From positions 88,626 through 152,625 of the forward strand of contig JAQULK010000001.1 in the NCBI GenBank assembly GCA_028718635.1: DNA of 64,000 nt. Reading direction: 5' to 3'. Below, piece by piece: positions 1 to 64,000 of the stretch; position 1 is the stretch's first letter; the number at the start of each line of letters is the position of its first letter. The stretch comes from Minisyncoccota bacterium (GTDB lineage: Bacteria; Patescibacteriota; Minisyncoccia; Phycocordibacterales; UBA9973). The notes beneath the pieces were generated by a model. It was given only the letters and a program-made list of their open reading frames with translations, had not been told where the DNA came from and did no database searches. A program made the translations under genes and the position numbers.

Positions 1-157
1 ACAAAAAAATAACCCCTACTGGGGCTTTTATAATAGAAACAGAAATATTATGGACGTCGTTCGGAAAAATATTTGATTTGCTTTCTAGTTGATACATTAG
101 AGGAGATAGTAGCATTTCTGAGAACATATGCAAGCCTAGCCAAAAGTGGAAAACTTT

Positions 158-997
158 TTAGAAAACTTTGTATTTCCTGATCTCATCTCGGAGTTTTTGC
201 GCTTCAATTTTTGGATTTTTAGAAAACATAATGCCTCGAGAAGAATTTATGATAAGCCCCAAGCCTTTGCTATTTAATCCAGCTTTCAAGGTAGCTTTTA
301 AGTCTCCGCCTTGAGCTCCAATACCAGGTACCAAGAATGTCATATCGCCAGCAATTTCGCGAATCTTTTTCATTTCTTTAGGATAAGTTGCACCAACGAC
401 AAGCATGCAATTTTTGTTTTTATTCCATTCATTTGATACTTTCTCTGCCACAACCTGCCAAAGTGGCCGACCTGCCAGGTTGACCATTTTATCTTTAACT
501 TCTAGGTCTTGAAAATCTCTTGCTCCAGGATTTGAAGTGCGACAAAGTAAAATCACTCCTTTATCTTTTCTATCCAAAATTGGTTTTACGGCTTCATATC
601 CTAAATATGGGTACACAGTAAAAGCATCAAAGCCAAGCCAATCGAAAATAGATTGCACATATCCATTATTTGTATTCCCAATATCCCCTCTTTTGGCATC
701 TAATATCGTAAAAATGTCCGGATGATTTTTAATCAAATAATCCATTGTCATTTTTAATTCTCTTATTCCTTTATCTCCCCGAGCTTCATAAAAGGCGCTA
801 TTGGGCTTATAAGCAGCCGCATATTCGTGCGTTTCTTCTATAATCCATTTATTAAATTCAAATTGCGGGAATTTATTTTTCAAAAATCTTTTTGGAATTT
901 TTGCAAAATCCGTGTCCAACCCGACACACAAAAGTGAATCTATCTTTTTAGCTCTTTTATTGTATTTATCGATAATCATTATATTGCTTGTTATCAC
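158..997 (-). CDS. pyrF: orotidine 5'-phosphate decarboxylase (long/type 2 form)
   Basis: 279 aa. Motifs LCVGLDTD and DAKRGDIGNT are typical of type 2 OMP decarboxylase. Lies next to pyrE and pyrD. Confidence 0.75.
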   Translation of the reverse strand: MITSNIMIIDKYNKRAKKIDSLLCVGLDTDFAKIPKRFLKNKFPQFEFNKWIIEETHEYAAAYKPNSAFYEARGDKGIRELKMTMDYLIKNHPDIFTILDAKRGDIGNTNNGYVQSIFDWLGFDAFTVYPYLGYEAVKPILDRKDKGVILLCRTSNPGARDFQDLEVKDKMVNLAGRPLWQVVAEKVSNEWNKNKNCMLVVGATYPKEMKKIREIAGDMTFLVPGIGAQGGDLKATLKAGLNSKGLGLIINSSRGIMFSKNPKIEAQKLRDEIRKYKVF

Positions 998-1025
998 TTT
1001 TACACGGTCGTCAATTTTGATAATA

Positions 1026-1649
1026 TTATTTTTTGGATTCTAAAAATTTCTTACCATGCCCGACTTTTGTATTTATTGGAACTCCGGCCTTGCAAAATGG
1101 GCAATCTTTCTCGTCATAAGTTTTTGCTGGGATTTCGCACAGCCATAAAAAAGGAATGCCTAAGGTTTTACTATTTATTTTTTCTGGAATTCTGTTTGCG
1201 ATAACTCCCATCGCAACAATATTTCCTCCAAAGTTTCGAACAACTTCCAACATTTTATTTACAGAAAAACCAGTAGCGACAGTATCATCAATAATTAAAA
1301 CTTTTTTATTTTTAATTAAATTATCATAACCTCTCTTAAATACCATTGGTCCTTCGTCAGTTTTTTCTGCATATGCGCTCAAAATTTCTTTCCCTTTTAA
1401 ATTAGATAAATGATAAGCAACCAAATGGCCTAAAATTACTCCGCCTGCCACGGGAGCAGCCACTACCTCCACATCCAAATCTTTGCACATTTCGGCTAGT
1501 CTTTTTGTTATCTCAAATGTTTCCTTCGGGTGAGGTAGTAAATTATCTTTATTCACATATATTTCCATATGTCTGCCAGAAGTACCGACAAGATGACTAT
1601 CTGTAATTACGGCTCCGACGCTTTTTAAAATATCAATTGTATCTTGCAT
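1026..1649 (-). CDS. pyrE: phosphoribosyltransferase, probably orotate phosphoribosyltransferase
   Basis: 207 aa. PRPP-binding motif VLIIDDTVATGFSV. Sits between pyrF and pyrD. C-terminal CPFCKAG motif is unusual. Confidence 0.55.
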   Translation of the reverse strand: MQDTIDILKSVGAVITDSHLVGTSGRHMEIYVNKDNLLPHPKETFEITKRLAEMCKDLDVEVVAAPVAGGVILGHLVAYHLSNLKGKEILSAYAEKTDEGPMVFKRGYDNLIKNKKVLIIDDTVATGFSVNKMLEVVRNFGGNIVAMGVIANRIPEKINSKTLGIPFLWLCEIPAKTYDEKDCPFCKAGVPINTKVGHGKKFLESKK

Positions 1650-1682
1650 ATTTTTTATTCTAACCCTCCTTCGCTAAAAAAG

Positions 1683-2759
1683 CTACGGGCGGGCAAGCCT
1701 TTCTTTTATCTCTTGCGCAAGATATGGGTTCCACATTGCGCCCGTCGCCGACATCACGATATCCGCGCCCGCTTTTTGATATTCAAAAAAATCATCCGGA
1801 GTGGTCACCCCGCCGACGCCGATAATAGTAAATTTATATCTCATCTTTTCTCGCAACTTTTTTAACCTTTTAACCATATCCAACCCAGCCCATTTAATGG
1901 CGTGACCACAAACTCCGCTTCTTAGCCTTCCTTCTCCAGGAAGCGCTTGCTCCCCTTTTTCATTCACAATTTCTGCTGGAATGGTGTTTATGGCAGAAAT
2001 ACCATCCACCATGCCCCCAACCTCCTGCACTAAATTTCTTAAAGCTTCTTCGTCTTCAAAATAAGCAATTTTAATAATTAAAGGAATTTCTGCGATAACT
2101 TCTTTTATAGCCTCGACTACTTTTACGCTTCGCTCTGTATCGTAACAAAGCAAATTGTTCGAGCCTTCATTTGGACAACTTAAATTTACCTCCATCACTT
2201 TCACCCCGACATCTTTAAGAAGTTTAGCTGTGATCCGATAATCATTTATATATTCTTCAGCATTCTGCCCTGCCTTTTTTGTTCCTTGAAAACTGCCCAC
2301 AACAATCTGGCCAGGTTTTATATTATTTAATAAATTTTTCAAATCTTTTTGCCAACATTCTGGATCATATGAAGGTACACCAAAAGAGTTTGTAATAGAG
2401 AGAGGCTCATTATAATTTTTATCTGCCACTAATTTATCTTGTGCTTTTTCTAAAGTTAAATCCCCATCTATTTTTATAGACACAACATTCGGCCAAGAAT
2501 GACAGGGATATTTCTCACTGCGGACCGTTTTATAAGTGACAATGTCAAAACCTTTATCTAAAGCCGCTTGCGCAAACTTTCCATTTAAAAGCGGTCCGGC
2601 AGGAATTCCAAAAGGTGAATTTACTTTAAAACCCAGAAAGTCATATTTGGGCTCGCCTTTATTTTCAACAATTTTTCCATCAGCAAAGGCTCCAAAGGGT
2701 CCTTTTTCATAGTTTTCTTCGTAAGATTTTTCAGGGTCGTAGAATGGGGTAAGAAGCAT
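1683..2759 (-). CDS. pyrD: dihydroorotate dehydrogenase
   Basis: 358 aa. Matches the DHODH pattern: [24 protein letters not shown] and [23 protein letters not shown]. Confidence 0.8.
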
Positions 2760-2782
2760 ATCTTGATTCTAATATAAAACAA

Positions 2783-3421
2783 GTGTATTATCAAAGGATG
2801 TTAATCCCTACCGTTATAGAAAAATCACAATTTGGAGAAAGGGCTTATGATATATATTCTCGTCTTTTACGCGAAAGAATTGTTTTTTTGGCAGGGCCAA
2901 TTGATGACAATGTGGCAAATATTGTGATTGCTCAGCTCCTATTTCTCGAATCCGAAGACGCCAAAAAAGATATTTTCCTTTACATAAACTCTCCAGGTGG
3001 ATCAGTCACTTCCACCATGGCTATCGTGGACACGATGAATCATGTACGTCCGGATATTTCCACTTTTTGTGTCGGACTCGCCGCTTCGGGCGCAGCCATA
3101 GTTCTATCAGCGGGGAAAAAAGGCAAGCGTTTTATTTTACCGAATGCCGAAGTCATGATTCATCAGCCGATGGGCGGAGTGGAAGGCCAAGCGACAGACA
3201 TAGCTATCACCGCCAAACACATTTTGAAGACAAGAGACAATCTAAATAAACTTTTGGCAAAAAATACCGGAAAGTCTCTCGCTCAAATAGAAAAAGACGT
3301 GGAACGCGATTTCTTTATGGATGCCGATGAAGCCAAAAAATACGGCATCATTGACGAGATAATCACAAAATCAAAAATTCAAGAGAAAAATCCAGAGAAA
3401 AGTTCAGAGAAAAAATCTTAA
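2783..3421 (+). CDS. clpP: ATP-dependent Clp protease proteolytic subunit
   Basis: 212 aa. ClpP signature [19 protein letters not shown] ... MIHQPMGG. Confidence 0.9.
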
Positions 3422-5307
3422 ATTATTTTGAGCATTCCTCCAATGTTTCCAGCCATAATATATTCGGCAACTTTGTTTTCCACTATCTCCTCCATGGCGC
3501 GCTTGATCGGGCGGGCGCCAAATTCTGGATCAAAACCAGCGCTTGATATTTTCTCTATTAAAGCATCAGTGATTTCTAATCGTATTTTTTTATCTGCAAA
3601 AAGCCTCTCAGAAAATTCATTCAAGAGCAAGGTTGTTATTTTTCTAACTTGGCTCTGATCCAATGGTTTGAAAAGCACTACGTCATTAAATCGATTTAAA
3701 AACTCAGGGGCAAATATCCCTTTTTGAATTAAGCTATTTATTAACGTCTTTTTTTCAATTTGTGGATTAGCGATGATGTCAACACTCCCAGCATTAGAAG
3801 TCGCGATTATTATCGCTTCCTTGAAAGAAGCCTCTCTTCCGGAACTGCGAGTTAAGCGTCCTTCATCCAAAACTTGCAAAAGCAGATTGCGAATCAAGAC
3901 ATTTGATTTCTCCAACTCGTCAAAAAATACCAAGGAAAGCGGAGCTTCTTCTATAGCGCTCGCAAGCCTTTCGGTAAAAGGCGTCACAGAATCAGCTAGA
4001 GAAAATTCACTCATATCAAAACGAATCATGGCATTCTTTCTTCCAAAATAACTTTCGGCTAAAATCTTGGCTGTATAAGTTTTTCCTACGCCAGTCGGAC
4101 CTAAAAACAAAAAACTTCCAGCAGGCTTGGAATGGTCCGCGATACCCGTGCGCAAGCGCTTTAAGGCCTCGGTCACATCTTTCACCGCCTCATCCTGCCC
4201 CACTATCTTCGCTCGCATTTGTGTTTGCAAGTTCGACAATATCTCAATCTCGTTCCCACTCATGTCTCCTATCGGAATATTTGTTTTGTCAGACACTATT
4301 TGTCTTACGTCGGAAATAGCTATCTTTTTAGGAAGTGCTTGAAGCTCCTCCAGAATAGAAAGGGATTTAGTCGGCTCAGCCTGATTGCCGATCAATCGTT
4401 CTGCCAAACGAACTATCTCGAATAATGCGTCTTGTTCTATAGAGATCTTTAATTGCCTCGCGTGACTCATGAGGATGGCGACGGTCTCCTCTTTGTTTGG
4501 TTCTAAAACATCCACTTTTTCAAATCTCGAAAGAAATTCCGGATATTTTTTTAATACCTGATCATAATTTGAGAAATCTGTCGTCGTGATGATTCCCAAA
4601 GATGAAGATTGCAAATAAGGCATCAACCGTTCAAATAAATTTTCATAGGCGTGAATATTCTCAATAACGATTATGACATTGCCCGCTCTCGCCGCTTCTT
4701 CTAAACATTTATCAAAATCTTGCAAACTAATTCCTTCCGCTTGCAATTCCACTACTCGGTGATGAAGAATACCAGGAAAAGAAAGTCCTGATTTTCCTAA
4801 ATGCCCTAAATATGAAATCAAGGTAGACTTGCCTACCCCGGGATCTCCCACCAACAGAACATTGTGGCTATTGCTTTTAGAAAGTCCGCGTTCAACCATT
4901 CGAAGTGTTTTTTCTCTGCCATAAATACCTTGAGAAGGAGACACCGCTACATCTCGGCTGTGCTTGCTGAGAGTATAAGTCTCTCCATAAGAAAGCGAGG
5001 AACCAAAACTGTCTAAATTTTGCAAATATTCTTTGCTAATTTTTATTGGTAAAAGAAAAAAAATAGGAAAGGTTAAAATTACAACAAAAGTAAAAATTAA
5101 TCCGATAATTATTAAAATTACCCGAGCTACAAAACCTAAAATTCTAGAAAAAATATAAAAAACAAATTTCTCAAGTATTCCTGCATGGTCGCCCGCATCT
5201 TTATCCATTTTCCATGGAGAAAAGAGTGTGTTAAAAAGAAGCGGAATCGAAAAAGCATTAAAAGCATATATCACAAGATTTTTCCAAGACTGGATTCCAG
5301 ATTGCAT
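3418..5307 (-). CDS. ClpA/ClpC-family double AAA+ ATPase with N-terminal transmembrane anchor
   Basis: 629 aa. Hydrophobic N-terminus. Two Walker A motifs ([12 protein letters not shown] and [15 protein letters not shown]). 3' end overlaps clpP. Confidence 0.7.
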
Positions 5308-5327
5308 CCTAACATTCTAACACAAAT

Positions 5328-5383
5328 GGATCACGTTAGAGATAGAGGGTCGCTGCGATCCCTCGCGATCTCTAACGTGATGG
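5328..5383. repeat. palindromic element related to family A (CACGTTAGAGAT...ATCTCTAACGTG)
   Basis: Terminal inverted repeats enclose a GC-rich inner palindrome AGAGGGTCGCTGCGATCCCTCGCG. Intergenic, between the ClpA-like gene and rny. Confidence 0.6.
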
Positions 5384-5612
5384 ACAAAATATGGACAGTC
5401 TGTTATACTTAATGTGTTGAATTTTAAAAATTTATTTTGTTTAATTTATAGTTGGTTCACAAGAATATCCATATATTATGAAGTTTTTAAAGAAAAAATT
5501 CCCACGCTCAAGCGGGGCAAGGCAGATTCTTATTAAGGTTTTTTCCAGTTTTCCAGCAAGAAACTAAAACCAAAAATATAATGGTTTTTTCTTGTAAGCT
5601 CGCTCAAAGCTT

Positions 5613-7142
5613 ATGAGTACAACAATAATAATTCTAATAGGAGCCCTGATACTCCTGTTGGGTGTGGGCGTGGGATACTATCTTCGTCTAATCATCGCCT
5701 TAGGAAAAAGAAGGTCTATTGAAATAGATATAAAACAGATGATGGTCGGCGCAAAAGAAGAAGCGCAGAAAATCACCGAAGAAGCAAAAAAGAAGTCTGA
5801 GGAACAACTGGCATATCTGAAAGAAGAAGAAAAAAAGAAAGAAATTGAATTTAAAGAGACAGAAAAAAGACTCATCAAAAAAGACGAGTTTTTGGATGCG
5901 CGACAAGTCGAGGTAAATAAAGAAGTGGAAAATATCAAAGTGAAGGTGGAAGAAATAAAAAAAATTCAAGAAAAAGTATTGAAAATAGAAGCAGAAAAAA
6001 TAGTAGAACTGGAAAGAGTGGCAAAATTAACCGAAATTGAGGCTAAAGATGAACTTTTAAAAGATGTTGAAAAAAAATATGAAGAAGATATTTTAGTTAG
6101 AATCCAAAAACTAGAGAATAGTAATGAGGAAAAGTTGGACCGAAGAGCCAAAGACATCTTGGCAACTTCTATCCAGCGCCTGTCTTCTAGTACTGCCTCT
6201 GAATTGATGACAACCGTAGTTACCATTCCAAACAACGAAATCAAGGGTAAAATAATCGGAAAAGAGGGTAGGAATATACGGGCATTTGAAAGAGCCTCCG
6301 GAGTTGAGCTTATTGTAGACGATACGCCTGGCTCAATAGTCATTTCTTCATTTGATCCAATCAGAAGACAAGTCGCCCGACTTGCTTTAGAAAATCTGAT
6401 ACTAGATGGACGCATTCAACCGGCTAAAATCGAAGAATTGGTAGAAAAGGCAAAAGAAGAAATAAATAAAATCATAAAAGAAAAAGGAGAACAGGCGGTT
6501 TATGAATGCGGTATATTTAATTTTGATCCACGCATCATCGCAATTATTGGCCGACTATATTTCCGTACAAGTTACGGACAAAACGTTCTTCAGCACTCTA
6601 TCGAAATGGCACATATCGCTGGAATGCTCGCAGAAGAATTGGGAGCAGATGTAGCCATCGCCAAAGCCGGAGCCTTGGTGCACGACATCGGTAAAGCCTT
6701 GGATCACGAAGTACAAGGAACGCATGTCGAAATAGGTATGCGTATTTTGCAAAAATTCGGAGCAGATGAACGCATTATTACTGCGATGAAAAGTCATCAC
6801 GAAGATTATCCTTATGAAACTATTGAATCCATCATTGTGCAAACAGCAGACTCTATCTCTGGCGGACGTCCCGGCGCGCGCCGTGATTCAGTGGAAAATT
6901 ATCTAAAGAGACTTCAAGAACTAGAAGCATTAGTAAATGCTTTTCCAGCGGTTGAAAAATCATATGCTTTGCAAGCTGGACGAGAAATCCGCATCTTTGT
7001 AACACCGGAAAAGATTTCTGATGCTGAAGCAAAACTTATGGCACGAGATATTGCTATAAAAATAGAACAAGAACTCAAATATCCGGGAGAAATCAAAGTC
7101 ACAATGATTCGCGAAACACGAATTATTGAGTACGCTCGCTAA
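5613..7142 (+). CDS. rny: ribonuclease Y
   Basis: 509 aa. N-terminal TM segment, Lys/Glu-rich coiled coil, KH domain (GKIIGKEGRNIRAFE) and HD domain (LVHDIGKA). Confidence 0.9.
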   Translation: MSTTIIILIGALILLLGVGVGYYLRLIIALGKRRSIEIDIKQMMVGAKEEAQKITEEAKKKSEEQLAYLKEEEKKKEIEFKETEKRLIKKDEFLDARQVEVNKEVENIKVKVEEIKKIQEKVLKIEAEKIVELERVAKLTEIEAKDELLKDVEKKYEEDILVRIQKLENSNEEKLDRRAKDILATSIQRLSSSTASELMTTVVTIPNNEIKGKIIGKEGRNIRAFERASGVELIVDDTPGSIVISSFDPIRRQVARLALENLILDGRIQPAKIEELVEKAKEEINKIIKEKGEQAVYECGIFNFDPRIIAIIGRLYFRTSYGQNVLQHSIEMAHIAGMLAEELGADVAIAKAGALVHDIGKALDHEVQGTHVEIGMRILQKFGADERIITAMKSHHEDYPYETIESIIVQTADSISGGRPGARRDSVENYLKRLQELEALVNAFPAVEKSYALQAGREIRIFVTPEKISDAEAKLMARDIAIKIEQELKYPGEIKVTMIRETRIIEYAR

Positions 7143-7147
7143 AAATT

Positions 7148-7252
7148 CTTAGAAATATAACTTTTGAAGGGGTTTCGAGCGCGACGGCGCGAGAACTTCA
7201 GGATTTTTTTCACCAGAAAAAAATCCGTACCGAAAAAAGTTTATATTTTAAG
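7148..7252. repeat. ~105-bp inverted-repeat-bounded element (family D, copy 1)
   Basis: Shares core GGGGTTTCGAGCGCGACGGCGCGAGAACTTCAGGA...TCCGTACCG with 18395..18507. Ends are AT-rich inverted repeats. Internal hairpin GGATTTTTTTCACCAGAAAAAAATCC. Confidence 0.6.
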
Positions 7253-7387
7253 AATTTTGTGAAACAACATAAATACTTGCCTAAAAAAACCCTTGATATA
7301 TAATGTAGGGGTATTAAAAATATAGGTTAAATGGCCCTCCAAAGGCGGGCAAGGTCGAAATATTACAAATATCATCTTAAAAAATAT

Positions 7388-7660
7388 ATGAATAAACAAG
7401 CATTAGCTGAATTAGTACATGGAAAGCTTGGCGGTACAAAAGTACAAGCTGAGGAAATAGTTGATTCAATATTTGATGCTATCATCGGAACCTTAAAAAA
7501 GGGAGGTGAAGTTTCAATTGCTGGCTTTGGAATCTTTTCCGTAAAGTCACGCGCAGCCCGCATGGCTCGCAATCCAAAAACTGGAGAGCAAGTAAAAGTG
7601 GCTGCAAAGAAAGTTCCAAAATTCCGACCCGCAAAAGGTTTGAAAGATACTATTGCCTAA
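7388..7660 (+). CDS. hup: HU-family DNA-binding protein
   Basis: HU signature GFGIFSVKSRAARMARNPKTGEQV. Start placed at the internal Met (MNKQALAELV), not at the ORF-track start 7331. Confidence 0.85.
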   Translation: MNKQALAELVHGKLGGTKVQAEEIVDSIFDAIIGTLKKGGEVSIAGFGIFSVKSRAARMARNPKTGEQVKVAAKKVPKFRPAKGLKDTIA

Positions 7661-7704
7661 ATTCCTGCCCGCCTCCGGCGGGTTCTCTCGAGAGAACTGG
7701 AAAC

Positions 7705-7733
7705 AAAAAACACCCAATGGGTGTTTTTTGTTT
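7705..7733. terminator. bidirectional rho-independent terminator
   Basis: Hairpin AAAAACACCCAATGGGTGTTTTTTG has an A-run on one side and a T-run on the other. Could terminate hup (+) and the minus-strand small ORF. Confidence 0.6.
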
Positions 7734-7742
7734 TAGTAATAA

Positions 7743-7943
7743 CTATTTTGTATACGGAGACGGAACTGAATCATCATTTTCATCTCTATCTCCAAAACCT
7801 ACTTTACCCACGCCGTCTTTTTCAGCCTCAGCAAAAGCCTTCATTAAACCTTCCATGTCGTTAGCTTCTCCATTTTTCATCGCCCTGCAAACAGCACAAT
7901 CATCACAATCCTCCCAATCATCTTTTTTGTTATTGTTTTTCAT
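7743..7943 (-). CDS. small acidic CxxC protein, hypothetical
   Basis: About 66 aa from the internal Met. Motif CDDCAVC. Ends at the terminator. Lies downstream of the R-M pair. Confidence 0.3.
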   Translation of the reverse strand: MKNNNKKDDWEDCDDCAVCRAMKNGEANDMEGLMKAFAEAEKDGVGKVGFGDRDENDDSVPSPYTK

Positions 7944-7956
7944 ATAATTACTAATA

Positions 7957-8748
7957 TTATAAATTTTTAGTTTCCTTAACTTTGACTTCAGCAACCTCTT
8001 TAATTTTTTTAATAATTTTTTCTCTATAATTTTTTCCTACAAGATCAAAAACAGCGAGTAAATCTTTATATGTGTTTTTTCCACCAAGAAAATCCCAATA
8101 TTCTTCTCCTATAAGAAAATCATTTTGATAATCCATCATATTTTGAACTGTAAAACGTGTATAGGGTTCTGGAGCATACGGATTATAAGGAAAAGCTAAA
8201 AATACTTTTACCGGTTTTCTTTTTCTGGCTATCCATTCCAACAATTTTGTCTTTGACTTCGTAAAAACATCAATATTAGGCTTCACTGTCTTTATTTCAA
8301 AATAAAACTCTTGTCCACTTCTTAACATATAAAAATCAACTATATTCCCCTCTTTTTGGTATTTACCATTATTAGAAGAAGCTTTTAACACTTCCCTTAT
8401 TTCTTGCTTAATATTAGCCTTTCTCTCTTTATTCCTAAGCTCTGTAATAATAGTTGAAATAATAGATTTTTGATCTTTTGAAAGTACTCCTCCCATACCA
8501 TAATTTCTAAAGCATTCCTTGGCTGTATTTTTTGCAATAATCACTGAAACATCTTCATATATAGACATACCTAGAGTCGTGGCTATTGAATGTACGAAGG
8601 AATAAGCAGCAACTTTTTCACTATCTTGAATTAGGCGGGATAAAAATGGCATAGATGTACTTTCTCTAGCGTATTTCTTTAATTTATTATCTATCTTTTT
8701 TTCTAATAAATGTTGTATTTCTTGTTTTTGTTCTTTAGATAAAGCCAT
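7957..8748 (-). CDS. putative type II restriction endonuclease
   Basis: About 263 aa from Met (MALSKEQ). Start abuts the stop of the upstream methyltransferase. No recognisable housekeeping motif. The call rests on position alone. Confidence 0.45.
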   Translation of the reverse strand: MALSKEQKQEIQHLLEKKIDNKLKKYARESTSMPFLSRLIQDSEKVAAYSFVHSIATTLGMSIYEDVSVIIAKNTAKECFRNYGMGGVLSKDQKSIISTIITELRNKERKANIKQEIREVLKASSNNGKYQKEGNIVDFYMLRSGQEFYFEIKTVKPNIDVFTKSKTKLLEWIARKRKPVKVFLAFPYNPYAPEPYTRFTVQNMMDYQNDFLIGEEYWDFLGGKNTYKDLLAVFDLVGKNYREKIIKKIKEVAEVKVKETKNL

Positions 8749-8752
8749 AAAT

Positions 8753-10327
8753 TTAAATTGATTTAAAATGAAAAATAATTTCTGAATACGGATTTCGATC
8801 ACGTTCCGTACGGTTTAATACTGGTCTCTTAAATTGATTTACTATCTTCATACCTGATTTTTTGGCAATTTCTGGATAAAGATTATATTTATCATTTGCT
8901 ACAAGAAAAATATCAAAATTATCTTTAAGATATTTTTTACAATTATTTAACACAGCTGAAATTCCTTCTACGTAAGATTTGCGGGCTTCTATCCCTTGCC
9001 CCTTAAAAAGCGGACCTATTTCTAAATTATCTTTACGTTTAAATCCAAGTAAATCATATGCGTAAGCATGTTGTTCGTGGTAATCAATTTGACCAACGTA
9101 AGGTGGTGAGCAAAATATTCCTGCTATTTTTTGCTTTTTTAGAATTTTTGAAAATTCTGGATTATTTTTTTCTACTTTTTCAAAAATATTTACTGTTCTT
9201 GAGTCGTTAGCTAATACAGAATAGTGAACTGGTTTACGTAATTTATTGAATTCCTTAATTCTATTTAAGGTATCAAGGGCATAACGATTAAGCATACTTG
9301 CTATTGAAAAAATAGGTTTACAAATTTTTTTATGCTTATAGCAATAATAAGTTGTAAGTTGTGGTTCTTTAAGAGTTGCTAAATCACTATGAGTAGTTGC
9401 ACGGCATGACCTAATTGTTCTACTTAAAATAAGTGCAAGAATTTTTCTAGTTTTAATATCTTTCTCTTTTTTTATTGTTTCAAAAACATGATCAATCTCA
9501 CGACGTACATTTTCTACAAACCACATATCAAGAAAAGAAGATTTTTTATCTTGTTTTATTTTTATTGAATACTTTTTAAGTAATTTTTGATAAATAGGTA
9601 AAAATTCTTTTTCTTTTTCAATAGCAAATTTACTTTCATTAAAGTTTCCTTGATTAACTTTATATTTAAAATCATATCCAGGGAAATTTATTAGATTAAA
9701 TTTAGCAAGTTCAACCAGAAGTTCTTTTTCAAAGTTCTGAACTTTATTATCATGCTCAAAAGAATCAAGAGAAGAAATTAATTTCTTTATAACCTTTGAT
9801 AAATATTCATAGTCATAATTGGTTGCTTTACAACTTGAAATCATACAATTAAACTCTGAAACATCTATCCCGATGGAATGAATACCCATCTCTAATGATT
9901 GAATAATTGTTGTCCCAGAACCCAAAAATGGATCAAGAATAATATCATTAGGCTTGAAATATATTTCTTTTTTAAAATCATCAATATGAGAATCTAAAAA
10001 ATATTCAACTAGTTGAGGAATGTATTTACCTTTATAGGGGTGTAATCGATGAACATGCTTTGTCGTATCTTTCTCACGCAAATTATCAAAAGAAAGTGTC
10101 CAATTTAAATCATTACCTAGATTTTTTTTCCAACTTTCTTCACGTTTGCCATTATATGAGTCATAATATTTTTTCAAATCGTTCAAATCAAGCATAGTTG
10201 ATCCATTCTCTCCATATTTTTTTACTTTTCCATATTGAACAAGATAAGAAATATTTGTTGGTTTAATTTCTTTTTCAAGAAAATCGGATGCCCATTTTGA
10301 TGCTTCTGGTATAGATACTAATGACAT
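8753..10327 (-). CDS. DNA amino-methyltransferase (N6-adenine or N4-cytosine)
   Basis: 524 aa. SAM-binding motif I DPFLGSGTT and catalytic motif IV SPPY, separated by about 280 aa. Confidence 0.75.
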   Translation of the reverse strand: MSLVSIPEASKWASDFLEKEIKPTNISYLVQYGKVKKYGENGSTMLDLNDLKKYYDSYNGKREESWKKNLGNDLNWTLSFDNLREKDTTKHVHRLHPYKGKYIPQLVEYFLDSHIDDFKKEIYFKPNDIILDPFLGSGTTIIQSLEMGIHSIGIDVSEFNCMISSCKATNYDYEYLSKVIKKLISSLDSFEHDNKVQNFEKELLVELAKFNLINFPGYDFKYKVNQGNFNESKFAIEKEKEFLPIYQKLLKKYSIKIKQDKKSSFLDMWFVENVRREIDHVFETIKKEKDIKTRKILALILSRTIRSCRATTHSDLATLKEPQLTTYYCYKHKKICKPIFSIASMLNRYALDTLNRIKEFNKLRKPVHYSVLANDSRTVNIFEKVEKNNPEFSKILKKQKIAGIFCSPPYVGQIDYHEQHAYAYDLLGFKRKDNLEIGPLFKGQGIEARKSYVEGISAVLNNCKKYLKDNFDIFLVANDKYNLYPEIAKKSGMKIVNQFKRPVLNRTERDRNPYSEIIFHFKSI

Positions 10328-10365
10328 GTATTTATTGTAACAAAAAATTTCATAAAAATCCTTTT

Positions 10366-10944
10366 TTAATACTTCCTTATTACCGCTTTCACTACCGCAT
10401 TAATGTTTAGTGAATGTTTCGGATAAATCGGTTTGTAATTTTTATTGGCTGGTTTGAGCCAGACTTTGGCGCCAGCTTTGCGAAAATATTTCATAGTAAA
10501 CTCTCCATCCACTTCAGCAATTATTATTTGTCCATCACGAGCCGTATTTGCTTTCTCCACGAGCACCATATCCCCCGGCTCTATGTGCGCATCGATCATC
10601 GAGTCCCCATCCACTTCGAGCATGTACGTTAGTGGTTTATTTTTTATTAAAAAGTCATCCAAGTTTACTTTATCAGCCAACTCTTCCTCTACCGTCGCCG
10701 GAAATCCAGCAGTGACAAAGCCAAGCATCGGTACACTAGAGATATCCTCTGTGAAAGTTTCAGAAGGGATCAATCTGCCTAAATGATCTTTCGCGACTAC
10801 TCCTGTGTTAATCAACTTTTCCACTACGCGAAACACTGCGTTCTTCGATTTAAAACCGAATAACTTCATCATTTCTGAATACGAAGGCATCCTTTTATTA
10901 TCTTTATAAAAAGATTCAATCTTTTCCTGATACGAATTACGCAT
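10366..10944 (-). CDS. lexA: LexA repressor (S24 peptidase)
   Basis: 192 aa. N-terminal wHTH. C-terminal GDSM with catalytic Ser and downstream Lys (MKYFRK). Confidence 0.85.
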   Translation of the reverse strand: MRNSYQEKIESFYKDNKRMPSYSEMMKLFGFKSKNAVFRVVEKLINTGVVAKDHLGRLIPSETFTEDISSVPMLGFVTAGFPATVEEELADKVNLDDFLIKNKPLTYMLEVDGDSMIDAHIEPGDMVLVEKANTARDGQIIIAEVDGEFTMKYFRKAGAKVWLKPANKNYKPIYPKHSLNINAVVKAVIRKY

Positions 10945-11143
10945 AGATGTTGGTTCTAAAAAATAGAGTAACCAATTTGTTCGTCAAACTTACTCGGGAA
11001 TTATAGCGAACTTTTTTCAAAAGTAATTTATGATTTCTCGCTTCCTTTTTATAATCTTGCCCTTGGAGAATTTTCAAATCAATTTTTTTGTTGATCTTTT
11101 GTATTTCCCTCTCTAACATTTTTAAATATTGTGTTTGTGACAT
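10937..11143 (-). CDS. hypothetical small protein upstream of lexA
   Basis: 68 aa, Lys-rich, coiled-coil-like. Overlaps the lexA start by 8 nt. Confidence 0.3.
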   Translation of the reverse strand: MSQTQYLKMLEREIQKINKKIDLKILQGQDYKKEARNHKLLLKKVRYNSRVSLTNKLVTLFFRTNIYA

Positions 11144-11201
11144 AAAATTTATTTTTTATTTTCTACTAAATTTGCCCCGACTTGGCCATGTAAATAGTAT
11201 A

Positions 11202-11219
11202 AGTGAACGAGCGTTCACT
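11202..11219. promoter_or_regulatory. SOS (LexA/Cheo-type) box AGTGAACGAGCGTTCACT
   Basis: Near-perfect 18-bp palindrome with a GAAC-N4-GTTC core. Lies upstream of the lexA operon. Confidence 0.6.
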
Positions 11220-11343
11220 TGTCAACAAACCACCTGTGGATAACTCATAAAATAAAAATATCTAGAAAAAATTTAAAGCGTCGTGGGTTCCCTGCCCTTA
11301 TGACTCCGAGGGCGAAGGCGCAGAAATTTTTTGCTAGATATTT

Positions 11344-12906
11344 TTATGAATTCACTTTCGGCCTATATTGTATTGCTTCCAAAATATGATGCTCTTCAAC
11401 CTCGGGAGAATTTTCGAGATCGGCTATGGTGCGAGCGATTTTTATCACTCGATGATAGGCGCGAGCGGACAAGCTCAAGCGTTCGGCGCTGTCGTCGAGC
11501 AGATCCCGCACCCTGCCACCCAAAGTCACCATTATGCCTAAATCTTTCACATTCATTTCGCTATTCGTCGTTATTTTTTTCTTTATATCTTTCTGGAATT
11601 TTTCAAATCTATTTTTTTGAATTTCTCGCGCTCTGATTATTCTTTCTTTTATCTTTTCACTCTTCTCTCCACTCCCATCTCCTCCCAATTTTTTATAATC
11701 AACATTCCCGACTGAAACCCAAAGATCGATGCGGTCTACAATCGGCCCGGACAATTTTCTTTTATATCTGTCTAAATCAGACGGTTTGCAAATGCACGCT
11801 TTTTGTTTCGAAGTCGCATTTCCGCAAGGACAAGGATTCATCGCCGCGACTAAAATAAAATTTGAGGGGAAACAAGCATTTCCTTTGGCGCGGGAAATTG
11901 ACACGATGTTATCTTCGAGCGGTTGACGCAAAGATTCGATAACTCTTTTTTCAAATTCTGGAAATTCATCCAAAAACAAAACTCCCCTATGGGCGAGGGT
12001 CACCTCTCCAGGCTTGGGGTAAGTTCCCCCGCCAATGATAGAGACATAAGATGATGTGTGATGCGGAGAACGAAACGGAGGAAAACATACGAGCTCCCCA
12101 TTTGTATTCCCAGCTACCGAATGGATGCCGGTAATTTCCAAAACTTCATCGAGATCCAAGTCCGGCAAAATTTGAGAAAAAGCTCTGGCGAGCATCGTCT
12201 TGCCTGTGCCAGGCGGACCATACATAGCGATATTGTGTCCGCCAGCTGCTGCGATCTCCAAACCTCGCTTGGCGCCTTCTTGTCCTCGGATATCAGAAAA
12301 ATCAATCCGCGATATTTCTTTTTTATAATTTATTCTGGTCTGAGATTGAAGTGTAATTCTTTTTATTTTTTCTTCAATAGTTTTTTTTCTTTCATCTAGA
12401 TGTTCCACCACTTCTTGTAAACTATTCGCTCCAAAAATTTTTATACCTTCCACTAACGCTGCCTCCACTGCATTTTCTTTTGGTAAATATATTTCTTCAA
12501 AACCAAGCCTTTTGGCCTCTTGCGCGAGAGGCAATGCCCCGCGAATTTTTCGCAAAGCGCCGTCGAGTCCCAGCTCTCCTAGGAAAATCTTTTTCTCCGG
12601 ATTGAATTTAACATCGTGGGCGGCGAGCATATATGAAAGAGCAATTCCTAAATCAAAAAAAGGGCCTTCCTTTTTTAAATCGGCAGGCGAAAGTGAAACT
12701 ATTATTTTTTGATTTTTTGCTTTAGGAGATTTAAAACCAGAATTTTTTATGGCTCCGCTTACTCTGTCTTTCGACTCATCTACGGCTTTGTCTGGAAGTC
12801 CCACCAGGCTAAAAGAATGAAGCCCTTTTGAAAGGTCAACTTCGATAGTCACGATAGAACCCTTGAGCAAATTAACTTGTGCCGAGTAAACTTTTGCAAA
12901 AGACAT
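11344..12906 (-). CDS. YifB/ComM-family Mg-chelatase-like AAA+ ATPase
   Basis: 520 aa. N-terminal Lon-like domain. Walker A GPPGTGKTMLA. Layout matches the YifB family. Confidence 0.85.
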   Translation of the reverse strand: MSFAKVYSAQVNLLKGSIVTIEVDLSKGLHSFSLVGLPDKAVDESKDRVSGAIKNSGFKSPKAKNQKIIVSLSPADLKKEGPFFDLGIALSYMLAAHDVKFNPEKKIFLGELGLDGALRKIRGALPLAQEAKRLGFEEIYLPKENAVEAALVEGIKIFGANSLQEVVEHLDERKKTIEEKIKRITLQSQTRINYKKEISRIDFSDIRGQEGAKRGLEIAAAGGHNIAMYGPPGTGKTMLARAFSQILPDLDLDEVLEITGIHSVAGNTNGELVCFPPFRSPHHTSSYVSIIGGGTYPKPGEVTLAHRGVLFLDEFPEFEKRVIESLRQPLEDNIVSISRAKGNACFPSNFILVAAMNPCPCGNATSKQKACICKPSDLDRYKRKLSGPIVDRIDLWVSVGNVDYKKLGGDGSGEKSEKIKERIIRAREIQKNRFEKFQKDIKKKITTNSEMNVKDLGIMVTLGGRVRDLLDDSAERLSLSARAYHRVIKIARTIADLENSPEVEEHHILEAIQYRPKVNS

Positions 12907-12907
12907 A

Positions 12908-13270
12908 TTAGTTTTCTAAATGTTTTTTGCAAGTTTGAGCGGCGGGGTTCACTTCCAGCCTTGCCATTTCGATATATTTTCCGCAAATTTTGCACTTACC
13001 AAAAGACTCTCTATTTACTCCCTTTAATGATTTTAAAATACTATTTAATCTGGGTTCCAGAGTTCTAATCATGGAACTTCTAGCTTCATAATTCTCAAAC
13101 CGATCCGCTTTGTCATTCTCATCAGATTCCGGAAATTCCAATTCCTCCGGAGTCGCTTCCCACTCCCCCGTTTCTTTATTCAACTTGCCCAAATCTTTCA
13201 TTTGCTCAAGCAGAACGTCTCTCTCTTTTTCCAATTTCTCTTTAATTTTTTTCTTGTCTATCATAGGCAA
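12908..13270 (-). CDS. DksA/TraR-family C4 zinc-finger protein
   Basis: 120 aa. C-terminal CKICGKYIE...AQTC zinc finger. Acidic coiled-coil N-terminus. Confidence 0.65.
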   Translation of the reverse strand: MPMIDKKKIKEKLEKERDVLLEQMKDLGKLNKETGEWEATPEELEFPESDENDKADRFENYEARSSMIRTLEPRLNSILKSLKGVNRESFGKCKICGKYIEMARLEVNPAAQTCKKHLEN

Positions 13271-13311
13271 ATGATAACATTTTAATATTTCATAGCAAGT
13301 GTTATACTCAG

Positions 13312-14514
13312 ATGATGTTTTACAAACACTGCAAAAATTATACAGTCGAGAGCGTGACCTCCGGCCACCCGGATAAAATCTGTGATCAAATATCAGATGC
13401 TATTTTAGACGCTTATTTAAAGTTAGACCCGAAAAGCCGAGTGGCTATAGAAACCTTTGGCGGACATGGTCGCCTTGTTATTGGTGGAGAAGTAACATCC
13501 CTCGGGCATAGTCCTACGGGCGAGCCAAAAGGAAAAGTAAATTATGTGCAAATAGCGCGAGATGTTTATAAAAAGATTGGCTACACAGACAAGCTTGAAA
13601 TCTCTGCCAATATAGTCACTCAGTCTCCAGACATTGCTTTAGGAGTAGACACAGGCGGTGCTGGAGACCAAGGCATCATGTATGGATATGCCACTGATGA
13701 AACGCCTGAGTTTCTACCAAAAGGAATAGTGTTGGCGCACAAACTTGCAAAACAATTAGAAGAAATGAGAAAAAGTGGAAAAATAAAATGGCTCAGGCCC
13801 GATGGAAAAACGCAAGTCACTTATACCAATGGGAAATTAAATACTGTACTAGTTAGCACCCAACATTCTCCAAATATTAAACTGGAAGAAATAAAAAAGG
13901 AAATTACAAAAAAAGTGATATTACCCTTACTCTCCAAAGAAGAAAGAAAAAGGGCCTGTCCCGTTAGAGGCCACGAGGGCTCGCAGTGTGTCTCTGCCTC
14001 TAATGGGATAAAAATTTTAGTAAATCCAACGGGTAAATTTACTGCTGGCGGTTTCGAAGCGGACACCGGTCTAACTGGAAGAAAAATAATGATAGATACT
14101 TATGGCGGGCTCGTTCCGCACGGAGGCGGATGTTTCTCTGGGAAAGATGCCACCAAAGTAGACCGCTCTGGCGCTTATATGGCGCGTTTTGTCGCCAAAA
14201 ATCTCGTAGCAAACGGATACGGCAAAGAAGCCTTAGTGTCTGTCGCCTACGCTATCGGAATGGCAGAACCCTTGATGATAGAAGCCATAAATGAAAAAGG
14301 TGAAGATTTGTCAAAAGTAGTCCGAGAGCATTTTGATTTCAAACCGCTTGCCATAATAAAAAAACTTGGTCTTCAAAATCCTATTTATGAGCAAACCGCT
14401 ACCTATGGCCATTTCGGTAAAAAAAATCTCCCGTGGGAAAAGATTTGTCCCGTTAGAGGCCGCGAGGGCTCGCAGCGACCCTCTGCCTCTAACGGGATTG
14501 AAAAAACAAAATAA
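13312..14514 (+). CDS. metK: S-adenosylmethionine synthetase carrying two in-frame family A repeat insertions
   Basis: ESVTSGHPDKICDQISDAILDA, GGGCFSGKD and ATYGHFG motifs. Repeat copies 13959..14008 and 14447..14497 encode CPVRGHEGSQCVSASNG and CPVRGREGSQRPSASNGIEKTK. Confidence 0.85.
   Translation: MMFYKHCKNYTVESVTSGHPDKICDQISDAILDAYLKLDPKSRVAIETFGGHGRLVIGGEVTSLGHSPTGEPKGKVNYVQIARDVYKKIGYTDKLEISANIVTQSPDIALGVDTGGAGDQGIMYGYATDETPEFLPKGIVLAHKLAKQLEEMRKSGKIKWLRPDGKTQVTYTNGKLNTVLVSTQHSPNIKLEEIKKEITKKVILPLLSKEERKRACPVRGHEGSQCVSASNGIKILVNPTGKFTAGGFEADTGLTGRKIMIDTYGGLVPHGGGCFSGKDATKVDRSGAYMARFVAKNLVANGYGKEALVSVAYAIGMAEPLMIEAINEKGEDLSKVVREHFDFKPLAIIKKLGLQNPIYEQTATYGHFGKKNLPWEKICPVRGREGSQRPSASNGIEKTK
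13959..14008. repeat. family A palindromic element (CCCGTTAGAGGC...GCCTCTAATGGG) inside metK
   Basis: Inverted-repeat termini. Internal CACGAGGGCTCGCAG. In-frame within the coding region. Confidence 0.8.
14447..14497. repeat. family A palindromic element at the metK 3' end
   Basis: Near-identical to 62844..62895. Extends the metK C-terminus by about 22 codons. Confidence 0.8.
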
Positions 14515-14533
14515 TTTTACTTTATTAAAAATA

Positions 14534-15427
14534 CTACTGCTTTTTTTGACTAGATGTGAGGCGCAGTATGATTTCGTGCGCGGCACTTTGCGAGTCGGTA
14601 ATGACAACAGAATTGTCATCTGCAAAAACATACATCAAAGCCGGTTGGCCGTCTTTGCCGAAAAGAATTCGCGCATTTTTATTGTCAACAATGCCATCTT
14701 GAAAATCTTTCGTTAAAAGATCGTTTGTATCAGCTGAAAGATTTACTCCAAAAAATCCGTGCAGATCGGAAAACATTTTTCCTTCCCAGGCGCGCATGGC
14801 ATCAAAAATATCAGCAATGGAACGCATTTTAATCAAGATAAAGAAATCCTTATTCGTCGGAGCAGGAGCGGAACCGCTCTCGCTCGTCTCGCTCCCAGGT
14901 TCATTCACAACTCCCATTAAAAAATTATCATCAACTAAAAGTGTATTAGTGCTTGGGGTAAAATTACTCTCAGTCAAGGAAATGAATCTCCTGAGTCCGA
15001 TAATTTGTTTATTTTCTGTCAGATAAATCCCTTCGATGCCTCCAATTTTTACCTTTGTAGTATTAATTTCATTTTGGACAGCCTGTATTATTTCTTCTTT
15101 TTTCAATCCAAAAATTTCTAAAGGAACACTTTGATCGCTAAAAACGATCGGGGTAAACTGCTTTTCGACCACCACCGTGTTGTCTTCTTTCCTAAAGAGA
15201 AAAAAAAATAAAATTATTAAGGCAAAGACTATAAGAAAAAAACTGGCAAGCATAAAAAGCTTATTTTCCTTTGATTCTGGAGAAAAATTTTCTTTCTCCT
15301 TTTCGTGCTCTTCCTCTCCATGAATCATTTTTTTTACCAAGCCTTCTCTGTCATTCTTAAGCACCTCCGCCATGTCTTCGGCATAAGTCTCTACGATTTT
15401 ATTTTCTATTTTTTTATTTTTTTCCAT
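14534..15427 (-). CDS. hypothetical membrane protein
   Basis: 297 aa. Single TM segment (FFLIVFALIILFFFLF) after a charged N-terminus. Confidence 0.45.
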   Translation of the reverse strand: MEKNKKIENKIVETYAEDMAEVLKNDREGLVKKMIHGEEEHEKEKENFSPESKENKLFMLASFFLIVFALIILFFFLFRKEDNTVVVEKQFTPIVFSDQSVPLEIFGLKKEEIIQAVQNEINTTKVKIGGIEGIYLTENKQIIGLRRFISLTESNFTPSTNTLLVDDNFLMGVVNEPGSETSESGSAPAPTNKDFFILIKMRSIADIFDAMRAWEGKMFSDLHGFFGVNLSADTNDLLTKDFQDGIVDNKNARILFGKDGQPALMYVFADDNSVVITDSQSAAHEIILRLTSSQKKQ

Positions 15428-15429
15428 TC

Positions 15430-17556
15430 TTAAGATTTTTTGAAAAAATCTTTATCCGCTTCTTTAATAGACAAACTGATCTTGCCTCTCTCGTTGTCAA
15501 TTTTTATTATTTTTACCGGCACAATCATACCTTCCTTTATTATATCTGATACTCGCTCTACGCGAAATGGAGCCATTTCAGAAATGTGCACCATTCCGTC
15601 AGTAAAAGGATTCAAGGCTACAAAAGCTCCGAAATCAGCAATCTTTACAACTTCGCCTTTCAATATTTCACCAACTTTAAATTCATGCGTCATTTCTTCG
15701 ACAATCTCTTTAGCCTTTTCTGCCGAACCATTTTTCCCAGTCAAATACACTGTTCCATCATCTTCAATAGTTATTTCCGCGCCGGATTTTTCTTTAATTT
15801 CTTTGATCGTTTTTCCTCCCCCGCCAATAACCATTCCTATTTTTTCAGGATTAATTTTGATAATCAAAATTTTTGGCGCATTTGGAGAAATATTTGCGCG
15901 CGGTTTTGGAATTTCTTTTTCAATTCTATCAATGATAGCCACTCGCGCTTTTTTAGACTGCCTCATTGCTTCGCCCAATATTTTTATCGGCACTCCTTCC
16001 ACTTTTACATCGAGCTGAATAGCTGTCACTCCTTCTCTCGATCCCGCAATTTTAAAATCCATATCTCCATGATGATCTTCGGGACCTTGGATGTCAGTCA
16101 AAATTTTATATTTTGCATCTGATTCATACATCAATCCCATCGCAATACCGGCGACAGGAGCCAAGATCGGCACTCCGCCATCCATCAATGCGAGAATCGA
16201 AGCGCAGATCGAAGCTTGAGAAGTAGAACCATTTGAAGCCATTGATTCAGAAACAATTCTCATTGTGTAGGGAAATTCTGAAACTGGGGGCAATACCATC
16301 GCGAGCGCTTTTTCAGCGAGCGCTCCGTGGCCGATTTCTCGGCGATTAGTAAAACCTGTTCTCCCTACTTCTCCCGAAGAATACGGAGGAAAGTTATAAT
16401 GATGCATAAATCTTTTCTCCACTTTCAATTGCAGGCCGTCAACTAAATTTCTATCTTCCGGTCCGCCTAAAGTCAAAACAGAAAGCACGTGGGTTCCTCC
16501 GCGATAAAAAATTCCCGAACCGTGAATGATGCTGGAGAGACCTCCCGCTTGCGCATACAAGTCCCGAAGTTCGTCCATCGCCCGGCCGTCTGCTCGTTTG
16601 TTTTCTTCTATGGCTTTTTTGTGCAAAATTTCATTTTCGGTATCGTCGAACAGATTATCTTCCAGGGAAAAATCAGTTCTATCTCCAAATTTTTCTCGTA
16701 TAAGATTATTCCAAACAGTATGCAGGGCATCTATTTTTTCTTTTCCAGCTCCGGCAAAAAGAGCGCTTTCCATCTTGGGCAAAATATTTTCATTAAATAA
16801 TGCTACAGACTCGGGAGAAATTTTTTCTTTTTCTATTATTCTTTTTTCCTTGCCGATTTCTTTAACAATATTTTTTTGGAAATCTTCCAGTTTTGCTATT
16901 TCTGCACTCGCCACCTTGAGCGCTTCTTCCAATTCTTCTTCTTTACTCTGTCGAGCAGAGGCTTCAATCATATTTATATTTCCATCTTTACCGCAAACGG
17001 TCAGGTCAAATTTGTATTGAGTGTCCTCGTCAATACGCCAACTCTGGGGTGGATTAATTTTCAACTGGTTATTTTCTTTATCGCTATCGTACTTGCCAAT
17101 ACGCACACAACCGATAGGACCATTCCAAGGAATATTGGAAACAGCCAGAGCAAGCGAAGCTGCGTTTACCGCCAAAATTGTCGGATCATTATCATCTACT
17201 GAAAGCACAGTCACAATGATTTGCACTGCATGACGCATTGATTGATCAAAGAGAGGCCGCAGGGTGCGATCTATCACTCGGCAGGCCAATATCGCTTCTT
17301 CAGAAGGCTTCCCTTCTCGGCGAACAAAACGAGAACCTAAAATTTTGCCGGCTGAATAAAATTTCTCTACATAGTCCACAGTCAAATTAAAAAATCCCAA
17401 GCCTTGCTGTTTATCATGAGACATACAAGCAGTGGCTAGGACGATAGTCTCTCCGTATTTTAATATTACCGAACCATGCGCTTGTTCTGCTAAATCACTA
17501 AAAATAGCAGTTAATGTCCTTCCTCCTATCTCTACGCTATATTCTTTTTTTTGCAT
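15430..17556 (-). CDS. pnp: polynucleotide phosphorylase
   Basis: Two RNase PH-like domains, KH (GKTIKEIKEKSGA) and S1 (GEILKGEVVKIADFGAFV). Start at MQKKEYS. Confidence 0.9.
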   Translation of the reverse strand: MQKKEYSVEIGGRTLTAIFSDLAEQAHGSVILKYGETIVLATACMSHDKQQGLGFFNLTVDYVEKFYSAGKILGSRFVRREGKPSEEAILACRVIDRTLRPLFDQSMRHAVQIIVTVLSVDDNDPTILAVNAASLALAVSNIPWNGPIGCVRIGKYDSDKENNQLKINPPQSWRIDEDTQYKFDLTVCGKDGNINMIEASARQSKEEELEEALKVASAEIAKLEDFQKNIVKEIGKEKRIIEKEKISPESVALFNENILPKMESALFAGAGKEKIDALHTVWNNLIREKFGDRTDFSLEDNLFDDTENEILHKKAIEENKRADGRAMDELRDLYAQAGGLSSIIHGSGIFYRGGTHVLSVLTLGGPEDRNLVDGLQLKVEKRFMHHYNFPPYSSGEVGRTGFTNRREIGHGALAEKALAMVLPPVSEFPYTMRIVSESMASNGSTSQASICASILALMDGGVPILAPVAGIAMGLMYESDAKYKILTDIQGPEDHHGDMDFKIAGSREGVTAIQLDVKVEGVPIKILGEAMRQSKKARVAIIDRIEKEIPKPRANISPNAPKILIIKINPEKIGMVIGGGGKTIKEIKEKSGAEITIEDDGTVYLTGKNGSAEKAKEIVEEMTHEFKVGEILKGEVVKIADFGAFVALNPFTDGMVHISEMAPFRVERVSDIIKEGMIVPVKIIKIDNERGKISLSIKEADKDFFKKS

Positions 17557-17736
17557 CTTAAATTTTAAGTTCGTATCCAGACTACAGTGTTGTTTCACAA
17601 CTTAAATTGATAAGTGGAAACACTACTTTGTGTCTAAACGCGAACCCGATTAACTAATAAATATTTGTTTATCCTAACACTTTTAAGTAAAAAAGCAAAA
17701 ACCTGTCCCGTAGTGAGCTTTGCTCTACTACTGGGA

Positions 17737-18246
17737 TTATTTAGCGTTCATCAGATATTTTCTAGGGTTTTCAGACAAGTCCACAAAATCATCCACGACT
17801 TCGCGAAGTTTGCTGGAAGTTGATTTACCAAAAGAAACTACCTCCACTTGCACGCCGATAGTTTGCAAATATTCTACAAGCGGAATAAAATCTCCATCGC
17901 CAGAGACTATCACAACAGAATCAAGACGCGGAGACATTTTAATTGCATCGACAGCGAGCCCCACATCCCAATCCGCTTTCTTTGCGCCGCCGGCAAATAT
18001 TTGCAAATCTTTGGTCTTGGTTTCAATACCGAGTTTGGATAATGCTTCAAAAAAATTCTTTTCGTCTCCAGCTTCTGTGGTGATGACATAAGCCACTGCC
18101 CGCACAAGCTTTCGCCCCGCCACTGCGTCTTTTAAAACCGCGCCAAAATTAACTCGCGCTTGATATAAGTTTCGAGCGCTGTGATATAAATTTTGGGTAT
18201 CAATAAAAACTCCTACTCTCTGTTCTTTGTGTTTTATAACTGTCAT
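17737..18246 (-). CDS. NYN/LabA-like (PIN-fold) domain protein
   Basis: 169 aa. VGVFIDTQNLYHSAR and IVSGDGDFIPLV. Flanked by inverted CCTGTCCCGTAGT / ACTACGGGACAGG hairpin-forming sequences. Confidence 0.7.
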   Translation of the reverse strand: MTVIKHKEQRVGVFIDTQNLYHSARNLYQARVNFGAVLKDAVAGRKLVRAVAYVITTEAGDEKNFFEALSKLGIETKTKDLQIFAGGAKKADWDVGLAVDAIKMSPRLDSVVIVSGDGDFIPLVEYLQTIGVQVEVVSFGKSTSSKLREVVDDFVDLSENPRKYLMNAK

Positions 18247-18394
18247 CCCAGTACTAAAATTTTAAAATTAATAATATTATAAAAAGGACTTATCTCGTAC
18301 GACGTTATATTTTTCTAAACTTTTATATAATAAAAATTTAGTACGGGACAGGTGTATATAGTATAGCAAATTTTTGAAACTTGTCGCAGGCGTT

Positions 18395-18507
18395 AGAAGT
18401 TTGGAAAATAGTTTTCGCAGGGGTTTCGAGCGCGACGGCGCGAGAACTTCAGGAATTTTTAAGCTTCAAAAATTCCGTACCGGAGAAAACTTATTTTCCA
18501 AACTTCT
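18395..18507. repeat. family D element, copy 2
   Basis: 22-bp inverted repeats AGAAGTTTGGAAAATAGTTTTC / GAAAACTTATTTTCCAAACTTCT. Core identical to copy 1. Abuts the rpsO stop codon. Confidence 0.65.
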
Positions 18508-18769
18508 ACGCTAGATCCATTTTCTTCATCAAAGCTGTGTAGCGAGGTTTGCTTTTGCGTTCCAAATATTTTAAATGAGTGCGCCTGTCGGCTACCATCT
18601 TGATCAACCCTCGACGAGAATGATTGTCCTTTTTGTGTTTCTTTAAATGTTTTGCCAGTTCGGAAATCTGAGTAGATAAAATAGCCACTTGCACTTCTGA
18701 AGAGCCTGTATCCTTGTCATGAATTTGATTTTTCTTTATAACTGTTTGCTTTTTCTTTGTATTTAACAT
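18506..18769 (-). CDS. rpsO: 30S ribosomal protein S15
   Basis: 87 aa with the S15 pattern ([20 protein letters not shown]). Confidence 0.9.
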
Positions 18770-18808
18770 ATTTCACAATATTAACACAAAACTGTTATAA
18801 TTGCAACA

Positions 18809-20557
18809 CTAATACACCTCCCCCTGATAACACCTCTCACAATACACAATCTCCTTCCTCTCCGGCGCATAAGAAGTCTCAAACTCTGTGGGGCATTTAC
18901 CTATATGGGTATGGGTAGTCTTCTCACACATGCAAGCTCTATGCCAGAGCTTTAAGGGATTTCTTTGTTTCAGTCTCTGGTAATGTCTGCAGTTAGGACA
19001 GAGATGAGGTAAGGGTAGATTCATTCTTTGGTAGAATTGGAGTTCTGGAGCAATGATTTTGAAGGCTTCGGTGCATTGTTCGTTGCATTTGCCTTGATGT
19101 TCGCATTCAATGACTTTTCCTAGAATAGATTCATCTACCTCTTTGATATTATCAGGAATGTCTTTTGTTTTAATGTCTATTGTATAGTTTCTTTCTTCTG
19201 CATCTTTCCACTTGTAACCTTGTTTAATAGCTTCTTCTTTAGTTAAAGGAAAGTATTCTTGAGCAATGGTTTCGTTGTAACAGAAAGGACTTAATTCTAC
19301 CGGAAAGAACTCTCCGTATTGGTAAATTCTGCCTTTACTATCTATGTAGGGCATATCATTCATGTGCTTGATGATTTTGGGGACCAAGGCTTCGTATTGT
19401 TCTTTGGTGTATTGGTGGTTTAGGATGCAGTAGGATTTGTTGTGTAAGCCAATGCAGCCAAAAAGATTATTGCAATTATCACAATCAATAGAATATGAAA
19501 CGTTAATTAAATTTAATCCATGTAAAGCACTTAAAATATTAGAACTAAAATCAACATTTAGAGATTCATAAGCTAATTCTCCTCCACTAACACCATATAC
19601 ATCACTAGTATCTTTCTGCCCTTTCACAGACCTAATGCTGTATCTAACATTATCAACTTCTGAAGTAAAATGTGACTTTTTAACATTTTTTGAGTTGTTA
19701 ATAAAATTACCGGTAGCATTAACATAATTTTTACCAATCATAAATTTATGAATAGCTGCGCTTTTTACTTTTTTATATTTATCAAATAATTCATTTAATC
19801 CGTCAGGTGATTTAAGGGAATTTAATAATGATTCTTTTGTTTTATTAAATTCTTCTTTTGAAACTACCTTATTTACAATACAAAATTGTTGATTGCGAAG
19901 ATTTGAAGAAAAAAGGCAATTCTGGCAATTTTTACAATCATACACAAACCAACAATCTATACAGTTTGCACAATCTTGAGCGAAAAAGGTTTGATAACAA
20001 TTATCAGAATTTATTAACTGAGAAGATAGTTCACATTTATTTATCCATGAATTATCAATGCAGTTTTTACTTTCCAATACAGTATCTCCGTACTGGCAAT
20101 TTTCTGAGTACCAACTGCCAAAAACCAAGTAGCAGTCTTTCATATCTACGCATATATTACAATAATTACTTCTTACTGGATTAATATTATATAAAGCATA
20201 TTTGGGAACTTTTTTATCAAGAGCATGGAATTGTTCAAAAAAAGATTTATTAAAATCATAATCTACTCCATAGTCTCTCGAATCCCAGTTAGCTTCATTT
20301 ATCCAATATTCTTTATCATAAATAATATAAGGGGATTCCGAAGAATACATACTTATTATTTTTTCTTTTGACTTTGAAGCACTGTTCTCTTTTTTATATA
20401 ATGCTCTTTCATTTCTAAACAACATTCTTCTTATCGTTCTGCACTCTGGGCAAAAAGTCGGCGGAGGGACATTAATTTTTTCATAAAACTTGAAATCATC
20501 CGGCTCTATCGTGAAATCCTTTTTGCAGTTTTGGCAATTTTTTGTTTCTGGCTCCAT
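18809..20557 (-). CDS. large Cys-rich protein with zinc-ribbon-like modules at both termini (paralogue 1)
   Basis: 582 aa. N-terminal CxxCxKxF..FYEK.N.P.P..CP.CR..RR module recurs at the C-terminus. Central CxxC-rich repeats. Paralogue at 22743..24422. Confidence 0.6.
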   Translation of the reverse strand: MEPETKNCQNCKKDFTIEPDDFKFYEKINVPPPTFCPECRTIRRMLFRNERALYKKENSASKSKEKIISMYSSESPYIIYDKEYWINEANWDSRDYGVDYDFNKSFFEQFHALDKKVPKYALYNINPVRSNYCNICVDMKDCYLVFGSWYSENCQYGDTVLESKNCIDNSWINKCELSSQLINSDNCYQTFFAQDCANCIDCWFVYDCKNCQNCLFSSNLRNQQFCIVNKVVSKEEFNKTKESLLNSLKSPDGLNELFDKYKKVKSAAIHKFMIGKNYVNATGNFINNSKNVKKSHFTSEVDNVRYSIRSVKGQKDTSDVYGVSGGELAYESLNVDFSSNILSALHGLNLINVSYSIDCDNCNNLFGCIGLHNKSYCILNHQYTKEQYEALVPKIIKHMNDMPYIDSKGRIYQYGEFFPVELSPFCYNETIAQEYFPLTKEEAIKQGYKWKDAEERNYTIDIKTKDIPDNIKEVDESILGKVIECEHQGKCNEQCTEAFKIIAPELQFYQRMNLPLPHLCPNCRHYQRLKQRNPLKLWHRACMCEKTTHTHIGKCPTEFETSYAPERKEIVYCERCYQGEVY

Positions 20558-20689
20558 AAAAAGATAGTATCACAAATTGCGCATTAAAAAAACTTTTATA
20601 ATTACTTCTGGCTTAGGTTTAAGCAAAGGCTATCCCTGCTAAGTTTTTTTAAAAAAATTAATTTTTAAAAATTATGCTAAAATAAAAAT

Positions 20690-21223
20690 ATGAAAAATAA
20701 AAATTTAGCAATTGTTCCGATTGAGATTATTGAAAATAAAATTTATCTTATAAGAAATGCAAAAGTAATGCTTGATAAAGATTTGGCTTTTTTGTATCAA
20801 GTGAAACCGATAGCTTTACGCCAACAGGTAAGAAGAAACAAAGAAAGATTTCCTAAAGATTTTATGTTTCAGCTTACAAATAAAGAAGTTGATTTCTTGG
20901 TATCACAAAATGTGATACCTTCGAGAAAAGTTTTAGGTGGCGCTCTGCCCTACGCTTTTACAGAACATGGTGTTACGATGCTATCTTCTGTGCTAAAAAG
21001 CAAAAAAGCGATTGAAGTAAATATCGCGATCATTAGAGCTTTTATAAAATTGCGAGAAATGTTGCAATCTCACAAAGATGTTTTGATTGAAATTGAAAAG
21101 ATAAAAAGAAATCAGAAAAAAGATGGTGAAAAAATTTCTGCTATCATAGATGTAATCAATAAACTCATGGAGCCAAAAGCAGACTTAAAAAGGAAATCAA
21201 TCGGTTTTAAAACAGGAAAATAA
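20690..21223 (+). CDS. ORF6N-domain (KilA-N-like) DNA-binding protein
   Basis: VMLDKDLAFLYQV...RFPKDFMFQLT...PYAFTEHGVTMLSSVL matches the ORF6N pattern. Confidence 0.55.
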   Translation: MKNKNLAIVPIEIIENKIYLIRNAKVMLDKDLAFLYQVKPIALRQQVRRNKERFPKDFMFQLTNKEVDFLVSQNVIPSRKVLGGALPYAFTEHGVTMLSSVLKSKKAIEVNIAIIRAFIKLREMLQSHKDVLIEIEKIKRNQKKDGEKISAIIDVINKLMEPKADLKRKSIGFKTGK

Positions 21224-21997
21224 ATGAAAATAATCAGCTGGAATACAAATGGTTTGAGGGCGACGGCAAAACAGGGATTTCTTGCTCCCCTTTTTGAGAA
21301 ATATAAGCCTGATATTTTGTGCTTGCAAGAGACAAAAGCCGAACCGGACCAGCTTCCAGAAGAAGTGCGCAACGTAAAAAATTATTATTCTTACTTTTCA
21401 CATCCAAAAATTAAAAAAGGATATAGCGGTGTGGCTATCTATTCAGCGGTTGAACCGCTGGAGATCTTCTATGGTATGGGAATAGAAAAATTCGACGAAG
21501 AAGGCAGATTGATCGGCGTTAAGTATAAAGATTTTACTTTGATAAATGTATATTTCCCAAACGGAGGCCAAGGACCGCACAGATTAAAATATAAATTAGA
21601 ATTTTATGATGCTTTTTTAAAATTTATTTTGAAACTGCGAAGAGACGGAGAAAATGTAATTTTCTGCGGGGACATAAACACTGCTCACACCGAGATAGAC
21701 CTCGCTCGCCCGAAAGCAAATGAAGAAAATACGGGTTTCCTGCCCATAGAGCGCGCATGGATAGATAAAGTAATAAAGAATAAATTTATCGATATCTTTA
21801 GAAAATTTTATCCAGAAAAAATAGGTGCTTACACGTATTGGGACATCAAAAGTCGCGCCCGAGACCGCAACGTCGGCTGGCGCATAGATTATTTTTTCGT
21901 TGATGAAAAGATGGTATCTAAAATAAAGTCTATTGGAATGCTAACTAATTACATGGGTTCAGATCACTGCCCGATTTGGCTAGAAATTAAGGAATGA
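21224..21997 (+). CDS. xth: exodeoxyribonuclease III
   Basis: 257 aa. WN.NGLRA, LCLQETK and SDHCP motifs. Confidence 0.85.
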   Translation: MKIISWNTNGLRATAKQGFLAPLFEKYKPDILCLQETKAEPDQLPEEVRNVKNYYSYFSHPKIKKGYSGVAIYSAVEPLEIFYGMGIEKFDEEGRLIGVKYKDFTLINVYFPNGGQGPHRLKYKLEFYDAFLKFILKLRRDGENVIFCGDINTAHTEIDLARPKANEENTGFLPIERAWIDKVIKNKFIDIFRKFYPEKIGAYTYWDIKSRARDRNVGWRIDYFFVDEKMVSKIKSIGMLTNYMGSDHCPIWLEIKE

Positions 21998-22120
21998 ATC
22001 CCGTTAGAAGTCTCCTAGTTAAACAAAGTCACAAAGAGTGATATAATAAGTTTGTATTTTTTATAGTCGTTATTAATAAATTAACTAACGGAAATCTAAA
22101 GATTTCCTACTTCTAACGGG
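21998..22120. repeat. family A element (~120 bp, CCCGTTAGAAGTCTCC...TCCTACTTCTAACGGG)
   Basis: Fills exactly the gap between the xth stop and the ATG of the downstream gene. Confidence 0.75.
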
Positions 22121-22738
22121 ATGAAAGCAGCTAGATTAGAAACTCTTGCAGACGGCATTTTTGCCATCGTGATGACAATCTTGGTTTTTCAAATTAGGCC
22201 GCCGGTTTTGGTGGATCCTACGAATGCCAAAGAACTTGCCTTCGCGATAAAACACATGCTCCCGATTTTCCTTAGTTATCTTTTAAGTTTTTCTCTGCTT
22301 TTTTCTTATTGGCGGGCACATCATTTCTTTGTTTCAGTTTATGCGAAAAATATTGACGTCAATCTGACGAATCTTAATGCGATTTTTTTCTTATTCCTCG
22401 CGCTTATTCCTTTTTCCACTTCTCTGCTCGGAGAGTATAGCAACAATCAATTTTCAATAGTTATTTTTGGCATTCATACCGTCATTATGGGTTTTTGTCT
22501 TTTTGCCATTCGCAGTTATGTGTTTAACTCCGATCATATAAAAAATATCGATGTCAGCAGACAAGAAATACGCCGTGGTACTGTCCGAACCTTTGTGCCT
22601 GTGGTTTTCGGTTTATTGGCAATTGTTCTTTCTTTTTTCAACAATTATCTATCTCTCGTTCTCTTTACCCTCGCTGTGATTTTCAACTTTTCTCAAACAA
22701 GTACTGTCTTTATAGATAAATTTATCAAAAATCTATAG
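22121..22738 (+). CDS. DUF1211/TMEM175-like membrane protein
   Basis: RLETLADGIFAIVMTILVFQI matches the RxxxFSDGV motif, followed by further TM helices. Confidence 0.65.
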   Translation: MKAARLETLADGIFAIVMTILVFQIRPPVLVDPTNAKELAFAIKHMLPIFLSYLLSFSLLFSYWRAHHFFVSVYAKNIDVNLTNLNAIFFLFLALIPFSTSLLGEYSNNQFSIVIFGIHTVIMGFCLFAIRSYVFNSDHIKNIDVSRQEIRRGTVRTFVPVVFGLLAIVLSFFNNYLSLVLFTLAVIFNFSQTSTVFIDKFIKNL

Positions 22739-22742
22739 TTAA

Positions 22743-24422
22743 ATGCAAAAAGTTTGTAAAACTTGTAAAAAAGATTTTGAGATACAACAGGACGATTTGA
22801 ATTTTTACGAAAAGATGAAGTCCCCTGCTCCAAGTCACTGTCCGACTTGCCGAATAATGCGCAGGCTTTGTTTTCGTAATGAGAGAACCCTTTACAAAAG
22901 AACTTGTAGTAAAAGTGGCAAACCCATTATTTCTTTATACCCAGAAAACACTCCCTTCCCTGTTTATGATCAACATATTTGGTGGGGTGATGAATGGGAT
23001 GGAATAGATTATGGACAAGATTATGATCCTAGCCGACCTTTTTTTGACCAATTCCTTGAACTTCGAAATAAAGTTCCGCGTATATCTCTTCTAAATATAA
23101 ATAGTATAAATAGCGAATATGGAAATAATATAGAGGATAGTAAAAATTGCTATTTAACATTTGCAGCGCAAAAAAATGAAGATTCAATGTACGGGAGACT
23201 AATATACAGAAGCCGTTTAGTGGTAGATTGTGATTTTACCCAAGATTCAGAACTCTGTTATGAATGCATAGATTGTAGAAAATGTTACCATTGCCTATTC
23301 TCAGATAGTTGTGAAACAAGTACAGATTTGCTTTTTTGTTTCAATTTGCGCGACTGCCAAAATTGCATTTTTTCTACGAATTTAAGGCATAAAAATTATC
23401 ATATTTTCAATCAACCAGTTTCAAAAGAAGAATATGAAAAACAGAAAAAAGAGATTTTTTCTTCGTATTCAAATTTAGAAAAAGCAAAACAAGAATATGA
23501 AAAATTTAAGAAAAAAGCCATTGTAAAATACTCGCATCAAGTGAAATGTAAAAACGCTACTGGAGATTATTTATATAATTCCCATGACACTAAATACGGT
23601 TTTGATGCTGAAAATACTAAAAACTGTAAATATATAGCAGATGCAGAAGGCACTGTTGATTGTTGGGACATGAATAACACTTACTATAAACCAGAACTCA
23701 ACTTAGATATGATGGGAGTTCTTCAAACTTACAATGTTAAACATTCTTTTTATATATTGTATTCCAGTAATATAGAATATTCTGAAAGTTTAAACAATTG
23801 TGAAAGTTGCTTTGGTTGTACCGGATTAAAAAAGAAAAAATATTGTATTTTAAATAAACAATACGAAAGAGAAGAATATGAAAAATTAAAAGAAAAGATT
23901 ATTGAAAACATGAAAAAGGAAGGCATTTATGGAGATTTTATTTCGCCTCAAATGAGTGTTTTTGGATACAACGAAACCTTGGCTCAAGAATATTTCCCAA
24001 TAACAAAACAAGAAGCCGAAGCAGGAGGCTTTAATTGGCAAGATCAGACTACTGGCACTTATGATAAAGAAACAATCAAAGAAGAAAATATGCCGGAAAC
24101 TATTTCTGAAGTTTCAGATGAAATTTTAAAAGAAATTTTGGTATGCCAAGATTGCAAAAAGAATTTTAGGATTACCAAATCTGAATTGGATTTTTATAAA
24201 AGAATGAATATTCCTCTGCCCCACAAAGATTTCGAATGCCGGCACAAAGACCGTATGAAAAAGCGCAATCCGCGGGAGCTTTGGCGCCGTTCTTGCATGT
24301 GCGAACTCAAAAACCACACTCATGGCACAGAAAAATGCGCAGTAGAATTTGAAACATCCTATTCTCCCAACAAACCAGAGACAGTTTATTGCGAACAATG
24401 TTATCAACAAGAAATATACTAG
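22743..24422 (+). CDS. large Cys-rich protein with terminal zinc-ribbon-like modules (paralogue 2)
   Basis: 559 aa. Collinear with 18809..20557. Same N- and C-terminal modules and central CxxC repeats. Confidence 0.6.
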   Translation: MQKVCKTCKKDFEIQQDDLNFYEKMKSPAPSHCPTCRIMRRLCFRNERTLYKRTCSKSGKPIISLYPENTPFPVYDQHIWWGDEWDGIDYGQDYDPSRPFFDQFLELRNKVPRISLLNINSINSEYGNNIEDSKNCYLTFAAQKNEDSMYGRLIYRSRLVVDCDFTQDSELCYECIDCRKCYHCLFSDSCETSTDLLFCFNLRDCQNCIFSTNLRHKNYHIFNQPVSKEEYEKQKKEIFSSYSNLEKAKQEYEKFKKKAIVKYSHQVKCKNATGDYLYNSHDTKYGFDAENTKNCKYIADAEGTVDCWDMNNTYYKPELNLDMMGVLQTYNVKHSFYILYSSNIEYSESLNNCESCFGCTGLKKKKYCILNKQYEREEYEKLKEKIIENMKKEGIYGDFISPQMSVFGYNETLAQEYFPITKQEAEAGGFNWQDQTTGTYDKETIKEENMPETISEVSDEILKEILVCQDCKKNFRITKSELDFYKRMNIPLPHKDFECRHKDRMKKRNPRELWRRSCMCELKNHTHGTEKCAVEFETSYSPNKPETVYCEQCYQQEIY

Positions 24423-24489
24423 TGAAACTCCTGCCCCGTAGGAAGCTTTGCTTTCCTTCGGGGTGCTATCAACAAGAAATTTATTAAAT

Positions 24490-24528
24490 AAAAAAGGCCC
24501 TCGACATACCGTCGAGGGCAACAATCTC
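24490..24528. terminator. bidirectional terminator hairpin GCCCTCGAC...GTCGAGGGC
   Basis: Between the convergent genes 22743..24422 (+) and 24544..25863 (-). Confidence 0.55.
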
Positions 24529-24543
24529 ACTGCTAGGCACTTG

Positions 24544-25863
24544 CTAATATACAACAATATCTAATTCTTTTTTAAGAGATTCATTTATCCATCTGAATTT
24601 TGCCCAGCGTTTGTAAACCTTTTTAGTTATATAGACATATTTTCCATTTTTTTTTCTTTTTCTAATTATGGGGGAATCAGTCTCTTCTATTAATTCATGC
24701 TTAATTTCCTTTATACTTATCCCCGATTTTATATGTGCATCAAAAACAAACTTTTCAAATATATCTTCAGGGCATCCTCCATCTAAGCGAGTGCGAGCAT
24801 TAACAAATTTCTTTACATCATATATGTTATGATCCATTCCTCCTTCTTCATTTTTATTGCTTGGGTCTACGAGTTGCATTTCAAACTGCCCGCCGTGAGA
24901 AGAAGAATGTAATTTGCCTGTTATAAATATTGCTTCAAATTTTTCATCTTTGGGAGCATTTGATATTTTTATTTTCCCAAATAATTTTTTCATTTGTGAT
25001 GTTGAAAAAAAAGACTTGTTTTCAATTTTTATATCAGTCGCCTTCATTGTTTTAGTGAGCCACTCATATAATTCAGGCAATAATTTTACTGCTTGGTCTT
25101 TTTCTATGGTTATTCTTGAAGCTATGCCATCTTTCAATGCAGCTTTCGCGTCTGAATCTGGCCTTGTGAGAAACTTAAGAATTATTTTTTCAAAATCCTT
25201 TGCTCGTGAGTTGATAGAACCTTCTAGATTACTGTCATTAATTGCGCGGAACCCTTGACCCGTTTCATTGTGATATTTACCGGAAAAAACAAGCGGGGTG
25301 TTTATTGTGGTCTCTCCCTCCGAAGGGGAAGAAACGAGAGCCCCCTCAAAATCTTCAGTGATTTTTTTTAACAACTGACTGTCATTTCTTAACGCCTCAT
25401 AGGTCGCTATCGTAGTCTTAACAATACGGCAATATTTTATTGATTGACTCAAACCTTCTTTGTCACCGGTCAACTTTGTTTTTTCTAAAATTTTAAAAAT
25501 ATCTTCTTTGGATTTTATAGAATCTACTCCTAAAAATAATTCTTTTTCAGAATATTTTAATGTGTCTCTTAAAAAATTCTTAGTTTGCTGAAAGGCGTAA
25601 TTTAAAAGAAAATATTTATCGCGAGATTCTGGGGATTTTCCATTGTCTAAAATAATTTTTGGATCAATCCCTGTTTCTTTTCTAATCCATTCGAGCATGC
25701 CTTCTCTTGTCAGACTGGGAGGAATTCCTGGAAAATCAATGGCTGTAGGCACAAATTCCTTGTCGACAGATTCCAGAGACCCATTCATTACGGCTTCCAT
25801 TAAAGCAAATTTCTTTTCTGGATTTTTGTATATTTCTCTTACTGGAATGCCCTCTAATTTCAT
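24544..25863 (-). CDS. hypothetical protein
   Basis: 439 aa. No confidently recognised motif. Contains a GC-rich palindromic insertion around 25300..25345. Confidence 0.45.
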   Translation of the reverse strand: MKLEGIPVREIYKNPEKKFALMEAVMNGSLESVDKEFVPTAIDFPGIPPSLTREGMLEWIRKETGIDPKIILDNGKSPESRDKYFLLNYAFQQTKNFLRDTLKYSEKELFLGVDSIKSKEDIFKILEKTKLTGDKEGLSQSIKYCRIVKTTIATYEALRNDSQLLKKITEDFEGALVSSPSEGETTINTPLVFSGKYHNETGQGFRAINDSNLEGSINSRAKDFEKIILKFLTRPDSDAKAALKDGIASRITIEKDQAVKLLPELYEWLTKTMKATDIKIENKSFFSTSQMKKLFGKIKISNAPKDEKFEAIFITGKLHSSSHGGQFEMQLVDPSNKNEEGGMDHNIYDVKKFVNARTRLDGGCPEDIFEKFVFDAHIKSGISIKEIKHELIEETDSPIIRKRKKNGKYVYITKKVYKRWAKFRWINESLKKELDIVVY

Positions 25864-25911
25864 ATATATTTTATTATAATTTTAATCTCCTAAACTCACA
25901 AGTTTTGTTTT

Positions 25912-27594
25912 TTACTTCACTCCATGTTTCGTGTGTAGTTTTTTTACCTCTTCTTCTTCTAATTCTTCTTTTTTTTCTTTTCCGCGCAGACCGAGAGTTT
26001 TGAGTTCCGCATCCCCAAGCATATTTAAAGATTTTACCAATTCAGACAAATGTTCCACGGTATTTTTCTCCGGGGCATCCAGCACTTCTTCGAGCAACGC
26101 ATGCAAAATCCACCCCATCCGCGGTCCGGAAGTTATTCCGAGTTCTTTTATCATAAATTCTCCGTTGATTTTTAGCTGTCCGACAGAAATCGGATCCCTC
26201 AAAGCCTCCTCGATCATGGCAAAATATTTTCGAAGCCGATACGGGGCTTCTTTCTTTTTCATTCCCACCCTGTCGCACTCACGGACATCCATTAAAAGCC
26301 AAATATTTTCTTTGCCGACTTTTGTAATAATTCTTCGCACTGCCGAAAGTGTGATCAATTCCGTATCGGAAAAAAACATATGATTGCGCACAAGCTTGGA
26401 CACCAATTCAATTTCTTTTTTAGGAAATTTTAATCTCTCCATTATTTTTTTTGCCATTCGCGCCCCGACAACTTCATGCCCGTAAAAAGTAAATTTCTTT
26501 TTAGCTTTTAAAGACGAAGACGGGGAAATAAATTTGCTTTCGCGGGGTGTCTCGCAGGCTGACGAGCCGAGAGGCAGCGCTGTGCGAGCACGCACAGACA
26601 GCGACCCCGAGAAAGCAGAATTTATTTCCCCGTCTTGTTTCCCTGCAAGTCTTCTAGCTCGCGGTTTCCCAATATCATGAAAAAGCGCTGCGAGCCTTAT
26701 TTCTAAAGACCAATTCTTGTTCGCTGCATGTTGCAATGCAAGTAATGAATGATTCCAAACATCATAAATATGCTCCCCCCCTTGTTCACAATCCACGCCT
26801 TCGAGTAATTCAGGAATTATATTTTTTAACAAATTAAATTTCTGAAGCATTAGCACTCCAGAAGAAGCATTGGCACTAGTTGTTATTTTTACAAATTCAT
26901 CTCGGATTCTTTCCTCAGAAATTTTTTTTATTAATTCCGAATTTTTCAAAATACTTTCCGTTGTTTCTTGCGCAATAAAAAAATTAAGTTGGCAAGAGAA
27001 ACGCACCGCGCGCAACATCCGAAGAGCATCTTCGGCAAAGCGGTCATCTGGATCCCCTACCGCTTTTAACGTCTTGTCCTTAATGTCCTTTATGCCGTCA
27101 AACAAATCTACGAGGTGTCCTTTAGGGCTTAAGGCCATTGCATTGACTGTAAAATCACGTCTCTTGAGGTCATCCTCTAACTTATCACTGAATTTTACCT
27201 CATCAGGATGCCGAAAATCGCTGTATTTTGCCTCTGTTCTATATGGAGTAACTTCAATTATGAAATTATGGGATGTTTCACGAATAACGTCTTGTATTTC
27301 CCCCTCTCCTTTACAAGGAGAGGGTTGGGGTGAGGTTCCCAATGTTTCACGGGAAACAACCACTGCGACCGTTCCAAACGTATTTTCATATACAGTCTTC
27401 TCAAAAAGCCCTATTATTTGTTCCGGTTTTGCATTCGTCGTGACATCCCAGTCGTTTGGTATTTTATCCATTAAAAGATCTCGAACACACCCGCCAACTA
27501 AATATGCCTCAAATCCGGCCTTTTCGAGCGTATTTGTTACATGTGAAACTTCTTTGGGGATTTTGGATATTAAGTTTTTAGTTATTGAATCCAC
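25912..27594 (-). CDS. cca: CCA-adding tRNA nucleotidyltransferase with HD domain, carrying two in-frame palindromic insertions
   Basis: GGCVRDLLM and RRDFTVNAMA (polymerase head). HD motif LFHDIGKP. Insertions at about 27296..27345 and 26518..26625. Confidence 0.85.
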   Translation of the reverse strand: MDSITKNLISKIPKEVSHVTNTLEKAGFEAYLVGGCVRDLLMDKIPNDWDVTTNAKPEQIIGLFEKTVYENTFGTVAVVVSRETLGTSPQPSPCKGEGEIQDVIRETSHNFIIEVTPYRTEAKYSDFRHPDEVKFSDKLEDDLKRRDFTVNAMALSPKGHLVDLFDGIKDIKDKTLKAVGDPDDRFAEDALRMLRAVRFSCQLNFFIAQETTESILKNSELIKKISEERIRDEFVKITTSANASSGVLMLQKFNLLKNIIPELLEGVDCEQGGEHIYDVWNHSLLALQHAANKNWSLEIRLAALFHDIGKPRARRLAGKQDGEINSAFSGSLSVRARTALPLGSSACETPRESKFISPSSSLKAKKKFTFYGHEVVGARMAKKIMERLKFPKKEIELVSKLVRNHMFFSDTELITLSAVRRIITKVGKENIWLLMDVRECDRVGMKKKEAPYRLRKYFAMIEEALRDPISVGQLKINGEFMIKELGITSGPRMGWILHALLEEVLDAPEKNTVEHLSELVKSLNMLGDAELKTLGLRGKEKKEELEEEEVKKLHTKHGVK

Positions 27595-27608
27595 TTCTTA
27601 AATATATG

Positions 27609-27679
27609 TGCGGCCAGAGAGAATCGGACTCTCGTCTCATCCTTGGCAAGGATGTGTTCTACCACTGAACCATGACCGC
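27609..27679 (-). tRNA. tRNA-Gly (GCC)
   Basis: Hand-folded cloverleaf GCGGTCA-TG-GTTC..GAAC-A-CATCC-TTGCCAA-GGATG-AGAC-GAGAG-TCCGATT-CTCTC-TGGCCGC-A. Confidence 0.75.
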
Positions 27680-27834
27680 TAATTATTTATGTATAAAGAC
27701 CACCGAATATGACTGCTAATTATTTTTTAATAATCTAATTATATATTATATACAATTTATTGCAATTTGGAATTTAGGCTTATAAAATAAAATGATTTTG
27801 ATTATTTTTTAAATGATGTATAATTATAATCACT

Positions 27835-27906
27835 GCACCCGTAGTGAAATGGATATCACAACAGTCTTCGGAACTGTCGTTGGGGGTTCGAGTCCCTCCG
27901 GGTGCA
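27835..27906 (+). tRNA. tRNA-Arg (TCG)
   Basis: Acceptor GCACCCG/CGGGTGC, D-stem GTGA/TCAC, anticodon stem ACAGT/ACTGT, loop CTTCGGA, T-arm GGGGG-TTCGAGT-CCCTC. Confidence 0.7.
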
Positions 27907-28166
27907 CAAGATTCTGCTTGTCCTTTATTTTTTTTCATAAAGGCTTGCTGTATAAAGATTTTATTAAAAATGTGGATAACTATGTGCGTACTGTTCATAA
28001 AGGACAGAGTTAGAAGTTGTCTCTTATTGCCATCTTTTTCACAATAATGCTTATAAAATAAGGATATTTTTATAAGAGACATAAATATTTCTCAGATTTT
28101 GTCTTTTCGTTTCACGTGAAACCACGTTAATCGTGAAACCTCATATTTTATTGTAAAATAAAGAAG

Positions 28167-28577
28167 ATGCCAAAAGTATTTACATCAATAACTCAAAAAA
28201 CTGGCGAAATTGGAGAAAACATAGCAGTAAGGTTTCTTGTGAAACATAATTTTTTAATATTAAATAGAAATTACACAAAAAAATGGGGAGAAATAGATAT
28301 CGTAGCTGAAAAAGCCAATAAATTATACTTTGTTGAAGTGAAATCTGTGTCAAGGTTCGACCTTGACAAGGTTACACATGAAACAATAGATCAATATCAT
28401 CCTGAGGACAATATGCACCCGTGGAAACTAAAACGTTTATCGCGAACAATTCAAACTTACCTTTTATCCGAAAAAATACCAGATGAAAAAGAATGGCAAG
28501 TGGATTTATTAATCGTGTTCCTTGATATAAAAAATAAAAAGGCAAAAATAAAAGTAGTCAATGATATTATTTTGTGA
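28167..28577 (+). CDS. YraN-family (UPF0102) endonuclease-like protein
   Basis: 136 aa. GEIGENIAVRFL...GEIDIVAE...YFVEVK pattern. Confidence 0.6.
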   Translation: MPKVFTSITQKTGEIGENIAVRFLVKHNFLILNRNYTKKWGEIDIVAEKANKLYFVEVKSVSRFDLDKVTHETIDQYHPEDNMHPWKLKRLSRTIQTYLLSEKIPDEKEWQVDLLIVFLDIKNKKAKIKVVNDIIL

Positions 28578-28633
28578 TATATTATTAAACGTTGAAGTTG
28601 AAACGGGCTTGCCCGCCGAAGCTTTAGCGAAGG

Positions 28634-28704
28634 CGGGCTGTAGTATACCGGTAGTACAAGTGGTTTGGGACCATTTAGACTGGGTTCGATTCCCAGCAGC
28701 CCGA
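28634..28704 (+). tRNA. tRNA-Pro (TGG)
   Basis: Acceptor CGGGCTG/CAGCCCG, anticodon stem AGTGG/CCATT, loop TTTGGGA, T-arm CTGGG-TTCGATT-CCCAG. Confidence 0.65.
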
Positions 28705-28824
28705 AGGGATGGAGTAAGCAAATTTATTTGCTTACGTTGGGAATTGAAAGGCTTTTCTATGTTGAATGAAATGAAACAGAAAAGCACCTGGCTATGTAAT
28801 AGCCGATCCCAGCAGCCCGACATT

Positions 28825-28895
28825 GCGGGATTAGTTTAGTGGTAGAATAAGAGTTTTCCAAACTCTGGGCAGGCGTTCGATTCGCCTATCCCGCA
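28825..28895 (+). tRNA. tRNA-Gly (TCC)
   Basis: Acceptor GCGGGAT/ATCCCGC, anticodon stem AGAGT/ACTCT, loop TTTCCAA, T-arm AGGCG-TTCGATT-CGCCT. Confidence 0.7.
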
Positions 28896-28896
28896 C

Positions 28897-29622
28897 ATGA
28901 TTATTTGGATAAGTATCGCGACATTAATTTCTACTTTTCTAGGTGGAATGTTTGCTTTACGTTTCAAAGATAAATTGCATTTAATTTTAGGCTTCTCAGC
29001 CGGAGCTGTTATTGGCGTGGCCTTTTTTGATTTATTGCCTGAAGCTTTAGAATTAGGAAAAGGAATTTACGATATAAGTTTCCTCACTTCCATTTCTGCT
29101 CTCGGTTTTATAACTTACATGATTTTAGATAGACTTTTCTTTTTTCATTCACATTGCGATCATGATAGTAAAGAATGTAATCAAAACAAAAGGGGATTGC
29201 TCGGGGCAGGAAGTTTGTCTGCACATAGTTTTATAGACGGTGCTGCGATAGGTTTAGCCTTTCAAGTATCAAATGCTGTAGGTATTATCGTGGCTGTCGC
29301 CGTATTAGTTCATGATTTTTCTGACGGAATAAATACTGTAAATATGATTTTGAAAAATTCTGGTACACGCAAACAAGCTTTTAAATGGCTTCTGGTTGAC
29401 GCTATTGCTCCGGTTTTAGGTATAACTTCCACGTTGTTTTTTTCTGTTTCTGAATCAGCTCTAGGAATAATCCTTGCTGTATTTACTGGATTTTTCTTAT
29501 ATATAGGAGCCTCTGATTTATTGCCAGAAAGTCACCATAGCCACCCCACGGCTTGGACTACTTTTTCTACTATTTTAGGTGTTGCAGTTTTATTTGGAGC
29601 AATAAAACTCGCTGGAATATAA
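28897..29622 (+). CDS. ZIP-family metal (zinc) transporter
   Basis: 241 aa, polytopic. His-rich loop HSHCDHD. Signature HSFIDGAAIG...HDFSDG. Confidence 0.8.
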   Translation: MIIWISIATLISTFLGGMFALRFKDKLHLILGFSAGAVIGVAFFDLLPEALELGKGIYDISFLTSISALGFITYMILDRLFFFHSHCDHDSKECNQNKRGLLGAGSLSAHSFIDGAAIGLAFQVSNAVGIIVAVAVLVHDFSDGINTVNMILKNSGTRKQAFKWLLVDAIAPVLGITSTLFFSVSESALGIILAVFTGFFLYIGASDLLPESHHSHPTAWTTFSTILGVAVLFGAIKLAGI

Positions 29623-29625
29623 AAA

Positions 29626-30729
29626 TTATTTTGCCCAAGAATTGTTTATTCCAGGATTAAACGCGCCTTTAACTTCAAAATGAATATGTGGCCCTGTAGA
29701 GTGTCCTGTAGAACCAACGTAGCCTATAACTTCACCCTGAGATACTTGATCTCCTGAGTGAGTCGCTATTTTTGACTGGTGAGCATATAAAGTCTGAGTG
29801 CCATTAGGATGAGAGATAATAACTAAATTACCAAAACCTCCGTTGTATCCAGTCCTAGCAAAAATAACTCTTCCAGCGGCGGCGGCATGGATAGGAGTAC
29901 CTGTGGCTATGGCTAAGTCCACAGCATTTCCGTCGTGACGTCCTTGACTTAAACGATAACCAGGGGCAGGGTTGATAAATCCGGCAAGATTTTGAGCAGG
30001 GTAGGCTTGATAGGTTTGTTTTTTCTTAGTAGTTGAAGTACTACTTTTAACTGATTTATTATTATCTCCAAGGCTAACATCTCCTCCAGGGATTGTAAGC
30101 TCATCTCCCAAGGCAAGGGTAGAGTCCGGTGTAATACCATTACAATAAATAATATCTTTTGCATCAACTTTGTAAAGTTTCGCTATCTGCTGTAAAGTCT
30201 GTCCTTTAGTAACGGTGTGTTCTACGCCAGAGACAGAAGGGATGAAAAGAACATCATCTCTTGTAAGAGTTTTCTTCATATCATTGGCTGCTAAGACTGT
30301 TTTTTCAGAAACATCAAGTAAGTCGGCTATTTTTGCGATAGTGTCTCCCTCTGCCACCACGTAGACATTCGGCTCTCCGCAGGATGAATCTAAAGCGTTT
30401 TGGTCGTCTGATACGCCTGAACCAACATTCGGAGAAAGTGCCTTGTCGTCAGAGATATTGTCAGTATTCGGATCTATGCCGTTAATGGTATCGTTATTTG
30501 AGCCATCTTTGCTGTTTTCCTCTTCTAAAATTGAAACCGAGGAAACATTCGCTTGAAGTGCATAAGCTTGATCACCCACAAAGATAGAAGACAAAGAAGA
30601 AAACAGATCCGCTTTAACTGACCATATGGGCACAAAAAGAACCCCAAAAAGCAAAGAAAGGGCAAAAAATGATTTTATTTTACTAACTGTTTTTTTTGTA
30701 GGTTTTATAAAACAAACTAAATGTCGCAA
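29626..30729 (-). CDS. LysM-domain M23 metallopeptidase
   Basis: Signal anchor, two LysM repeats, C-terminal M23 motifs (HDGNAVD, HxH in GHSTGPHIHFE). Confidence 0.8.
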   Translation of the reverse strand: MRHLVCFIKPTKKTVSKIKSFFALSLLFGVLFVPIWSVKADLFSSLSSIFVGDQAYALQANVSSVSILEEENSKDGSNNDTINGIDPNTDNISDDKALSPNVGSGVSDDQNALDSSCGEPNVYVVAEGDTIAKIADLLDVSEKTVLAANDMKKTLTRDDVLFIPSVSGVEHTVTKGQTLQQIAKLYKVDAKDIIYCNGITPDSTLALGDELTIPGGDVSLGDNNKSVKSSTSTTKKKQTYQAYPAQNLAGFINPAPGYRLSQGRHDGNAVDLAIATGTPIHAAAAGRVIFARTGYNGGFGNLVIISHPNGTQTLYAHQSKIATHSGDQVSQGEVIGYVGSTGHSTGPHIHFEVKGAFNPGINNSWAK

Positions 30730-30918
30730 GATTTCCTTTTCTAGCCTTTTAAAATAAGGGTAGAATCACAGGACGACCAATAGGTTCTGTAAACAAAAGG
30801 TTCTCACGATGTTACTATCTTCTCTGGAATTCAGTCAACTTGTACTATACCTCTCTTCAGAACTATGTTTTAAGGATAGTTCAAAAACAGCCAAAAGTCA
30901 ATTTAATGGAAAATTAAT

Positions 30919-31290
30919 GTGGATAACCCCCACACCTTTTGTTTTATACCTTCAGGTCATATAATGATTATTATGTATTATATATATGTTCTAAAAAGCA
31001 TAAAAGATGATAAATTATATATCGGTTCGACTAATGACCTGAAGCGAAGACTTTCGGAACACAACAATGGATTTAATCGTTCAACAAAAGCTAGGCGACC
31101 ATTTGAACTTCGCTATTATGAAGCTTGTGCCAATGAACATGATGCTAGAACTAGAGAATATAATTTAAAAAAAGATGGAAAAGCGCTTGGGCAACTAAAA
31201 AGAAGGATTTCCGAAAGTCTTAAATAAATCCCCACAACCTATTTGGATAGGTGTGGGGATAAAACGAAAGGTGTGGGGGATAACCCTTTT
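30919..31290. mobile_element. GIY-YIG gene bounded by inverted repeats (family B: TGTGGATAACCCCCACACCTTT / AAAGGTGTGGGGGATAACC)
   Basis: Inverted repeats at 30921..30942 and 31270..31290 enclose one small GIY-YIG ORF. A solo derivative lies at 61068..61216. Confidence 0.6.
30964..31227 (+). CDS. small GIY-YIG nuclease-family protein
   Basis: YYIYVLKS...KLYIGSTNDLKRRLSEHN pattern. Start placed after the inverted repeat. Confidence 0.65.
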   Translation: MIIMYYIYVLKSIKDDKLYIGSTNDLKRRLSEHNNGFNRSTKARRPFELRYYEACANEHDARTREYNLKKDGKALGQLKRRISESLK

Positions 31291-31337
31291 TACCTTAATT
31301 TGGTATTAAAAGTTAAAAACTATATAATGTAAACACC

Positions 31338-33713
31338 ATGGAACCAAAAGAACCAAAAATACACCGAAAACCAACAAAAAGAATAAATCTAATGCCTATT
31401 GAAAAATCAATATCTGAAATTGAAGAAGAAAGAAAAGATCTAGTAATTCCTGAGGAAGAAGCTGGAATCGAAAAAGAAATAGAGAATCTTCCACCAGAAG
31501 ATAAAGAAAAAATGGGGCGCTGGTATAATAATTTAGGCTTTAAGGCTGAAAAAGCAAAAAATGATATTTTTGCTAGTGTTTTTAATAAAGCACTGAAACT
31601 AAAAAATATTGACCCCAAAGGAACTACTGGAAAATTTTGCAAAGAAGCACTAGATGGTTTTGTACGTAATGCAAAAATTGCTGAAAAAAAAGCCAATGAC
31701 CCATCAGCGTTTAGTGATATTAAGAAAGGAGTATATATTAAAGGTAAAAAAAGAGGCATAACTATTAGCGCTGGAAAACAAAAATTTGCATCAAATGTCG
31801 GAGCTTTTTCTGGAAACGCTTTAAAATATCTCAGATTAATAGCTGACGCAACCGGACTCACGGTGGGTGCTGCTCATCGTGTGGTTATGGCAGCTGGTAT
31901 GGCGACTACTTGGTTGGCTGAAACTAGCAAAGAAACACGTTTTAAAAATGAAAAGTTGATTGCAAAAACTAGAATTGGTAAAGATATAACTCGAGAATCA
32001 AGCGCGGAAGAAGTAATGCAATTTTTGAAAGACAATGAAAAAGATATTGAAAAAGCTGAGGAAGAAGCTTGGAATATATACGAAAAAGCTGGAGGAACAT
32101 TTGAGAATGATAGTAAAGGGAATCGTATTTGGAAGGCAAATGATCTTTCCGCAGAAGATCTTAAAAATAAATATCTGATAGAAATACCAAAAGATTTGCA
32201 GAAAAGATTACAAAATCCAAGCTTAGCAAGTAATTTTATTCTGAGATTTGCTCAAAGAGCATTAAGAAGAGAGCTTCTTGGGTATAAGATAGAAGATCAC
32301 ATTCTTTTTGAAGGTTCAATATCAAGATTGAATAAAAAAATAGAAGAATTAGAAAATAGTAAAAGACTTACTCCTGAACAAAAAAAATATGAAATAGAAA
32401 AACTCATCACAAAACAAAAGAAAAATCTGGAAGATTATGATCGCATGATTACTCAATATGGCATTATCGATGGAACTGCTATGTTGCTGAAATATGCTCA
32501 AACAGCTGGAAAAGCCACAGTGGCAGTGTTGCAGGTAGAAACATTGGCTTTATCTGTAAACAAAATGTTTGAGGGAATCTCGCATCTTTTAACCTCGCAT
32601 AATATTCATCCAATTGAAGGAACTGGAAAATCTATAAAAGATATACTCCAAAAAGAAAAAACAGCAGAAGAACCAAGAATGCCTGAAGAAACAACTGCAC
32701 CTGAACATCCCGTTAAGCCAGAAATAAAACCAGAAGTAAAACCAGCTGAGACACCGGATCATAAAATAGAAGATAGTGTGGAAAAAGAAAATATAGTCAA
32801 ACCGCCAGAATCCGAAACTACTGAAACCTCCAAACCACCAGAGCCCGAAGCTGGAAATAAATCCACCGAAGCTACTTCAGAATCTAAAGTTGGGGCAGAA
32901 CAAGCACAAGCCGTAGAAAAAGAAGAGACAGAAACCGAAACAAAAACGGAAACAGAATCAAAAACAGCGCCTGCACCCGAAACACCTCCAGCAGAACCAG
33001 CACAGAAAACAGAGTTGGAATCATTAGTATTTAAAAAACCGATTACTCCTGAGGAATTAACTAAAACAATACAAGACCAATTAACTGCCAAAGAGCCTCC
33101 TGGAACTGTGCATATGGGAACACAATATAATACTGGGACACCATATGAAGTTGGAACATCATATAATACTGGTGAAATAAGAGGGACGGGCGGTGGAGGG
33201 TACGCAGAAAATTATTACGGAAACCAGCCAATAGTATTTGGAGGAAATAGATACTATCCTGACTCAGAAGGCCAGTATCATGATTTTCTTGGTAGACCAT
33301 ATTTTCCAAATCTTTCCCCCGAAGATAATTCTATTTTGCAACAACACCCGGAATTTGCAGAAAATCCTTACAACCTGCCTGAAACAAAATTGGTGCAAAT
33401 CTATGAAAACAGCCAAAAAGATTTGAGTTATATATTTAGAGATGAGCCATCGGGTTGGGATAAATACTTATCAAACTCCTTAAAGGAAGGAGCAAATAAA
33501 GTTTTAGAATACCAACAAAACCCAAGCGATGATCCAGCAGGCAACTATTTATCAGGTTATTTGAATATGCTTAAAAATCACGCAAATCTTAAACCAAAAG
33601 GAGGTTTCCTCGGGATGGGAGCTGAAAAAAGTGATCATTTTATTGCTCGCTGTTTACAAAAATTAGCATCAACTGGAGAGTTAGAAGTTTTTGAAGCAAA
33701 TCTAAGAAAATAA
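31338..33713 (+). CDS. large hypothetical protein (Lys/Glu-rich N-terminal half, Pro/Glu/Thr-rich linker, Tyr/Gly/Asn-rich C-terminal region)
   Basis: 791 aa uninterrupted ORF. Low-complexity linker PEHPVKPEIKPEVKPAETPDHK. Confidence 0.5.
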   Translation: MEPKEPKIHRKPTKRINLMPIEKSISEIEEERKDLVIPEEEAGIEKEIENLPPEDKEKMGRWYNNLGFKAEKAKNDIFASVFNKALKLKNIDPKGTTGKFCKEALDGFVRNAKIAEKKANDPSAFSDIKKGVYIKGKKRGITISAGKQKFASNVGAFSGNALKYLRLIADATGLTVGAAHRVVMAAGMATTWLAETSKETRFKNEKLIAKTRIGKDITRESSAEEVMQFLKDNEKDIEKAEEEAWNIYEKAGGTFENDSKGNRIWKANDLSAEDLKNKYLIEIPKDLQKRLQNPSLASNFILRFAQRALRRELLGYKIEDHILFEGSISRLNKKIEELENSKRLTPEQKKYEIEKLITKQKKNLEDYDRMITQYGIIDGTAMLLKYAQTAGKATVAVLQVETLALSVNKMFEGISHLLTSHNIHPIEGTGKSIKDILQKEKTAEEPRMPEETTAPEHPVKPEIKPEVKPAETPDHKIEDSVEKENIVKPPESETTETSKPPEPEAGNKSTEATSESKVGAEQAQAVEKEETETETKTETESKTAPAPETPPAEPAQKTELESLVFKKPITPEELTKTIQDQLTAKEPPGTVHMGTQYNTGTPYEVGTSYNTGEIRGTGGGGYAENYYGNQPIVFGGNRYYPDSEGQYHDFLGRPYFPNLSPEDNSILQQHPEFAENPYNLPETKLVQIYENSQKDLSYIFRDEPSGWDKYLSNSLKEGANKVLEYQQNPSDDPAGNYLSGYLNMLKNHANLKPKGGFLGMGAEKSDHFIARCLQKLASTGELEVFEANLRK

Positions 33714-33733
33714 ATTCATGCTATATTAGATGC

Positions 33734-35809
33734 GTGGATATAGAAGAAAAACATCTAAAAGGTCTAAATAGTGAGCAAAAAGAAGCGGCGCTTCATATGA
33801 AGGGACCGCTTTTGATTATTGCCGGAGCGGGAGCTGGGAAAACAAAAACGATTACGCACAGAATTGTAAATCTTATAAAAAACGGCGTGTCTCCCGATAA
33901 AATTTTGGCAGTGACCTTCACTAATAAGGCCGCTAAAGAAATGCGAGAGAGAATTATTTTAGAAATTAATAAAAACGCAAAAGGTCAAGAAAAAATTCCT
34001 TTCGTTTCCACTTTTCATTCTCTGGGAGTTTATATAATAAAAGAAAACGCCCGACTGCTCGGACTGACGAGATATTTTACTATTTTAGACGAAGGAGACG
34101 CGACCACTCTTATAAAAAATATTTTAAAAGAGCTTAGCATAGACCCGAAGCAATATGATCCAAAAAAAATAAAAAATATAATCTCGCGGGAAAAAGGAAA
34201 ATTTACAAATCTAACGGATTATATGGAGAAAGCCCTCTCCTTCGGGGAGGGTTGGGAGGGGTCTCTGGGTAAAATTACAGCTCAAGTTTGGAATTTGTAT
34301 GAAAAACAAAAAATGAAAGAGAATTCTTTAGACTTCGATGATCTGCTCTTAAAAGCGGTAAAACTACTGAAAGAAAACGAGGAAATTAGAAAAATATATC
34401 AAGAAAAATGGGAATATATCCACATTGATGAATATCAGGACACGAACGAAGCGCAATATTTGATGTCTAAATTACTTTCCGAAAAAAGTGGAAATATTTG
34501 CGTAGTCGGGGATGCCGATCAAAATATATATTCTTGGCGCGGAGCAAATTTGAAAAACATTCTGAATTTTGAAAAAGATTACCCGAATACAAAAATAATT
34601 TTGTTGGAACAAAATTACAGGTCTACAAAAAATATTCTAGAGGCGGCAAATGAAGTAATTAAGAAAAATAAATATAGGCCGGATAAAAATTTGTTTACGA
34701 AAAACATTGAAGGCGAAAAAATAGGCTTCTATGAAGCCCTAGACGAAACCGATGAAGCTGAATTCGTCGCCACAAAGATTATGGAGATACTAGACAGCGG
34801 GGCAGACTTGCTTTTTCGGGGTGTCTCGCAGGCTGACGAGCCGAGAGGCAGCGCTGTGCGAGCACGCACAGACAGCGACCCCGCAAAAGCAGAGTCTGCC
34901 CCGCTGTCTGAAATAGCCGTTTTGTATCGCGCAAATTTTCAATCGCGGGCGCTCGAAGAAGCGATGCTTCGGTACAATATTCCTTACCAAGTTTTAGGGG
35001 TTAAATTTTTTGAAAGAAAGGAAATAAAAGACACTCTCGTTTATTTGCGTGCAGCTCTCAATCCCGATAGCCTGTCTGATATAAAAAGGATCATTAATTT
35101 CCCATCGAGAGGCATTGGAAAAGTAACCTTGATGAAAATCTTTGCCGGCCAAAGAGAAACCCTGCCGGTAAAAATGCAAATAAAAATTAATAGTTTCTAT
35201 GAAACATTGGAAGAGATAAAGGAGAAAATAAATGATTTAAAAACAAGCGATCTCATAAAATTCGTAATAAAAAAGTCCGGAATTGAAACAGAACTTTCCT
35301 CTGGCACTGAAGAAGATATGGAAAGATTAGAAAACATCAAAGAGCTCGCCACCCTTGCGCTCAAATATGACAATCTAAAAAATGGAGCGGGTATAGAAAA
35401 ACTTTTAGAAGATGCCTCGCTTGCTTCAGATCAAGACTCTTTAATAATAAATCAAGAAAAGAAAGAAATAAAAAATGCGGTAAAATTAATGACAGTACAT
35501 GCTTCAAAAGGCCTTGAATTTGAATATGTTTTTGTTGTTGGATTAGAAGACGGGCTTTTTCCGCACGAGAGAATGGGAGACAGCCCAGCCTCCGCACAAG
35601 GCTTCGGCGAGACGCAGGAGGAAGAAAGAAGGCTTTTTTATGTGGCACTTACCCGCGCAAGGAGAAAATTATTTTTATCATTTGCGAATTTCCGCACTAT
35701 TTTCGGTTCGCGCAACATCAACGCTCCTTCAGAATTTATTTCTGATATTCCAGCAGATTTATTTGAAAGGGAAGGCGAAGATAGCGGGATAAAAACAATT
35801 TATTTATAA
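33734..35809 (+). CDS. uvrD: UvrD/PcrA-family ATP-dependent DNA helicase with two in-frame palindromic insertions
   Basis: Motif I AGAGAGKTKTITHR, DEYQDTN, and motifs V/VI. Insertions at about 34228..34268 and 34800..34905. Confidence 0.85.
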   Translation: MDIEEKHLKGLNSEQKEAALHMKGPLLIIAGAGAGKTKTITHRIVNLIKNGVSPDKILAVTFTNKAAKEMRERIILEINKNAKGQEKIPFVSTFHSLGVYIIKENARLLGLTRYFTILDEGDATTLIKNILKELSIDPKQYDPKKIKNIISREKGKFTNLTDYMEKALSFGEGWEGSLGKITAQVWNLYEKQKMKENSLDFDDLLLKAVKLLKENEEIRKIYQEKWEYIHIDEYQDTNEAQYLMSKLLSEKSGNICVVGDADQNIYSWRGANLKNILNFEKDYPNTKIILLEQNYRSTKNILEAANEVIKKNKYRPDKNLFTKNIEGEKIGFYEALDETDEAEFVATKIMEILDSGADLLFRGVSQADEPRGSAVRARTDSDPAKAESAPLSEIAVLYRANFQSRALEEAMLRYNIPYQVLGVKFFERKEIKDTLVYLRAALNPDSLSDIKRIINFPSRGIGKVTLMKIFAGQRETLPVKMQIKINSFYETLEEIKEKINDLKTSDLIKFVIKKSGIETELSSGTEEDMERLENIKELATLALKYDNLKNGAGIEKLLEDASLASDQDSLIINQEKKEIKNAVKLMTVHASKGLEFEYVFVVGLEDGLFPHERMGDSPASAQGFGETQEEERRLFYVALTRARRKLFLSFANFRTIFGSRNINAPSEFISDIPADLFEREGEDSGIKTIYL
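34800..34905. repeat. ~100-bp GC-rich palindromic element shared with cca (26518..26625)
   Basis: Core GGGGTGTCTCGCAGGCTGACGAGCCGAGAGGCAGCGCTGTGCGAGCACGCACAGACAGCGACCCC is identical at both loci. Short inverted flanks. In-frame in both host genes. Confidence 0.8.
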
Positions 35810-35813
35810 ATAT

Positions 35814-36695
35814 ATGATACACAAAGCAAAAAAATCCCTAGGGCAAAACTTTTTAAAATCTGAAATGGCCTTAAAAAAAATTGTTGAAGCCGGGGAAGTA
35901 AAAAAGAGCGATATAGTTTTAGAAATAGGACCAGGCAAAGGAGCGCTCACGTCTAAACTTTTAGAAAAAGCAAAAACTGTAATTGCGGTAGAGAAGGACC
36001 GCGAACTTTTTGAATTTTTAAAAGAAAAATTTAAAAAAGAAATAAAATCAAAATCTCTCCTCTTGATACAGGGAGATATTTTGGAGTTCGACCCCCTCTT
36101 AATCTCCCCCTTGGCAGGGGGAGAGGGAACAATTAACTACAAAATTATCGCCAACATTCCTTACAATATTACTGGTGCAATTTTGAAAAAGTTTTTGACG
36201 GCAAAAAATCAACCGGAGAGGATGATTTTAATGGTCCAGCACGAAGTGGCTAAACGCATAATGGCTCGCGACCCACGCCACGGCGGGGCAGGTGGCAAAG
36301 AAAGCATTCTTTCAATTTCGGTCAAAGCTTACGGTGAACCAAAGATGATTATGAAGGTGAATAAAAGATATTTTTCTCCTGCACCAAAAGTTGACTCAGC
36401 TATAATTGCGATAAAAAATATTTCTAGGGAAAGATTCACCTTATCCCAAAATTCACCTCACCCCAACCCTCTCCTTATTAAGGAGAGGGAGACATTTGAA
36501 GAAAAATTCTGGGAAATAGTAAAGACTGGTTTTGCACATAAAAGGAAAAAACTCTCCAGCAATCTAAAGAATGTTTGCCAAAGTGTTTGCCAAAGCAAGG
36601 CTTTGGCAAACTTGGGAAATAAAAGAGCTGAGGATTTAACTCTTAACGACTGGATTATGCTGACTAAAGGGGAGATGAGCCGACCATCGGAGTAA
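35814..36695 (+). CDS. rsmA: 16S rRNA (adenine1518/1519-N6)-dimethyltransferase
   Basis: LGQNFL and EIGPGKGALT motifs. Two in-frame GC-rich palindromic insertions encoding DPLLISPLAGGEGT and NSPHPNPLLIKERET. Confidence 0.85.
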   Translation: MIHKAKKSLGQNFLKSEMALKKIVEAGEVKKSDIVLEIGPGKGALTSKLLEKAKTVIAVEKDRELFEFLKEKFKKEIKSKSLLLIQGDILEFDPLLISPLAGGEGTINYKIIANIPYNITGAILKKFLTAKNQPERMILMVQHEVAKRIMARDPRHGGAGGKESILSISVKAYGEPKMIMKVNKRYFSPAPKVDSAIIAIKNISRERFTLSQNSPHPNPLLIKERETFEEKFWEIVKTGFAHKRKKLSSNLKNVCQSVCQSKALANLGNKRAEDLTLNDWIMLTKGEMSRPSE

Positions 36696-37641
36696 TCGTA
36701 CCTTCGGTAGGGATAATAATAACAGGATCGCCAGGTATCGCACAAACACCAGGCACTACATAAGCTCCGAGTAAATAATTGGTAAAAGGAATATTGTAAC
36801 TTGCGAATCCTTGAGTCCCAGGATAATAAGAAAGAAGCGTTACATAAGTTGGCGGAAGAGGTGAAATAGTTATCATCCAACTAGAATTAGCCGCGCAAAA
36901 AAAAGGAAAAATTAAAGCACCACCAAACGGTATGCCAGTCGCAGCTTGGGCTACAGGAGGAGTAATTCCTAAAAAGGAAAGGGCCTTTGAGACAGCTTTA
37001 TCAAAGAATCCCAGAAACGGATGCTCGTTCAAATCAAGACTTAATTTGCTTTCATTTATAAGTAATTCCTTAAATTTTTTACTATAGTCAATATTGCTAT
37101 TTGAGACCTCTTTCCTAAGAGTGTCTGCTATAACGCTGAGTTCTTTTTCACTCTTGCCGTTTTTTCTATTTACTTCTACAACTGTTTTAATAAATTGATC
37201 AAGGTTTGTATTGTTGGCGAAGGGGTTAGAGGTAGGAACAGGGTTTGAAGCTTTATTTACAACGTCGTTTGCAGTACCATCGCATTTGACACCAGTGGTT
37301 GGGCTATACCCGACAGCAGAAAGACAACCTGCTGGGTAGGTGGCATTCGTCTTAACGCTATTGAGCACCCCGCGAGTGATGGCTCCAACTATTCCATCAG
37401 CCACCAATCTATTATTTGACTGAAAAACGGAAACAGCAGCTTTAGTCAAAGGTCCGAAACTCCCATCTGCCGCTACTCCTATTTTTCTTTGTAGACACTG
37501 CACTTCAACACCCTTGAAACCCACTCTTAATGTAGAAGTAATTCTACAGTCATCTGGAACTGAAGCAGAAACTGCAAAAACTACCTGAGAAGAAAAGAAA
37601 AAAGTTAAAACAAAAAATAAATAAAAATATAACGGTCTCAT
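36664..37641 (-). CDS. secreted protein with peptidoglycan-binding (PG_binding_1-like) domain
   Basis: Signal peptide. LQRKIGVAADGSFGPLTKAAVSVFQ resembles PG-binding repeats. Confidence 0.5.
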   Translation of the reverse strand: MRPLYFYLFFVLTFFFSSQVVFAVSASVPDDCRITSTLRVGFKGVEVQCLQRKIGVAADGSFGPLTKAAVSVFQSNNRLVADGIVGAITRGVLNSVKTNATYPAGCLSAVGYSPTTGVKCDGTANDVVNKASNPVPTSNPFANNTNLDQFIKTVVEVNRKNGKSEKELSVIADTLRKEVSNSNIDYSKKFKELLINESKLSLDLNEHPFLGFFDKAVSKALSFLGITPPVAQAATGIPFGGALIFPFFCAANSSWMITISPLPPTYVTLLSYYPGTQGFASYNIPFTNYLLGAYVVPGVCAIPGDPVIIIPTEGTITPMVGSSPL

Positions 37642-37666
37642 TGAGCTAATTATATCACAAATTCAT

Positions 37667-38632
37667 TTGCTTGTGCTCCTCACTTATTGTTATAATTATA
37701 TTGTTATCAAAACATTTTTAGTAAAATACAAAAAGATACTTTTAGTCATCTTGGCGGTGCTCTTTTTGGTTGTACTTTTTCTAATAAAAAATAAAATAAT
37801 TTTCAAAAATACACTCAACCTCAATCAAAACAGACAGGGAAACGGACTCGTTTATGATGAAAATGCGACCATAGAAGACCTAGTAAACAAAGACACCGAC
37901 GGCGATGGAATACCGGATTGGCAAGAAGGTTTATATGGACTTGATCCAACAAAAAAAGAAACTACTCCAGGAATACCAGACAGCTCAGCGATAGAGAACT
38001 TGAGAGCAGCACAAGGAATCAATACAGAAACAATAAACGGAGGAAGTTCCTCCACAGGGACAGAAAATTTAACTCAAACTGAAAAATTCTCTAGAGAACT
38101 TTTTGCGACAGTTGCCGCCTTAAATCAAAATGGTCAAGTTGACCAGGCAACCATAGACGCGCTCAGTAATTCTCTAGCAGAAAAAGTAGAAAATTCTACT
38201 CAAAGAAAAGTCTACACGATTTCTGATATTAAAATAATAAACATTGACACAAAACAAGCTATACAAAAATACAGCGATGCTTTAAACGCTATTTATTTAA
38301 AACAACATATTAAAAAAAGTGTACCCATGGTCTTGCAAGAATTTATAGCAGATGAAACGAATTTAGATAAATTACTAGAACTTGATCCTATTATTAGTCA
38401 AGCAAATCAAACAATCAATGAATCATTAAAAATACAAGTGCCGCAATCTCTCTCAGCCTTGCATTTAGATTTAATAAATAATTTTCAAAGAATTGAAGAA
38501 AATGTAAGTGATATAAAACTTTTTGACAGCGACCCAATAGTGGCAATAGGTGCCATAACTCAATATGGAAACAATGCCATTGCTTTAGCAAAATCCGCTA
38601 AAAACTTAACAGATGCTATTAAGCAAAATTGA
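37667..38632 (+). CDS. hypothetical membrane-anchored protein
   Basis: N-terminal TM segment. Calcium-binding-like motif DTDGDGIPDWQEG. Confidence 0.45.
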   Translation: MLVLLTYCYNYIVIKTFLVKYKKILLVILAVLFLVVLFLIKNKIIFKNTLNLNQNRQGNGLVYDENATIEDLVNKDTDGDGIPDWQEGLYGLDPTKKETTPGIPDSSAIENLRAAQGINTETINGGSSSTGTENLTQTEKFSRELFATVAALNQNGQVDQATIDALSNSLAEKVENSTQRKVYTISDIKIINIDTKQAIQKYSDALNAIYLKQHIKKSVPMVLQEFIADETNLDKLLELDPIISQANQTINESLKIQVPQSLSALHLDLINNFQRIEENVSDIKLFDSDPIVAIGAITQYGNNAIALAKSAKNLTDAIKQN

Positions 38633-38669
38633 ACAACTAGGTAAAAAATTATATAATAAAAACAATAAA

Positions 38670-40712
38670 ATGATAACTAAAAATATGATAGTAAAAAAAT
38701 TTATCTCCGCTCTTTTAATTATTTTAATAGTTACACCGGCTGTTTTATTTTCTAGACCAAAAAAAGCAGATGCTATTGCTTGTGTTCCCGCAGACATTAC
38801 TGCAGTTGTAGGGACTGTAACTAGTGTGCCAGTTAATAGTACTATAGCTAATGCATATCTTGGTGATATTTGCGTATCTACAACCACAATGGCTCCATCA
38901 ACTCTAACTAATACTGCAACTACTGTAAAAGGGTGGTTACAATTAATAGCAGAACAAGCGCTTAGAGCAGTCGAAAGAAAACTCTTAGCACAAATGACTC
39001 AAGCCACCATAAATTGGATAAACTCTGATTTTCATGGACAGCCACTTTTCTTAACAAATCCTGGCTCTTTCTTTAACGACATAGCAAAATCAGAATTAAA
39101 AAATATAGTAAATAGGTACGGCTATGATCTCCGGATGTTTCCTTTTGGCAAACAGTTTGCTTTAAATGCAATAAATAGTTATAAAAGACAACTCGACGAC
39201 AATATGGGATACACTTTGAGCAAAGTGATGAATTCTGCGCAACAAGACAACTTTAGAAATAATTTCAATGTCGGCGGATGGAATGGGTTTTTAATAAATA
39301 CGCAATACCCCCAAAATAATTATTTGGGATTTCAAATGCTTGCAACCGATGAACTCGCTCGCCAACTTCAAGGCACCACCCAAAATGCTGCCCAGAAAGT
39401 ACAAACTGCTCTACAACAAGGCATGGGTTTTCTTTCTCCACAAACTTGTCCGTCTAACCCTAGTTACAACAATGGTGTAAATGAATTCCAAAAACCAAGT
39501 TTTGATTCATCGTCAGTGACATATAATTGCCCTGATGGTTGTGGCGTATCAGGAGCATTCCCGGAAGGAATGGAAATGATATGTAGTTCCTGCAATAGTA
39601 ACTATGAACAAGCCCTTGCCTCAGCCAAAGCAAAATGGGCAAAGACAAATACTTGTCCAGGCGGTTTAGTAAACACTACCCCGGGTTCTGTAGCGGCCAA
39701 TCAAATATTTGAAGCGTTGAATGTTCCAATAAAAGAAAAAACACTCACTGCGGCAATAGGGAAAGATGTAATGGATAGTATGGCTGCTATTATTGACGCT
39801 CTCTTAGGTCATTTTATAGATAAAGGCTTAAGTGCATTATCTGATACCATCAGCGGTACTCCTCCGCAAGATAACTGGAGCTATAATGGGGTCACTTTGG
39901 GAGGTGGAGAAAGTGGAGGAGGTGGCACAGCTGGAACTTTGAATATCCCCCAAAATGTTTCAGTTACTGTCGGACAAACAACCAGTACGACAATATCAGG
40001 CGGCTCAGGAACTTATAACGTTCAACCCCAATCAAGCACATCCTTGGCGATAGCGGTCGCTACGATTGACATTTCTGGTTCTCTTCCAAAACTCACAATA
40101 ACAGCAGGTACTACTCCGGGGACAACAACAATTGTTGTTCAAGATTCATCTAGCCCAGCTAAAACTGTCACTGTCACTATCACGGTAAGCGCTGCCGGAG
40201 CCATAGTGGTTACCCCGGCAAATATTTCGACCACGGTAGGCGGAGGAGGACAAGTCATCGCCACTATCTCTGGCGGAACAGAACCTTACTCTATTCAAAC
40301 AGGCCCCAATGAAACAATTGCGGTGGCTATTCTCTCTGGCACAAATTTAATCGTATCTAGTCTCACAACGAGTGGCACTACTTTTGTAGACATAAAAGAT
40401 TCTTCAAGCCCAGCTAAAACTGTTCGTGTCAATATAATAGTTAGCCCTACTAATTTGACCATCACTCCAGCAAGCATTTCAGTCAAAGTCGGCGAAGTAA
40501 ATAGCAATATGTCTATCTCAGGTGGCACACCACCCTACGTCATCACAAATCAACAAAATGTAACTATAGCAAACGCTGAAATTCTACCCACCACCCCTAC
40601 CACCCTCACCGTCACCGGCCGAGCATTAGGAGAAAGCACAGTAACAGTAACGATCAAAGATTCCTCAAATCCGGCAAAAACCGGCACCGCAAATATCGTA
40701 GTCACCCCGTAG
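38670..40712 (+). CDS. secreted surface protein with C-terminal tandem Ig-like (Big-type) repeats
   Basis: Signal peptide from the internal Met. At least three ~70-aa repeats each ending ...KDSSSPAKTV.V.I.VS. Confidence 0.55.
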   Translation: MITKNMIVKKFISALLIILIVTPAVLFSRPKKADAIACVPADITAVVGTVTSVPVNSTIANAYLGDICVSTTTMAPSTLTNTATTVKGWLQLIAEQALRAVERKLLAQMTQATINWINSDFHGQPLFLTNPGSFFNDIAKSELKNIVNRYGYDLRMFPFGKQFALNAINSYKRQLDDNMGYTLSKVMNSAQQDNFRNNFNVGGWNGFLINTQYPQNNYLGFQMLATDELARQLQGTTQNAAQKVQTALQQGMGFLSPQTCPSNPSYNNGVNEFQKPSFDSSSVTYNCPDGCGVSGAFPEGMEMICSSCNSNYEQALASAKAKWAKTNTCPGGLVNTTPGSVAANQIFEALNVPIKEKTLTAAIGKDVMDSMAAIIDALLGHFIDKGLSALSDTISGTPPQDNWSYNGVTLGGGESGGGGTAGTLNIPQNVSVTVGQTTSTTISGGSGTYNVQPQSSTSLAIAVATIDISGSLPKLTITAGTTPGTTTIVVQDSSSPAKTVTVTITVSAAGAIVVTPANISTTVGGGGQVIATISGGTEPYSIQTGPNETIAVAILSGTNLIVSSLTTSGTTFVDIKDSSSPAKTVRVNIIVSPTNLTITPASISVKVGEVNSNMSISGGTPPYVITNQQNVTIANAEILPTTPTTLTVTGRALGESTVTVTIKDSSNPAKTGTANIVVTP

Positions 40713-40925
40713 GGAATTTTATAAAATTTCTGTGTTACGTTGCAGAATGAATTTTGCGCGACCAGTGTTATAATTAAGAATGTTTATAAAAGGGGGAGCG
40801 GAATGCGTATCGCACTACGAACATTCTGCGGTCTGGGTAACAGCAAAAAAATAGTGTGCGTGAGGACTGACCCATTAAGGACTAAACAGATTTATCTGCT
40901 TCCCCTTTTGCAAACACCAATAATT

Positions 40926-41435
40926 ATGAAAAAAAATTCTACAGCTTACATAGATGCTTCTAATCTGAAGTTTGGAGTTCAGCAAAGCAGTTGGGAGTTG
41001 GATTACAAAGCTTTTAGATCTTGGCTTCGTGATAAATTTGGTGTTTCTAAGGCCATACTTTTTATGGGACTTATTCCTTCAAATTTTGAACTTTACAACT
41101 ATCTTCAAAGTATTGGTTATGATATTGTTTTCAAGCCAACAATTACAAATAAGGATGGCAAGACAAAAGGTAATGTAGATGGAGAATTAATTTTGCGTAT
41201 TGCGAAAGACTTTTATGAAAATGATCTGAATAGTGTTGTGTTAGTGGCTGGCGATGGTGATTATCACTGTATTGTTGAATTTCTGAAGGAAAAAAAAGTT
41301 TCTACCTGTATTGTTTCTCCAAATAAAAAATATTTATCTTTTTTGTTAAAACGCATTAATGTGCCAATTATTATTTTAGATGATTTTATTGAAAAATTAA
41401 AGATTAAAACGAAAAAGCCCCCGAATATGCCGTAA
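40926..41435 (+). CDS. NYN/LabA-like domain protein (second copy)
   Basis: AYIDASNL, LVAGDGDYHCIV. Start at internal Met MKKNS. Upstream 40786..40915 forms a long-range stem. Confidence 0.65.
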   Translation: MKKNSTAYIDASNLKFGVQQSSWELDYKAFRSWLRDKFGVSKAILFMGLIPSNFELYNYLQSIGYDIVFKPTITNKDGKTKGNVDGELILRIAKDFYENDLNSVVLVAGDGDYHCIVEFLKEKKVSTCIVSPNKKYLSFLLKRINVPIIILDDFIEKLKIKTKKPPNMP

Positions 41436-41569
41436 CATATCAAGGGTCTTTTTCTTATTTATGAATATATTGTATCAAAAAGAAAATGTAAATGTCAATA
41501 GGAATGAAAAATTGCGATAAAAGAATAAAATTAATGCTAAAATAAAAGGAGTTAAAAAAGTTTATAAAG

Positions 41570-43789
41570 ATGCCTAGAAAAATTAAAAAAATAATCCCTT
41601 ACTTTCTCATACTACTTTTTTTTGTAGTTGTGGGAATTTTTAGTCCGATGGTAAAAGTGCATGCATCTGCGGCAGATCCTAACGAGGCTTGTACTAAAAA
41701 TGCAGATGGAAATTTTAATAATCTTCCTTGTAAGACAACGGTAATTAATGACGCAACTAATGAAACGGTAACAACATACTTTGGCGAGGATGGAAAAATA
41801 ATACCTGGTGCTGCTACTGTCACACCTCCAAAACCTGTAGAAAAATCAGAGTTTGAAAACTGGGCAAAAGAAGAATCTTGTGGAATCATAGGTAGCAGTT
41901 CTGTTGCTGGATGCACAAAAGCACTTTTTTATTATATTGTATATACTCCATCTTCTGTTTTTCTTACCATAGCAGCAAAATTCTTTAACGCTTTAATAAA
42001 AATAGCTTTGGACAGTGAAATGATCTCTGGTTCTACTTTTATTTCTACTGCATGGGGAGTCGTCCGTGACCTTTCAAACATCTTCTTCATCCTTATTTTA
42101 CTTTATATAGCTATCAAATTAATTTTAGGACTAGGAGGATCCGAAGTTAAAAAAATGATAGCAAATGTCATAATAATGGCTCTCCTCATAAACTTTTCTA
42201 TGTTTTTTACGAAAGTGATTATTGATACTTCCAACATCTTAGCTTTAATTTTTTACAACAAACTTGATGTTACCTATAAAGATCCAAACACCGGACAGCC
42301 AGCAACTAGACCCGATACCCCAACAACACCTGGAGAAAAAGAAATCTCAGGTGCTATGTATGGTTCTTTTGACGTAACTACAAAATTAAATAATTCAGTT
42401 TTTTGGGAAGATGTTAGAGGAGGAACAGATCATGTCCCTGTAGGAACAATGATTGGCATTATTTGCATTGCCGCTGGCATTATGCTTTTTGCGGCTTATG
42501 CTTTTTTTGTGTCTGGAGTAGCTTTTGTGGCCCGACTAATTGAACTATGGATTTTAATAATCTTTTCTCCTTTCGCTTTTATGTCTTTCACGGTGCCAAA
42601 ACTAGCTGGTACTGATTACATAGGATGGGATGGTTGGTTTAAGCGTTTATTGAAGGTGTCTTTTATGGCACCGATTTTTATGTTCTTTATATATTTAATA
42701 TTTTTATTATTAGAACCCCCAGGATTATTCGGCAATATAACAGCGCAAGCAAAAGCAAGTCAAACATGGGTACAAACTCTTCTGTTTACTCTTATCCCAG
42801 CAATGGTGATTATGGTTCTTCTTCTAAGAGCAACCAAGTATGCCAAAGAAGGCTCGGGAGCAATAGGAGAAATGGTCTTCAAGGGTGCAAAGATTGTGGG
42901 TGGTTTGGCTTTGGGAGGCGCAATAGGTGGAGCAGCGTTTGCTGGCAGAAATGTTATTGGTGGAGGTGGAGGATATCTTGCTAATAAGGCTGCGTCAGGA
43001 ATGAATAAACTTGGAGGTAAATTAGAAAACAAATATGGAAGAAGCTTTGGAATTAACAAGGTTGCTAGCGGACTAACAAGTGTTGGCACACGTGCACAAA
43101 AGGGTAGTTTTGATTTGCGTGGAATCCCTGGAGCAAGTAAAGCTATAGGAATGGCTGGACTAACTGCGGGTGTTGGTATTGGTAGCACCCTTGTTGGTAG
43201 TAGTAAAATAAAGACAGGAGGAATTGCACAGACACGAAAAGAAAAAGTGGAAAAGAGAATGAAGAGGGCGGATATGCTAAAGGTTAGAGAAGATGAAGGA
43301 TTGAAACAGAAATTAAATAAATCAGAAATTGACTTACAAACAATGTTGAATAAGGTTGCAAAAGATTTTGAAAAAATAGATAAAGGATTAGAAGGACAAA
43401 GACAAGCAAAAAATGACGCCGCAAAAGATTCAATAGAAGAAAAGAGTGCAATCGCAAATATCGCAGAACTTAAGGCACAAAAAGCAGCTCTAGTAACAGG
43501 AGCATTGCATACTGGTCAAATGTTAAAACCTGACGGAAGCGTCGAAAAAACCACTAGCGTTGACGGCTCGATCCTAAAGGTATCATCTGGTGACAATGTT
43601 GGAAAAACTATAAAACAACTACAAACTGAAGTAATTCCAGATCAAAAAAATGCGATACTCACAGAAAGCAGAAGGAGAACAACTGCCTTTGCTAACAGAA
43701 AGGGTAGTTGGGGACCATTAAGTAGCACGGCTAATAAAGAGGCAAGATATAAAATAATTATGGAATCAAAAATAGAAAGTAAAGCTTAA
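41570..43789 (+). CDS. polytopic membrane protein, VirB6/TrbL-like candidate
   Basis: 739 aa. Signal sequence. At least six hydrophobic helices centrally. Gly-rich segment. Charged coiled-coil C-terminal tail. First gene of the T4SS-like block. Confidence 0.45.
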   Translation: MPRKIKKIIPYFLILLFFVVVGIFSPMVKVHASAADPNEACTKNADGNFNNLPCKTTVINDATNETVTTYFGEDGKIIPGAATVTPPKPVEKSEFENWAKEESCGIIGSSSVAGCTKALFYYIVYTPSSVFLTIAAKFFNALIKIALDSEMISGSTFISTAWGVVRDLSNIFFILILLYIAIKLILGLGGSEVKKMIANVIIMALLINFSMFFTKVIIDTSNILALIFYNKLDVTYKDPNTGQPATRPDTPTTPGEKEISGAMYGSFDVTTKLNNSVFWEDVRGGTDHVPVGTMIGIICIAAGIMLFAAYAFFVSGVAFVARLIELWILIIFSPFAFMSFTVPKLAGTDYIGWDGWFKRLLKVSFMAPIFMFFIYLIFLLLEPPGLFGNITAQAKASQTWVQTLLFTLIPAMVIMVLLLRATKYAKEGSGAIGEMVFKGAKIVGGLALGGAIGGAAFAGRNVIGGGGGYLANKAASGMNKLGGKLENKYGRSFGINKVASGLTSVGTRAQKGSFDLRGIPGASKAIGMAGLTAGVGIGSTLVGSSKIKTGGIAQTRKEKVEKRMKRADMLKVREDEGLKQKLNKSEIDLQTMLNKVAKDFEKIDKGLEGQRQAKNDAAKDSIEEKSAIANIAELKAQKAALVTGALHTGQMLKPDGSVEKTTSVDGSILKVSSGDNVGKTIKQLQTEVIPDQKNAILTESRRRTTAFANRKGSWGPLSSTANKEARYKIIMESKIESKA

Positions 43790-43803
43790 GTAATTTAGAA
43801 AAA

Positions 43804-44346
43804 ATGACTGAAAAATCAAAAAAATTAATACAAGAGGAAATGTTGAATCTGCCAAAAGAAGCGCAAGATGCCATCAATGCTTCAAATTGGGAAAAACAAT
43901 CTGAAGAAATTGGAAAAAAATACTTACTGAATGAGGATGAAATTTATACTTTTCAACTAGAAACAGCTTGTTTTTTACTTGGTCTTATTGATGAAGATCA
44001 ATACCAAAAAAATATCGAAGATGGCATAGGCACCAGTAAAGCTGAAGCAGAAAAAATATCTGAAGAAGTAATACAGAAAATACTTATTCCTATCAATGAT
44101 CTTTTTGTAAAAAATATTAAAAAAAGCGATAAGGTAAAAAACGCAACGGCTGAGCAAAATCTTAATTTTATTTTATCCGGCGGGGATTATACGGCGTTTT
44201 TGGATGTTCCTCCTCTCGTTGATAAGGAGGGGAATGAGGGGAGGTTCTTAACTAATTCAAATTCACCTCACCCCGACCCTCTCCTTAGTAAGGAGAGGGG
44301 GAATACTGAAGAAACAGTCTTACCAGCCTTTTTTATTAAAAAATAA
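43804..44346 (+). CDS. hypothetical protein (paralogue of the next gene)
   Basis: 180 aa. N-terminus similar to 44364..44957. Carries an in-frame palindromic insertion encoding SNSPHPDPLLSKERGN. Confidence 0.45.
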   Translation: MTEKSKKLIQEEMLNLPKEAQDAINASNWEKQSEEIGKKYLLNEDEIYTFQLETACFLLGLIDEDQYQKNIEDGIGTSKAEAEKISEEVIQKILIPINDLFVKNIKKSDKVKNATAEQNLNFILSGGDYTAFLDVPPLVDKEGNEGRFLTNSNSPHPDPLLSKERGNTEETVLPAFFIKK

Positions 44347-44363
44347 TATATTAGAATAATTTT

Positions 44364-44957
44364 ATGGATAATAATACAGACAACACAACAGATTTATTAC
44401 AAATAAAAATTGACGAGGCAAAAGCGCAATTGCCGGAAGAAACCCGAAACGCGATCAATGCTGTTGACTATAAAGCGGTTATCTTGGAAATGAGAAAAAC
44501 AAAAGGTTACACTTTTGAACAACTGGGAGACTTGGAGACCGAAACAGAATTATTACTTTCTGGACTGACAAGTCCAGAGAATTATTCAAAAGAGCTAGAA
44601 AATAGAATGCATCTCTCAAAAGTTGAGGTCAATGAATTGATAAAAGAAATGAATGACCGCGTTTTTGCAAAAATAAAAGAAAACTTGATAAAAAGCAGTG
44701 AAGGAAAAAATGATATGAAAATATTAAATTCCGCGGGCATTGAAATAATATCCACCCCGTCTAGCAAGCTAGGCACCCCTCAAGAGGGGAATAACACTCC
44801 TCCGATTTTGGCGCAGAAATTATCCGGTTCTTTTCAAGTTCCCGTAGTGAAAACAGAACATTCTTTAGAGAATATTACCAAGACAATTGCGCCCACTCCG
44901 ATAAATGCCATTCCAAGCAAACCAGCCGTAGATCCATACCGAGAGATCCCTGAGTAA
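44364..44957 (+). CDS. hypothetical protein
   Basis: 197 aa. N-terminal region similar to 43804..44346 (LPEETRNAINAVDYK versus LPKEAQDAINASNWEK). Confidence 0.45.
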   Translation: MDNNTDNTTDLLQIKIDEAKAQLPEETRNAINAVDYKAVILEMRKTKGYTFEQLGDLETETELLLSGLTSPENYSKELENRMHLSKVEVNELIKEMNDRVFAKIKENLIKSSEGKNDMKILNSAGIEIISTPSSKLGTPQEGNNTPPILAQKLSGSFQVPVVKTEHSLENITKTIAPTPINAIPSKPAVDPYREIPE

Positions 44958-44978
44958 AAAATTCTTAATGGATATGCA

Positions 44979-45258
44979 ATCCCGTTAGAGATCACTTATG
45001 TTTTATTACACATATATTTTAAAAAGTAAGAAGGACGGTAAAATTTACACTGGATATACGCAAGACCTACGGAAGCGCCTGAATCAGCATAATAAAGGTT
45101 TATCTACATATACGAAAGGACGAGGCCCATTTATTTTGATATACTATGAAGGGTGTCTATTAGAAAGTAAAGCGAAGTCGAGAGAATTATTTTTAAAATC
45201 GGGAATGGGCAAGCGTTATCTAAAAAATAGATTAGGCGCTTCCTATCTCTAACGGGAT
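44979..45258. mobile_element. GIY-YIG gene bounded by perfect 14-bp inverted repeats ATCCCGTTAGAGAT / ATCTCTAACGGGAT (family A archetype)
   Basis: The inverted repeats directly flank the 84-aa GIY-YIG ORF. Termini match the solo family A repeats. Confidence 0.7.
44998..45252 (+). CDS. small GIY-YIG nuclease-family protein
   Basis: YYTYILKSKKDGKIYTGYTQDLRKRLNQHN. Confidence 0.7.
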   Translation: MFYYTYILKSKKDGKIYTGYTQDLRKRLNQHNKGLSTYTKGRGPFILIYYEGCLLESKAKSRELFLKSGMGKRYLKNRLGASYL

Positions 45259-45721
45259 GCAATTCAAAGTTCCACAATTTTTAGACATTGAAGATAAAAT
45301 ATTCGGCCCTTTTACTTTTAGGGAATTTGTTTATTTAGCCGGCGGGGCAGGCTTGTGTTTTATTCTTTATAAATTGCTGGGTCTTATTTTAGGAATAATA
45401 CCCATTTTAGCTGTCGCGGGATTTTCGCTCGCTCTTACTTTTTACAAACCAAATAATAAACCATTTATTAATATAATAGAATCAGGTTTTAAGTATTTTA
45501 CCCAAAATAAACTTTATATTTGGAAGAAAAAAGCAAATAAAACCACCTCTTCCCCCGCCTTCTCCAAAGGAGAAGGAGCCCTCTCCTTCGGGGAGGGTTT
45601 GGGAGGGGTAAACAAAATTCAAATGATGCATCCAGGCAGTTCCCCGTTGAGTGGGAGCAAGTTACGAGACTTGGCTTGGAGTTTAGATGTGCTGGACTTG
45701 AGTAAGCAACAATCCCGTTAG
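45257..45721 (+). CDS. PrgI-family (VirB3-analogue) membrane protein
   Basis: MQFKVPQFLDIEDKIFGPFTFREFVYLAGGAG followed by two TM helices. Lies immediately upstream of VirB4. In-frame palindromic insertion near the C-terminus. Confidence 0.55.
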   Translation: MQFKVPQFLDIEDKIFGPFTFREFVYLAGGAGLCFILYKLLGLILGIIPILAVAGFSLALTFYKPNNKPFINIIESGFKYFTQNKLYIWKKKANKTTSSPAFSKGEGALSFGEGLGGVNKIQMMHPGSSPLSGSKLRDLAWSLDVLDLSKQQSR

Positions 45722-45833
45722 AAGCCGCGGTCGCAGTTTAAAAAATATAAATATGTTAAATAGAAAAATAAAAATTAATAGAATAACAAAGCATAATCAC
45801 GGTCTGTTGACCGCGACCTGCTTCTAACGGGAT
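45711..45833. repeat. family A element (GAAGC subtype)
   Basis: Left inverted repeat contains the TAG stop of the PrgI-like gene. Right inverted repeat ends ...TAACGGGATG, giving the ATG of the next ORF. Inverse-orientation copy at 61725..61805. Confidence 0.75.
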
Positions 45834-46470
45834 GGCCTTAAACGCAAAAGCAACTCAAGAATTTGTCCCGATCAAGGAAGTCCGCGATGGAATCGTTGTA
45901 TTAAAAAACGACGAACTGCGAGCTATTGTCCTAGCCAATTCTGTCAACTTAGCCTTAAAATCTTCCGACGAACAACAGGCAACAATAATGCAATTCCAAA
46001 ATTTTCTTAACACTTTGGATTTTTCTGTGCAAATATCGATTCAATCAAGAAGACTGGACATTAGACCGTATCTTTTGCTTTTGGAAAACAGAATCAAGGT
46101 GCAAAATGAGCCTCTTTTAAAATTACAAACCAAAGAATATATAGACTTCATCAGAAATTTTACTGACTCAGTGGCAATAATGACCAAAAACTTTTTTGTA
46201 GTAGTGCCTTACACTCACACTGCCTTAAAATCAGACTCTGGAATCTTGGATAAAATATTTTCTAGAAAAAATAAAGAAGAAATAAAAGCTGCCAAACAAA
46301 TAGCCTTTGAAGAAAAAAGATCCCAATTGGAAGAAAGAGTGGCGGTCATTCAGCAAGGACTCTCTAGTTGCGGTATAAATTCAGCGCAGCTCGGCACCGA
46401 AGAAGTAGTGGAAGTATTTTATAAGGTTTTCAATCCGGGAGAGATAGAAGGGAAGATTAAAGTAGAATAG
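45832..46470 (+). CDS. VirB4/TraE-type ATPase, N-terminal segment
   Basis: FVPIKEVRDGIVVLKND...NLALKSSDEQQATIMQFQNFLNTLDFSVQISIQ resembles Gram-positive VirB4 N-termini. Confidence 0.5.
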   Translation: MALNAKATQEFVPIKEVRDGIVVLKNDELRAIVLANSVNLALKSSDEQQATIMQFQNFLNTLDFSVQISIQSRRLDIRPYLLLLENRIKVQNEPLLKLQTKEYIDFIRNFTDSVAIMTKNFFVVVPYTHTALKSDSGILDKIFSRKNKEEIKAAKQIAFEEKRSQLEERVAVIQQGLSSCGINSAQLGTEEVVEVFYKVFNPGEIEGKIKVE

Positions 46471-46509
46471 CATCGAGCGCCTTAGGCTCTCTGAGAGCCT
46501 AAGGCGCTA

Positions 46510-48369
46510 ATGCAAAATAAAATGAGTATCTTAGAAAACATTAAAAAATTATTTGGAAAAGAAAAAAGAGACGATAATGAAGAAACACAAGCTTCTGTTT
46601 TGGCCGTCTTGCCGGAAAAGATCTATGAGTCTGCCAATCTTGAACTTCAAGATGTCATAGCGCCGTCAGCCTTAAAAATTGACCCGAAATCCATAAATTT
46701 AGGAAACAAAATCGCCCGTACTTTTTTTATAATATCTTATCCGAGATATTTAACAGATAATTGGTTTTCTCCGATAATCAATTTGGATAAAATTTTTGAT
46801 ATTTCAATATTCATCCACCCCATAGACACTTCTCTCATGTTGCGGCAATTCCAGAAAAAAGTGGCTGAAGTTCAAAGCCAGATAAGCGTCCGAGAAGCAA
46901 AAGGGATGGTACGCGACCCGATGCTGGACACTGCTTATGAAGATTTGGAAGGGCTTCGCAATAATCTGATCCAAGCGCAAGAAAAGATGTTCGATGTGGG
47001 AGTTTACATTACGATTTATGCAGATAATGAATTAGAGCTATTTAAAATTGAAAATGAAATAAAATCAATGCTCGAATCGAAGCTCATATACATCAAGCCG
47101 GCGCTTTTCCAGCAAGAAGAGGGTTTTAAAAGCGTTATTCCAATAGAAACAGACTTATTGAACATCCATCAAAAATTAAACTCTGAGCCTCTTTCTAGTG
47201 TTTTTCCATTTATTTCCTCTGATCTTACTTCCGACAAAGGAATACTTTACGGTATCAACAGAAATAACTCGTCCCTCGTTATTTTCGACCGGTTCAGCTT
47301 AGAGAATTATAACTCCGTGACCTTTGCTAAATCAGGTTCTGGAAAATCTTATGCGGCAAAATTAGAAATTTTAAGATCATTAATGTTTGACACTGATGTC
47401 ATCGTAATAGATCCAGAAAGAGAGTACGAATTTTTAGCTGAAACTGTCGGCGGACGCTATTTTAATATTTCACTTTCCTCAGATCACCATTTAAATCCCT
47501 TTGATTTGCCAATACCTCGTGAAGATGAAACAGTGGAGGATGTATTGCGTTCAAATATTATAAACTTAGTGGGGCTTTTCAGGCTGATGCTAGGCGGACT
47601 CACCCCGGAAGAAGATTCAATGGTGGACCGAGCTATTTCAGAAACTTATGCTATGAAAGACATCACCCCGGAATCAGATTTTTCAAACATCGAACCTCCT
47701 CTTCTTTCAGATTTCGAAATGGTGCTCTCTGGGATGGAAGGAAGCGATTCGGTCATCGCCAGACTGGCAAAATACACCCGAGGCTCTTGGTCAACCTTCT
47801 TAAATAGACCGTCTAATGTAGATATCAACAAAAAATTCGTGGTTTTTTCTGTCCGTGATATGGAAGACGAATTAAAACCGGTAGCCATGTATATCATAAT
47901 GCATTACATTTGGAATGCGATAAGAAAGAATCTTAAAAAAAGACTTCTCGTAGTGGACGAAGCCTGGTGGATGATGAAATCTGAAGATACGGCTTCATTT
48001 CTTTATTCAATCGCAAAAAGAGGCAGAAAATATTATTTAGGTCTTTCCACTATTACCCAAGACGCAGCTGACTTTATGAAATCTCCATATGGCGTACCAA
48101 TAATCACCAACTCTTCCATTCAACTTCTCTTGAAACAATCGCCTACCACTATTGATATTCTGCAAAAAACCTTCAACCTCACTGATGAGGAAAAATATTT
48201 GCTTCTAGAATCCGGACTAGGGGAGGGTATATTTTTCGCAGGATTAAAGCACGTCGCTATAAAAATAGTTTCTTCTTATACTGAGGACCAGATCATTACC
48301 TCTGATCCTTCGCAAATATTATTAAACAAAAAAGCCAGAGAGGAGCAGGAGGCGAAGGATATGGTATAA
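46510..48369 (+). CDS. VirB4/TraE-type type IV secretion ATPase (central and ATPase domains)
   Basis: YPRYLTDNWF...ISIFIHPID. Walker A AKSGSGKSY. Walker B LLVVDEAWWM. Confidence 0.8.
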   Translation: MQNKMSILENIKKLFGKEKRDDNEETQASVLAVLPEKIYESANLELQDVIAPSALKIDPKSINLGNKIARTFFIISYPRYLTDNWFSPIINLDKIFDISIFIHPIDTSLMLRQFQKKVAEVQSQISVREAKGMVRDPMLDTAYEDLEGLRNNLIQAQEKMFDVGVYITIYADNELELFKIENEIKSMLESKLIYIKPALFQQEEGFKSVIPIETDLLNIHQKLNSEPLSSVFPFISSDLTSDKGILYGINRNNSSLVIFDRFSLENYNSVTFAKSGSGKSYAAKLEILRSLMFDTDVIVIDPEREYEFLAETVGGRYFNISLSSDHHLNPFDLPIPREDETVEDVLRSNIINLVGLFRLMLGGLTPEEDSMVDRAISETYAMKDITPESDFSNIEPPLLSDFEMVLSGMEGSDSVIARLAKYTRGSWSTFLNRPSNVDINKKFVVFSVRDMEDELKPVAMYIIMHYIWNAIRKNLKKRLLVVDEAWWMMKSEDTASFLYSIAKRGRKYYLGLSTITQDAADFMKSPYGVPIITNSSIQLLLKQSPTTIDILQKTFNLTDEEKYLLLESGLGEGIFFAGLKHVAIKIVSSYTEDQIITSDPSQILLNKKAREEQEAKDMV

Positions 48370-48376
48370 TAAAACT

Positions 48377-49363
48377 ATGAGACTTAGGTTTTTAACATTA
48401 AATTTTCTTATAACAATCGCGATACTAGGAACTTTTTTACCGCTCGCCGCAAAAGCAGTTTCGTCGGATGATGTTTTAGTTAATGTGTCACCAGAAAATC
48501 CAGCCCCTGGTGAAAACGTAAATATTTCTTTAAAAAGCTATGTTAATAATTTAGACATAGTTTTAATATCTTGGTCAGTAAATGGCAAGAATGTTTCCTC
48601 TGGGATTGGCAAGAAATCTTTTTCTCTTAATGCACCAAGCGCTGGAGGGGAAACAAGCGTCATCGCCACTGCTTCCTTGCCAGATGGCGCAGTAGATACA
48701 AAGGTAATAATAAGACCCTCGGCAATGGTGTTGCTTTCCGAAGCATTGGATTCTTATACACCTCCGTTTTATAAAGGCAAAGCATTACCTTCGCCTGATA
48801 GTTTAGTAAAAGTAGTTGCCTTACCAGAAATAAAATCTGGCTCTAATTTTATAAATCCTAAAAATCTGACTTACGCCTGGCAAAAAGATTACACCAGCAA
48901 CCAAGATGGTTCCGGTTATGGAAAAAATACTTTTACTTATGTAAATGATTATCTTGAAAACTCAAACAACATCGGAGTGACAGCCGGAACCACTGATCAG
49001 AAATTTTCCTCAACAGTAAATATAGACGTAAGAATGAAAGAACCAAAAATTATTTTTTACAAAAATGACGCCAAGCTGGGAACGATTTGGGAACAAGCAC
49101 TCGCTGATGGATATAAAATTCTCGGAAATGAAATCATTGAGGCAGCGCCGTATTTTTTCTCACCTCGCGACATCAGAGTTCCATTAGTCACTTTTGATTG
49201 GTTTATAAATAGCCAAACAATAAATGTGCCTAGTTATAGGAAAAATATACTGCCACTTCAAGCACAAGTGGGAACTTCCGGAACTTCTAAAATAAGATTA
49301 GAAATTAATAATGCCGATAAAATTTTTGAAAGCGCCGTTAAGGAAATCAATGTAAATTTTTAA
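48377..49363 (+). CDS. secreted hypothetical protein of the T4SS-like cluster
   Basis: 328 aa with signal peptide. No recognised motif. Confidence 0.45.
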   Translation: MRLRFLTLNFLITIAILGTFLPLAAKAVSSDDVLVNVSPENPAPGENVNISLKSYVNNLDIVLISWSVNGKNVSSGIGKKSFSLNAPSAGGETSVIATASLPDGAVDTKVIIRPSAMVLLSEALDSYTPPFYKGKALPSPDSLVKVVALPEIKSGSNFINPKNLTYAWQKDYTSNQDGSGYGKNTFTYVNDYLENSNNIGVTAGTTDQKFSSTVNIDVRMKEPKIIFYKNDAKLGTIWEQALADGYKILGNEIIEAAPYFFSPRDIRVPLVTFDWFINSQTINVPSYRKNILPLQAQVGTSGTSKIRLEINNADKIFESAVKEINVNF

Positions 49364-50299
49364 ATGATGAAGAAAGATATATTTAAAAAAATAATAGCCT
49401 TAACATATCTAACATTTTTATTATTTGGATTTCTTACTCCTGCTCGCCATATTTTCGCAGAAGATACTCCCAAAGATGCAACCTATCAACTTTTAGCTCC
49501 GCTTCCTGATCCAGAAGGAGGAAATGATATTGAGATTAATGATCCTACACATCCTGAAGCCCTAAGTGATTATTTAAACGTAATGATAAAGCTCATTATA
49601 GGCATCTGCGCTGTCTTGGCAGTGGTAATGATCGTAATGGGTGGCATTGAATATATGACGAGCGAATTGATTTCAAGTAAAGCAGCGGGTAAAGACAGAA
49701 TTATGCATGCAATTTTTGGTCTTATTTTAGCCCTTGGCGCTTGGACGATTCTCAATACCATAAATCCTAAATTACTCGATAGTAGTTTATCGAGTTTAAA
49801 AAATGTGACAGTGGAGGTAACTGCACAAAATTTTGCACTCTCTCCTTCAACGTATATTGTTCCCCTCGGTGGAAAAGGACAAGCAAGTGGTACAAACTGT
49901 GATGAAAATGCAGTTGCTGCGGCAAACGCCGGTCTTAGTAATGCTCAAATACATACACTCGCTTGCATAGGTGGAATAGAAAGCGGTTGTAAATCAGTCA
50001 AAAACTACGCTTGGGGGAATGGGTCCTCTGCGTATGGACCTTTCCAGATAACATTACAAGGGAATGCTGGATGTTTTACAAGCCAGGTTTGCCGCGACGC
50101 CGGAGCACCGCCTTATCCGCCTGGTTGTGCCGCCGGATTCCAAAATGGTAATCCTAAACCTGGTTCTCCGATTGTGGAACAATGCAAGAACGCTGCTAAT
50201 AATTTTAATTGCAGTGTCTCGGCTGCCGCATGTTTAATAAAAAAGAGACCGAACTATGGCGACTGGAACGCGAACAGCAATCTTTCAAAGTGCCTATAA
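49364..50299 (+). CDS. pilin-like two-helix membrane segment (VirB2-like) fused to a Cys-rich lytic-transglycosylase-like domain
   Basis: Signal sequence. Hydrophobic hairpin IIGICAVLAVVMIVMGG...IFGLILALGAWTILN. C-terminal IESG...AYGPFQI resembles the SLT ES...GLMQ motifs. Confidence 0.4.
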   Translation: MMKKDIFKKIIALTYLTFLLFGFLTPARHIFAEDTPKDATYQLLAPLPDPEGGNDIEINDPTHPEALSDYLNVMIKLIIGICAVLAVVMIVMGGIEYMTSELISSKAAGKDRIMHAIFGLILALGAWTILNTINPKLLDSSLSSLKNVTVEVTAQNFALSPSTYIVPLGGKGQASGTNCDENAVAAANAGLSNAQIHTLACIGGIESGCKSVKNYAWGNGSSAYGPFQITLQGNAGCFTSQVCRDAGAPPYPPGCAAGFQNGNPKPGSPIVEQCKNAANNFNCSVSAAACLIKKRPNYGDWNANSNLSKCL

Positions 50300-50314
50300 T
50301 TTAACCACATTTTT

Positions 50315-51715
50315 ATGTCAAAAAGAAATTTTATACTTTTAATAATAGTTGTAATAATAGGAATAATTGCATTATTCGGATATTTTTATTTCAACCCAGG
50401 AACCAACACGCCAGGGGAGGACAACACGGGCACAAATTTTATTTCACAATTTAACCCATTTGGAAAAAACACCACAAAACCTCCTGCCGACACAACAACC
50501 CCAATTGATATTTCTGGAGATCAACCAAATACCACCTCTGCAGATATAGATGCAAAATTGAAAAAAGTTTCAAGCATGCCAATTGCAGGGTTTACTGTAT
50601 TTTCTAAAGAAAGATTAAAGGATGTGACTGTTCCTCCCCTCCTTTCGGAGGAGGGGGCAGGGGGTGGTGATAACTCTGCACCACCTCGCCCTTCGGGCTC
50701 TCCTCCTTCAAAAGGAGGAGAGAGAACCAAACCAACTCCGCCCCAAACTGAATTTATGCCAGCTTTGAGGTATGTGGAAAGAGCCACAGGAAATATTTAC
50801 CAAACCTTTGCAGACAAAATAGAAGAGAAGCAATTTTCGACAACAATGATACCTCAAGTGTATGAAGCATTTTTTGGAAACAAAGGAAACTCAGTAATCA
50901 TGAGATACTTGAAACCGGATGGCAGAACAATCATAACTTTTGTGGGAACTTTGCCAAAAGAGGTTCTTGGCGCAGATAGCACCGTTGGTAATGAAATAAA
51001 AGGAGTATTTCTTCCAGAAAATACAAAGGATGTGAGTTTGTCAAGCGATTCCAAAAGTCTCTTTTATATGTTTTTAAGTGGAAAAACTCAAGCAGATGGA
51101 GTAACTGGCGCTACTTTTAATTTATTAAATAATAAAAAGATTCAAGTTTTTAATTCTCCTTTCACAGAATGGTTGTCCTCATTCCTAACCAGCAAGATGA
51201 TTACTTTTACCACTAAACCTTCTGCTCAAATTCCGGGATATATGTACGTTATGGATCCGACAAATAAAAATTATAATTTTCATAAAATATTGGGCGGCAT
51301 AAATGGGCTTACCACCCTCATTAGCCCTAATGGAAAACTGGCTCTTTATAGCGATAACAATTTATCTCTTAATATTTTTCACTCGAACACAAAGGTTTCC
51401 GATACGTTGGGAGTAAAAACATTGGCGGAAAAATGTGTTTGGAATAAAACTAGTGAAGTTATTTATTGCGGAGTGCCAAAATCTTATGGAAACGGTCAAT
51501 ACCCGGACAGTTGGTATCAAGGAGAAGTTTCTTTTTCGGATCAAATTTGGAAAATAGATGTTAAAACTGGAAATGCGACTATGATTGCGGATCCAGCCGA
51601 CATAAACGGCGGAGAAGATATTGATAGCACTAAATTAGCGCTGGACGATGGAGAAAACTATTTATTTTTTGTAAACAAAAAGGATTCTTTCCTATGGGAG
51701 TTGAATTTAAAATAA
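50315..51715 (+). CDS. membrane-anchored hypothetical protein (Pro/Thr-rich linker, beta-rich C-terminal domain)
   Basis: 466 aa. N-terminal TM segment. In-frame palindromic insertion encoding PPLLSEEGAGGGD. Confidence 0.45.
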   Translation: MSKRNFILLIIVVIIGIIALFGYFYFNPGTNTPGEDNTGTNFISQFNPFGKNTTKPPADTTTPIDISGDQPNTTSADIDAKLKKVSSMPIAGFTVFSKERLKDVTVPPLLSEEGAGGGDNSAPPRPSGSPPSKGGERTKPTPPQTEFMPALRYVERATGNIYQTFADKIEEKQFSTTMIPQVYEAFFGNKGNSVIMRYLKPDGRTIITFVGTLPKEVLGADSTVGNEIKGVFLPENTKDVSLSSDSKSLFYMFLSGKTQADGVTGATFNLLNNKKIQVFNSPFTEWLSSFLTSKMITFTTKPSAQIPGYMYVMDPTNKNYNFHKILGGINGLTTLISPNGKLALYSDNNLSLNIFHSNTKVSDTLGVKTLAEKCVWNKTSEVIYCGVPKSYGNGQYPDSWYQGEVSFSDQIWKIDVKTGNATMIADPADINGGEDIDSTKLALDDGENYLFFVNKKDSFLWELNLK

Positions 51716-51740
51716 AATATAAAATTTAGAAAGGGTTTCG

Positions 51741-51832
51741 TATTTCCTCTCCCCCTTAATAAGGGGGAGACTGTGAGGGGGTTCTTAATTAATTCACCTC
51801 ACCCCAGCCCTCTCCTTATTAAGGAGAGGGGG
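51741..51832. repeat. compound GC-rich palindromic element (family C)
   Basis: CTCCCCCTTAATAAGGGGGAG, TTCACCTCACCCC and CCCTCTCCTTATTAAGGAGAGGG. Same compound as the insertion in 43804..44346. Ends at the jag stop codon. Confidence 0.7.
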
Positions 51833-52357
51833 CTAAATTCCACCCACGTATTTGATCACCACTCGGCGATCGCGCCCGAAACCTATGGATTCGGTTTTAA
51901 GGTCATTTGATTCAGATAAAAATTCATGAACGATTCTGCGTTCGAAGGCTGACATTGGGTCAACTTCTATATTAGACTTAAAATATCTCGCTCTTTCAGA
52001 CATCATATGGGCTATTGCACGGATATTCTCAACATGTTTTTTTTGAAAACCGTTTATATCTATAATAACAGACCCTCCCCCAACCCCTCCCTTGGCAGGG
52101 AGGGGGGTCCCTTCTCCCCCTGCTAAGGGGGAGTGCCCGAAGGGCGGGGGGGTCTTAGCTTCTATTATTCTATGAACAAGGTGGCTTAACGCGTGCAAAC
52201 CCTCACCATCACGCCCAATAAAGAAATGTGGCTCGACAACCTCTATGGAAACCCATACATTTTTATGCCCATCATCAACTATTGAAATTCCATTTAGTTT
52301 TACTGTAGTTTTTTCAATTAAGTCTTTTATTAAATTTTGAATCTCTTCTTTTTCCAT
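51833..52357 (-). CDS. jag: Jag/KhpB (KH + R3H) RNA-binding protein
   Basis: R3H motif ERRIVHEFL. In-frame double-palindrome insertion encoding PPPFGHSPLAGGEGTPLPAKGGVGGGS. Confidence 0.8.
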   Translation of the reverse strand: MEKEEIQNLIKDLIEKTTVKLNGISIVDDGHKNVWVSIEVVEPHFFIGRDGEGLHALSHLVHRIIEAKTPPPFGHSPLAGGEGTPLPAKGGVGGGSVIIDINGFQKKHVENIRAIAHMMSERARYFKSNIEVDPMSAFERRIVHEFLSESNDLKTESIGFGRDRRVVIKYVGGI

Positions 52358-52477
52358 CCCGTTAGAAGCAGATCGCGATCAACTCGCGTATCTGCCATAT
52401 TAAGTTATTAATTTTATTAATATTTGATTTCATGTTTTGTTTGTTTTTAAATTGCGATCGCGGCTTCTAACGGGATC
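52356..52477. repeat. family A element (GAAGC subtype)
   Basis: Fills the yidC-jag spacer. One end supplies the jag ATG (CTAACGGGATG on the minus strand). The other ends 5 nt before the yidC stop. Confidence 0.75.
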
Positions 52478-52482
52478 CATTC

Positions 52483-53211
52483 CTATCGGATCACAATTTT
52501 GAAATTTTTCTCTCTTTTTACATAAATCTGCTGGCCTACCATAAAAAGATTGCTGGTAATCCAATAAAGCGCTACTGCTCCAGAAATACTATAAGCGACT
52601 AAAGCAATAATGAACGGAAAAACGTATTTCATTTGCACGCTCATGCTTTTAGCAAAACTATCAGAAAAAGAAGCTTTGTCATTTCCTGAAGAAAGAACAG
52701 GTTTAGGCATAAAGTGCGCTTGTAAATATTGAGAAACACCAGCTAAAATTGCTAAAACTAAACTTTTTTTAGTTATATCAAGGAAACCAAGAAAAATCAT
52801 ATTTATATGAGTGGGAACTTTAACAAAAGAATAAAGCAATCCGCTTTCAAAGTTTATACCTTTGAAAAAGACGTAATATAAGGCAAAAATAACTGGAATT
52901 TGGATCAAAACCAAAAGACACCCTGAAAAAGGATTAGTATTGTGTTTTTTGTATAATTCGAATGTTTGTTTTGCTTGTTCTTCTTTGGAAGCGCCACTGG
53001 CTTTTATTTTATTAATCTCGGGAGTTAAAATGCTCATTTCTGCCTGACTTTCAATGGATTTCTGGGATAAAGGAAAGAGAATAATTTTAACAAGAATGGT
53101 AAGAACTATAACTGCCACCCCCACGTCTCCGCCAGGGACAACAGACACCAAAAAAGCCAAAGCGTTTAAAAGTGGTTGATATAAAACGGTATTCCAAATA
53201 TTTGTAAGCAT
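52483..53211 (-). CDS. yidC: membrane protein insertase YidC (short form)
   Basis: 242 aa. Five TM helices. ILFPLSQKS and LIQIPVIFALYYVF motifs. Confidence 0.85.
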   Translation of the reverse strand: MLTNIWNTVLYQPLLNALAFLVSVVPGGDVGVAVIVLTILVKIILFPLSQKSIESQAEMSILTPEINKIKASGASKEEQAKQTFELYKKHNTNPFSGCLLVLIQIPVIFALYYVFFKGINFESGLLYSFVKVPTHINMIFLGFLDITKKSLVLAILAGVSQYLQAHFMPKPVLSSGNDKASFSDSFAKSMSVQMKYVFPFIIALVAYSISGAVALYWITSNLFMVGQQIYVKREKNFKIVIR

Positions 53212-53250
53212 TCGTCCATTCTACCCCGAAGTAAAATTTTTAGCAAAATT

Positions 53251-53544
53251 TTACTTCACAGAATCAATGTGATTTTTTTGCCAAGGATGGCAACGCAGAA
53301 TGCGTTTCAACCCTAAATAAATTCCTTTCCATGCGCCATATTTTTCTATCGCTTGTTTGGTGTATTCAGAACAAGATGGATAAAAAACACAAGTGTTCGC
53401 TTTCAAAAAAATTGAAATGTTTTTTTGATAAAAATTAATCCCGTTAGAAGCCGCCCTCGCTAGTAAGCGAGTGCTACAGTCACCCTGGGGCGACTTGCTT
53501 CTAACGGGATTAATTAAGTTTTGAAAGAATTGTTTTAATTTCAT
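53251..53544 (-). CDS. yidD: membrane protein insertion efficiency factor YidD with in-frame family A repeat
   Basis: C.FYPSCSEY...RILRCHPW signature. N-terminal residues [24 protein letters not shown] are encoded by repeat 53438..53512. Confidence 0.7.
53438..53512. repeat. family A element inside the yidD 5' region
   Basis: CCCGTTAGAAGCCGCCCTCGC...GCGACTTGCTTCTAACGGGAT. Right end abuts the rnpA stop codon. Confidence 0.75.
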
Positions 53545-53860
53545 TTTCTATAGCAGAGATATCGTCCCTCGGCTGTAGCCCTACGGGCGAAGCTTGATAT
53601 TTTTTAAAAACAAAGACTCCCATGATTCCGAGAGGGAACTGGTCTATGTATTTAGATAAAGCTGTATAGCCTCGACGTCGCAGTAAATTTCTCTTAACAG
53701 CGAGTTTGGCTACACTTTTTGGCGCAATAAAGGAAATTTTTACTTCTTTATTGGGGTTTTGGGTGTATTTAAAAGTAAAACTGGGAGAAATAAGAAATCT
53801 TCCTTCTTTAAAGATTTTATCGACTTCTTTAGTGCTTACTCTATTCTTTTTAGGTAGCAT
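53510..53860 (-). CDS. rnpA: ribonuclease P protein component
   Basis: 116 aa, basic. Sits between rpmH and yid[12 protein letters not shown]. Confidence 0.8.
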
Positions 53861-53871
53861 ATAAAACCAAC

Positions 53872-54006
53872 TTAAACACTGAGTTTTTTTCTGCCCTTTT
53901 GACGTCTTCTTTTTAAGACCTTCTTTCCTGTTTTTATTCTAGATCTAACCAAGAACCCGTGAGCTCTGGCTCTTTTTCTTTTTTTAGGTTGGTATGTAAC
54001 TGACAT
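53872..54006 (-). CDS. rpmH: 50S ribosomal protein L34
   Basis: Not in the ORF track. Hand-translated as [44 protein letters not shown]. Confidence 0.85.
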
Positions 54007-54117
54007 TACTAGAGTCTATAATAAAAATTATAAAAATACAACCCCCTAATCCCCCTTATCAAGGGGACTTACAAAATTTTTCCTCCCTTGACAAGGGGAG
54101 GTCAGGAGGGGTTGAGT

Positions 54118-54137
54118 TTTATCCACAGTTTATCAAC
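54118..54137. promoter_or_regulatory. two tandem DnaA boxes (TTATCCACA then TTATCAACA)
   Basis: Perfect consensus 9-mer plus a 1-mismatch copy 2 bp downstream. Sits between rpmH and dnaA beside a GC-rich compound palindrome at 54035..54112. Confidence 0.6.
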
Positions 54138-54194
54138 AGAGTTAATAAGCTTTCAAAGATGTCTTCTATTTTAGAAATAGTATAATATGGAACT

Positions 54195-55532
54195 ATGAAC
54201 ACAAATCAATTGTGGAAAAGCTGTTTGCTAAAAATTGAGTCTGATATGTCTAAGGCAAATTTTAGCACTTGGTTTAAAAATACCTCTATTGCAAAAGAAG
54301 AAAACGGGATTGTTTATATAGGAGTGCCAAATGAATTTGTTCGTGATTGGCTTATAAATAAATATCATAAGCTTATAACCAAAACCATAGCTGAAAATTA
54401 TGAAAATATGCGCGCGGTGGAATATGTAATTACAAAAATAGAAAATTCTAAACAAGAAACAATAACAAGCGAAACTATAGAAAAAGAACTACCTTTGAGA
54501 GATTTATATATTAATCCGGAGAATAATCTAAATCCTCGCTACCATTTCAACTCTTTCATCGTGGGAACTTTCAATGAACTCGCCTATGCGGCAGCTCAGG
54601 CAATCATAGAGTCTCCGGGGACTAAATATAATCCATTTTTTATTTACGGCGGTACTGGTCTCGGAAAAACTCACTTAATTCAAGCTGTAGGAAATTCAGT
54701 AAAAGACAAATATCCCCATAAGAAAGTGCATTATATGACTCTGGAAAAATTCGCGACAGATTTTATAAACTCCCTTCAGAGTAATAAGGCAAATTCTTTC
54801 AAAGAAAAATACCGCAAATATGATCTTTTGATCATAGATGATATTCAATTTATCGGTAAAATGGAAAAAATTCAAGAAGAACTTTTCCACACATTTAATA
54901 CTTTTTATGAAAACAATAAGCAAATTATTTTTTCCTCTGATAAGCACCCTAATTACATTCCAGAACTAGCAGATCGTTTAAAATCACGTTTTGCTGCAGG
55001 AATGATAGTAGATGTCACTGAGCCGGAATACGAGTCTCGCCTTGCGATTATAAAAGTAAGGCTTCGTGAATTTAATATAGTCTTAGATGAAGATGTAATT
55101 GAATATGTCGCGTCATCTATCCAAGGGAATATCCGTGAACTTGAAGGGATCCTGAATCTTATTATTTGCCAATATCGCCTTAAAAATAAGGCTCCGGCAC
55201 TGCCTGAAGTCAAAAATTTGTTGAAAAATAGTATGAAACCAAAAAAGAATATAGCAATAAAAGATGTCGTAAAAATTGTGGCTGAGTATTATAAACTAGA
55301 AGAAATGTCTATATATGAAAAAACTAGAAAAAAAGAAATCGTAAAAACTAGACAAGTTATAATGTATCTGCTTCGAGAAGATTTCAGTGTCTCTTATCCA
55401 CTCATAGGGCAAAAATTAGGTGGAAAAGATCATACTACAGTGATGCATTCGTGTGTAAAAATAAAAGAAGATTTAAAAAATGATCCGCAATTAATACAAG
55501 AATTGGAACAAATAAGAATTTTGTTTAAATAA
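54195..55532 (+). CDS. dnaA: chromosomal replication initiator protein DnaA
   Basis: GGTGLGKTHL, LLIIDDIQF and C-terminal DNA-binding domain. TATAAT at 54181..54186 lies only about 8 nt before the ATG, possibly a leaderless transcript. Confidence 0.9.
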   Translation: MNTNQLWKSCLLKIESDMSKANFSTWFKNTSIAKEENGIVYIGVPNEFVRDWLINKYHKLITKTIAENYENMRAVEYVITKIENSKQETITSETIEKELPLRDLYINPENNLNPRYHFNSFIVGTFNELAYAAAQAIIESPGTKYNPFFIYGGTGLGKTHLIQAVGNSVKDKYPHKKVHYMTLEKFATDFINSLQSNKANSFKEKYRKYDLLIIDDIQFIGKMEKIQEELFHTFNTFYENNKQIIFSSDKHPNYIPELADRLKSRFAAGMIVDVTEPEYESRLAIIKVRLREFNIVLDEDVIEYVASSIQGNIRELEGILNLIICQYRLKNKAPALPEVKNLLKNSMKPKKNIAIKDVVKIVAEYYKLEEMSIYEKTRKKEIVKTRQVIMYLLREDFSVSYPLIGQKLGGKDHTTVMHSCVKIKEDLKNDPQLIQELEQIRILFK

Positions 55533-55677
55533 TTTAAAATAGTTATTAGAAAGTTATTAGACTTAAATTAAAAAAATAAATTTTAAAAATCATAATATTA
55601 ACCAATATAAAACATATTTATACACTTATTAACATCATTAATATTACTAATAAATTAAATATATAAAATATAAACAT
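55533..55677. promoter_or_regulatory. AT-rich dnaA-dnaN spacer, candidate DNA-unwinding element of oriC
   Basis: 145 bp, almost entirely A/T. Contains the DnaA-box-like TTATACACT. Confidence 0.45.
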
Positions 55678-56775
55678 ATGAAACTAGAATGCGGAGTGGA
55701 AAAAATTAAAAACGCAATTTCTCAAGTAGAAAGAATTACTGGAAAAAATTTAACTTTGCCGATCCTGAGTTCGATTTTACTAATTGCTTCCAAAAATTCA
55801 CTAAAACTAAGATCCACAAATTTAAATCTTGGAATTGAAGTCGAAATTCCTGTAAAAATAGAAAAAGAAGGTACTTTAGCCATTTCTGGTTCTATATTAA
55901 ACGCTGTTTTTTCTAATGTTTCTCAAAATGAAAATGTGTTTTTTGAAGATATAGACGGGAATTTATTGATTAAAACCAAAAAAAGCCAAATAAAACTAAA
56001 AAGCCAGCCTTGTGAAGATTTTCCAACAATTCCAAAAGTCACCGGGAATAGTTTTGAAATAGAATCAAGCAAATTGATCGATGGTATAAAAGCAGTTTAT
56101 TATAGTTCTTCTGTTTCAGATATAAAACCTGAGATTTCAAGTGTTTATATATATACCAATGAGGATAATTTAATTTTTGTTTCCACAGATTCTTTTAGAT
56201 TAGCTGAGAAGAAAGTAAAAGTAAAAGGTCTAGACGAAATTAGCGGAATTATTCTACCGTATAAAAACATAGGAGAAATATTAAAAGTTTTTGGAGAAAT
56301 TAAGGGTAATATAAAAGTGTGTTTTAATAAAAATCAAATTTCTTTTTCATCCGATAGGGTATATTTAACATCTAGAATAATTGACGGTATTTTTCCTGAT
56401 TATAGGCAGATTATCCCCAAAGATTCTATTACAGAGGTAGTGGTATTAAAACAGGATTTATTGAATGCTTTAAAACTTTCTAATGTTTTTTCAGATAAAT
56501 TTAATCAAGTAAACCTTAAAGTCGCACCAAAAGAAAAAGTTTTTGAACTTTCTTCCGCTAATAATGATATTGGAGAAAATAAAACATATTTAGATGCAGT
56601 AATAAAAGGAGAAAACGCCGAACTTAGTTTTAATTACAAATATTTTCTAGACTGTTTCCAATCAATAAACACTGATAGTGTTTCTATAAAATTGTCCGGA
56701 CATTCTCGTGCCATGGTTATCTCTCCTGTTTCTGATCCATCTTTTACTTATCTTATAATGCCAATGAATAGATGA
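55678..56775 (+). CDS. dnaN: DNA polymerase III beta sliding clamp
   Basis: 365 aa. Three-domain layout. Follows dnaA. Confidence 0.9.
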   Translation: MKLECGVEKIKNAISQVERITGKNLTLPILSSILLIASKNSLKLRSTNLNLGIEVEIPVKIEKEGTLAISGSILNAVFSNVSQNENVFFEDIDGNLLIKTKKSQIKLKSQPCEDFPTIPKVTGNSFEIESSKLIDGIKAVYYSSSVSDIKPEISSVYIYTNEDNLIFVSTDSFRLAEKKVKVKGLDEISGIILPYKNIGEILKVFGEIKGNIKVCFNKNQISFSSDRVYLTSRIIDGIFPDYRQIIPKDSITEVVVLKQDLLNALKLSNVFSDKFNQVNLKVAPKEKVFELSSANNDIGENKTYLDAVIKGENAELSFNYKYFLDCFQSINTDSVSIKLSGHSRAMVISPVSDPSFTYLIMPMNR

Positions 56776-56779
56776 TAAA

Positions 56780-57037
56780 ATGATTGAAATCAAGGACTTA
56801 TTAATCAGATTCAATAATATTCTTCTAGGAGAAGAAATTAAAAAAGAAATTATTAGAAAAACTATTTCTGAAATAATTAAAACAGAAATAAAATCAGAAG
56901 ATATACAGGTAAAAAATAATATAATTTATTTGAACATCAAACCAATTTATAAAAATGAAATTTTTATAAAAAAAGACAAAATTTTTTCAAAACTTGAGGA
57001 ATCTTTCGGTAAAAGAACTCCTACAGGCTTACTTTAA
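56780..57037 (+). CDS. small hypothetical protein downstream of dnaN (position typical of DUF721/recF-region proteins)
   Basis: 85 aa, Lys/Ile-rich. Position only. Confidence 0.3.
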   Translation: MIEIKDLLIRFNNILLGEEIKKEIIRKTISEIIKTEIKSEDIQVKNNIIYLNIKPIYKNEIFIKKDKIFSKLEESFGKRTPTGLL

Positions 57038-59549
57038 AGGTCAAATTAGTTTCATTGCTATTTGAAACAGTATCATAAGAAATCAATTTCAATTCATTAT
57101 CACCTTGCACGGCTTCCAATTCATTTGGTATGAAGGAAAAATTAAAAGGAGATTTTATGGTTTCTAAATAAACTCCATTTATAAAAACATCTATCCTTTG
57201 TAAAGGATAAACTCCAGAACTTGAAATTTTTAAATTTATTTTTTGATCCGGTGAATAATTTGTCGTATCATTTGGTTCCAAAATCAAAACTTTTGGTTTT
57301 GATGAGAGAGTGTGCACATTATCAGATGCAGTTGGTTTTTCACCCCAAGTTGTTATTGGATATTTCCCTTTATTTTGGGCCCACCAATTCTGTATTGGTA
57401 TTTCCCAATGGCTGAATTGGTAATCATTATTTGGATTCGATGGCGATGGCCCTAAAATGTTATTTCGATCCACCCAATATAAAATTGAATGTACATTTGT
57501 TATTACTTTTTCCTGCATAGTTTCTTTTGGGGTATTAGGAGTGGCTAAAAGACCAGAAATTTTATCTATAAAAAAGTTTTCATTTCCGAGCCATTGTCCT
57601 CGGAGAACAGGTTTTACTTTAGTCGGGTCGGTACTAAGATCTGGTTTTTCAAACGTTTCATTTGGAAGTGTTGCGAGGGCGGTGGTCATAAATTTATTCC
57701 AAATCGGCCCTGCCACTGCCGCGCCTCCCTTTTTCATTGGCTTATTGTCATTATTTCCAGCCCAAACACCCACCACAATAGACGGGGAATACCCAATAGT
57801 CCAGGCGTCCTTGTTGTTATTTGTAGTTCCAGTTTTAACTGCTACATCTCTGTTGGGAATATACAAAACAGAATGTACTCCAAAAGTCGGTTGGCGAGCT
57901 TTTTCATCTGAAAGAATATTTGAAATAGTTAAAGCGGTATTTTTGGGTAAAATTTCTTGGGTTTTAGGTTGAAATTCTTCTAAGACTTTGCCATGAGAAT
58001 CTTCAACCTTCAATATCCCAGTGTATGAATTTTTTATGCCGTTGTTTGCAAATACCCCATAAGCTGAGGTCATATCTAAAAGCGAAACTTCCCCGCCTCC
58101 AATAACAAGAGTAAGACCATACTGATTTATATCTTTTAAAGTACCGATACCCATATTTTCTGCTGTTTTTAGAGAATCAGAAAGTCCAGCTAAGTAGAAA
58201 AGTTTTACCGCGATAATGTTGATTGATTGGGCCAATGCATCTCGCAGACTCATTGGTCCGCGAAATTTTCCATCATAATTGTCTGGCATATAACAATCAC
58301 TTTGATTGTGTCCTGGGAGAGCTTTTCCATAAGCGTTACAGGTTGATTGAAATTCTGTTGGCAGGTCAAACAACACAGTGTTCGGAGTAAAGCCCTTATT
58401 GAAGGCCGTAGCATAAATAAAAGGCTTAAAAGACGATCCAGGCTGTCGAGTGGCAGTCGTTATGTTGAAATTTCCATCTATGTTTTTATCAAAATAATCT
58501 CTAGAGCCTACCATTGCTAAAATTTGTCCTGTTTTTGGGTCTTCCGCTACCAGTCCCGCATTGCTCCCATTCCAATCTTTTTCGTTTTGTAATGCTCCAT
58601 CTTTTACAATTTGTTCTGCCTTGTCTTGTAAATCCGCATTTAGGGTGGTAGTAACTTTCAGTCCGCCATTTTCCACTACATCAGTCCCGTATTTTTGCTC
58701 CAAATAATCCTTGATCCAAAAAACAAAATGCGGCGCTCTGATACCCATAATAGCTTGCGGAGCAAAAGTCACCACTTCGCTCTTTGCTTGGTCGTATTCT
58801 TCTTTTGTAATAAACCCAAGTTCTAATTCTCTAGAGAGCACTAAATTTTTTCGAGCATCCAGACTGGCCCTGTTTTTTCCATACGGAGAAAGTTTCGATG
58901 GAGAATTTGGAATAGATGCCAAATAAGCAGCTTCCGCTATCGTTAAATCAACTGCGTTTTTATTGAAATAAGTTTTACTGGCGGTTTGTATGCCATAAAC
59001 AGTTCCCCCATAGGGAATTTCATTTAAATAAGCCTCGAGGATTTTATCCTTTGGCATAGAGTTATCTATCTTGATTGCCAAAACCCATTCTTTTATTTTT
59101 CGGATATAGCTTCGATTTGTTGTTAAAAGAGTATTTTTTACCAATTGCTGAGTTATAGTCGAACCGCCTCCGCCTATCCCAATGTGAAAGATGTTGGAAA
59201 AAAGAGCTCTAATCGTGGAAGTTATCTTAACCCCGCCATGAGTGTAAAATTGGGCATCTTCTATAGCAACTGTTGCATTTTTTATATTTGAACCCATTTG
59301 TTCAAAAGGTATTTCAGTTCTTTTTATATCTTGGTGGATGTCATAAAGTAAAATTTCTCCTGTGCGATCGTATATCTGGGTAGAATTCATAATTTTTCTT
59401 GCTTCAAAAGCATGGAAATCAGGGATTCTCAAAGAAGATAGTAAAATAACAAGTATTCCAAATAAAAAAATAAAAAGACCGCCGCTCAACAGTAGTATAT
59501 TTCTGAACAATCTTTTGTTTTTATACAACTTTTTCAATTTCCTCCACAT
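57021..59549 (-). CDS. class A penicillin-binding protein (transglycosylase + transpeptidase)
   Basis: GT51 motifs EDAQFYTHGG and GGSTITQQLVKN. Transpeptidase SSFKP, SIN and KTGT. Start set at MWRKLKK to avoid overlap with tyrS. Confidence 0.85.
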   Translation of the reverse strand: MWRKLKKLYKNKRLFRNILLLSGGLFIFLFGILVILLSSLRIPDFHAFEARKIMNSTQIYDRTGEILLYDIHQDIKRTEIPFEQMGSNIKNATVAIEDAQFYTHGGVKITSTIRALFSNIFHIGIGGGGSTITQQLVKNTLLTTNRSYIRKIKEWVLAIKIDNSMPKDKILEAYLNEIPYGGTVYGIQTASKTYFNKNAVDLTIAEAAYLASIPNSPSKLSPYGKNRASLDARKNLVLSRELELGFITKEEYDQAKSEVVTFAPQAIMGIRAPHFVFWIKDYLEQKYGTDVVENGGLKVTTTLNADLQDKAEQIVKDGALQNEKDWNGSNAGLVAEDPKTGQILAMVGSRDYFDKNIDGNFNITTATRQPGSSFKPFIYATAFNKGFTPNTVLFDLPTEFQSTCNAYGKALPGHNQSDCYMPDNYDGKFRGPMSLRDALAQSINIIAVKLFYLAGLSDSLKTAENMGIGTLKDINQYGLTLVIGGGEVSLLDMTSAYGVFANNGIKNSYTGILKVEDSHGKVLEEFQPKTQEILPKNTALTISNILSDEKARQPTFGVHSVLYIPNRDVAVKTGTTNNNKDAWTIGYSPSIVVGVWAGNNDNKPMKKGGAAVAGPIWNKFMTTALATLPNETFEKPDLSTDPTKVKPVLRGQWLGNENFFIDKISGLLATPNTPKETMQEKVITNVHSILYWVDRNNILGPSPSNPNNDYQFSHWEIPIQNWWAQNKGKYPITTWGEKPTASDNVHTLSSKPKVLILEPNDTTNYSPDQKINLKISSSGVYPLQRIDVFINGVYLETIKSPFNFSFIPNELEAVQGDNELKLISYDTVSNSNETNLTFKVSL

Positions 59550-59589
59550 TGGTCGAATTATAGCAGAAAATGTGTTAGAATCCAGAAAC

Positions 59590-60786
59590 ATGAAGATAAT
59601 TACAGATGAAAAAAAAATAGATGAAATTTTAACACGAGGGGTGGAAGATGTTTTTGTAAAAGAAGATTTAAGAAAAAAACTTCTTTCTGGAAAACGATTA
59701 AGAATTAAGCTTGGGATTGATCCAACTAGTCCTTTTATTCATCTCGGCAGAGCGGTAACACTTCTCAAACTTAAGGCTTTTCAAGACTTAGGTCATCATA
59801 TCGTTCTCATTATCGGTGATTTTACTGCAAAAATTGGAGACCCTTCAGATAAATTAGAAAAAAGACCAATGCTAACTGATAAACAAATAAAAAGCAATTT
59901 AAAAAAATATCTAGAACAAATTTCTCTCATCTTGGATATGAAAAATGTGGAAGTCAGATATAACTCAGAATGGTTGAAAGGAATGAGTATACCGGAAATA
60001 GGTCAACTTTTGGAATGTTTTACTGTTCAGCAAATGACAAAAAGAAGAAATTTCAAAAAAAGATTAGATGCAGGTGAAGATGTTTTTATGGTTGAGTTTA
60101 TGTATCCTGCTTTACAGGGCTACGATAGCGTAGCTGTTAAAGCAGATGTTGAAATTGGCGGATTTGATCAGCTTTTCAATTTAAAAGCTGGAAGAATAGT
60201 TCAAAGAAGATACGGCCAAAAAGAACAAGATATTATGGTTCTCTCAATGCTTGAAGGAACAGACGGGCGCAAAATGTCTTCGTCTTGGGGAAATATAATT
60301 TCTGTTATTGATTCTCCGGACGAAATGTTTGGGAAAATTATGTCTTTAAAAGATGAACTTATTACTAAATATTTTTTACTTACAACAGATATGAGTTTAG
60401 AAGAGATAAATAAAGTAGAAGATTCTTTAAAAAACGGAGAAAATCCGATGAAGTTCAAAAAAATACTAGCAAAAAAAATTATTTCTTTTTATCATTCTAA
60501 AAAAGATGCTGAAAAAGCCGAAGAGAATTTTGTGAATACTTTTCAGAAAAAGGAGATTCCAGAGGAAATGGAAGAAATAAAATGCGAAAAGGGAGATTTT
60601 TTGAGCGAGGTTTTGGTGAAAAATAAAATTTTAGCTTCCAAAGGAGAATGGCGAAGGCTTGTAGAAGGGAATGCAATTCATGATTTAACCAAACACAGCA
60701 ATATCACTGATCAAAATATAAAAATATCAGAAAATCTAACACTTAAAATTGGAAAGAAAAGATTTGTAAAAATAGTTCTTAAATAA
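59590..60786 (+). CDS. tyrS: tyrosyl-tRNA synthetase
   Basis: GIDPTSPFIHLG (HIGH region) and KMSSS (KMSKS). Start at internal Met MKIITDEK. Confidence 0.85.
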   Translation: MKIITDEKKIDEILTRGVEDVFVKEDLRKKLLSGKRLRIKLGIDPTSPFIHLGRAVTLLKLKAFQDLGHHIVLIIGDFTAKIGDPSDKLEKRPMLTDKQIKSNLKKYLEQISLILDMKNVEVRYNSEWLKGMSIPEIGQLLECFTVQQMTKRRNFKKRLDAGEDVFMVEFMYPALQGYDSVAVKADVEIGGFDQLFNLKAGRIVQRRYGQKEQDIMVLSMLEGTDGRKMSSSWGNIISVIDSPDEMFGKIMSLKDELITKYFLLTTDMSLEEINKVEDSLKNGENPMKFKKILAKKIISFYHSKKDAEKAEENFVNTFQKKEIPEEMEEIKCEKGDFLSEVLVKNKILASKGEWRRLVEGNAIHDLTKHSNITDQNIKISENLTLKIGKKRFVKIVLK

Positions 60787-60790
60787 AAAA

Positions 60791-60823
60791 CAACTAGGTC
60801 TGACCTAGTTGTTTTTTTTGTAT
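60791..60823 (+). terminator. rho-independent terminator
   Basis: CAACTAGGTC-TGA-CCTAGTTG followed by TTTTTTTT. Confidence 0.7.
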
Positions 60824-61067
60824 TATACTTTATCTATCCCTGTCCGGATCCTCTTCATCCAGTCCGAAATCACTTATATCATCATCAAGCATATCTAGCG
60901 GTTCGTCTTCGTCTGCTCCAAACTTGAAGTTATCTCTTATTTCTTCATCCTCATCGTACATAAAAATTTATTTTCTTGTCCCGTAGTGAATTTATTCTAC
61001 TACTGGGATTATTATTACCTGCTAATGCCTACTTTGTATCAAAATATAAAAAGCTTGGCAATAGCAA

Positions 61068-61216
61068 ATGTGGATAACCCCCACACCTTTCTTGATATCA
61101 CTTTTTATTCTTTAAATAAAACGTTAAGCAGGATAGTTTTTTAAGAGAAAATATTAATAAAATAATATTTTTACTGAAAAAGTAGAATAATATCAAGAAA
61201 GGTGTGGGGGATAACT
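61068..61216. repeat. solo family B element with 21-bp perfect inverted repeats CCCCCACACCTTTCTTGATAT
   Basis: Termini match the GIY-YIG element at 30919..31290. No ORF inside. Abuts the ruvC stop. Confidence 0.7.
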
Positions 61217-61724
61217 AAAACTTTATGTGTGCAAAGGCTGTCAGAGCTATAGCGATAGCATCCAATTCATCATCAGATGTTTTTATTTTATCTATATCCA
61301 CCAAAATTTTTACCATTTTTATTATTTGTTCTTTGTTGGCTTTTCCATAGCCAGTAGTGGCAATTTTTATTTGGGGAGGAGAAGCTTCAAATATTTTTAG
61401 TCCTGCACAGGAGGCTTCGTATATCACTACTCCGCGCGCTTCAGCGACCTTCATCACTGTCTTATGATTAGTATTTAAAAATAAAGTTTCAATAGCTAAA
61501 ATTTCTGGTTTGTATTTGCTAATTACTTTATTGACCTCTGTGCCTATTAAATGTAAACGCTCACTAAATTCTAATTTAGCCGGAGTCTTAAAACATTTGG
61601 AAAAAATTACTTTTTCCTTACCCTGAAGTCCCCGCCTGCCGGATGGGCAGGTTGCCTCAGTGGTTCGTTCTAGCACTGCTATTCCCAATCGCTCATATCC
61701 TGGATCTATCCCTAAAATCATCAT
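61215..61724 (-). CDS. ruvC: crossover junction endodeoxyribonuclease RuvC with in-frame palindromic insertion
   Basis: ILGIDPG...AIETLF...DELDAIAIALT. Extra segment TTEATCPSGRRGLQGKEK is encoded by palindrome CCTGCCGGATGGGCAGG. Confidence 0.8.
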   Translation of the reverse strand: MMILGIDPGYERLGIAVLERTTEATCPSGRRGLQGKEKVIFSKCFKTPAKLEFSERLHLIGTEVNKVISKYKPEILAIETLFLNTNHKTVMKVAEARGVVIYEASCAGLKIFEASPPQIKIATTGYGKANKEQIIKMVKILVDIDKIKTSDDELDAIAIALTAFAHIKF

Positions 61725-61805
61725 CCCGTTAGAAGCAGGTCGCGGTCAGACCGTGACTACTTAAATTAATATTATTAAAATTGCGACCGCGGCTTCTAAC
61801 GGGAA
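61725..61805. repeat. family A element (inverse copy of 45711..45833)
   Basis: Occupies exactly the 81 bp between the ruvB stop (TGA 61806..61808) and the ruvC ATG. Confidence 0.8.
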
Positions 61806-62828
61806 TCATAATAATTTTTCTTGATTTTTCTTAACATCAAAATCCAAATGCTCATAAGCTTTATTTGTGGCTATTCTTCCGCGGGCGGTGCGCTCTAGTA
61901 AACCTAGCTGGATTAGATATGGCTCGATGACTTCTTCTACGGTCGCTTCTTCTTCCGACATTGCCGCAGCAATAGTTTTCAACCCCACTGGTCCGCCATT
62001 AAATTTCTCAATTAATATTTCTAAAAATTTTCTATCAGAAGAATTCAAGCCGATATCATCAATGGCGAGCATATTTAGCGCATCTCTCACGGTTTTCTGG
62101 TTCAAAAGTTTTTTATTATTCTTCTCATATACCTGAGCAAAATCCCGACAGCGTTTCAAAAAGTAATTTGCTGTGCGGGGAGTAAATCTGCTTCTCTTGG
62201 CTATTTCTTTTAGAGCATCTTCATCTAAAACTATTTTTAAAAGATTGCTTGATCTTTTTACTATTTCTCCAATTTCTTCATTGGAATAAAATTCCAATCT
62301 AAAAACTCCGCCGGAGAAACGGGAACGAAGCGGAGAAGAAACCATTGCTACTCTGGTAGTCGCCGCGATCAAAGTAAAAGGTGGCAAGTCGAGCTGGATG
62401 GTGCGCGCCGAAGGACCTTTGCCGATGATAATATCTAAAACCCCGGACTCCATCGCAGGGTAAAGTATTTCCTCAACCATTTTATTGAGCCGATGAATTT
62501 CGTCGATAAAAAGAATATCGCCAGACGCTAAATTTGTCAGGATGGAAGCCAAGTCGCCAACTTTTTCAATTGCCGGACCAGAAGTGATTTTCATCTGTCT
62601 GCCTGTCTCTTTGGCAATTAAATGCGCTAAGGTAGTTTTTCCCAATCCTGGAGGTCCGTAAAAAAGAATGTGTTCGGGGGTGTGTCCGCGTTCAAGAGCC
62701 GCCCGCAACAAGATTTTTACATTGTCTTTTATGTGTTTTTGGCCGATATATTCATTCCACTTCGTGGGGCGGAGAGTCTGATCTAGAAAAGAGTCATCTG
62801 TTGTTTCTTTTTTTATGTCTTTATTCAT
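61806..62828 (-). CDS. ruvB: Holliday junction branch migration helicase RuvB
   Basis: GPPGLGKTTLA, DILFIDEIHRL. Winged-helix C-terminus. Confidence 0.9.
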   Translation of the reverse strand: MNKDIKKETTDDSFLDQTLRPTKWNEYIGQKHIKDNVKILLRAALERGHTPEHILFYGPPGLGKTTLAHLIAKETGRQMKITSGPAIEKVGDLASILTNLASGDILFIDEIHRLNKMVEEILYPAMESGVLDIIIGKGPSARTIQLDLPPFTLIAATTRVAMVSSPLRSRFSGGVFRLEFYSNEEIGEIVKRSSNLLKIVLDEDALKEIAKRSRFTPRTANYFLKRCRDFAQVYEKNNKKLLNQKTVRDALNMLAIDDIGLNSSDRKFLEILIEKFNGGPVGLKTIAAAMSEEEATVEEVIEPYLIQLGLLERTARGRIATNKAYEHLDFDVKKNQEKLL

Positions 62829-62843
62829 ATGGGTTTTTGGTTG

Positions 62844-62895
62844 ATCCCGTTAGAGGCCGCGAGGGCTCGCAGCGACCCTCTGCCTCTAACGGGAT
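62844..62895. repeat. family A element (GAGGC subtype)
   Basis: Near-identical to 14447..14497. Lies 16 bp upstream of the ruvB ATG. Confidence 0.8.
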
Positions 62896-63194
62896 TGACA
62901 TTGATTTTATTATATGCTATATTGTGAGCGTAGTACATTTATCAACAGGGTATCAACATAGCTATCAACATTATAGCATTTGCTTGATTAAGCATATAGT
63001 ATAATTACAAAAGAGAAAGTTTTTGTTGATATTTAAATAAGGCATTAATCTCTAAGCAATCAGCCATAGGTTATATGAATTTGCGTAGGACGTTTTGGGG
63101 CTTTAATTAGTTTCTGGAGCTATCCTATAATATTTTATTACTTTCGGAGCTCAGCTCTGAAAGGATTGTTTAGAGATTAATGCTTTTTTTGTTC

Positions 63195-63860
63195 TTATTT
63201 TTCTTTTTTATTCGCTTCTCTGTGCAATAGAGAGAACAAAGCGACAGTCTGCCCGAAATCTTTTTCGGCAACGATAAAAATTAATTCAGTAGGCGTGGAA
63301 ACTAGTTCTTCCAAATTGATCCGGGCGCGAGCAGTGACGGAAAGAAGCGAGAAGAAAACATTTGGCATTTCAAAAACTTCCGGACCGTACGAAACTCCAA
63401 TAGCAGCCAGATTGTGATTGATAATTTTTGGTTTCACTTTAAAATGCTTCAAAATTTTATTTTCTAAATTGGAGGAGCATATAATATCAACCTCGGCAGT
63501 ACCGATAGTGGTGGTAAAAAAATCTTCCTGAGATACGGATATATTTTTGTGAAGCGATTCGAGTTCTTCTATAAGCTTGAGAGTGTTCTCGTAGATTATC
63601 TCCGACAAGGGGAGCTTTGTAGTAATATTTTTTATTGGAACATCCCAAATAAGAGGATGTTCTTTTTTTAATTCTTTTCGAATGCGTGATAAAGAAACAA
63701 CCAAACTGGTAATAGTTACTTGTTTTTTAGTAAGTGCTTCGACTCTCGGACGGATGCGGTGCGCATAACTGCTCATGTTCATATAACCATTCGAAAGAGC
63801 GATGGAAGCTTCCAGCTCTTTTAGTACAATATCTTGCACAATGGGTTGTATTTTGATCAT
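63195..63860 (-). CDS. hypothetical protein, possibly with tandem ACT-like regulatory domains
   Basis: 221 aa. Two beta-alpha-beta-beta-alpha-beta-like segments. Weak call. Confidence 0.35.
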   Translation of the reverse strand: MIKIQPIVQDIVLKELEASIALSNGYMNMSSYAHRIRPRVEALTKKQVTITSLVVSLSRIRKELKKEHPLIWDVPIKNITTKLPLSEIIYENTLKLIEELESLHKNISVSQEDFFTTTIGTAEVDIICSSNLENKILKHFKVKPKIINHNLAAIGVSYGPEVFEMPNVFFSLLSVTARARINLEELVSTPTELIFIVAEKDFGQTVALFSLLHREANKKEK

Positions 63861-64000
63861 ATTTATAATTCTAACAGATTTTACAAAAAGTCAAAATCTT
63901 TAAGTAAATGTTAAAAAATTTAGTGTTATTAAACTAAGCTGTCATTATATTAATGTAATAGGAAGTATTTATGTATAAAAAGATAGTTAAAAAAATAGTC

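Follow-up and report, generated by a model that had tools for sequence, protein, structure and literature searches.

To our knowledge, palindromes inserted in frame in coding sequences have so far been considered peculiar to Rickettsia, the bacteria in which the Rickettsia palindromic elements (RPEs) were reportedly described by Ogata et al. in Science (2000) and Genome Research (2002). Other hairpin-forming sequences include (i) the GC-cluster/byp elements of yeast mitochondria, i.e. GC-rich mobile palindromes invading coding regions of an AT-rich genome, and (ii) the terminal hairpins of parvoviruses/AAV, which form the ends of a linear viral single-stranded DNA (ssDNA), contain a Rep nicking site and exist in flip and flop forms.

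RPE-1 to RPE-10 are in-frame palindromes in Rickettsia genes, and coding palindromes elsewhere have only been speculated about in a 2024 review (PMC10969869), which also covers the classical bacterial MITEs (Correia, ERIC, BOX, Nezha and others). RPE copies are reported to lose their palindromic identity with time (PMC6649704; byp elements are cited in the same paper). REPINs are doublets of REP sequences that form hairpins and are mobilised by RAYT transposases (PMC3116915). Here, a previously undescribed family of ~120-bp hairpin-forming elements is presented, whose members lie in frame in housekeeping genes of many Patescibacteria (Candidate Phyla Radiation, CPR).

Two copies of a hairpin-forming element in the cca and uvrD genes

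The analysed window (the whole 64-kb stretch of DNA, part of a contig of at least 672 kb) contains two copies of the element, both in + strand orientation, one of which lies within cca (− strand) and the other within uvrD/pcrA (+ strand) (Table 1). As the preliminary description of this DNA had stated, both are read through in frame, giving the peptides GVSQADEPRGSAVRARTDSDP in UvrD and GSLSVRARTALPLGSSACETP in Cca. The identical core on the same strand, reported there as 69 nt at positions 26538-26606 and 34816-34884, is real, but the longest identical run between the copies has 67 nt and slightly different coordinates (offset 8274), and it is part of a wider match of 86 nt with 95% identity (26534-26619 vs 34808-34893). 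Scanning of the window with a 66-nt core pattern gave 2 sites, i.e. both known copies, with 0 expected from shuffled sequences.

Each copy folds as a ~120-nt hairpin composed of a long stem and a three-way junction cap (−75.8 kcal/mol, z −9.7 for copy 1; −84.3 kcal/mol, z −9.4 for copy 2), and the covariance model scores are 133 and 134 bits, respectively. The cap is conserved between the two copies and the sequence of the outer stem is unlike. The differing inverted flanks noticed earlier are self-complementary as described, but longer, the complete hairpins spanning 120-nt intervals of the window (Table 1). In the six-frame check, the core was free of stop codons in 5 of the 6 frames, and the full hairpins in 5 (uvrD copy) and 3 (cca copy).

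Table 1. Positions of the element, its parts, its host genes and its distant relatives within the window.
Feature	Position	Strand	Description	Basis
Copy 1, full hairpin	26517..26636	+ (element sense)	In frame inside cca (− strand); 26517 pairs with 26636; read through as ...KQDGEINSAFSGSLSVRARTALPLGSSACETPRESKFISPSS...	
Copy 1, core	26543..26609	+	67 nt, same as copy 2; inner stem GGGG/CCCC and three-way junction	Pattern match, sequence comparison
Copy 1, hairpin H1	26549..26575	+	GUCUC-GCA-GGCU-GACG-AGCC-GA-GAGGC; most conserved piece of the family	Fold, alignment
Copy 1, hairpin H2	26577..26602	+	GCGCU-NNNNN-AGCA-NNNNN-AGACAGC; distal 5 bp covary	Alignment
Copy 2, full hairpin	34791..34910	+	In frame inside uvrD/pcrA (+ strand)	Fold, covariance model
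Copy 2, surplus	34802..34903	+	102 nt (34 codons, ADLLFRG...AKAESAP) relative to empty orthologous sites, which read LDSG-LSE across the junction	Codon alignment with L072, L074
Copy 2, core	34817..34883	+	67 nt, same as copy 1	Pattern match, sequence comparison
Copy 2, hairpin H1	34823..34849	+		Fold, alignment
Copy 2, hairpin H2	34851..34876	+		Fold, alignment
Host gene 1	25912..27594	−	CCA-adding enzyme/poly(A) polymerase family with HD domain	Pfam PF01743, PF12627, PF01966, PF13735
Host gene 2	33734..35809	+	UvrD/PcrA helicase	Pfam PF00580, PF13361
Distant relative (D8)	7135..7265	+	Intergenic; same architecture, H1 = GCGC-GACG-GCGC, GA/GAG internal loop kept	Covariance model 31 bits, E 5e-7; repeat family D8; ORF map
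Second distant relative (D8)	18387..18515	+	Intergenic	Covariance model 34 bits, E 9e-8; family D8

Distribution and host genes

A wider search for copies placed the element in many unrelated genes. An exact 24-mer of the core was found at 71 loci of 56 Patescibacteria assemblies (74 copies, 70 of them distinct), all carriers being Patescibacteria MAGs (Nomurabacteria, Paceibacterota, Kaiserbacteria, Zambryskiibacteria) with no more than 4 exact-24-mer copies per assembly. No match was found in viral contigs or in phage and plasmid collections. Such a scan is ascertainment-biased towards conserved cores, and core conservation was re-measured on a uvrD set not chosen by the 24-mer (see below).

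The location is predominantly genic, 59 of the 70 distinct copies (84%) being placed in long ORFs. The hosts confirmed with Pfam are Cca, UvrD, UvrB and Tgt (the last three with 2 sites each), TsaD, an IleS-like protein, LeuS, Fmt, Def, MnmA, an RluD-like protein and RsmA, which shows a striking bias towards enzymes handling tRNA/rRNA (modifying enzymes and aminoacyl-tRNA synthetases) and DNA-repair enzymes. Many copies occupy orthologous sites across species. The intergenic copies are found in operons, e.g. upstream of rpsH in L018.

Reading of the element through host proteins

Within the 59 genic copies no stop codon was found in the host frame, compared with 60 and 100 stops in the other two frames. 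The host frame is always kept and the length is a multiple of three. The earlier statement that the element is open in both orientations is true, but only a single frame per orientation is used ('+1' and '-0'), though others are open. This limit may reflect the tolerance of the host proteins to the encoded peptide.

The cca insert sits between HDIGKP and FTFYGHE, and the uvrD insert between the helix EAEFVATKIMEIL and the strand IAVLYRAN. The AlphaFold model of UvrD is of moderate quality (pLDDT 63.8) and was used solely for the local helix-coil-strand context; in this model, the insert region is predicted to be a low-confidence coil (residues 357-388, pLDDT <50) flanked by a confident helix (338-354) and strand (394-398).

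Empty sites, inversion and turnover

Alignment of Cca and UvrD orthologues identified both window copies as insertions into otherwise short loops. Empty orthologous sites were found for uvrD (L072 and L074) and for cca (L065, which reads RARR-ETESSA-KKKYTFYGHE), and in every more distant PcrA orthologue the loop is short. Codon alignment with L072 and L074 defined the uvrD insert as 102 nt with a boundary ambiguity of 1 nt only, and hence without a target-site duplication. Judged from these alignments, the element is a derived insertion of ~100-125 nt. Among the AT-rich genic copies no direct repeats were detected outside the arms, and no flank motif common to the insertion sites was found in genic copies; this check was limited to clean cases, as greedy stem extension is unreliable. 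The GC-rich intergenic copies are flanked by CGAGC repeats.

The loops of 110 close UvrD homologues contain 55 '+' copies, 8 '-' copies and 38 sequences of other families, and 9 are empty. Composites and one internal deletion were also seen there, and the same protein loops hold several unrelated palindromic families. No particular sequence is needed in the UvrD loop, because ~8% of the close orthologues are empty and about a third carry other families. AT-rich decayed or sister copies exist, one AT-rich sister subfamily keeping the distal part of H1 exactly; in L054:7673-7842, H2 has been enlarged by further palindromic growth. Short residual palindromes are present in the 'empty' loops of L072, L074, L157 and L088. 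In the closest filled/empty pair (P0035/P0087), the flanks are 95% identical, the loop is remodelled and the DNA is 33% identical without gaps, which makes the breakpoints undefinable.

Both orientations at the same site were observed in fmt and uvrD; in fmt, L030/L053 ('+') and L012/L039 ('-') have arms and H2 type in common. Inversion through the outer arms (pair columns summing to 131) converts precisely the two frames used into one another. Orientation differences were seen in assembled contigs between species-level genomes only, the closest '+'/'-' pair showing ~5% divergence of the flanking protein and differing arms. Copies can be deleted, nested, decayed to an AT-rich form or flipped in place.

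A constrained core and freely changing, paired arms

In the uvrD set that was not selected by the 24-mer, the core had a mean pairwise identity of 0.87, compared with 0.62 in distal H2, 0.48 in the arms and 0.39 at fourfold sites. Across the 70 aligned copies, the centre is invariant (columns 37-70 and 85-95) and the ends are variable, and H1 is invariant in all 70, partly by ascertainment. An absolutely invariant core was ruled out, UvrD homologues showing many variants (e.g. ADGPRGSA) and decayed copies. The unpaired junction and loop bases are conserved too. In the D8 relatives, the H1 stem covaries to GCGC/GCGC around an unchanged GACG loop, and CUGA is not conserved.

Compensatory (double) changes occur in 30 of 43 pairs, and the stems covary almost purely by Watson-Crick pairing. 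In distal H2, every pair (71-84 to 75-80) has 13-39 double changes, and G-U accounts for 2 of 350 pair instances. No G-U excess was found in the mRNA sense (61 G-U vs 90 A-C). In the element sense the excess fell to p = 0.08 after clustering and dropping of one doubtful pair, and the G-U/A-C asymmetry gives only a hint of strand-specific folding. Copies of one genome often differ in H2 type (L042/L056/L064; L027/L062/L071).

The outer arms have no sequence common to different sites, only complementarity. Their outermost pairs are made of host codons or inverted copies of them, native codons contributing the outermost 2-3 only. In L077 and L009 the 3' arm holds an inverted copy of native 5' codons and is followed by the native LSE; in L004 the native codons for SSA have been changed so that they pair with ETE; and in the uvrD copy of the window AGACAG/CTGTCT correspond to the native D-S/L-S codons. 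Copies in either orientation relative to the gene are equally intact. The element consists of a constrained ~66-nt three-way-junction core and arms that change freely and are still Watson-Crick paired. The differing flanks are no accident: they form a stem that evolves rapidly, is actively kept and is built partly of host codons. Such nucleotide-level constraint on the core is not expected of a purely decaying selfish insert.

Comparison with known classes of palindromic elements

Among the scanned ORFs of the window and beside the intergenic copies, Pfam searches revealed no transposase, HUH/Y1 enzyme, recombinase or RAYT, and only housekeeping genes were recognised. With Rfam 15 at gathering thresholds the whole window gave only tRNAs, and at E-values up to 10 the element gave only spurious matches to miRNA-precursor hairpins.

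The element resembles RPEs, which are likewise stable-hairpin repeats of ~100-150 bp (fold z of about −9.5 here), inserted in frame and read through in numerous housekeeping genes that are unrelated to each other, in a genome that is small and AT-rich; they too add a peptide to surface loops, form several families per genome, occur also between genes and have no known transposase. The present element, however, was found in Patescibacteria, outside the genus Rickettsia, and it is set apart by phylum and architecture: its centre is conserved and its ends variable, its core flips in place with both orientations translated, and its arms stay paired through massive sequence change. The preliminary description had proposed an RPE-type selfish insertion. 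The behaviour is indeed RPE-like (empty orthologous sites, many genes, 0 stops in 59 genic copies, both orientations at one site), but phylum and architecture differ from those of the RPE families, to which the element probably does not belong. Its central reading, i.e. a repeated in-frame palindrome that is read either way and resembles RPEs, is supported, having survived every test run.

REPINs share with the element a ~100-nt hairpin as replicative unit, compensatory stem changes, a proposed folding as ssDNA, a low to moderate copy number and long persistence in lineages. However, their inverted ends are conserved and their spacer is variable, which is the reverse of what is seen here, and they are extragenic with a cognate RAYT per family, whereas 84% of the present copies are genic and no RAYT was found within the window and neighbours scanned. 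MITEs are likewise short repeats that are non-autonomous, have inverted symmetry and occasionally lie in frame within genes, but their conserved terminal inverted repeats match an IS transposase and are accompanied by target-site duplications; here the ends are not conserved and the AT-rich genic copies lack a duplication. The features of IS200/IS605-derived elements, namely a fixed tetra- or pentanucleotide with the insertion on its 3' side and a constant strand with respect to replication, were not found either; the GC skew of the flanks follows the orientation of the host gene and not that of the element, and the position of the origin in the window is ambiguous. The layout of an intragenic inverton (inverted repeats around an intragenic segment that is open in both orientations) is present.

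In the mitochondrial coding palindromes of Nematomorpha (PMC6649704), long near-perfect inverted repeats likewise lie in translated genes, the arms are kept perfect, apparently by active conversion or template switching, codon degeneracy allows host codons to pair, and gain and loss are dynamic. Those palindromes, however, lack a conserved mobile core, and each of their arms codes for a conserved portion of the host protein, whereas here the arms flank a shared core and belong to an inserted, non-conserved loop that other orthologues lack.

The byp elements resemble the present one as GC-rich mobile palindromes in coding regions, but they disrupt the reading frame and ribosomes skip them, whereas every copy here keeps the frame. 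Parvovirus/AAV termini offer an analogy only: a long stem capped by two small hairpins, with an asymmetric head in two orientations; they are viral replication origins, and nothing ties the chromosomal element to such replication. The reading as an intron or bypass element was rejected on the basis of the 0 host-frame stops against 60/100 elsewhere and of the invariably preserved frame. The hammerhead reading of CUGACGAG was rejected as well: the sequence CUGACGA occurs, but stem II is not followed by GAAA, and CUGA is not conserved in the D8 relatives.

Possible origin and maintenance of the element

The element is probably a selfish, non-autonomous, translated, RPE-like mobile DNA palindrome residing in permissive surface loops of conserved housekeeping proteins of the Patescibacteria class Paceibacteria. 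The folded ssDNA strand (or a cruciform), and not mRNA, would be the relevant unit. The core, above all H1 (stem with GACG loop and G/A internal loop), may be the recognition site of a putative trans-acting enzyme that copies or moves the element, and recognition by this enzyme is proposed as the reason for core conservation across subfamilies and species. The partner enzyme itself is hypothetical, because the scan was confined to ORFs of the window and the neighbours of intergenic copies. Maintenance and lengthening of the arms during replication would rest on intrastrand template switching (snap-back copying), a mechanism known from the quasipalindrome literature (discussed in PMC6649704), in which neighbouring host sequence would be turned into new stem and mismatches repaired to perfect complements. 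An exchange within the outer arms would invert the core and inner arms, thereby linking exactly the two frames seen. Selection would remove insertions that break the frame, add stops or encode a harmful peptide, and what survives would be hydrophilic readings rich in Gly/Ser/Pro/Asp/Arg, located in essential genes whose imprecise clearing of the element would be lethal.

Several observations speak against a selfish mobile element. These are: (i) the lack of a transposase, HUH/Y1 enzyme or recombinase among the scanned ORFs of the window and the neighbours of intergenic copies, (ii) the low copy number (at most 4 exact-24-mer copies per assembly), (iii) the many copies at orthologous sites, a distribution that could reflect vertical inheritance, in which case 87% core identity needs site-by-site purifying selection, abnormal for selfish DNA, (iv) the tRNA/rRNA and repair bias of the hosts, which could point to a function, and (v) the restriction to a single frame while others are open, for which the peptide-tolerance argument offers the only possible explanation so far.

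It is fairly unlikely that the three-way junction is a host-beneficial cis-element, i.e. a functional nucleic-acid signal in coding sequence under purifying selection at each site (for instance a site for a regulator, nucleoid or replication protein, a hairpin for mRNA stability or translation pausing, or a tRNA-like decoy for tRNA-binding enzymes). A signal of this kind would fit the core being 87% identical compared with 39% at fourfold sites, the exact retention of H1 in the AT-rich sister subfamily and the covariation of its stem in D8 relatives, the persistence of copies at the same sites in many species, the prevalence of tRNA/rRNA-modifying enzymes, aminoacyl-tRNA synthetases and repair helicases among the hosts, and the copies located in operons, as upstream of rpsH in L018. 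However, ~8% of close UvrD orthologues do without it and a third have unrelated families in the loop, some copies are decayed, truncated or internally deleted, the element turns round freely relative to the gene, and there is neither a G-U preference in the mRNA sense nor a match to an Rfam family. Conversely, dedicated machinery may be dispensable: if DNA maintenance is unusual in these organisms, palindromes might arise, grow, move between loci and stay homogeneous through replication template switching and ectopic gene conversion between existing copies alone, with core conservation resulting from conversion by other copies and not from recognition by an enzyme. The Watson-Crick-only covariation, the arms extended by inverted copies of host flanks, the growth of H2 in L054:7673-7842, the residual palindromes in the 'empty' loops (L072, L074, L157, L088), the several families piling up at the same loops and the identity of the two window copies are in line with this idea, which has also been put forward for the Nematomorpha palindromes (PMC6649704). 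Nevertheless, we consider it unlikely, for conversion within a genome cannot stop drift between species, whereas the core hardly differs among 56 assemblies and shows 87% identity in the unbiased set; homogenisation seems weak, because H2 type often differs within one genome; and a mechanism acting on pairing only does not explain the conserved unpaired junction and loop bases.

A programmed inversion switch, in which the arms let the core flip reversibly and recode ~22 loop residues in the manner of an inverton, would account for the two orientations, both open and in frame, sharing one site and one set of arms (fmt, uvrD) and for the use of exactly the two frames interconverted by inversion through the outer arms. 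This is nonetheless very unlikely, as orientation differs only between species-level genomes (~5% flank protein divergence and differing arms in the closest +/- pair), no invertase was found among the ORFs scanned, and the two peptides, situated in a disordered loop, have no evident function. Removal at the RNA level, by a self-cleaving ribozyme, an intron or translational bypass, so that the element is absent from the mature protein, is suggested by the compact three-way junction with many invariant unpaired bases, by the hammerhead-like CUGACGAG-stem motif and by the long stem, which brings the flanking exon ends together. It is, however, extremely improbable: all 59 genic copies keep the frame with 0 stops against 60-100 in other frames, no Rfam match appeared even at E up to 10, GAAA is absent and CUGA is not kept in D8, and copies antisense to the mRNA are equally conserved.

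There is some, albeit small, chance that the three-way junction (H1 and H2) is the recognition module of an undescribed, Paceibacteria-wide folded-ssDNA system. This may take the form of a new kind of hairpin-templated transposition, with the stem assembled by the element out of target flanks and with inverted copying of the target replacing target-site duplication, or of a domesticated, host-used structure, in which the flip of the core recodes loops of tRNA-handling and repair enzymes. If true, either form would be a mechanism without a described bacterial precedent.

Implications for Patescibacteria

In-frame coding palindromes, in several families, are now shown in the Candidate Phyla Radiation, where they have reshaped loops of Cca, PcrA/UvrD, UvrB, Tgt, TsaD, aminoacyl-tRNA synthetases and MetK. 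For annotation and phylogenomics this means that marker proteins can contain non-homologous inserts of 30-40 residues, which appear, flip or vanish between close relatives, and for protein evolution it means that minimal genomes are continually provided with new surface loops. As mobile DNA, the element has a layout unlike that of MITEs, REPINs and RPEs, with a constrained core, perfectly paired arms of host codons, no target duplication and inversion in place. The movement and upkeep of such palindromes are now directly testable with existing metagenomes.

Anatomy of the two copies

The 66-nt core pattern has just two matches in the window, at 26544-26609 and 34818-34883 of the + strand; shuffled sequence is expected to give none. 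The preliminary description had reported an identical core of 69 bp; the repeat itself is real, but its longest stretch without a mismatch is 67 nt (26543-26609 and 34817-34883), at slightly different coordinates, and the similarity region covers 86 nt (95% identity). Both host ORFs, cca (copy 1) and uvrD (copy 2), read through the element, the peptides previously quoted for them are correct on translation, and the core, described as open in both orientations, lacks stops in 5 of 6 frames.

Each copy folds into a hairpin of ~120 nt, and the complementary strand folds nearly equally. The stem (~25 bp) comprises three zones: an outer zone that is wholly different between the copies, a semi-conserved inner zone (TTGCTTT.. 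/ ..AAAGCAGA, with one additional base on the 3' side) and a GGGG/CCCC base. Above the latter, the hairpins H1 (GUCUC-GCA-GGCU-GACG-AGCC-GA-GAGGC) and H2 (GCGCU-N5-AGCA-N5-AGACAGC) meet the stem in a three-way junction.

Coordinates of the element, its host genes and other features of the window
Feature	Position	Strand	Remark
Copy 1 hairpin	26517-26636		fold -75.8 kcal/mol, z about -9.5
Copy 2 hairpin	34791-34910		fold -84.3 kcal/mol, z about -9.5
CCA-adding enzyme ORF	25912-27594	-	host of copy 1
UvrD/PcrA ORF	33734-35809	+	host of copy 2
Distant relative	7135-7265		intergenic; covariance model
Distant relative	18387-18515		intergenic; covariance model
metK ORF	13312-14514
Second family	13959-14012		in metK
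Second family	14448-14501		in metK
Second family	5330-5389		intergenic
Second family	62845-62898		intergenic
Third family	27296-27336		in cca
Third family	36449-36510		rsmA 3' end
Third family	44259-44320
Third family	51790-51851
Fourth family	34231-34261		in uvrD
Fourth family	45577-45607
Fourth family	50633-50663
MITE-like unit	45712-45835		intergenic
MITE-like unit	52354-52509		intergenic
MITE-like unit	53405-53463		intergenic
MITE-like unit	61722-61804		intergenic
Type IV secretion-like cluster	45257-51715
Cys-rich ORF	18809-20557	-	about 570 aa
Cys-rich ORF	22743-24422	+	about 570 aa

Insertion into variable loops

Some close orthologues have an empty uvrD site (LDSG/LSE, the slash marking the site; codons TTA GAT AGC GGT/TTA TCT GAA and CAG GAC AGT GGC/CTG TCC GAG), and the window uvrD therefore carries 102 additional nt (34802-34903). 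The boundary is ambiguous by 1 nt only, so there is no target duplication. In PcrA orthologues that are more distant, the corresponding loop is always short, at 8-10 residues. Among the compared loci from other Patescibacteria assemblies (L-numbers), the Cca loop is empty in L065 (RARR-ETESSA-KKKYTFYGHE), carries the same element family in the same orientation in L004 and holds an unrelated palindromic insert in L027. The orthologue alignments of both proteins thus bear out the proposal that the element is an insertion.

The UvrD loop is an insertion hot spot. In 110 close homologues it contains 55 copies in the orientation of the gene ('+') and 8 in the opposite one ('-'); it is empty in 9, and the other 38 hold inserts that belong to five or more further families. 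Composites, one truncated half-element and one internal deletion also occur. An AlphaFold model of moderate quality predicts the UvrD insert with low confidence as coil, and the helix and strand on either side of it with confidence.

In the window uvrD, native Asp-Ser and Leu-Ser codons supply the outermost pairs (AGACAG/CTGTCT), and native CGGG is paired by inserted CCCG. At L077 and L009 the native 5' codons are repeated in inverted form within the 3' arm, after which the native LSE is still present. At L004 the Ser-Ser-Ala codons of the native site have been altered to TCT GTC TCT GC, which pairs with GCAGAGACAGA. Loops classed as empty often keep short palindromes (AGATA..TATCT, GGACAG..CTGTCC, GGAAA-CAT-TTTCC, TAGGAAA-C-TTTCCTA), possibly footprints of hairpin-centre deletion. 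At L054 (7673-7842), H2 has become a perfect palindrome of ~60 nt (CCGCCATCCGCC...GGCGGATGGCGG), which, judged by its sequence, is palindromic growth within the core.

Constrained core and paired arms

The core seems invariant in the 24-mer scan, but UvrD homologues prove it variable. Conservation was therefore re-measured on uvrD copies found via the protein and not via the element, giving mean pairwise identities of 0.87 for the core, 0.62 for distal H2, 0.48 for the arms and 0.39 for fourfold-degenerate sites of the surrounding gene. These values mark the core as constrained and the arms as drifting at about the pace of neutral sites, yet remaining paired. Compensatory double changes were seen in 30 of 43 pairs in an alignment of 70 copies. 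The same H2 types are found at different sites and in different genomes (CCGCGAGCACGCGG in tgt, tsaD, uvrD and rluD copies), as would be expected of element subfamilies.

A covariance-model search revealed no further copy in the window. It recovered two distant relatives there, both with an H1 stem changed by covariation to GCGC/GCGC and with the GACG loop and G/A internal loop kept, and, outside the window, an AT-rich sister subfamily (rsmA, uvrD) keeping GCAGGCTGACGAGCCGAG exactly.

Distribution and host genes

The family extends beyond the two copies first noticed. A 24-mer from H1, run once against species-representative genomes, hit 71 loci in 56 assemblies, with 8 kb examined at each locus; the resulting copy set is ascertainment-biased for H1. 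These are all Patescibacteria MAGs (Nomurabacteria, Paceibacterota, Kaiserbacteria, Zambryskiibacteria), including some probably mislabelled records. One contig labelled as a Burkholderiales MAG (L053, JAMPXW010000003.1) is probably mis-binned, because its fmt is of the Paceibacteria type and carries the element, with arms almost the same as in L030 and L039. No match was found in the viral contigs, phage genomes and plasmids searched.

Long ORFs enclose 59 of 70 distinct copies; none of these 59 has a stop in the host frame and the other two frames contain 60 and 100, counts that overstate the sample size because copies at orthologous sites are non-independent. Only a single frame per orientation is used: '+1' (GVSQADEPRGSA..DSDP) and '-0' (..ALPLGSSACETP). 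Pfam-confirmed hosts are Cca, UvrD, UvrB and Tgt (two sites in each of the last three), TsaD, LeuS, Fmt, Def, MnmA, RsmA, an IleS-like synthetase, an RluD-like synthase, a prenyltransferase-like protein and an epimerase, a set strongly biased to tRNA/rRNA-handling and repair enzymes. Both UvrB sites are occupied in one gene once. In the LeuRS ORF of L056 (2625-5675) a NUDIX domain separates the editing domain from the anticodon-binding domain, and the IleS-like ORF of L025 (2-2641) contains a histidine-phosphatase domain; as ORFs were taken from stop to stop, either case may reflect an inserted domain or a fused neighbour gene.

The remaining 11 of 70 copies are intergenic, mainly in GC-richer genomes. 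GC-rich intergenic copies (L003, L018, L019, L060, L066 and L069) have (G)CGAG(C) direct repeats on both flanks; the CGAGC pentamer also occurs within H1 (GACGAGCCGAG), and AT-rich genic copies are without such flanking repeats.

Other features of the window

The ends of a second, distinct palindromic family are conserved (ATCCCGTTAGAGGC...GCCTCTAACGGGAT) and resemble integron attC R boxes (GTTAGAG / CTCTAAC); this family lies in frame twice in metK (S-adenosylmethionine synthetase; peptides CPVRGHEGSQCVSASNGI and CPVRGREGSQRPSASNGI). A third (ACCTCACCCC(A/G)ACCCTCTCCTT..AAGGAGAGGG) shares cca with the studied element and encodes TSPQPSPCKGEGE there; a fourth, a short GC-rich hairpin (AGCCCTCTCCTTCGGGGAGGGTTGGGAGGGG), shares uvrD and encodes ALSFGEGWEGS. 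Inverted pairs of CCATCCCGTTAGAAGC(A/C)G.TCGCG around 40-100 nt form MITE-like units with conserved ends related to those of the metK family.

A canonical rnpA-yidD-yidC-jag / dnaA-dnaN arrangement with DnaA boxes (54119-54219) suggests oriC near 54 kb; however, the cumulative GC-skew minimum and gene-strand switch lie near 27-31 kb, a region that has perfect DnaA boxes (27971 and 30918) as well as inverted repeats (30916-31285). The secretion-like cluster encodes a PrgI family protein, a TraG/VirB4-type P-loop ATPase and a T4SS pilin. The two Cys-rich ORFs are diverged paralogues, inverted around xth and other genes and detected as 71-73% inverted repeats (I1/I2); a Pfam scan of ORF 18809-20557 gave no match.

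Known systems and alternative explanations

No Rfam family matches the element. Hammerheads were rejected (GAAA absent, CUGA not conserved), as were introns and bypass elements because of the frame and stop statistics, classical MITEs (no conserved terminal repeats, no duplication) and REPINs (reversed layout, intragenic location). The closest analogues are the RPE system of Rickettsia in behaviour (PMC10969869), REPINs for the compensated hairpin (PMC3116915) and, for arms that are actively maintained within translated sequence, Nematomorpha coding palindromes (PMC6649704), but the element lacks some defining features of each. Full-text searches of open-access papers turned up no account of such elements in Patescibacteria/CPR.

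The element probably acts as DNA and not as mRNA: distal H2 has G-U in 2 of 350 pair instances, G-U does not outnumber A-C in arms read in the mRNA sense (61 vs 90), a slight excess in the element sense is not robust (p = 0.08), and antisense copies are as intact as sense copies. In fmt, copies with the same site, arms and H2 type occur either way (L030/L053 vs L012/L039), both orientations share site, arms and H2 type in uvrD, and the two used frames are the exact pair interconverted by inversion with outer-arm breakpoints (paired columns sum to 131). Host-gene orientation accounts for any relation between element orientation and flank GC skew. No transposase or recombinase was found among the window ORFs scanned or beside intergenic copies. 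Among the rival readings, a host function of the core is unlikely, and that template switching and gene conversion alone spread and maintain the element is quite unlikely. A programmed inversion switch is very unlikely, and removal of the element at the RNA level extremely improbable.

What the comparisons show is a derived palindromic insertion, predicted to be translated, that is mobile or has at any rate been gained and lost repeatedly, with a constrained core and actively paired arms. A mechanism uniting a recognised folded-DNA core, template-switched arms, flips and frame selection is, taken whole, fairly probable. The functional form would be a folded single strand or cruciform, whose core, chiefly H1, would be recognised by a putative enzyme propagating the element. 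The arms would be kept and extended through intrastrand template switching, as proposed for quasipalindromes and Nematomorpha coding palindromes (PMC6649704), and the core flipped by exchange in the outer arms. Selection would retain only in-frame, stop-free, hydrophilic readings in the loops of essential genes, where imprecise loss would not be tolerated.

Follow-up and report, generated by a model that had tools for sequence, protein, structure and literature searches.

To our knowledge, the BoxC or PIT elements of Escherichia coli have been known since the 1990s, and neither a function nor a mode of spreading has been found for them. Hoyne and Maher reportedly dealt with the PIT elements of this species in 2000, and Elhai is said to have dealt with the small dispersed repeats of cyanobacteria in 2008.

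BoxC, PIT (potential intrastrand triplex) and the TMECO triplex motif are names of the same E. coli repeat (Holder et al. 2015, PMC4666352). It has the pattern C-stem, loop of 3–6 nt, G-stem, loop of 3 nt, G-stem, and its triplex was proven in vitro by NMR/CD; no stable triplex was seen by in vivo DMS footprinting in E. coli (PMC4666352). The third strand obeys the purine-motif rule (G.G-C, A.A-T or T.A-T), TMECO is always intergenic in strain MG1655, and PIT elements have neither promoter nor terminator activity in E. coli (PMC4666352). GC-rich triplex motifs also occur in high copy numbers in the cyanobacteria Microcystis, Nostoc and Anabaena (Holder 2015, PMC4666352). REP/REPIN elements are short, extragenic GC-rich hairpins that are mobilized by RAYT transposases and have one end tagged with GTAG or CGTC (PMC3733652, PMC3116915).

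The repeat described here was found in a 64-kb stretch of DNA (the window) from a 672-kb patescibacterial genome, about 89% of which is coding. This kind of repeat is new in the Patescibacteria, and so are its density (about 0.2 units per kb, roughly 40-fold that in E. coli, which has 23 copies in 4.6 Mb) and its in-frame colonization of essential genes at recurrent hot spots. Our search of the literature on Patescibacteria, CPR or Parcubacteria brought up no palindromes inserted in frame.

Repeat units and their mirror tails

Read on its G-rich strand, a complete unit consists of a 5' pyrimidine arm (8–10 nt, C and T only), a loop (in general 3–7 nt), a purine arm that is the Watson–Crick complement of the first, a linker and a 3' purine tail. 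The tail (8 nt) mirrors the purine arm instead of complementing it: its G stands across from G, and its A or T across from A. Across 64 units, collected from the window and 80 related loci, the loop is 3–9 nt long. Single units measure 29–44 nt. The linker has 3 nt in 37 of the 64 (TTG, CTG or CTA); the remaining linkers are compact mini-hairpins of 10–14 nt with covarying stems (GCCC/GGGC, GTCC/GGAC, GGCT/AGCC and GTC/GAC). Two units in inverted order with an AT-rich spacer between them form a composite element of about 90 nt. The first-pass annotation of this DNA, which described GC-rich palindromes, did not include the hairpin with a mirror tail.

Such palindromes are indeed far more frequent in the window than expected by chance. 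Exact hairpins (stem of at least 7 nt, arm GC at least 0.6) gave 49 raw matches at about 20 sites, against 0–6 raw matches in each of 20 shuffles. The window contains 12–14 complete copies of the repeat (12 by the strict count), and none of 50 dinucleotide-type shuffles contained a single complete hairpin-plus-tail unit. Nine of the 12 strict units lie inside ORFs, in frame (two in ksgA, one each in uvrD, cca and jag, two in a PrgI-like ORF and two in unknown ORFs), as do 52 of the 64 units of the larger set. The copies of the window, with one doubtful member, are the following.

25311..25347: degenerate compound GC-rich palindrome in ORF 24544..25863, weak, a doubtful member.
27302..27335 (+): complete unit in cca (gene on the - strand), CCCTCTCC-tttacaa-GGAGAGGG-ttg-GGGTGAGG, read in the gene as SPQPSPCKGEG.
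34233..34261 (+): complete unit in uvrD, CCCTCTCC-ttc-GGGGAGGG-tt-GGGAGGGG, read as ALSFGEGWEG.
36091..36123 (-): complete unit in ksgA hot spot 1, given on the + strand as tail CCCCCTCT-taa-TCTCCCCCT-tggc-AGGGGGAGA, read as PLLISPLAGG.
36449..36492 (-): complete unit (36455-36488) with an AATTCA extension in ksgA hot spot 2, AATTCA-CCTCACCC-caa-CCCTCTCCTT-att-AAGGAGAGGG, read as NSPHPNPLLIKERE.
44205..44303: composite in ORF 43804..44346, with a degenerate left unit, an AT-rich spacer and an inverted complete unit (44265-44298), read as PPLVDKEGNEGRFLTNSNSPHPDPLLSKERG.
45546..45608: two abutting opposite units in the PrgI-like ORF, 45546-45576 (-) and 45579-45608 (+), read as SSPAFSKGEGALSFGEGLGG.
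50631..50726: composite in ORF 50315..51715, with units at 50636-50668 (+) and 50680-50720 (-), the linker of the second being the mini-hairpin GCCCttcGGGC.
51743..51832: intergenic composite between convergent genes, with unit 51748-51781 (+), spacer TTCTTAATTAATT and unit 51796-51829 (-).
52072..52153: two units in jag (R3H protein, gene on the - strand), 52072-52104 (-) and 52114-52153 (+), the latter with the mini-hairpin linker tGCCCgaaGGGC, read as HSPLAGGEGTPLPAKGGVGGG.
54041..54112: pair in the intergenic region upstream of dnaA, the first unit (54041-54067) degenerate, having 7-nt arms with a single bulge, the second (54082-54112, +) complete.
54119-54127 and 54130-54138: DnaA boxes TTATCCACA and TTATCAACA, adjoining this pair.

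Most places named by the first-pass annotation reappear in this list, including the two palindromes of ksgA, the intergenic copies at 51748-51829 and 54041-54112, and the position of the second of these beside DnaA boxes (at 54119 and 54130). The peptides it quoted (PLLIKERG, SPLAGGEG and LSFGEGW) were correct, and its gene names agree with Pfam: RrnaAD (ksgA), UvrD, PolyA_pol plus HD (cca), R3H (jag), PrgI, RnpA and RuvC. Its list of host ORFs stands for ksgA, uvrD, cca, jag, the PrgI-like ORF, 43804..44346 and 50315..51715; the copy in 24544..25863 is degenerate at best, and ruvC (around 61373) and rnpA (around 53630) have to be struck off, with only short, weak inverted repeats that lack the features of the family. 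The copies of the PrgI-like ORF sit in a C-terminal extension, because the Pfam PrgI domain spans only residues 9–85.

Dispersed copies are near-identical, loops and the AATTCA extension included (families D2, D11, I7, I9 and I10). Copies of D2, to which the copy in ksgA hot spot 2 (36449..36492) belongs, agree at 40 of 42 nt between different genes, over a stretch that takes in the AATTCA extension and the unconstrained loop. Composites of one type are found in unrelated genes of different genomes: that at 44205..44303 aligns with the intergenic composite of the window and with composites in the related loci L022 and L054, and the type of 50631..50726 recurs in L002 and P0002, there at hot spot 2 of ksgA. 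Units of the window are evenly distributed between its strands (six in each orientation), and relative to the gene 28 units of the window and related loci lie in one orientation and 24 in the other; the lack of bias in either respect argues for a feature of DNA rather than of RNA. With Rfam at gathering thresholds, the whole window yielded only tRNAs and no family matching the repeat, and relaxed thresholds on two element-rich stretches gave just meaningless sub-threshold matches to miRNA-type hairpins.

The mirror rule was evaluated on 78 hairpins gathered regardless of their flanks. A perfect mirror tail accompanies 47 of them and a perfect direct-repeat tail five; for asymmetric arms the ratio of mirror to direct is 39:3. 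Copies within one arm type share descent, so that these copy-level statistics overstate independence, and the type-level count is 12 versus 2, of 30 types. In each of seven asymmetric arm types with several copies, most copies end in a mirror tail and none in a direct-repeat tail. The mirror match between arm and tail is 0.828; with the flanks of other units set against the arms it is 0.706 +/- 0.013. A C of the arm corresponds to a C of the tail in 329 of 335 cases, and a T of the arm stands opposite T 54 times, A 43 times and C once. This pattern follows the purine-motif rule of intrastrand DNA triplexes as given in PMC4666352. The covariation of arm and tail across at least seven arm types is new here.

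The mirror-versus-direct comparison rules out the tail as a direct repeat forming an alternative hairpin. Long-range Watson–Crick pairing within composites, from one unit's tail to the other unit's arm, holds for L022 and fails in the composites of the window, and is thus no general rule. The G-rich strand could also fold as G-quadruplexes: a motif of this type (four G-runs of at least 3, short loops) is present in 34244-34261, in 45590-45608 and in the complement of 52073-52092, and absent from subfamily A, where the runs are of 2–4. A G-quadruplex needs no mirror symmetry and leaves the mirror covariation unexplained.

In-frame copies in housekeeping proteins

The first-pass annotation had taken the palindromes for insertions and proposed to test whether the inserted peptides map to surface loops; comparison with orthologues supports the insertions. 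At the three hot spots of KsgA, close orthologues (at least 70% identical in the core) have basal lengths of 11–13, 5 and 12 residues, and the KsgA of the window has 18, 12 and 26. The copy at 36449..36492 corresponds to an 11-residue gap in Bacillus subtilis KsgA (basal 12 aa in orthologues). PcrA has a 7-residue gap where the UvrD copy sits, and the segment of the CCA enzyme that holds the copy (30 residues, 83–112) is without counterpart in solved CCA enzymes and is represented by 2 residues in one solved homologue. Palindrome-free orthologues do not carry the peptides, so that the refuting observation named in the first-pass annotation was not made. In the KsgA model the inserts are placed in loops or low-confidence segments (pLDDT 53 at residues 211–220, and 53–57 at two sites), the copy of hot spot 1 falling between strands E82-86 and E109-114. 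These comparisons show that the segments inside ORFs are lineage-specific insertions, which in KsgA, UvrD and the CCA enzyme fall in loops.

In KsgA, the window genome and its nearest relative are about 73–82% identical. Copies in KsgA are present or absent among close relatives, and one loop is occupied by different subfamilies in different orientations. Between the relatives L022 and L023 (93% DNA identity), two or three of just five indels in ksgA involve GC-rich palindromic elements; a composite is present in one, and the other has a short remnant-like piece at that place. KsgA has between 254 and 345 residues in the close relatives listed. Repeat copies cause much of the length variation among orthologous housekeeping proteins in these organisms, KsgA being an example, which is relevant for annotation, alignment-based phylogeny and structure prediction of proteins from candidate phyla.

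The repeat DNA is read in all three frames and in both orientations, giving unrelated peptides; the recurring peptides are by-products of the DNA. From the open frames, the inserts are predicted to be translated. An example of a predicted junction-spanning peptide is EFDPLLISPLAGGEGTINYK. Freedom from stop codons by composition was considered as the cause of tolerance and set aside as a weak effect (4.1 of six frames are open, versus 3.3 for random segments), since stops occur in AT-rich loops, e.g. TTATTAA.

Spread and maintenance of the repeat

We think it fairly probable that the repeats are dispersed copies of an intrastrand triplex motif of the BoxC/PIT/TMECO type, selfish or neutral and tolerated in loops. 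When single-stranded, during replication, repair or recombination, the G-rich strand would fold into the hairpin, and the tail, running antiparallel, would occupy its major groove as the third strand in reverse-Hoogsteen pairing (G.G-C, A.A-T, T.A-T). Propagation of the element, or its persistence against decay, would depend on the folded DNA structure, and for that reason the three segments would co-vary. Insertion would take place regardless of coding, so that in a genome that is about 89% coding most copies would come to lie in ORFs. Selection would then retain only copies that keep the frame, bring no stop codon and fall in surface loops, to be translated as peptides rich in Gly, Pro, Leu, Ser and Glu without a function of their own. 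Stable triplex formation has been established in the literature for the E. coli motif in vitro, and for the units of the window it is predicted by analogy.

The next candidate, which we regard as unlikely, is a classical MITE, the usual view of RPEs. Composites of about 90 nt would then be non-autonomous transposons with terminal inverted repeats, to which a transposase from elsewhere in the genome binds; solo units would be their decayed halves, and the mirror tail would have no meaning of its own. The dispersed near-identical copies fit this account, as do the composites, with two inverted ends around an AT-rich centre in a layout conserved across genomes. Most copies are solo, however (53 of the 78 hairpins are one-tailed, and tails on both sides occur in just one), the two ends of a composite often differ in arm sequence, and the mirror covariation has no role in a terminal-inverted-repeat model. 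Target-site duplications were sought at 60 element clusters, where the best flanking direct repeats did not differ from those at random positions (repeats of at least 8 nt at 3 of the 60, versus 5.9% of controls, no enrichment); the cca copy is flanked by a 10-bp direct repeat (CGTGAAACAT), which is not significant alone. Pfam scans of 55 ORFs found no transposase or integrase, and no RAYT (IS200/IS605-like) gene was found, within the 64-kb window of the 672-kb genome. No transposase was found near the E. coli copies either.

A signal beneficial to the host, i.e. a hairpin, G-quadruplex or triplex kept because it benefits the cell by pausing replication, transcription or translation or by serving in termination or processing, seems to us less probable still. 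It would account for the pair adjoining the DnaA boxes, for intergenic copies at gene ends (such as 51743-51832, between convergent genes), for G-quadruplex-type runs on the G-rich strand (e.g. GGGGAGGGTTGGGAGGGG at 34244) and for two viral contigs on which all copies have one orientation and lie mostly between ORFs. Against it stand the unbiased orientation relative to genes, the positions within orthologous genes, which are not conserved, the variable presence among close relatives, the mirror symmetry that a G-quadruplex does not require and the inactivity of E. coli PIT as promoter or terminator (PMC4666352).

Local origin without copy-and-paste has very little probability in our estimate; here slippage, template switching or biased repair would create each palindrome anew in a permissive loop. 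Three KsgA loops have been hit repeatedly, and a neighbouring 86-nt family with perfect inverted flank copies suggests that template switching occurs in these genomes; but the near-identity of D2 copies in different genes and the composite type in unrelated genes of different genomes speak for dispersal. Moreover, mirror repeats cannot arise by Watson–Crick copying, and template switching yields complements. In the same 86-nt element, a hammerhead-like reading of CTGACGAG was considered and found no support in Rfam.

That PLLIKERG, SPLAGGEG and the other peptides, which recur across proteins and orthologues, are functional motifs acquired by proteins is close to refuted, since identical DNA is also intergenic, is read in three frames and both orientations into unrelated peptides that are Gly/Pro/Ser-rich and of low model confidence, and is accompanied by close orthologues without them.

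The copies show that elements of the BoxC kind are able to colonize essential coding sequence, and their patchy distribution among related genomes (20 of the 80 related loci have at least one unit) makes a mobilizing factor approachable by phyletic profiling. Candidates for such a factor would be helicases, Y1 transposases and small nucleases, such as those of the GIY-YIG and UPF0102 genes present in the window. A more far-reaching proposal, which we offer tentatively and hold to be possible rather than probable, is that triplex formation is the selected property of a mobile DNA family common to Enterobacteria, Cyanobacteria and Patescibacteria, copied by structure-specific machinery. Such a family would be a continuous source of new surface loops in the essential proteins of streamlined Patescibacteria.

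Comparison with known repeat families

The first-pass annotation had drawn a parallel with Rickettsia palindromic elements (RPEs). RPEs are 100–150 bp long and are not known to be homopurine/homopyrimidine or to have a mirror-repeat third segment. Like the present repeat, the elements of Ogata et al. (2000, 2002) are reportedly palindromic and found both between genes and in frame within essential genes, where they add surface segments to proteins that keep their function. The parallel holds for the outcome, i.e. tolerated in-frame insertion at surface positions of conserved proteins (KsgA, UvrD and the CCA enzyme), and by this analogy the resemblance would be one of outcome and not of element. 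The description of RPEs sets them apart from units of 29–44 nt and composites of about 90 nt with homopurine/homopyrimidine arms in a different lineage, and anatomy and sequence match BoxC/PIT/TMECO instead.

With REP/REPIN the repeat shares short GC-rich hairpins, frequent inverted pairs and many dispersed copies, but it is mostly intragenic and has no end tag: near the 64 units, GTAG/CTAC was found at two (chance level) and CGTC/GACG at none. Tail and arm together form a homopurine/homopyrimidine mirror repeat with a short spacer, as in H-DNA. Here, unlike in H-DNA, the middle segment of the mirror repeat is also part of an inverted repeat, so that the triplex strands would all come from one DNA strand and no supercoil-driven unpairing would be needed. 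The triplex-type motifs of cyanobacteria are likewise high-copy and GC-rich in AT-leaning genomes, and similar sequences occur on plasmids of Nostoc, Dolichospermum and Pseudanabaena, some of them beneath annotated genes.

With its hairpin, mirror third segment and sequence match, the closest known kind is BoxC/PIT and not RPE. The order of parts is that of BoxC/PIT/TMECO (C-rich stem, loop of 3–6 nt, G-rich stem, loop of 3 nt, second G-rich stem; class II purine motif), a T.A-T position is likewise found in the tail (GGGTGAGG), and both kinds have inverted pairs, no strand bias, no linked transposase, patchy occurrence among relatives and local turnover. The cca copy, of a BoxC-like subfamily, is 85–89% identical to E. 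coli BoxC copies over 36–40 nt (blastn), a similarity that low complexity (C/T only and G/A only) makes easier to reach by convergence. The strict TMECO consensus (CCCTCNCCC N3-6 GGGNGAGGG N3 GGGNGAGGG) matched L081 and L082, which are control loci from E. coli, and nothing else; cut to 7 nt per stem, it matches four copies of the window. The stems of the window have 8 G/C-rich nucleotides plus A-T closing pairs, versus 9 in E. coli, and unlike TMECO the copies are mostly ORF-internal and in frame, in a patescibacterial host.

Covariation support is routine for RNA helices, and we found no report of it in the literature for a genomic DNA triplex. In E. coli any covariation is hidden by a stem that is almost its own mirror image. 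The window family, in contrast, has many arm variants and some mini-hairpin linkers, and its arm variants thus provide natural covariation evidence that Hoogsteen pairing, and not the hairpin alone, is maintained.

Repeat copies and their host genes

The window belongs to a Patescibacteria genome of Paceibacteria/Nomurabacteria type and has a G+C content of 36–37 per cent and a coding share of about 89 per cent. The gene names proposed by the first-pass annotation agree with the Pfam assignments, which also place YidC, RnpA, DnaA, DnaN, RuvC and RuvB in the window. The named genes that carry repeat copies are the following.

25912..27594, minus strand: cca (PolyA_pol + HD)
33734..35809: uvrD (UvrD)
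35814..36695: ksgA (RrnaAD)
45257..45721: PrgI-like ORF (PrgI)
51833..52357, minus strand: jag (R3H)

Exact GC-rich hairpins with a stem of at least 7 give 49 raw matches in the window, against 0–6 in 20 shuffles. Complete units, in which a hairpin is joined by a linker to a tail, number 12, against none in 50 shuffles; the count rises to 14 once linkers containing a mini-hairpin are admitted. The polarity is uniform on both strands: a pyrimidine-only arm (CCCTCTCC, TCTCCCCC, CCCCTCCC, CCCCTCCT or CCTTCTCC), then a loop (mostly TT...AA), then a purine arm. No purine-first hairpin of this kind was found on either strand.

The earlier observation of GC-rich palindromes lying in frame in housekeeping genes is largely right. 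Copies are present in ksgA, jag and the PrgI-like ORF (two each), in uvrD, cca and ORFs 43804..44346 and 50315..51715, and between genes at 51743–51832 and 54041–54112; they encode the peptides originally quoted. The DnaA boxes TTATCCACA and TTATCAACA do lie next to the second intergenic pair, 7 and 18 nt downstream. Copies also claimed for ruvC and rnpA are unsupported, and the GC-rich palindrome in ORF 24544..25863 is degenerate. ORFs of 90 codons or more contain 9 of the 12 units in the window, and 52 of 64 when 80 related loci are included, roughly the share expected from random placement in an 89 per cent coding genome. Gly, Pro, Leu, Ser and Glu make up 73 per cent of the 90 residues encoded by copies.

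Other features of the window were recorded. A type IV secretion-like cluster (45257–50299) comprises PrgI, a TraG/VirB4-type P-loop ATPase and a T4SS pilin, with several repeat copies in its small ORFs. A low-GC island (7957–10327; 27.6% in the 8–10 kb bin) carries a TdeIII-type restriction endonuclease and an N6/N4 DNA methyltransferase. At 30918–31285, a small GIY-YIG nuclease ORF (30919..31227) lies between 30-nt inverted repeats that are 87 per cent complementary (I19). Because these repeats contain the DnaA-box-like sites TGTGGATAA and TGTGGGGATAA, and the ORF sits at a flip of gene orientation near the point, at about 28 kb, where cumulative GC skew is lowest, replication may start here and not beside dnaA at 54 kb.

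Further repeats occur in the window. A distinct 86-nt GC-rich element occurs in frame in cca (26534–26619) and uvrD (34808–34893), two oppositely oriented genes; the copies are 95 per cent identical, and others are found in related loci (L012, L035, L068, L055, L009 and others). Its DNA fold is predicted at −36 kcal/mol (z = −7), and it has no Rfam match. Each window copy is enclosed by perfect 16–17-nt inverted repeats of copy-specific sequence (AAGACGGGGAAATAAAT/ATTTATTTCCCCGTCTT versus AGACAGCGGGGCAGAC/GTCTGCCCCGCTGTCT). Since the left flank of the uvrD copy encodes ancestral residues, the right one has the appearance of an inverted target copy. Flank complementarity remains near-perfect (10–16 nt), with different sequences, in several of the orthologous copies in other genomes; elsewhere it is short or missing. 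A third family comprises at least 10 copies of a palindrome roughly 54 nt long, TCCCGTTAGAGGC...GCCTCTAACGGGA, most of which sit at gene boundaries (D1, D3, I3–I8, I13, I17). Their positions are as follows.

5330, 13957, 14446, 45711, 45808, 52355, 52454, 53437, 61722, 61765, 62843: palindromes of about 54 nt

Finally, a 61-nt intergenic repeat (D9) occurs at 7149–7209 and 18400–18460, with 87 per cent identity and a GC-rich palindrome, GGGGTTTCGAGCGCGACGGCGCGAGAACTTC.

Insertions into proteins

KsgA was compared with 38 aligned orthologues, which share 67–82% of their aligned residues with the window protein, and ksgA was additionally extracted from 80 related genomes. Three loops are hot spots of insertion. 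In the basal state they measure 11–13 residues (following 'DILEF'), 5 ('VARDG') and 12 ('KIFEENKINEEK'), where the window protein has 18, 12 and 26, respectively. In other orthologues these three places hold different GC-rich inserts, of other subfamilies and orientations, with peptides such as PLLISPLAGG, SPQPSPYKGEGG, PLLVEEGAGGGDS...PPQKGGEG and NSPLEEYPLGGGG.

Solved homologues agree with this pattern. Opposite hot spot 2, KsgA of B. subtilis has a gap of 11 residues; PcrA has one of 7 residues opposite the UvrD copy, and a solved CCA enzyme has 2 residues against 30 in the window protein. An AlphaFold model of the KsgA encoded here has a mean pLDDT of 83, which falls to 57 at residues 151–160 and 53 at 211–220, and it places each of the three inserts between elements of the core secondary structure. 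The claim that the palindromes are insertions is therefore upheld by the orthologue basal states, the gaps in solved homologues and the modelled loops; the comparison with palindrome-free orthologues, which might have shared the peptides, favours insertion. Hot spot 3 (36268–36296) holds a GC-rich 21-nt insert, GACCCACGCCACGGCGGGGCAGGTGGC (PRHGGAGG), which does not belong to the triplex type. Among orthologues this insert and others, such as PSPSSERRGG and GSNPSTPLRV, are seen again at this position, but the majority have the 5-residue basal state.

Mirror-image tails

One flank of the hairpin, missed by the first-pass annotation, is the 8-nt reverse (not complement) of the neighbouring arm, as in the following units.

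CCCCCTCC-cag-CCTCCCCC...GGGGGAGG
CCCCTCCT-caa-TCCTCCCC
CCCTCCCC-caa-CCCCTCCC
CCTCTTCC-cccg-CCTTCTCC
CCCCCTCT-taa-TCTCCCCC

Pyrimidine-first hairpins were gathered from the window and 80 loci blind to their flanks. Of the 78 obtained, a perfect mirror tail accompanies 47 and a perfect direct-repeat tail 5. For the 55 arms that are not self-mirror, the mirror match wins 39 times, ties 13 times and loses 3 times. The arm/tail match is 0.828, against 0.706 ± 0.013 with other units' flanks (maximum 0.748 in 1000 shuffles), about 9 SD above. When each arm type is counted once, perfect mirror tails are found for 12 of 30 asymmetric types and perfect direct tails for 2 of 30; all seven multi-copy asymmetric types have mirror tails in most copies and direct tails in none. 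Tails lie on the left only in 31 hairpins, on the right only in 22, on both sides in 1, and are absent from 24.

Of 335 tail bases facing an arm C, 329 are C; those facing an arm T are T (54), A (43) or C (1). Read on the G-rich strand, this is an antiparallel third segment with G opposite G–C and A or T opposite A–T, the purine-motif triplex rule. In 37 of 64 units, a linker of 3 nt separates the purine arm from the tail. In 12 units the linker is 10–14 nt long, in most of these a mini-hairpin with a covarying stem (tGCCCgaaGGGC, tGTCCgaaGGAC, tGGCTaaaaAGCC, tGTCgaaGAC), which again places the tail beside the arm.

Polymerases make complements, not mirror images, so a mirror relation held over many arm variants is not a by-product of copying. 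The covariation points to selection on a fold with Hoogsteen-type pairing. The sense strand of the host gene is C-rich in 28 cases and G-rich in 24, and units on the two window strands number 6 and 6. Purine-motif triplexes do not form in RNA (literature cited in PMC4666352). This and the unbiased orientation favour a feature of the DNA over one of the RNA.

The account that we consider most likely, with moderate confidence, takes these to be triplex-motif repeats of BoxC/PIT type, selfish or neutral, which would need a folded single-strand DNA structure in order to propagate or persist. They would land irrespective of coding, and selection would retain in-frame, stop-free copies in surface loops, to be read as Gly/Pro/Leu/Ser/Glu-rich peptides. 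The alternatives leave the mirror covariation unexplained: a classical MITE with a distant transposase, a pausing, terminator or G4 signal of benefit to the host, de novo local origin, and peptide modules selected as such.

Indications of copying and turnover, and relation to BoxC

Signs of copying come from within the window and from related genomes. Copies at 36449, 44259 and 51790 (repeat family D2) have in common an AATTCA extension, the tail, the arms and the greater part of the loop. Identity between the uvrD and PrgI copies is 90 per cent (D11), and the composite of ORF 50315..51715 is also found in other genomes, at ksgA hot spot 2. Two related loci, L022 and L023, are 93 per cent identical over 10.9 kb with just five indels of at least 9 nt. 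Two or three of these correspond to GC-rich palindromic elements within ksgA, one being a full composite in L022 opposite a 21-nt remnant-like piece in L023. At the 5' end of ksgA, an insert of 45 nt (L022 9971–10015) carries the palindrome ACCCGTACACGGGT and a diverged second copy of the KAKKSLG-coding target (RAKKAL). This insert is present in only one of the pair; it also occurs in loci L008, L036, L038 and L068 and orthologues P0048 and P0075.

A Pfam scan of ORFs found no transposase in the 64-kb window. A 10-bp direct repeat (CGTGAAACAT, gene strand) lies on either side of the cca copy (27273–27351), and the element plus one repeat is 69 nt, or 23 codons. It is suggestive of a target duplication, but 0.75% of random positions have direct repeats as long, and the cca copy is the only one so flanked.

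The architecture of the window units is that published for the E. coli BoxC/PIT repeat, described by Holder et al. (2015; PMC4666352) as TMECO, 5'-CCCTCNCCC N3-6 GGGNGAGGG N3 GGGNGAGGG-3'. TMECO forms a class II purine-motif intrastrand triplex that is very stable in vitro (18 imino NMR signals), with folding in vivo undetectable by DMS. TMECO lacks promoter and terminator activity, strand bias and a linked transposase, is frequent as inverted pairs, is associated with local genomic variability and is abundant in some Enterobacteria and Cyanobacteria (PMC4666352). The strict expression with 9-nt stems matches the E. coli controls only and no window copy; with stems cut to 7 nt, four window copies match. 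Over 36–40 nt, the cca copy shares 85–89% identity with E. coli copies from 484 genomes (CCCCTCGCCCTTTCAGGGAGAGGGTTGGGGTGAGGG in E. coli, CCCCTCTCCTTTACAAGGAGAGGGTTGGGGTGAGG in the window), and similar sequences occur on plasmids and chromids from Azospirillum, Nostoc, Dolichospermum, Pseudanabaena, Klebsiella, Methylobacterium and others. The exact subfamily-A pattern is found in 8 viral contigs. Two viral contigs, L085 and L089, carry four and seven triplex-type units, mostly between ORFs and in a single orientation, in contrast to the unbiased orientation in bacterial loci; T-rich runs follow the L085 units.

Composites of about 90 nt, in which a unit and an inverted unit flank the AT-rich spacer TTCTTAAnTAATT, keep their layout across genomes and correspond to the inverted TMECO pairs. 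The first-pass annotation had likened the repeats to Rickettsia palindromic elements; the parallel stands for in-frame insertion, but the family is better described as a BoxC/PIT-type intrastrand triplex motif, here intragenic. It differs from BoxC in host lineage, in its many arm variants and mini-hairpin linkers, in density (about 0.2 per kb in the window against 0.005 per kb in MG1655, the latter figure by our arithmetic) and in location: window copies lie mostly inside ORFs, whereas the 23 copies of MG1655 are 'always located intergenically' (PMC4666352).

Follow-up and report, generated by a model that had tools for sequence, protein, structure and literature searches.

The stretch of DNA analysed here (the window, 64 kb in full) comes from a Paceibacteria (CPR) chromosome and holds, at 41570-51715, a tightly spaced operon whose ORFs all lie on the + strand, as the preliminary description had it (Table 1). 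The genes are separated by 0-40 nt, with the sole exception of one 110-nt gap, the site of a palindromic element.

Table 1. Features of the T4SS locus and its upstream flank.
Position	Strand	Feature	Basis or remarks
37667..38632	+	Membrane-anchored upstream protein (321 aa) carrying a TSP3-like motif, DTDGDGIPDWQE	One TM-like segment, aa 24-42
38613..40712	+	Upstream surface protein, 699 aa	Anchored at the N-terminus; has a Cys-containing domain and, C-terminally, three repeats of ~85 aa
40740..41435	+	NYN-domain gene	PF01936, E=4e-14
41570..43789	+	VirB6-like polytopic membrane protein	Architecture of an "extended VirB6", the C-terminal extension being long and hydrophilic
43804..44346	+	Paralogue 1 (small, cytoplasmic; 180 aa)	No TM segment
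44364..44957	+	Paralogue 2 (small, cytoplasmic; 197 aa)	Paralogous to the 43804..44346 product
44998..45252	+	GIY-YIG nuclease (84 aa), encoded by a free-standing gene	PF01541, E=9e-18
45257..45721	+	PrgI/VirB3-like small membrane protein	PF12666, hydropathy
45711..45835	.	Palindromic MITE-like element between prgI and trsD	Arms TCCCGTTAGAAGC...GCTTCTAACGGGA; repeat families D1, I16/I20
45832..46470	+	TrsD-like protein, VirB4 N-terminal domain as its own gene	Profile and alignment matches
46510..48369	+	Central and C-terminal (P-loop) part of VirB4, the ATPase	NF045971, PF19044, 4ag5
48377..49363	+	Conserved secreted/anchored protein, 328 aa	N-terminal hydrophobic segment
49364..50299	+	VirB2-like pilin module with lysozyme-like domain	Profiles, AF2
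50315..51715	+	Extracytoplasmic protein of 466 aa, membrane-anchored and conserved	N-terminal TM segment, aa 6-24

The first gene of the cluster encodes a protein with eight hydrophobic segments that was assigned the VirB6 fold, in agreement with its earlier designation. The two small proteins that follow are paralogues, as proposed (BLASTP E=1e-8, 26% identity over 96 aa); the first had no family match among Pfam and NCBIfam profiles, and the gene of the second is present in 36/54 loci. PrgI, found in 54/54 loci, matched PF12666 at 33.3 bits (cut-off, 27) and TcpE at E=0.0016, and its hydropathy profile showed a single strong peak, at aa 40-58. VirB4 is spread over two genes, the N-terminal one of which had been omitted from the earlier gene list. 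This TrsD-like product, encoded in 81/81 loci with 50-95% identity, matched positions 102-234 of NCBIfam VirB4_plasma (E=7e-11), TrsD NF041427 (E=2e-6) and positions 2-167 of the CD1110 model, and aligned with aa 21-200 of an unsplit clostridial VirB4 (E=5e-6); the ATPase aligned with aa 203-754 of clostridial VirB4 (E=2e-82). With 364 bits against NCBIfam NF045971 (CD1110 family; cut-off, 325), matches to PF19044 (E=8e-25) and PDB 4ag5, the VirB4 C-terminal domain (E=4e-41), and readable Walker A (FAKSGSGKSY) and Walker B (LLVVDEAWW) motifs, the ATPase belongs to VirB4 rather than to FtsK-like proteins. The VirB6-fold protein, PrgI/VirB3 and the two-piece VirB4 are standard cytoplasmic-membrane parts of a T4SS translocon.

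The product of 49364..50299 consists of a signal peptide and two-helix hairpin (aa 1-138), a disordered linker and an 11-Cys lysozyme-like domain (aa ~178-311). The pilin-like nature of the hairpin, already suspected, was borne out by PF18895 (E=7e-9, aa 71-133), TrbC (E=1e-3) and the Mbov_0395 pilin-like family (E=6e-5). The Cys-rich domain had been called SLT-like; it has no Pfam SLT match, and its family profile instead matched C-type lysozymes over a region spanning the catalytic E-S...YGxFQI motif (E=1.8e-5), although, judged by sequence, it shares the lysozyme-like superfamily with SLT. AF2 placed helices at aa 66-99 and 103-133, with pLDDT <50 in the linker (aa 140-177) and 73-91 in 10-residue blocks over aa 181-300 of the C-terminal domain; matches in fold searches were dominated by the helical hairpin, and the lysozyme-like fold was not confirmed. 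Both ends of this protein, the only VirB2-like one and the sole pilin-module ORF in the window, are extramembrane, and the lysozyme-like domain is carried on a flexible linker of ~40 residues.

Among close relatives, the C-terminal peptidoglycan-active domain is swapped between NlpC/P60, VanY, M15, YkuD, SLT, lysozyme-like, amidase and 3D types. The 69 positional orthologues fall into 23 C-domain sequence clusters, with Pfam matches to NlpC/P60 (12), VanY (8), YkuD (5), M15_4 (3), SLT_2 (2), and SLT, Amidase_2 and 3D (1 each). A common cluster was found in 2/6 orthologue pairs at ≥95% VirB4 identity and in only 11% of pairs at 90-95%. The swapping was seen again in 128 independently sampled representatives and among the best 120 matches of the homologue search, and the lysozyme-like enzyme of this locus is replaced by another enzyme in most related species. 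No mention of a pilin-wall-enzyme fusion with a swapped enzyme was found in the searchable literature; the Patescibacteria T4SS papers treat VirB1 and VirB2 separately, with no fusion mention found there.

The remaining proteins are less readily classified, and four conserved proteins of the locus could be assigned to no family by Pfam, NCBIfam or PDB-profile searches. The genes 48377..49363 and 50315..51715 occur in 56/56 loci, and the N-terminal hydrophobic segments of their products agree with the secretion and membrane anchoring proposed for them. The former had no match in Pfam, NCBIfam or PDB-profile searches; the latter is possibly a beta-propeller, as suggested by a weak TolB profile match (E=0.022). 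Three upstream genes had also been linked to the cluster. Two of them, 37667..38632 and 38613..40712, are syntenic in 36/54 and 41/54 loci, respectively, counting only loci with enough upstream DNA. The former probably encodes an accessory extracytoplasmic component, and its reported calcium motif corresponds to a sub-threshold TSP3_bac match (E=0.049). The 38613..40712 product has a TM-like segment at aa 29-47, and its repeats (direct-repeat family D5, copies at 40141, 40396 and 40657) had been termed Ig-like, a label unsupported by any significant match in Pfam or PDB. The peptidoglycan-binding gene 36664-37641 lies on the opposite strand and is kept in only 5/54 loci, which places it outside the system.

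Two further genes are sporadic insertions: the NYN gene (2/54 related loci), which is outside the machine, and the GIY-YIG gene (3/54, at varying positions), a selfish element. The latter sits between genes and interrupts no component, contrary to the preliminary description. GC-rich palindromic elements are inserted in frame in linker regions of several components, including the C-terminus of paralogue 1 (44259-44320), PrgI (45577-45607) and the 50315..51715 product (50633-50663). With the element at 45711..45835 come both the stop codon of prgI and the start codon of trsD; in one relative (L001), prgI and trsD are 1 nt apart.

The gene order is kept in 81 species-level Paceibacteria loci, the cluster was colinear in 54/58 loci in the synteny comparison, and all core genes were found in 54/54 or 56/56 loci. 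The cluster ends ~5.8 kb from dnaA/oriC, and the distance from the VirB4 end to the dnaA start is 5,826 bp here and 5,830 bp in the median. The presence of dnaA, dnaN and a DnaA box (TTATCCACA, at 54120) in the window confirmed the oriC-adjacent position, and the fixed site adjoining jag-yidC-rnpA-dnaA in all 81 relatives indicates vertical inheritance. No relaxase, VirD4/TcpA-type coupling protein or VirB11 was found among ORFs of at least 169 aa in the window, as had been reported, no integrase was found in the window, and no VirB8-like component was identified. For the coupling protein, this absence applies to 64 kb of a ~672-kb genome, and VirD4 homologues in Patescibacteria are often encoded far from virB4 (PMC12102498). 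Collectively, our data support a CPR T4SS of the monoderm (MPF_FATA-like) type and uphold the earlier view that it lacks the character of a conjugative element, given the absence of DNA-processing genes from the window and the fixed site. The locus is very probably a vertically inherited, oriC-proximal Paceibacteria T4SS, a minimised derivative of MPF_FATA conjugation systems unlinked from DNA processing. By analogy with Saccharibacteria, where the T4SS is essential for epibiotic growth of Southlakia (PMC10633639), it most likely serves a host-dependent (epibiotic) lifestyle rather than conjugation.

In such a system, the ATPase would energise assembly and transport through a VirB6/VirB3 channel, and local peptidoglycan cleavage by the pilin-borne hydrolase could let the apparatus, or a short pilus, pass through the wall of the cell itself or of the organism to which it attaches. 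The 48377-49363, 50315-51715 and 37667-40712 proteins may build the extracytoplasmic part or contact surface. The hydrolase could also be a host-directed polymorphic effector without a housekeeping VirB1 role, which the T4SS would display or release for breaching a host or prey wall, its class tracking host wall chemistry; this is a tentative alternative, which competes only with the own-wall view of the enzyme and leaves the identity of the system unchanged. The rapid exchange of non-homologous folds among positional orthologues favors it, and the enzyme classes of the pilin fusions are also used by antibacterial T6SS and X-T4SS effectors. However, there is no variable immunity-like gene downstream, where the next gene is invariably kept, membrane-anchored SLT/NlpC-P60 hydrolases are normal self-wall parts at this place in monoderm T4SSs, and any wall-cutting activity might suffice, so that neutral turnover is conceivable.

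It is likewise possible, though doubtful, that the VirB2-like module is a mere two-helix membrane anchor for the hydrolase and that the clade assembles no pilus. This would fit the single pilin-module gene in 68/73 loci and the C-terminal tails of ≥80 aa in 98/128 nearest representatives. Nevertheless, the PF18895/TrbC homology of the module is clear, and since both termini point outward in known VirB2 pili, a C-terminal fusion is sterically conceivable. Pili are normally absent from monoderm T4SSs (PMC12857230), but Saccharibacteria need unfused pilin arrays (PMC10633639), and possible T4SS pili have been reported in the form of tubular structures where a Minisyncoccota cell meets its host (bioRxiv 10.64898/2026.06.21.733656).

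A Helicobacter ComB-like DNA-uptake (competence) T4SS, an idea that published work has put forward with regard to nucleotide acquisition (PMC11665869) and compatible with the lack of a nearby relaxase and coupling protein, is improbable: the VirB7-10 homologues needed by ComB were not found with Pfam and NCBIfam profiles, and the Saccharibacteria literature speaks against an essential uptake role, as Southlakia DNA uptake relies on comEC and T4P, with comEC dispensable and the T4SS essential (PMC10633639, PMC12857230). A degraded or integrated conjugative element is scarcely credible. The nearest non-CPR VirB4 proteins (31-35% identity, CD1110 family) do lie on Firmicutes and Actinobacteria plasmids and the core gene order is that of a clostridial conjugative plasmid, but the chromosomal site is fixed, VirB4 is 75-96% identical across 81 species, a core-gene level, no integrase, relaxase or coupling protein was found in the window, and the GC content equals that of the flanks.

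The vertically inherited T4SS proposed here belongs to a known class, and the cluster itself is not novel. Patescibacteria T4SSs (Wang et al. 2023, PMC10633639; Quinonero-Coronel et al. 2025, PMC12102498), including SEML1_0006-0019 of Southlakia epibionticum (PMC10633639), share VirB4 with TrsD, PrgI/VirB3, VirB6 and a VirB2-like pilin, and likewise have no relaxase nearby. Those of Paceibacteria combine TrsD, PrgI, VirB6 and a VirB2-like pilin with few relaxases and lie close to dnaA, dnaN, rnpA, rpmH and ksgA (PMC12102498), exactly as in our window. Saccharibacteria, however, have arrays of 2-11 unfused pilins and separate peptidase/lysozyme genes, whereas the window has a single pilin-module gene, and the wall enzyme to which it is fused changes from one species to another.

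Among MPF_FATA systems of Firmicutes (CTn2/CD1110 type), the Clostridium perfringens plasmid NZ_CP143494.1 (VirB4 31% identical, E=2e-82) shares the order PrgI, VirB4 and wall hydrolase, the last a membrane-bound SLT/NlpC-P60 protein, and also has a VirB6/TrbL_2-like protein upstream, a small one (that of the window is much larger). It differs in its unsplit VirB4 (783 aa), its 850-aa two-domain hydrolase with no pilin-module match, and its MobC, relaxase, DUF3801 and VirD4 genes, all absent from the window. The window PrgI, TrsD and VirB4 are colinear with positions 37-105, 102-234 and 263-892 of the mycoplasma ICE ATPase model, Mbov_0397 (NCBIfam NF045975), and the pilin module weakly matched Mbov_0395 (NF045849), every score being below the family cut-off; in mycoplasmas, the three pieces form one VirB3-VirB4 fusion protein of an ICE with DNA-transfer functions.

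VirB1-type hydrolases of monoderm systems (TraG of pIP501, PrgK of pCF10, TcpG of pCW3, CD419) are also membrane-anchored, encoded downstream of virB4, and draw on SLT, CHAP, NlpC/P60 and similar domains, but in the window the anchor is a VirB2-like hairpin with a single catalytic domain, of a type exchanged among close relatives across at least 8 Pfam families. Polymorphic toxins and X-T4SS effectors resemble the fusion in joining a conserved N-terminal delivery module to a sharply bounded, fast-exchanged C-terminal enzyme, and the Tae, Tge, Tlde1 and X-Tfe effectors use the same wall-targeting enzyme classes. Compared with these, the window has neither an adjacent variable immunity gene nor an XVIPCD/VirD4 recognition signal, and the carrier of the enzyme is a structural pilin-like subunit.

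The stretch 41570-51715 contained ten ORFs, all co-directional on the + strand and 0-40 nt apart except for a gap of 110 nt between 45721 and 45832, and its GC content (0.37-0.40) was the same as that of the flanks. Our searches confirmed the T4SS gene cluster proposed in the preliminary description, with corrections to its membership: a TrsD-like gene was missing from the list, and the PG-binding gene (36664-37641) listed just upstream was rejected as a member of the system, being encoded on the opposite strand and found in 5/54 related loci. The signature protein of a T4SS, a VirB4-family ATPase, was present; its main part scored above the cut-off of profile NF045971 and matched PDB 4ag5 (E=4e-41) and TrwK (E=2e-7), placing it in the VirB4 family rather than in FtsK or another P-loop family. 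The TrsD-like protein encoded just upstream aligned with positions 102-234 of the mycoplasma VirB4 model NF045975 (E=7e-11), covered positions 2-167 of the CD1110 VirB4 model, and matched the TrsD model NF041427 below its curated cut-off (E=2e-6); its family profile retrieved nothing significant from PDB. Because this protein aligned in BLASTP with aa 21-200 of an unsplit clostridial VirB4 (E=5e-6) and the ATPase with the successive aa 203-754 (E=2e-82), VirB4 is encoded here in two pieces. The claimed PrgI homologue was borne out by PF12666, and the paralogy of the two small proteins also held.

Coordinates of the T4SS locus and of other features in the window
Feature	Position	Strand	Remarks
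g321	37667-38632		
g699	38613-40712		
NYN gene (T4SS locus)	40740-41435	+	2/54 related loci; intergenic; sporadic insertion
VirB6-like protein, 739 aa	41570-43789	+	eight hydrophobic segments, then long hydrophilic tail
Two small paralogues	43804-44346; 44364-44957	+	E=1e-8 to each other
GIY-YIG gene	44998-45252	+	3/54 related loci; intergenic
PrgI/VirB3	45257-45721	+	PF12666 33.3 bits (gathering cut-off 27)
TrsD-like protein, corresponds to VirB4 N-terminal domain	45832-46470	+	NCBIfam models, BLASTP
VirB4 ATPase (main part)	46510-48369	+	NF045971 364 bits (cut-off 325)
g328	48377-49363	+	N-terminal hydrophobic segment; conserved in all loci
VirB2-like pilin fused to wall enzyme	49364-50299	+	signal peptide and two-helix hairpin
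g466	50315-51715	+	N-terminal hydrophobic segment; conserved in all loci
Palindromic elements	36449-36510; 44259-44320; 51790-51851; 27296-27336		
Palindromic elements	34231-34261; 45577-45607; 50633-50663		
Palindromic elements	26534-26619; 34808-34893		
TCCCGTTAGAAGC...GCTTCTAACGGGA element	45711-45835		fills prgI-trsD gap
Further copies of this family	5330-5389; 13957-14012; 14446-14501; 52355-52378; 52454-52476; 53437-53460; 61722-61748; 61765-61804; 62843-62898		
Probable oriC region	53860-54195		
Pyrimidine-pathway and polynucleotide phosphorylase genes	158-2759; 15430-17598		
TdeIII-type restriction endonuclease	7957-8802	-	
N6/N4 DNA methylase	8753-10327	-	
Second NYN-domain gene	17737-18246	-	predicted RNase
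Cys-rich paralogues	18809-20557; 22743-24422	-; +	divergent
791-aa protein	31338-33713	+	directly 5' of uvrD/pcrA

The gene content pointed to the MPF_FATA class: a PrgI/TrsC-type VirB3 homologue adjoins virB4, the TrsD-like product supplies the TrsD-like protein (pGO1 subclass) or N-terminal VirB4 domain, and the outer-membrane core (VirB7, VirB9, and VirB10) was absent, with no Pfam or NCBIfam match to VirB7, VirB8, VirB9, or VirB10 in the cluster. Our findings demonstrated that the cluster contains the component set of a monoderm inner-membrane translocon. ComB-type DNA-uptake T4SSs consist of ComB2-4 plus ComB6-10 (VirB7-10 homologues), and a ComB-like uptake system was rejected because no VirB7-10 match was found. 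A conjugative element (plasmid or ICE) is recognized by a relaxase (MOB) and a type IV coupling protein. Pfam scans of the cluster, the flanking ORFs, and 30 further ORFs of at least 169 aa detected no relaxase, no VirD4/TraG or TcpA/FtsK-like coupling protein, and no VirB11-type/T2SSE ATPase in the 64-kb window, in agreement with the preliminary description; DNA-processing genes are absent nearby, which supports its view that the locus is not a conjugative element. In Patescibacteria, VirD4 homologues are often located far from virB4 (PMC12102498). An ICE remnant was rejected, since the locus occupies a constant site near oriC in 81 species.

Gene order was compared across 80 loci from a scan with one genome per species and one locus found by exact protein look-up. 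The common order was (uvrD-ksgA)-g321-g699-VirB6-like-(two small genes)-prgI-trsD-virB4-g328-pilin fusion-g466, followed by jag-yidC-yidD-rnpA-rpmH on the opposite strand and then dnaA-dnaN, and Paceibacteria loci shared it (colinear in 54/58). Upstream sequence reached at least 9 kb in 54 loci, and all of these had the VirB6-like gene, prgI, and trsD, with g699 in 41 and g321 in 36 of them. Downstream sequence reached at least 8 kb in 56 loci, and each of these had g328, the pilin gene, and g466 (dnaA, 54/56). The genes g328, pilin, and g466 stood in a rearranged order in L055, L013, and L070, three of the related loci. The distance from the VirB4 stop to the dnaA start was 5,826 bp in the window, in which the identity of dnaA and dnaN was confirmed, and a median of 5,830 bp overall. 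VirB4 was 75-96% identical across related species, a level of conservation expected of core genes and not of mobile elements. These data demonstrated that the position of the locus on the chromosome is fixed and that it is inherited vertically; it has the features of the Patescibacteria-clade T4SS (chromosomal, near dnaA/dnaN/rnpA/ksgA, with a VirB2-like pilin near virB4 and no relaxase). The window belongs to the chromosome of a Paceibacteria (CPR/Patescibacteria) bacterium; the best 120 of 8,000 VirB4 matches showed at least 89% identity and came from sources named Paceibacterota, Pacebacteria, Nomurabacteria, Minisyncoccia, or Patescibacteria, and all other window ORFs with a family assignment were housekeeping or small mobile genes.

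Downstream of the cluster, the probable oriC region lies between rpmH/rnpA (- strand) and dnaA (+ strand), with a perfect DnaA box TTATCCACA at 54120, then TTATCAACA, and a GC-rich palindrome CCCCCTTATCAAGGGG/CCCTTGACAAGGGGAGG at ~54045-54100; GC drops to 0.30 directly downstream. Rfam identified four tRNAs only, distant from the cluster, and a promoter/terminator scan showed no enrichment over shuffles. Elsewhere in the window, the restriction endonuclease and the methylase form a restriction-modification pair that coincides with the lowest-GC stretch (7957-10327; 0.276) and is probably a horizontally acquired island. The two Cys-rich paralogues, 41% identical over 580 aa (E=2e-144), contain CxxC repeats, have no Pfam match, and give rise to the inverted repeats I1 and I2. 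The interval between them holds an ORF6N/Rha-like gene and encodes an Exo_endo_phos nuclease and a TMEM175-like channel. The 791-aa protein also lacked a Pfam match; its low-complexity stretches are long and either acidic or Pro/Thr-rich.

Several components were recognizable only in part. Two further parts typical of monoderm MPF_FATA systems are a VirB6/PrgH-like polytopic channel protein and a VirB8-like protein. Neither Pfam nor NCBIfam, applied to the VirB6-like protein and 52 orthologues, nor its family profile against PDB sequences gave a VirB6/TrbL match; a fold search was the sole search that helped. The two small paralogues showed neither a TM segment nor a family match. VirB8-like proteins are NTF2-fold bitopic proteins (PrgL, TraM, and TcpC); the family profiles of g328 and g466 retrieved nothing significant from PDB and no VirB8-like match, a weak TolB match (E=0.022) being a hint at most. 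The PDB search with g699 was empty, and its three divergent repeats of ~85 aa, missed by Tandem Repeats Finder, were visible only as the direct-repeat family D5.

The preliminary description also held that several components are interrupted by GIY-YIG or palindromic elements. Such elements are present, but the GIY-YIG gene is intergenic, the inserts are in frame, and no component is disrupted. Short GC-rich palindromic elements of at least three families (ACCTCACCCCxACCCTCTCCTTxxxAAGGAGAGGG is one example) are scattered across the window. Alignment of orthologues revealed in-frame inserts in a small protein (44259-44320), PrgI (45577-45607), and g466 (50633-50663), and the same families also occur within ksgA, uvrD, and the CCA-adding enzyme gene, many copies being in frame. 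The inserts, which resemble Rickettsia palindromic elements, add 10-25 residues in linker regions (e.g., 'SPHPNPLLIKERE' or 'GEGALSFGEG'), and at these spots the inserts differ in the orthologues of other genomes. A further family, with arms TCCCGTTAGAAGC/GCTTCTAACGGGA, sits at gene boundaries. One of its copies fills the gap between prgI and trsD, which lie 1 nt apart in the close relative L001; one arm gives the TAG stop of prgI, and the other gives the ATG start of trsD (45832), jag (52357), and ruvC (61724). Since the arms carry the stop and start codons, the element appears to have been inserted between adjacent genes with both codons preserved.

The most distinctive component is the pilin gene. 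VirB2/TrbC pilins have a signal peptide, two hydrophobic helices, and a short cytoplasmic loop within ~70-120 aa of mature protein. The hairpin noted in the preliminary description was identified (PF18895, E=7e-9; TrbC, E=1e-3), and the size departs from that of a pilin, since ~170 aa of linker and enzyme follow. The linker (aa 140-177) was predicted with low confidence (pLDDT <50), and the C-terminal domain with its 11 Cys at pLDDT ~73-91. The SLT-like character claimed for this domain stood at the superfamily level only: Pfam SLT gave no match, but the family profile matched human and mouse C-type lysozymes (E=1.8e-5) over the catalytic 'ES' and 'YGxFQI' motifs. The lysozyme-like superfamily is marked by a catalytic Glu in an E-S motif and G-x-x-Q-[IV] ~17 residues on, and E206, G225, Q228, and I229 show little or no variation across the domain family. 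The second catalytic Asp position of C-type lysozymes (Asp52/53) is occupied by Ala, as in lytic transglycosylases. Fold searches did not confirm the lysozyme fold, and on its motifs we regard the domain as a putative member of the lysozyme-like superfamily (C-type lysozyme/SLT). The product is a wall enzyme that a VirB2-like hairpin tethers outside the cytoplasm. The window has one pilin-module ORF, as do 68/73 loci; the remaining five (L013, L065, L071, L072, and L080) have two such genes near virB4, both long (fused).

In L001, whose VirB4 is 96% identical, the pilin module retained 59% identity over aa 7-152, and the C-terminal domain was NlpC/P60, unrelated to the lysozyme-like domain of the window. 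Across 70 positional orthologues, Pfam assigned T4SS_pilin to 59 at the pilin end and, at the C-terminus, NlpC/P60 (12), VanY (8), YkuD (5), Peptidase_M15_4 (3), SLT_2 (2), and SLT, Amidase_2, 3D, and Extensin-like_C (1 each). All-against-all BLAST of the regions past the conserved TINPxLL motif divided 69 proteins into 23 C-terminal clusters. Relatedness hardly affected the sharing of a cluster, which was seen in 2/6 pairs at VirB4 identities of at least 95% and in 11%, 10%, and 7% of pairs at 90-95%, 85-90%, and 70-80%, respectively. The peptidoglycan-active domain has been exchanged between species with VirB4 90-97% identical, and because the C-terminal domains are of different folds, this reflects domain replacement, not divergence. 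The pattern was repeated in two independent samples: 42 of the best 120 database matches combined PF18895 with NlpC/P60, VanY, SLT_2, YkuD, or M15_4. The second sample came from a search of 1.84 billion proteins with the pilin module (14,187 matches at E<=1e-3): C-terminal tails of at least 80 aa were present in 98 of its 128 nearest 50%-identity representatives, with VanY (18), NlpC/P60 (12), M15_4 (7), SLT_2 (7), YkuD (3), Extensin-like_C (3), SLT (2), and SLT_3 (2).

A constant N-terminal module with a variable C-terminal domain is also the layout of polymorphic toxins. No variable downstream gene that could be an adjacent cognate immunity gene was found, g466 being conserved in 56/56 loci, and we do not assign the pilin fusions to a polymorphic toxin/effector system. 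The lack of an immunity gene, together with the precedent of anchored self-wall hydrolases at the same position in monoderm T4SSs, argues for an enzyme that acts on the cell's own wall in a housekeeping, VirB1-like role over an effector acting on the wall of the host. The rapid non-homologous replacement favors exposure to an external, variable target. In the mechanism that we infer, VirB4, with TrsD, would dock onto PrgI/VirB3 and the VirB6-like channel and power assembly and transport, the tethered enzyme would open peptidoglycan locally, and the conserved extracytoplasmic proteins would form a wall-spanning or contact part, in a system serving host association and not conjugation. We tentatively consider, as a possibility of rather low probability, that the sole VirB2-like subunit of Paceibacteria is a recombination-shuffled carrier of enzymes that cleave peptidoglycan, among them muramidase, amidase, carboxypeptidase, and L,D-transpeptidase-fold enzymes, displayed at the tip or surface of the apparatus to open the host wall, with the enzyme class helping to set host range. 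If true, this would be a 'pilin-borne polymorphic effector', and we know of no T4SS for which pilin-borne effector presentation has been described.

The cluster itself is already known, and the locus adds nothing new in that it matches the published Paceibacteria organization. A survey of 3,035 Patescibacteria genomes (Quinonero-Coronel et al. 2025; PMC12102498) placed their VirB4 clade as sister to MPF_FATA, with TrsD, PrgI/VirB3, VirB6, and VirB2-like pilins near VirB4, relaxases almost absent, and, in Paceibacteria, a location close to dnaA, dnaN, rnpA, rpmH, and ksgA. In Saccharibacteria, epibiotic growth requires their version of the system, which has no recognizable coupling and relaxase proteins (Wang et al. 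2023; PMC10633639). Its role was called 'completely unknown' (PNAS 2024; PMC11665869), and reviews mention effector delivery or nutrient/nucleic-acid import for a system of unknown role (PMC11665869, PMC12857230). In a 2026 preprint, tubular structures, possibly T4SS pili, were reported at a Minisyncoccota-host interface, and Minisyncoccota were proposed to feed on host RNA via PNPase and the T4SS (bioRxiv 10.64898/2026.06.21.733656); the polynucleotide phosphorylase and the pyrimidine genes of the window (OMP decarboxylase, phosphoribosyltransferase, and dihydroorotate dehydrogenase) are of interest given this proposal. Pilin-hydrolase fusions did not come up in our literature searches on PF18895, PF18896, and VirB2 + 'peptidoglycan hydrolase', and PMC12102498 uses 'fusion' only of VirB3-VirB4 and does not contain 'NlpC'. 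The Pfam accessions PF18895 (T4SS_pilin) and PF18896 (SLT_3, 'lysozyme like domain') are consecutive, and the curators may have met one such pilin-lysozyme architecture; we therefore claim novelty for the polymorphism alone, which appears to be undescribed. The pilus was inferred to need no VirB1, as most VirB2-bearing genomes lack it (PMC12102498). In this clade, VirB1 is seemingly missing where VirB2 is present because the VirB2-like protein itself bears the wall enzyme, and the inference would need revising if the shuffled-carrier reading is true. The exchanged pilin-borne enzyme gives a concrete, testable handle on the function of the system: which wall is cut, whether the enzyme is displayed on a pilus, and whether its class tracks the host.

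The nearest plasmid relatives of the window VirB4 were found on conjugative plasmids of Firmicutes and Actinobacteria (31-35% identity). In one of these, a plasmid of C. perfringens, the genes are arranged as MobC-relaxase-DUF3801-VirD4-x-(weak TrbL_2)-PrgI-VirB4-(850-aa SLT+NlpC/P60 hydrolase), in comparison with which the window retains the PrgI-VirB4-hydrolase core without the DNA-processing half.
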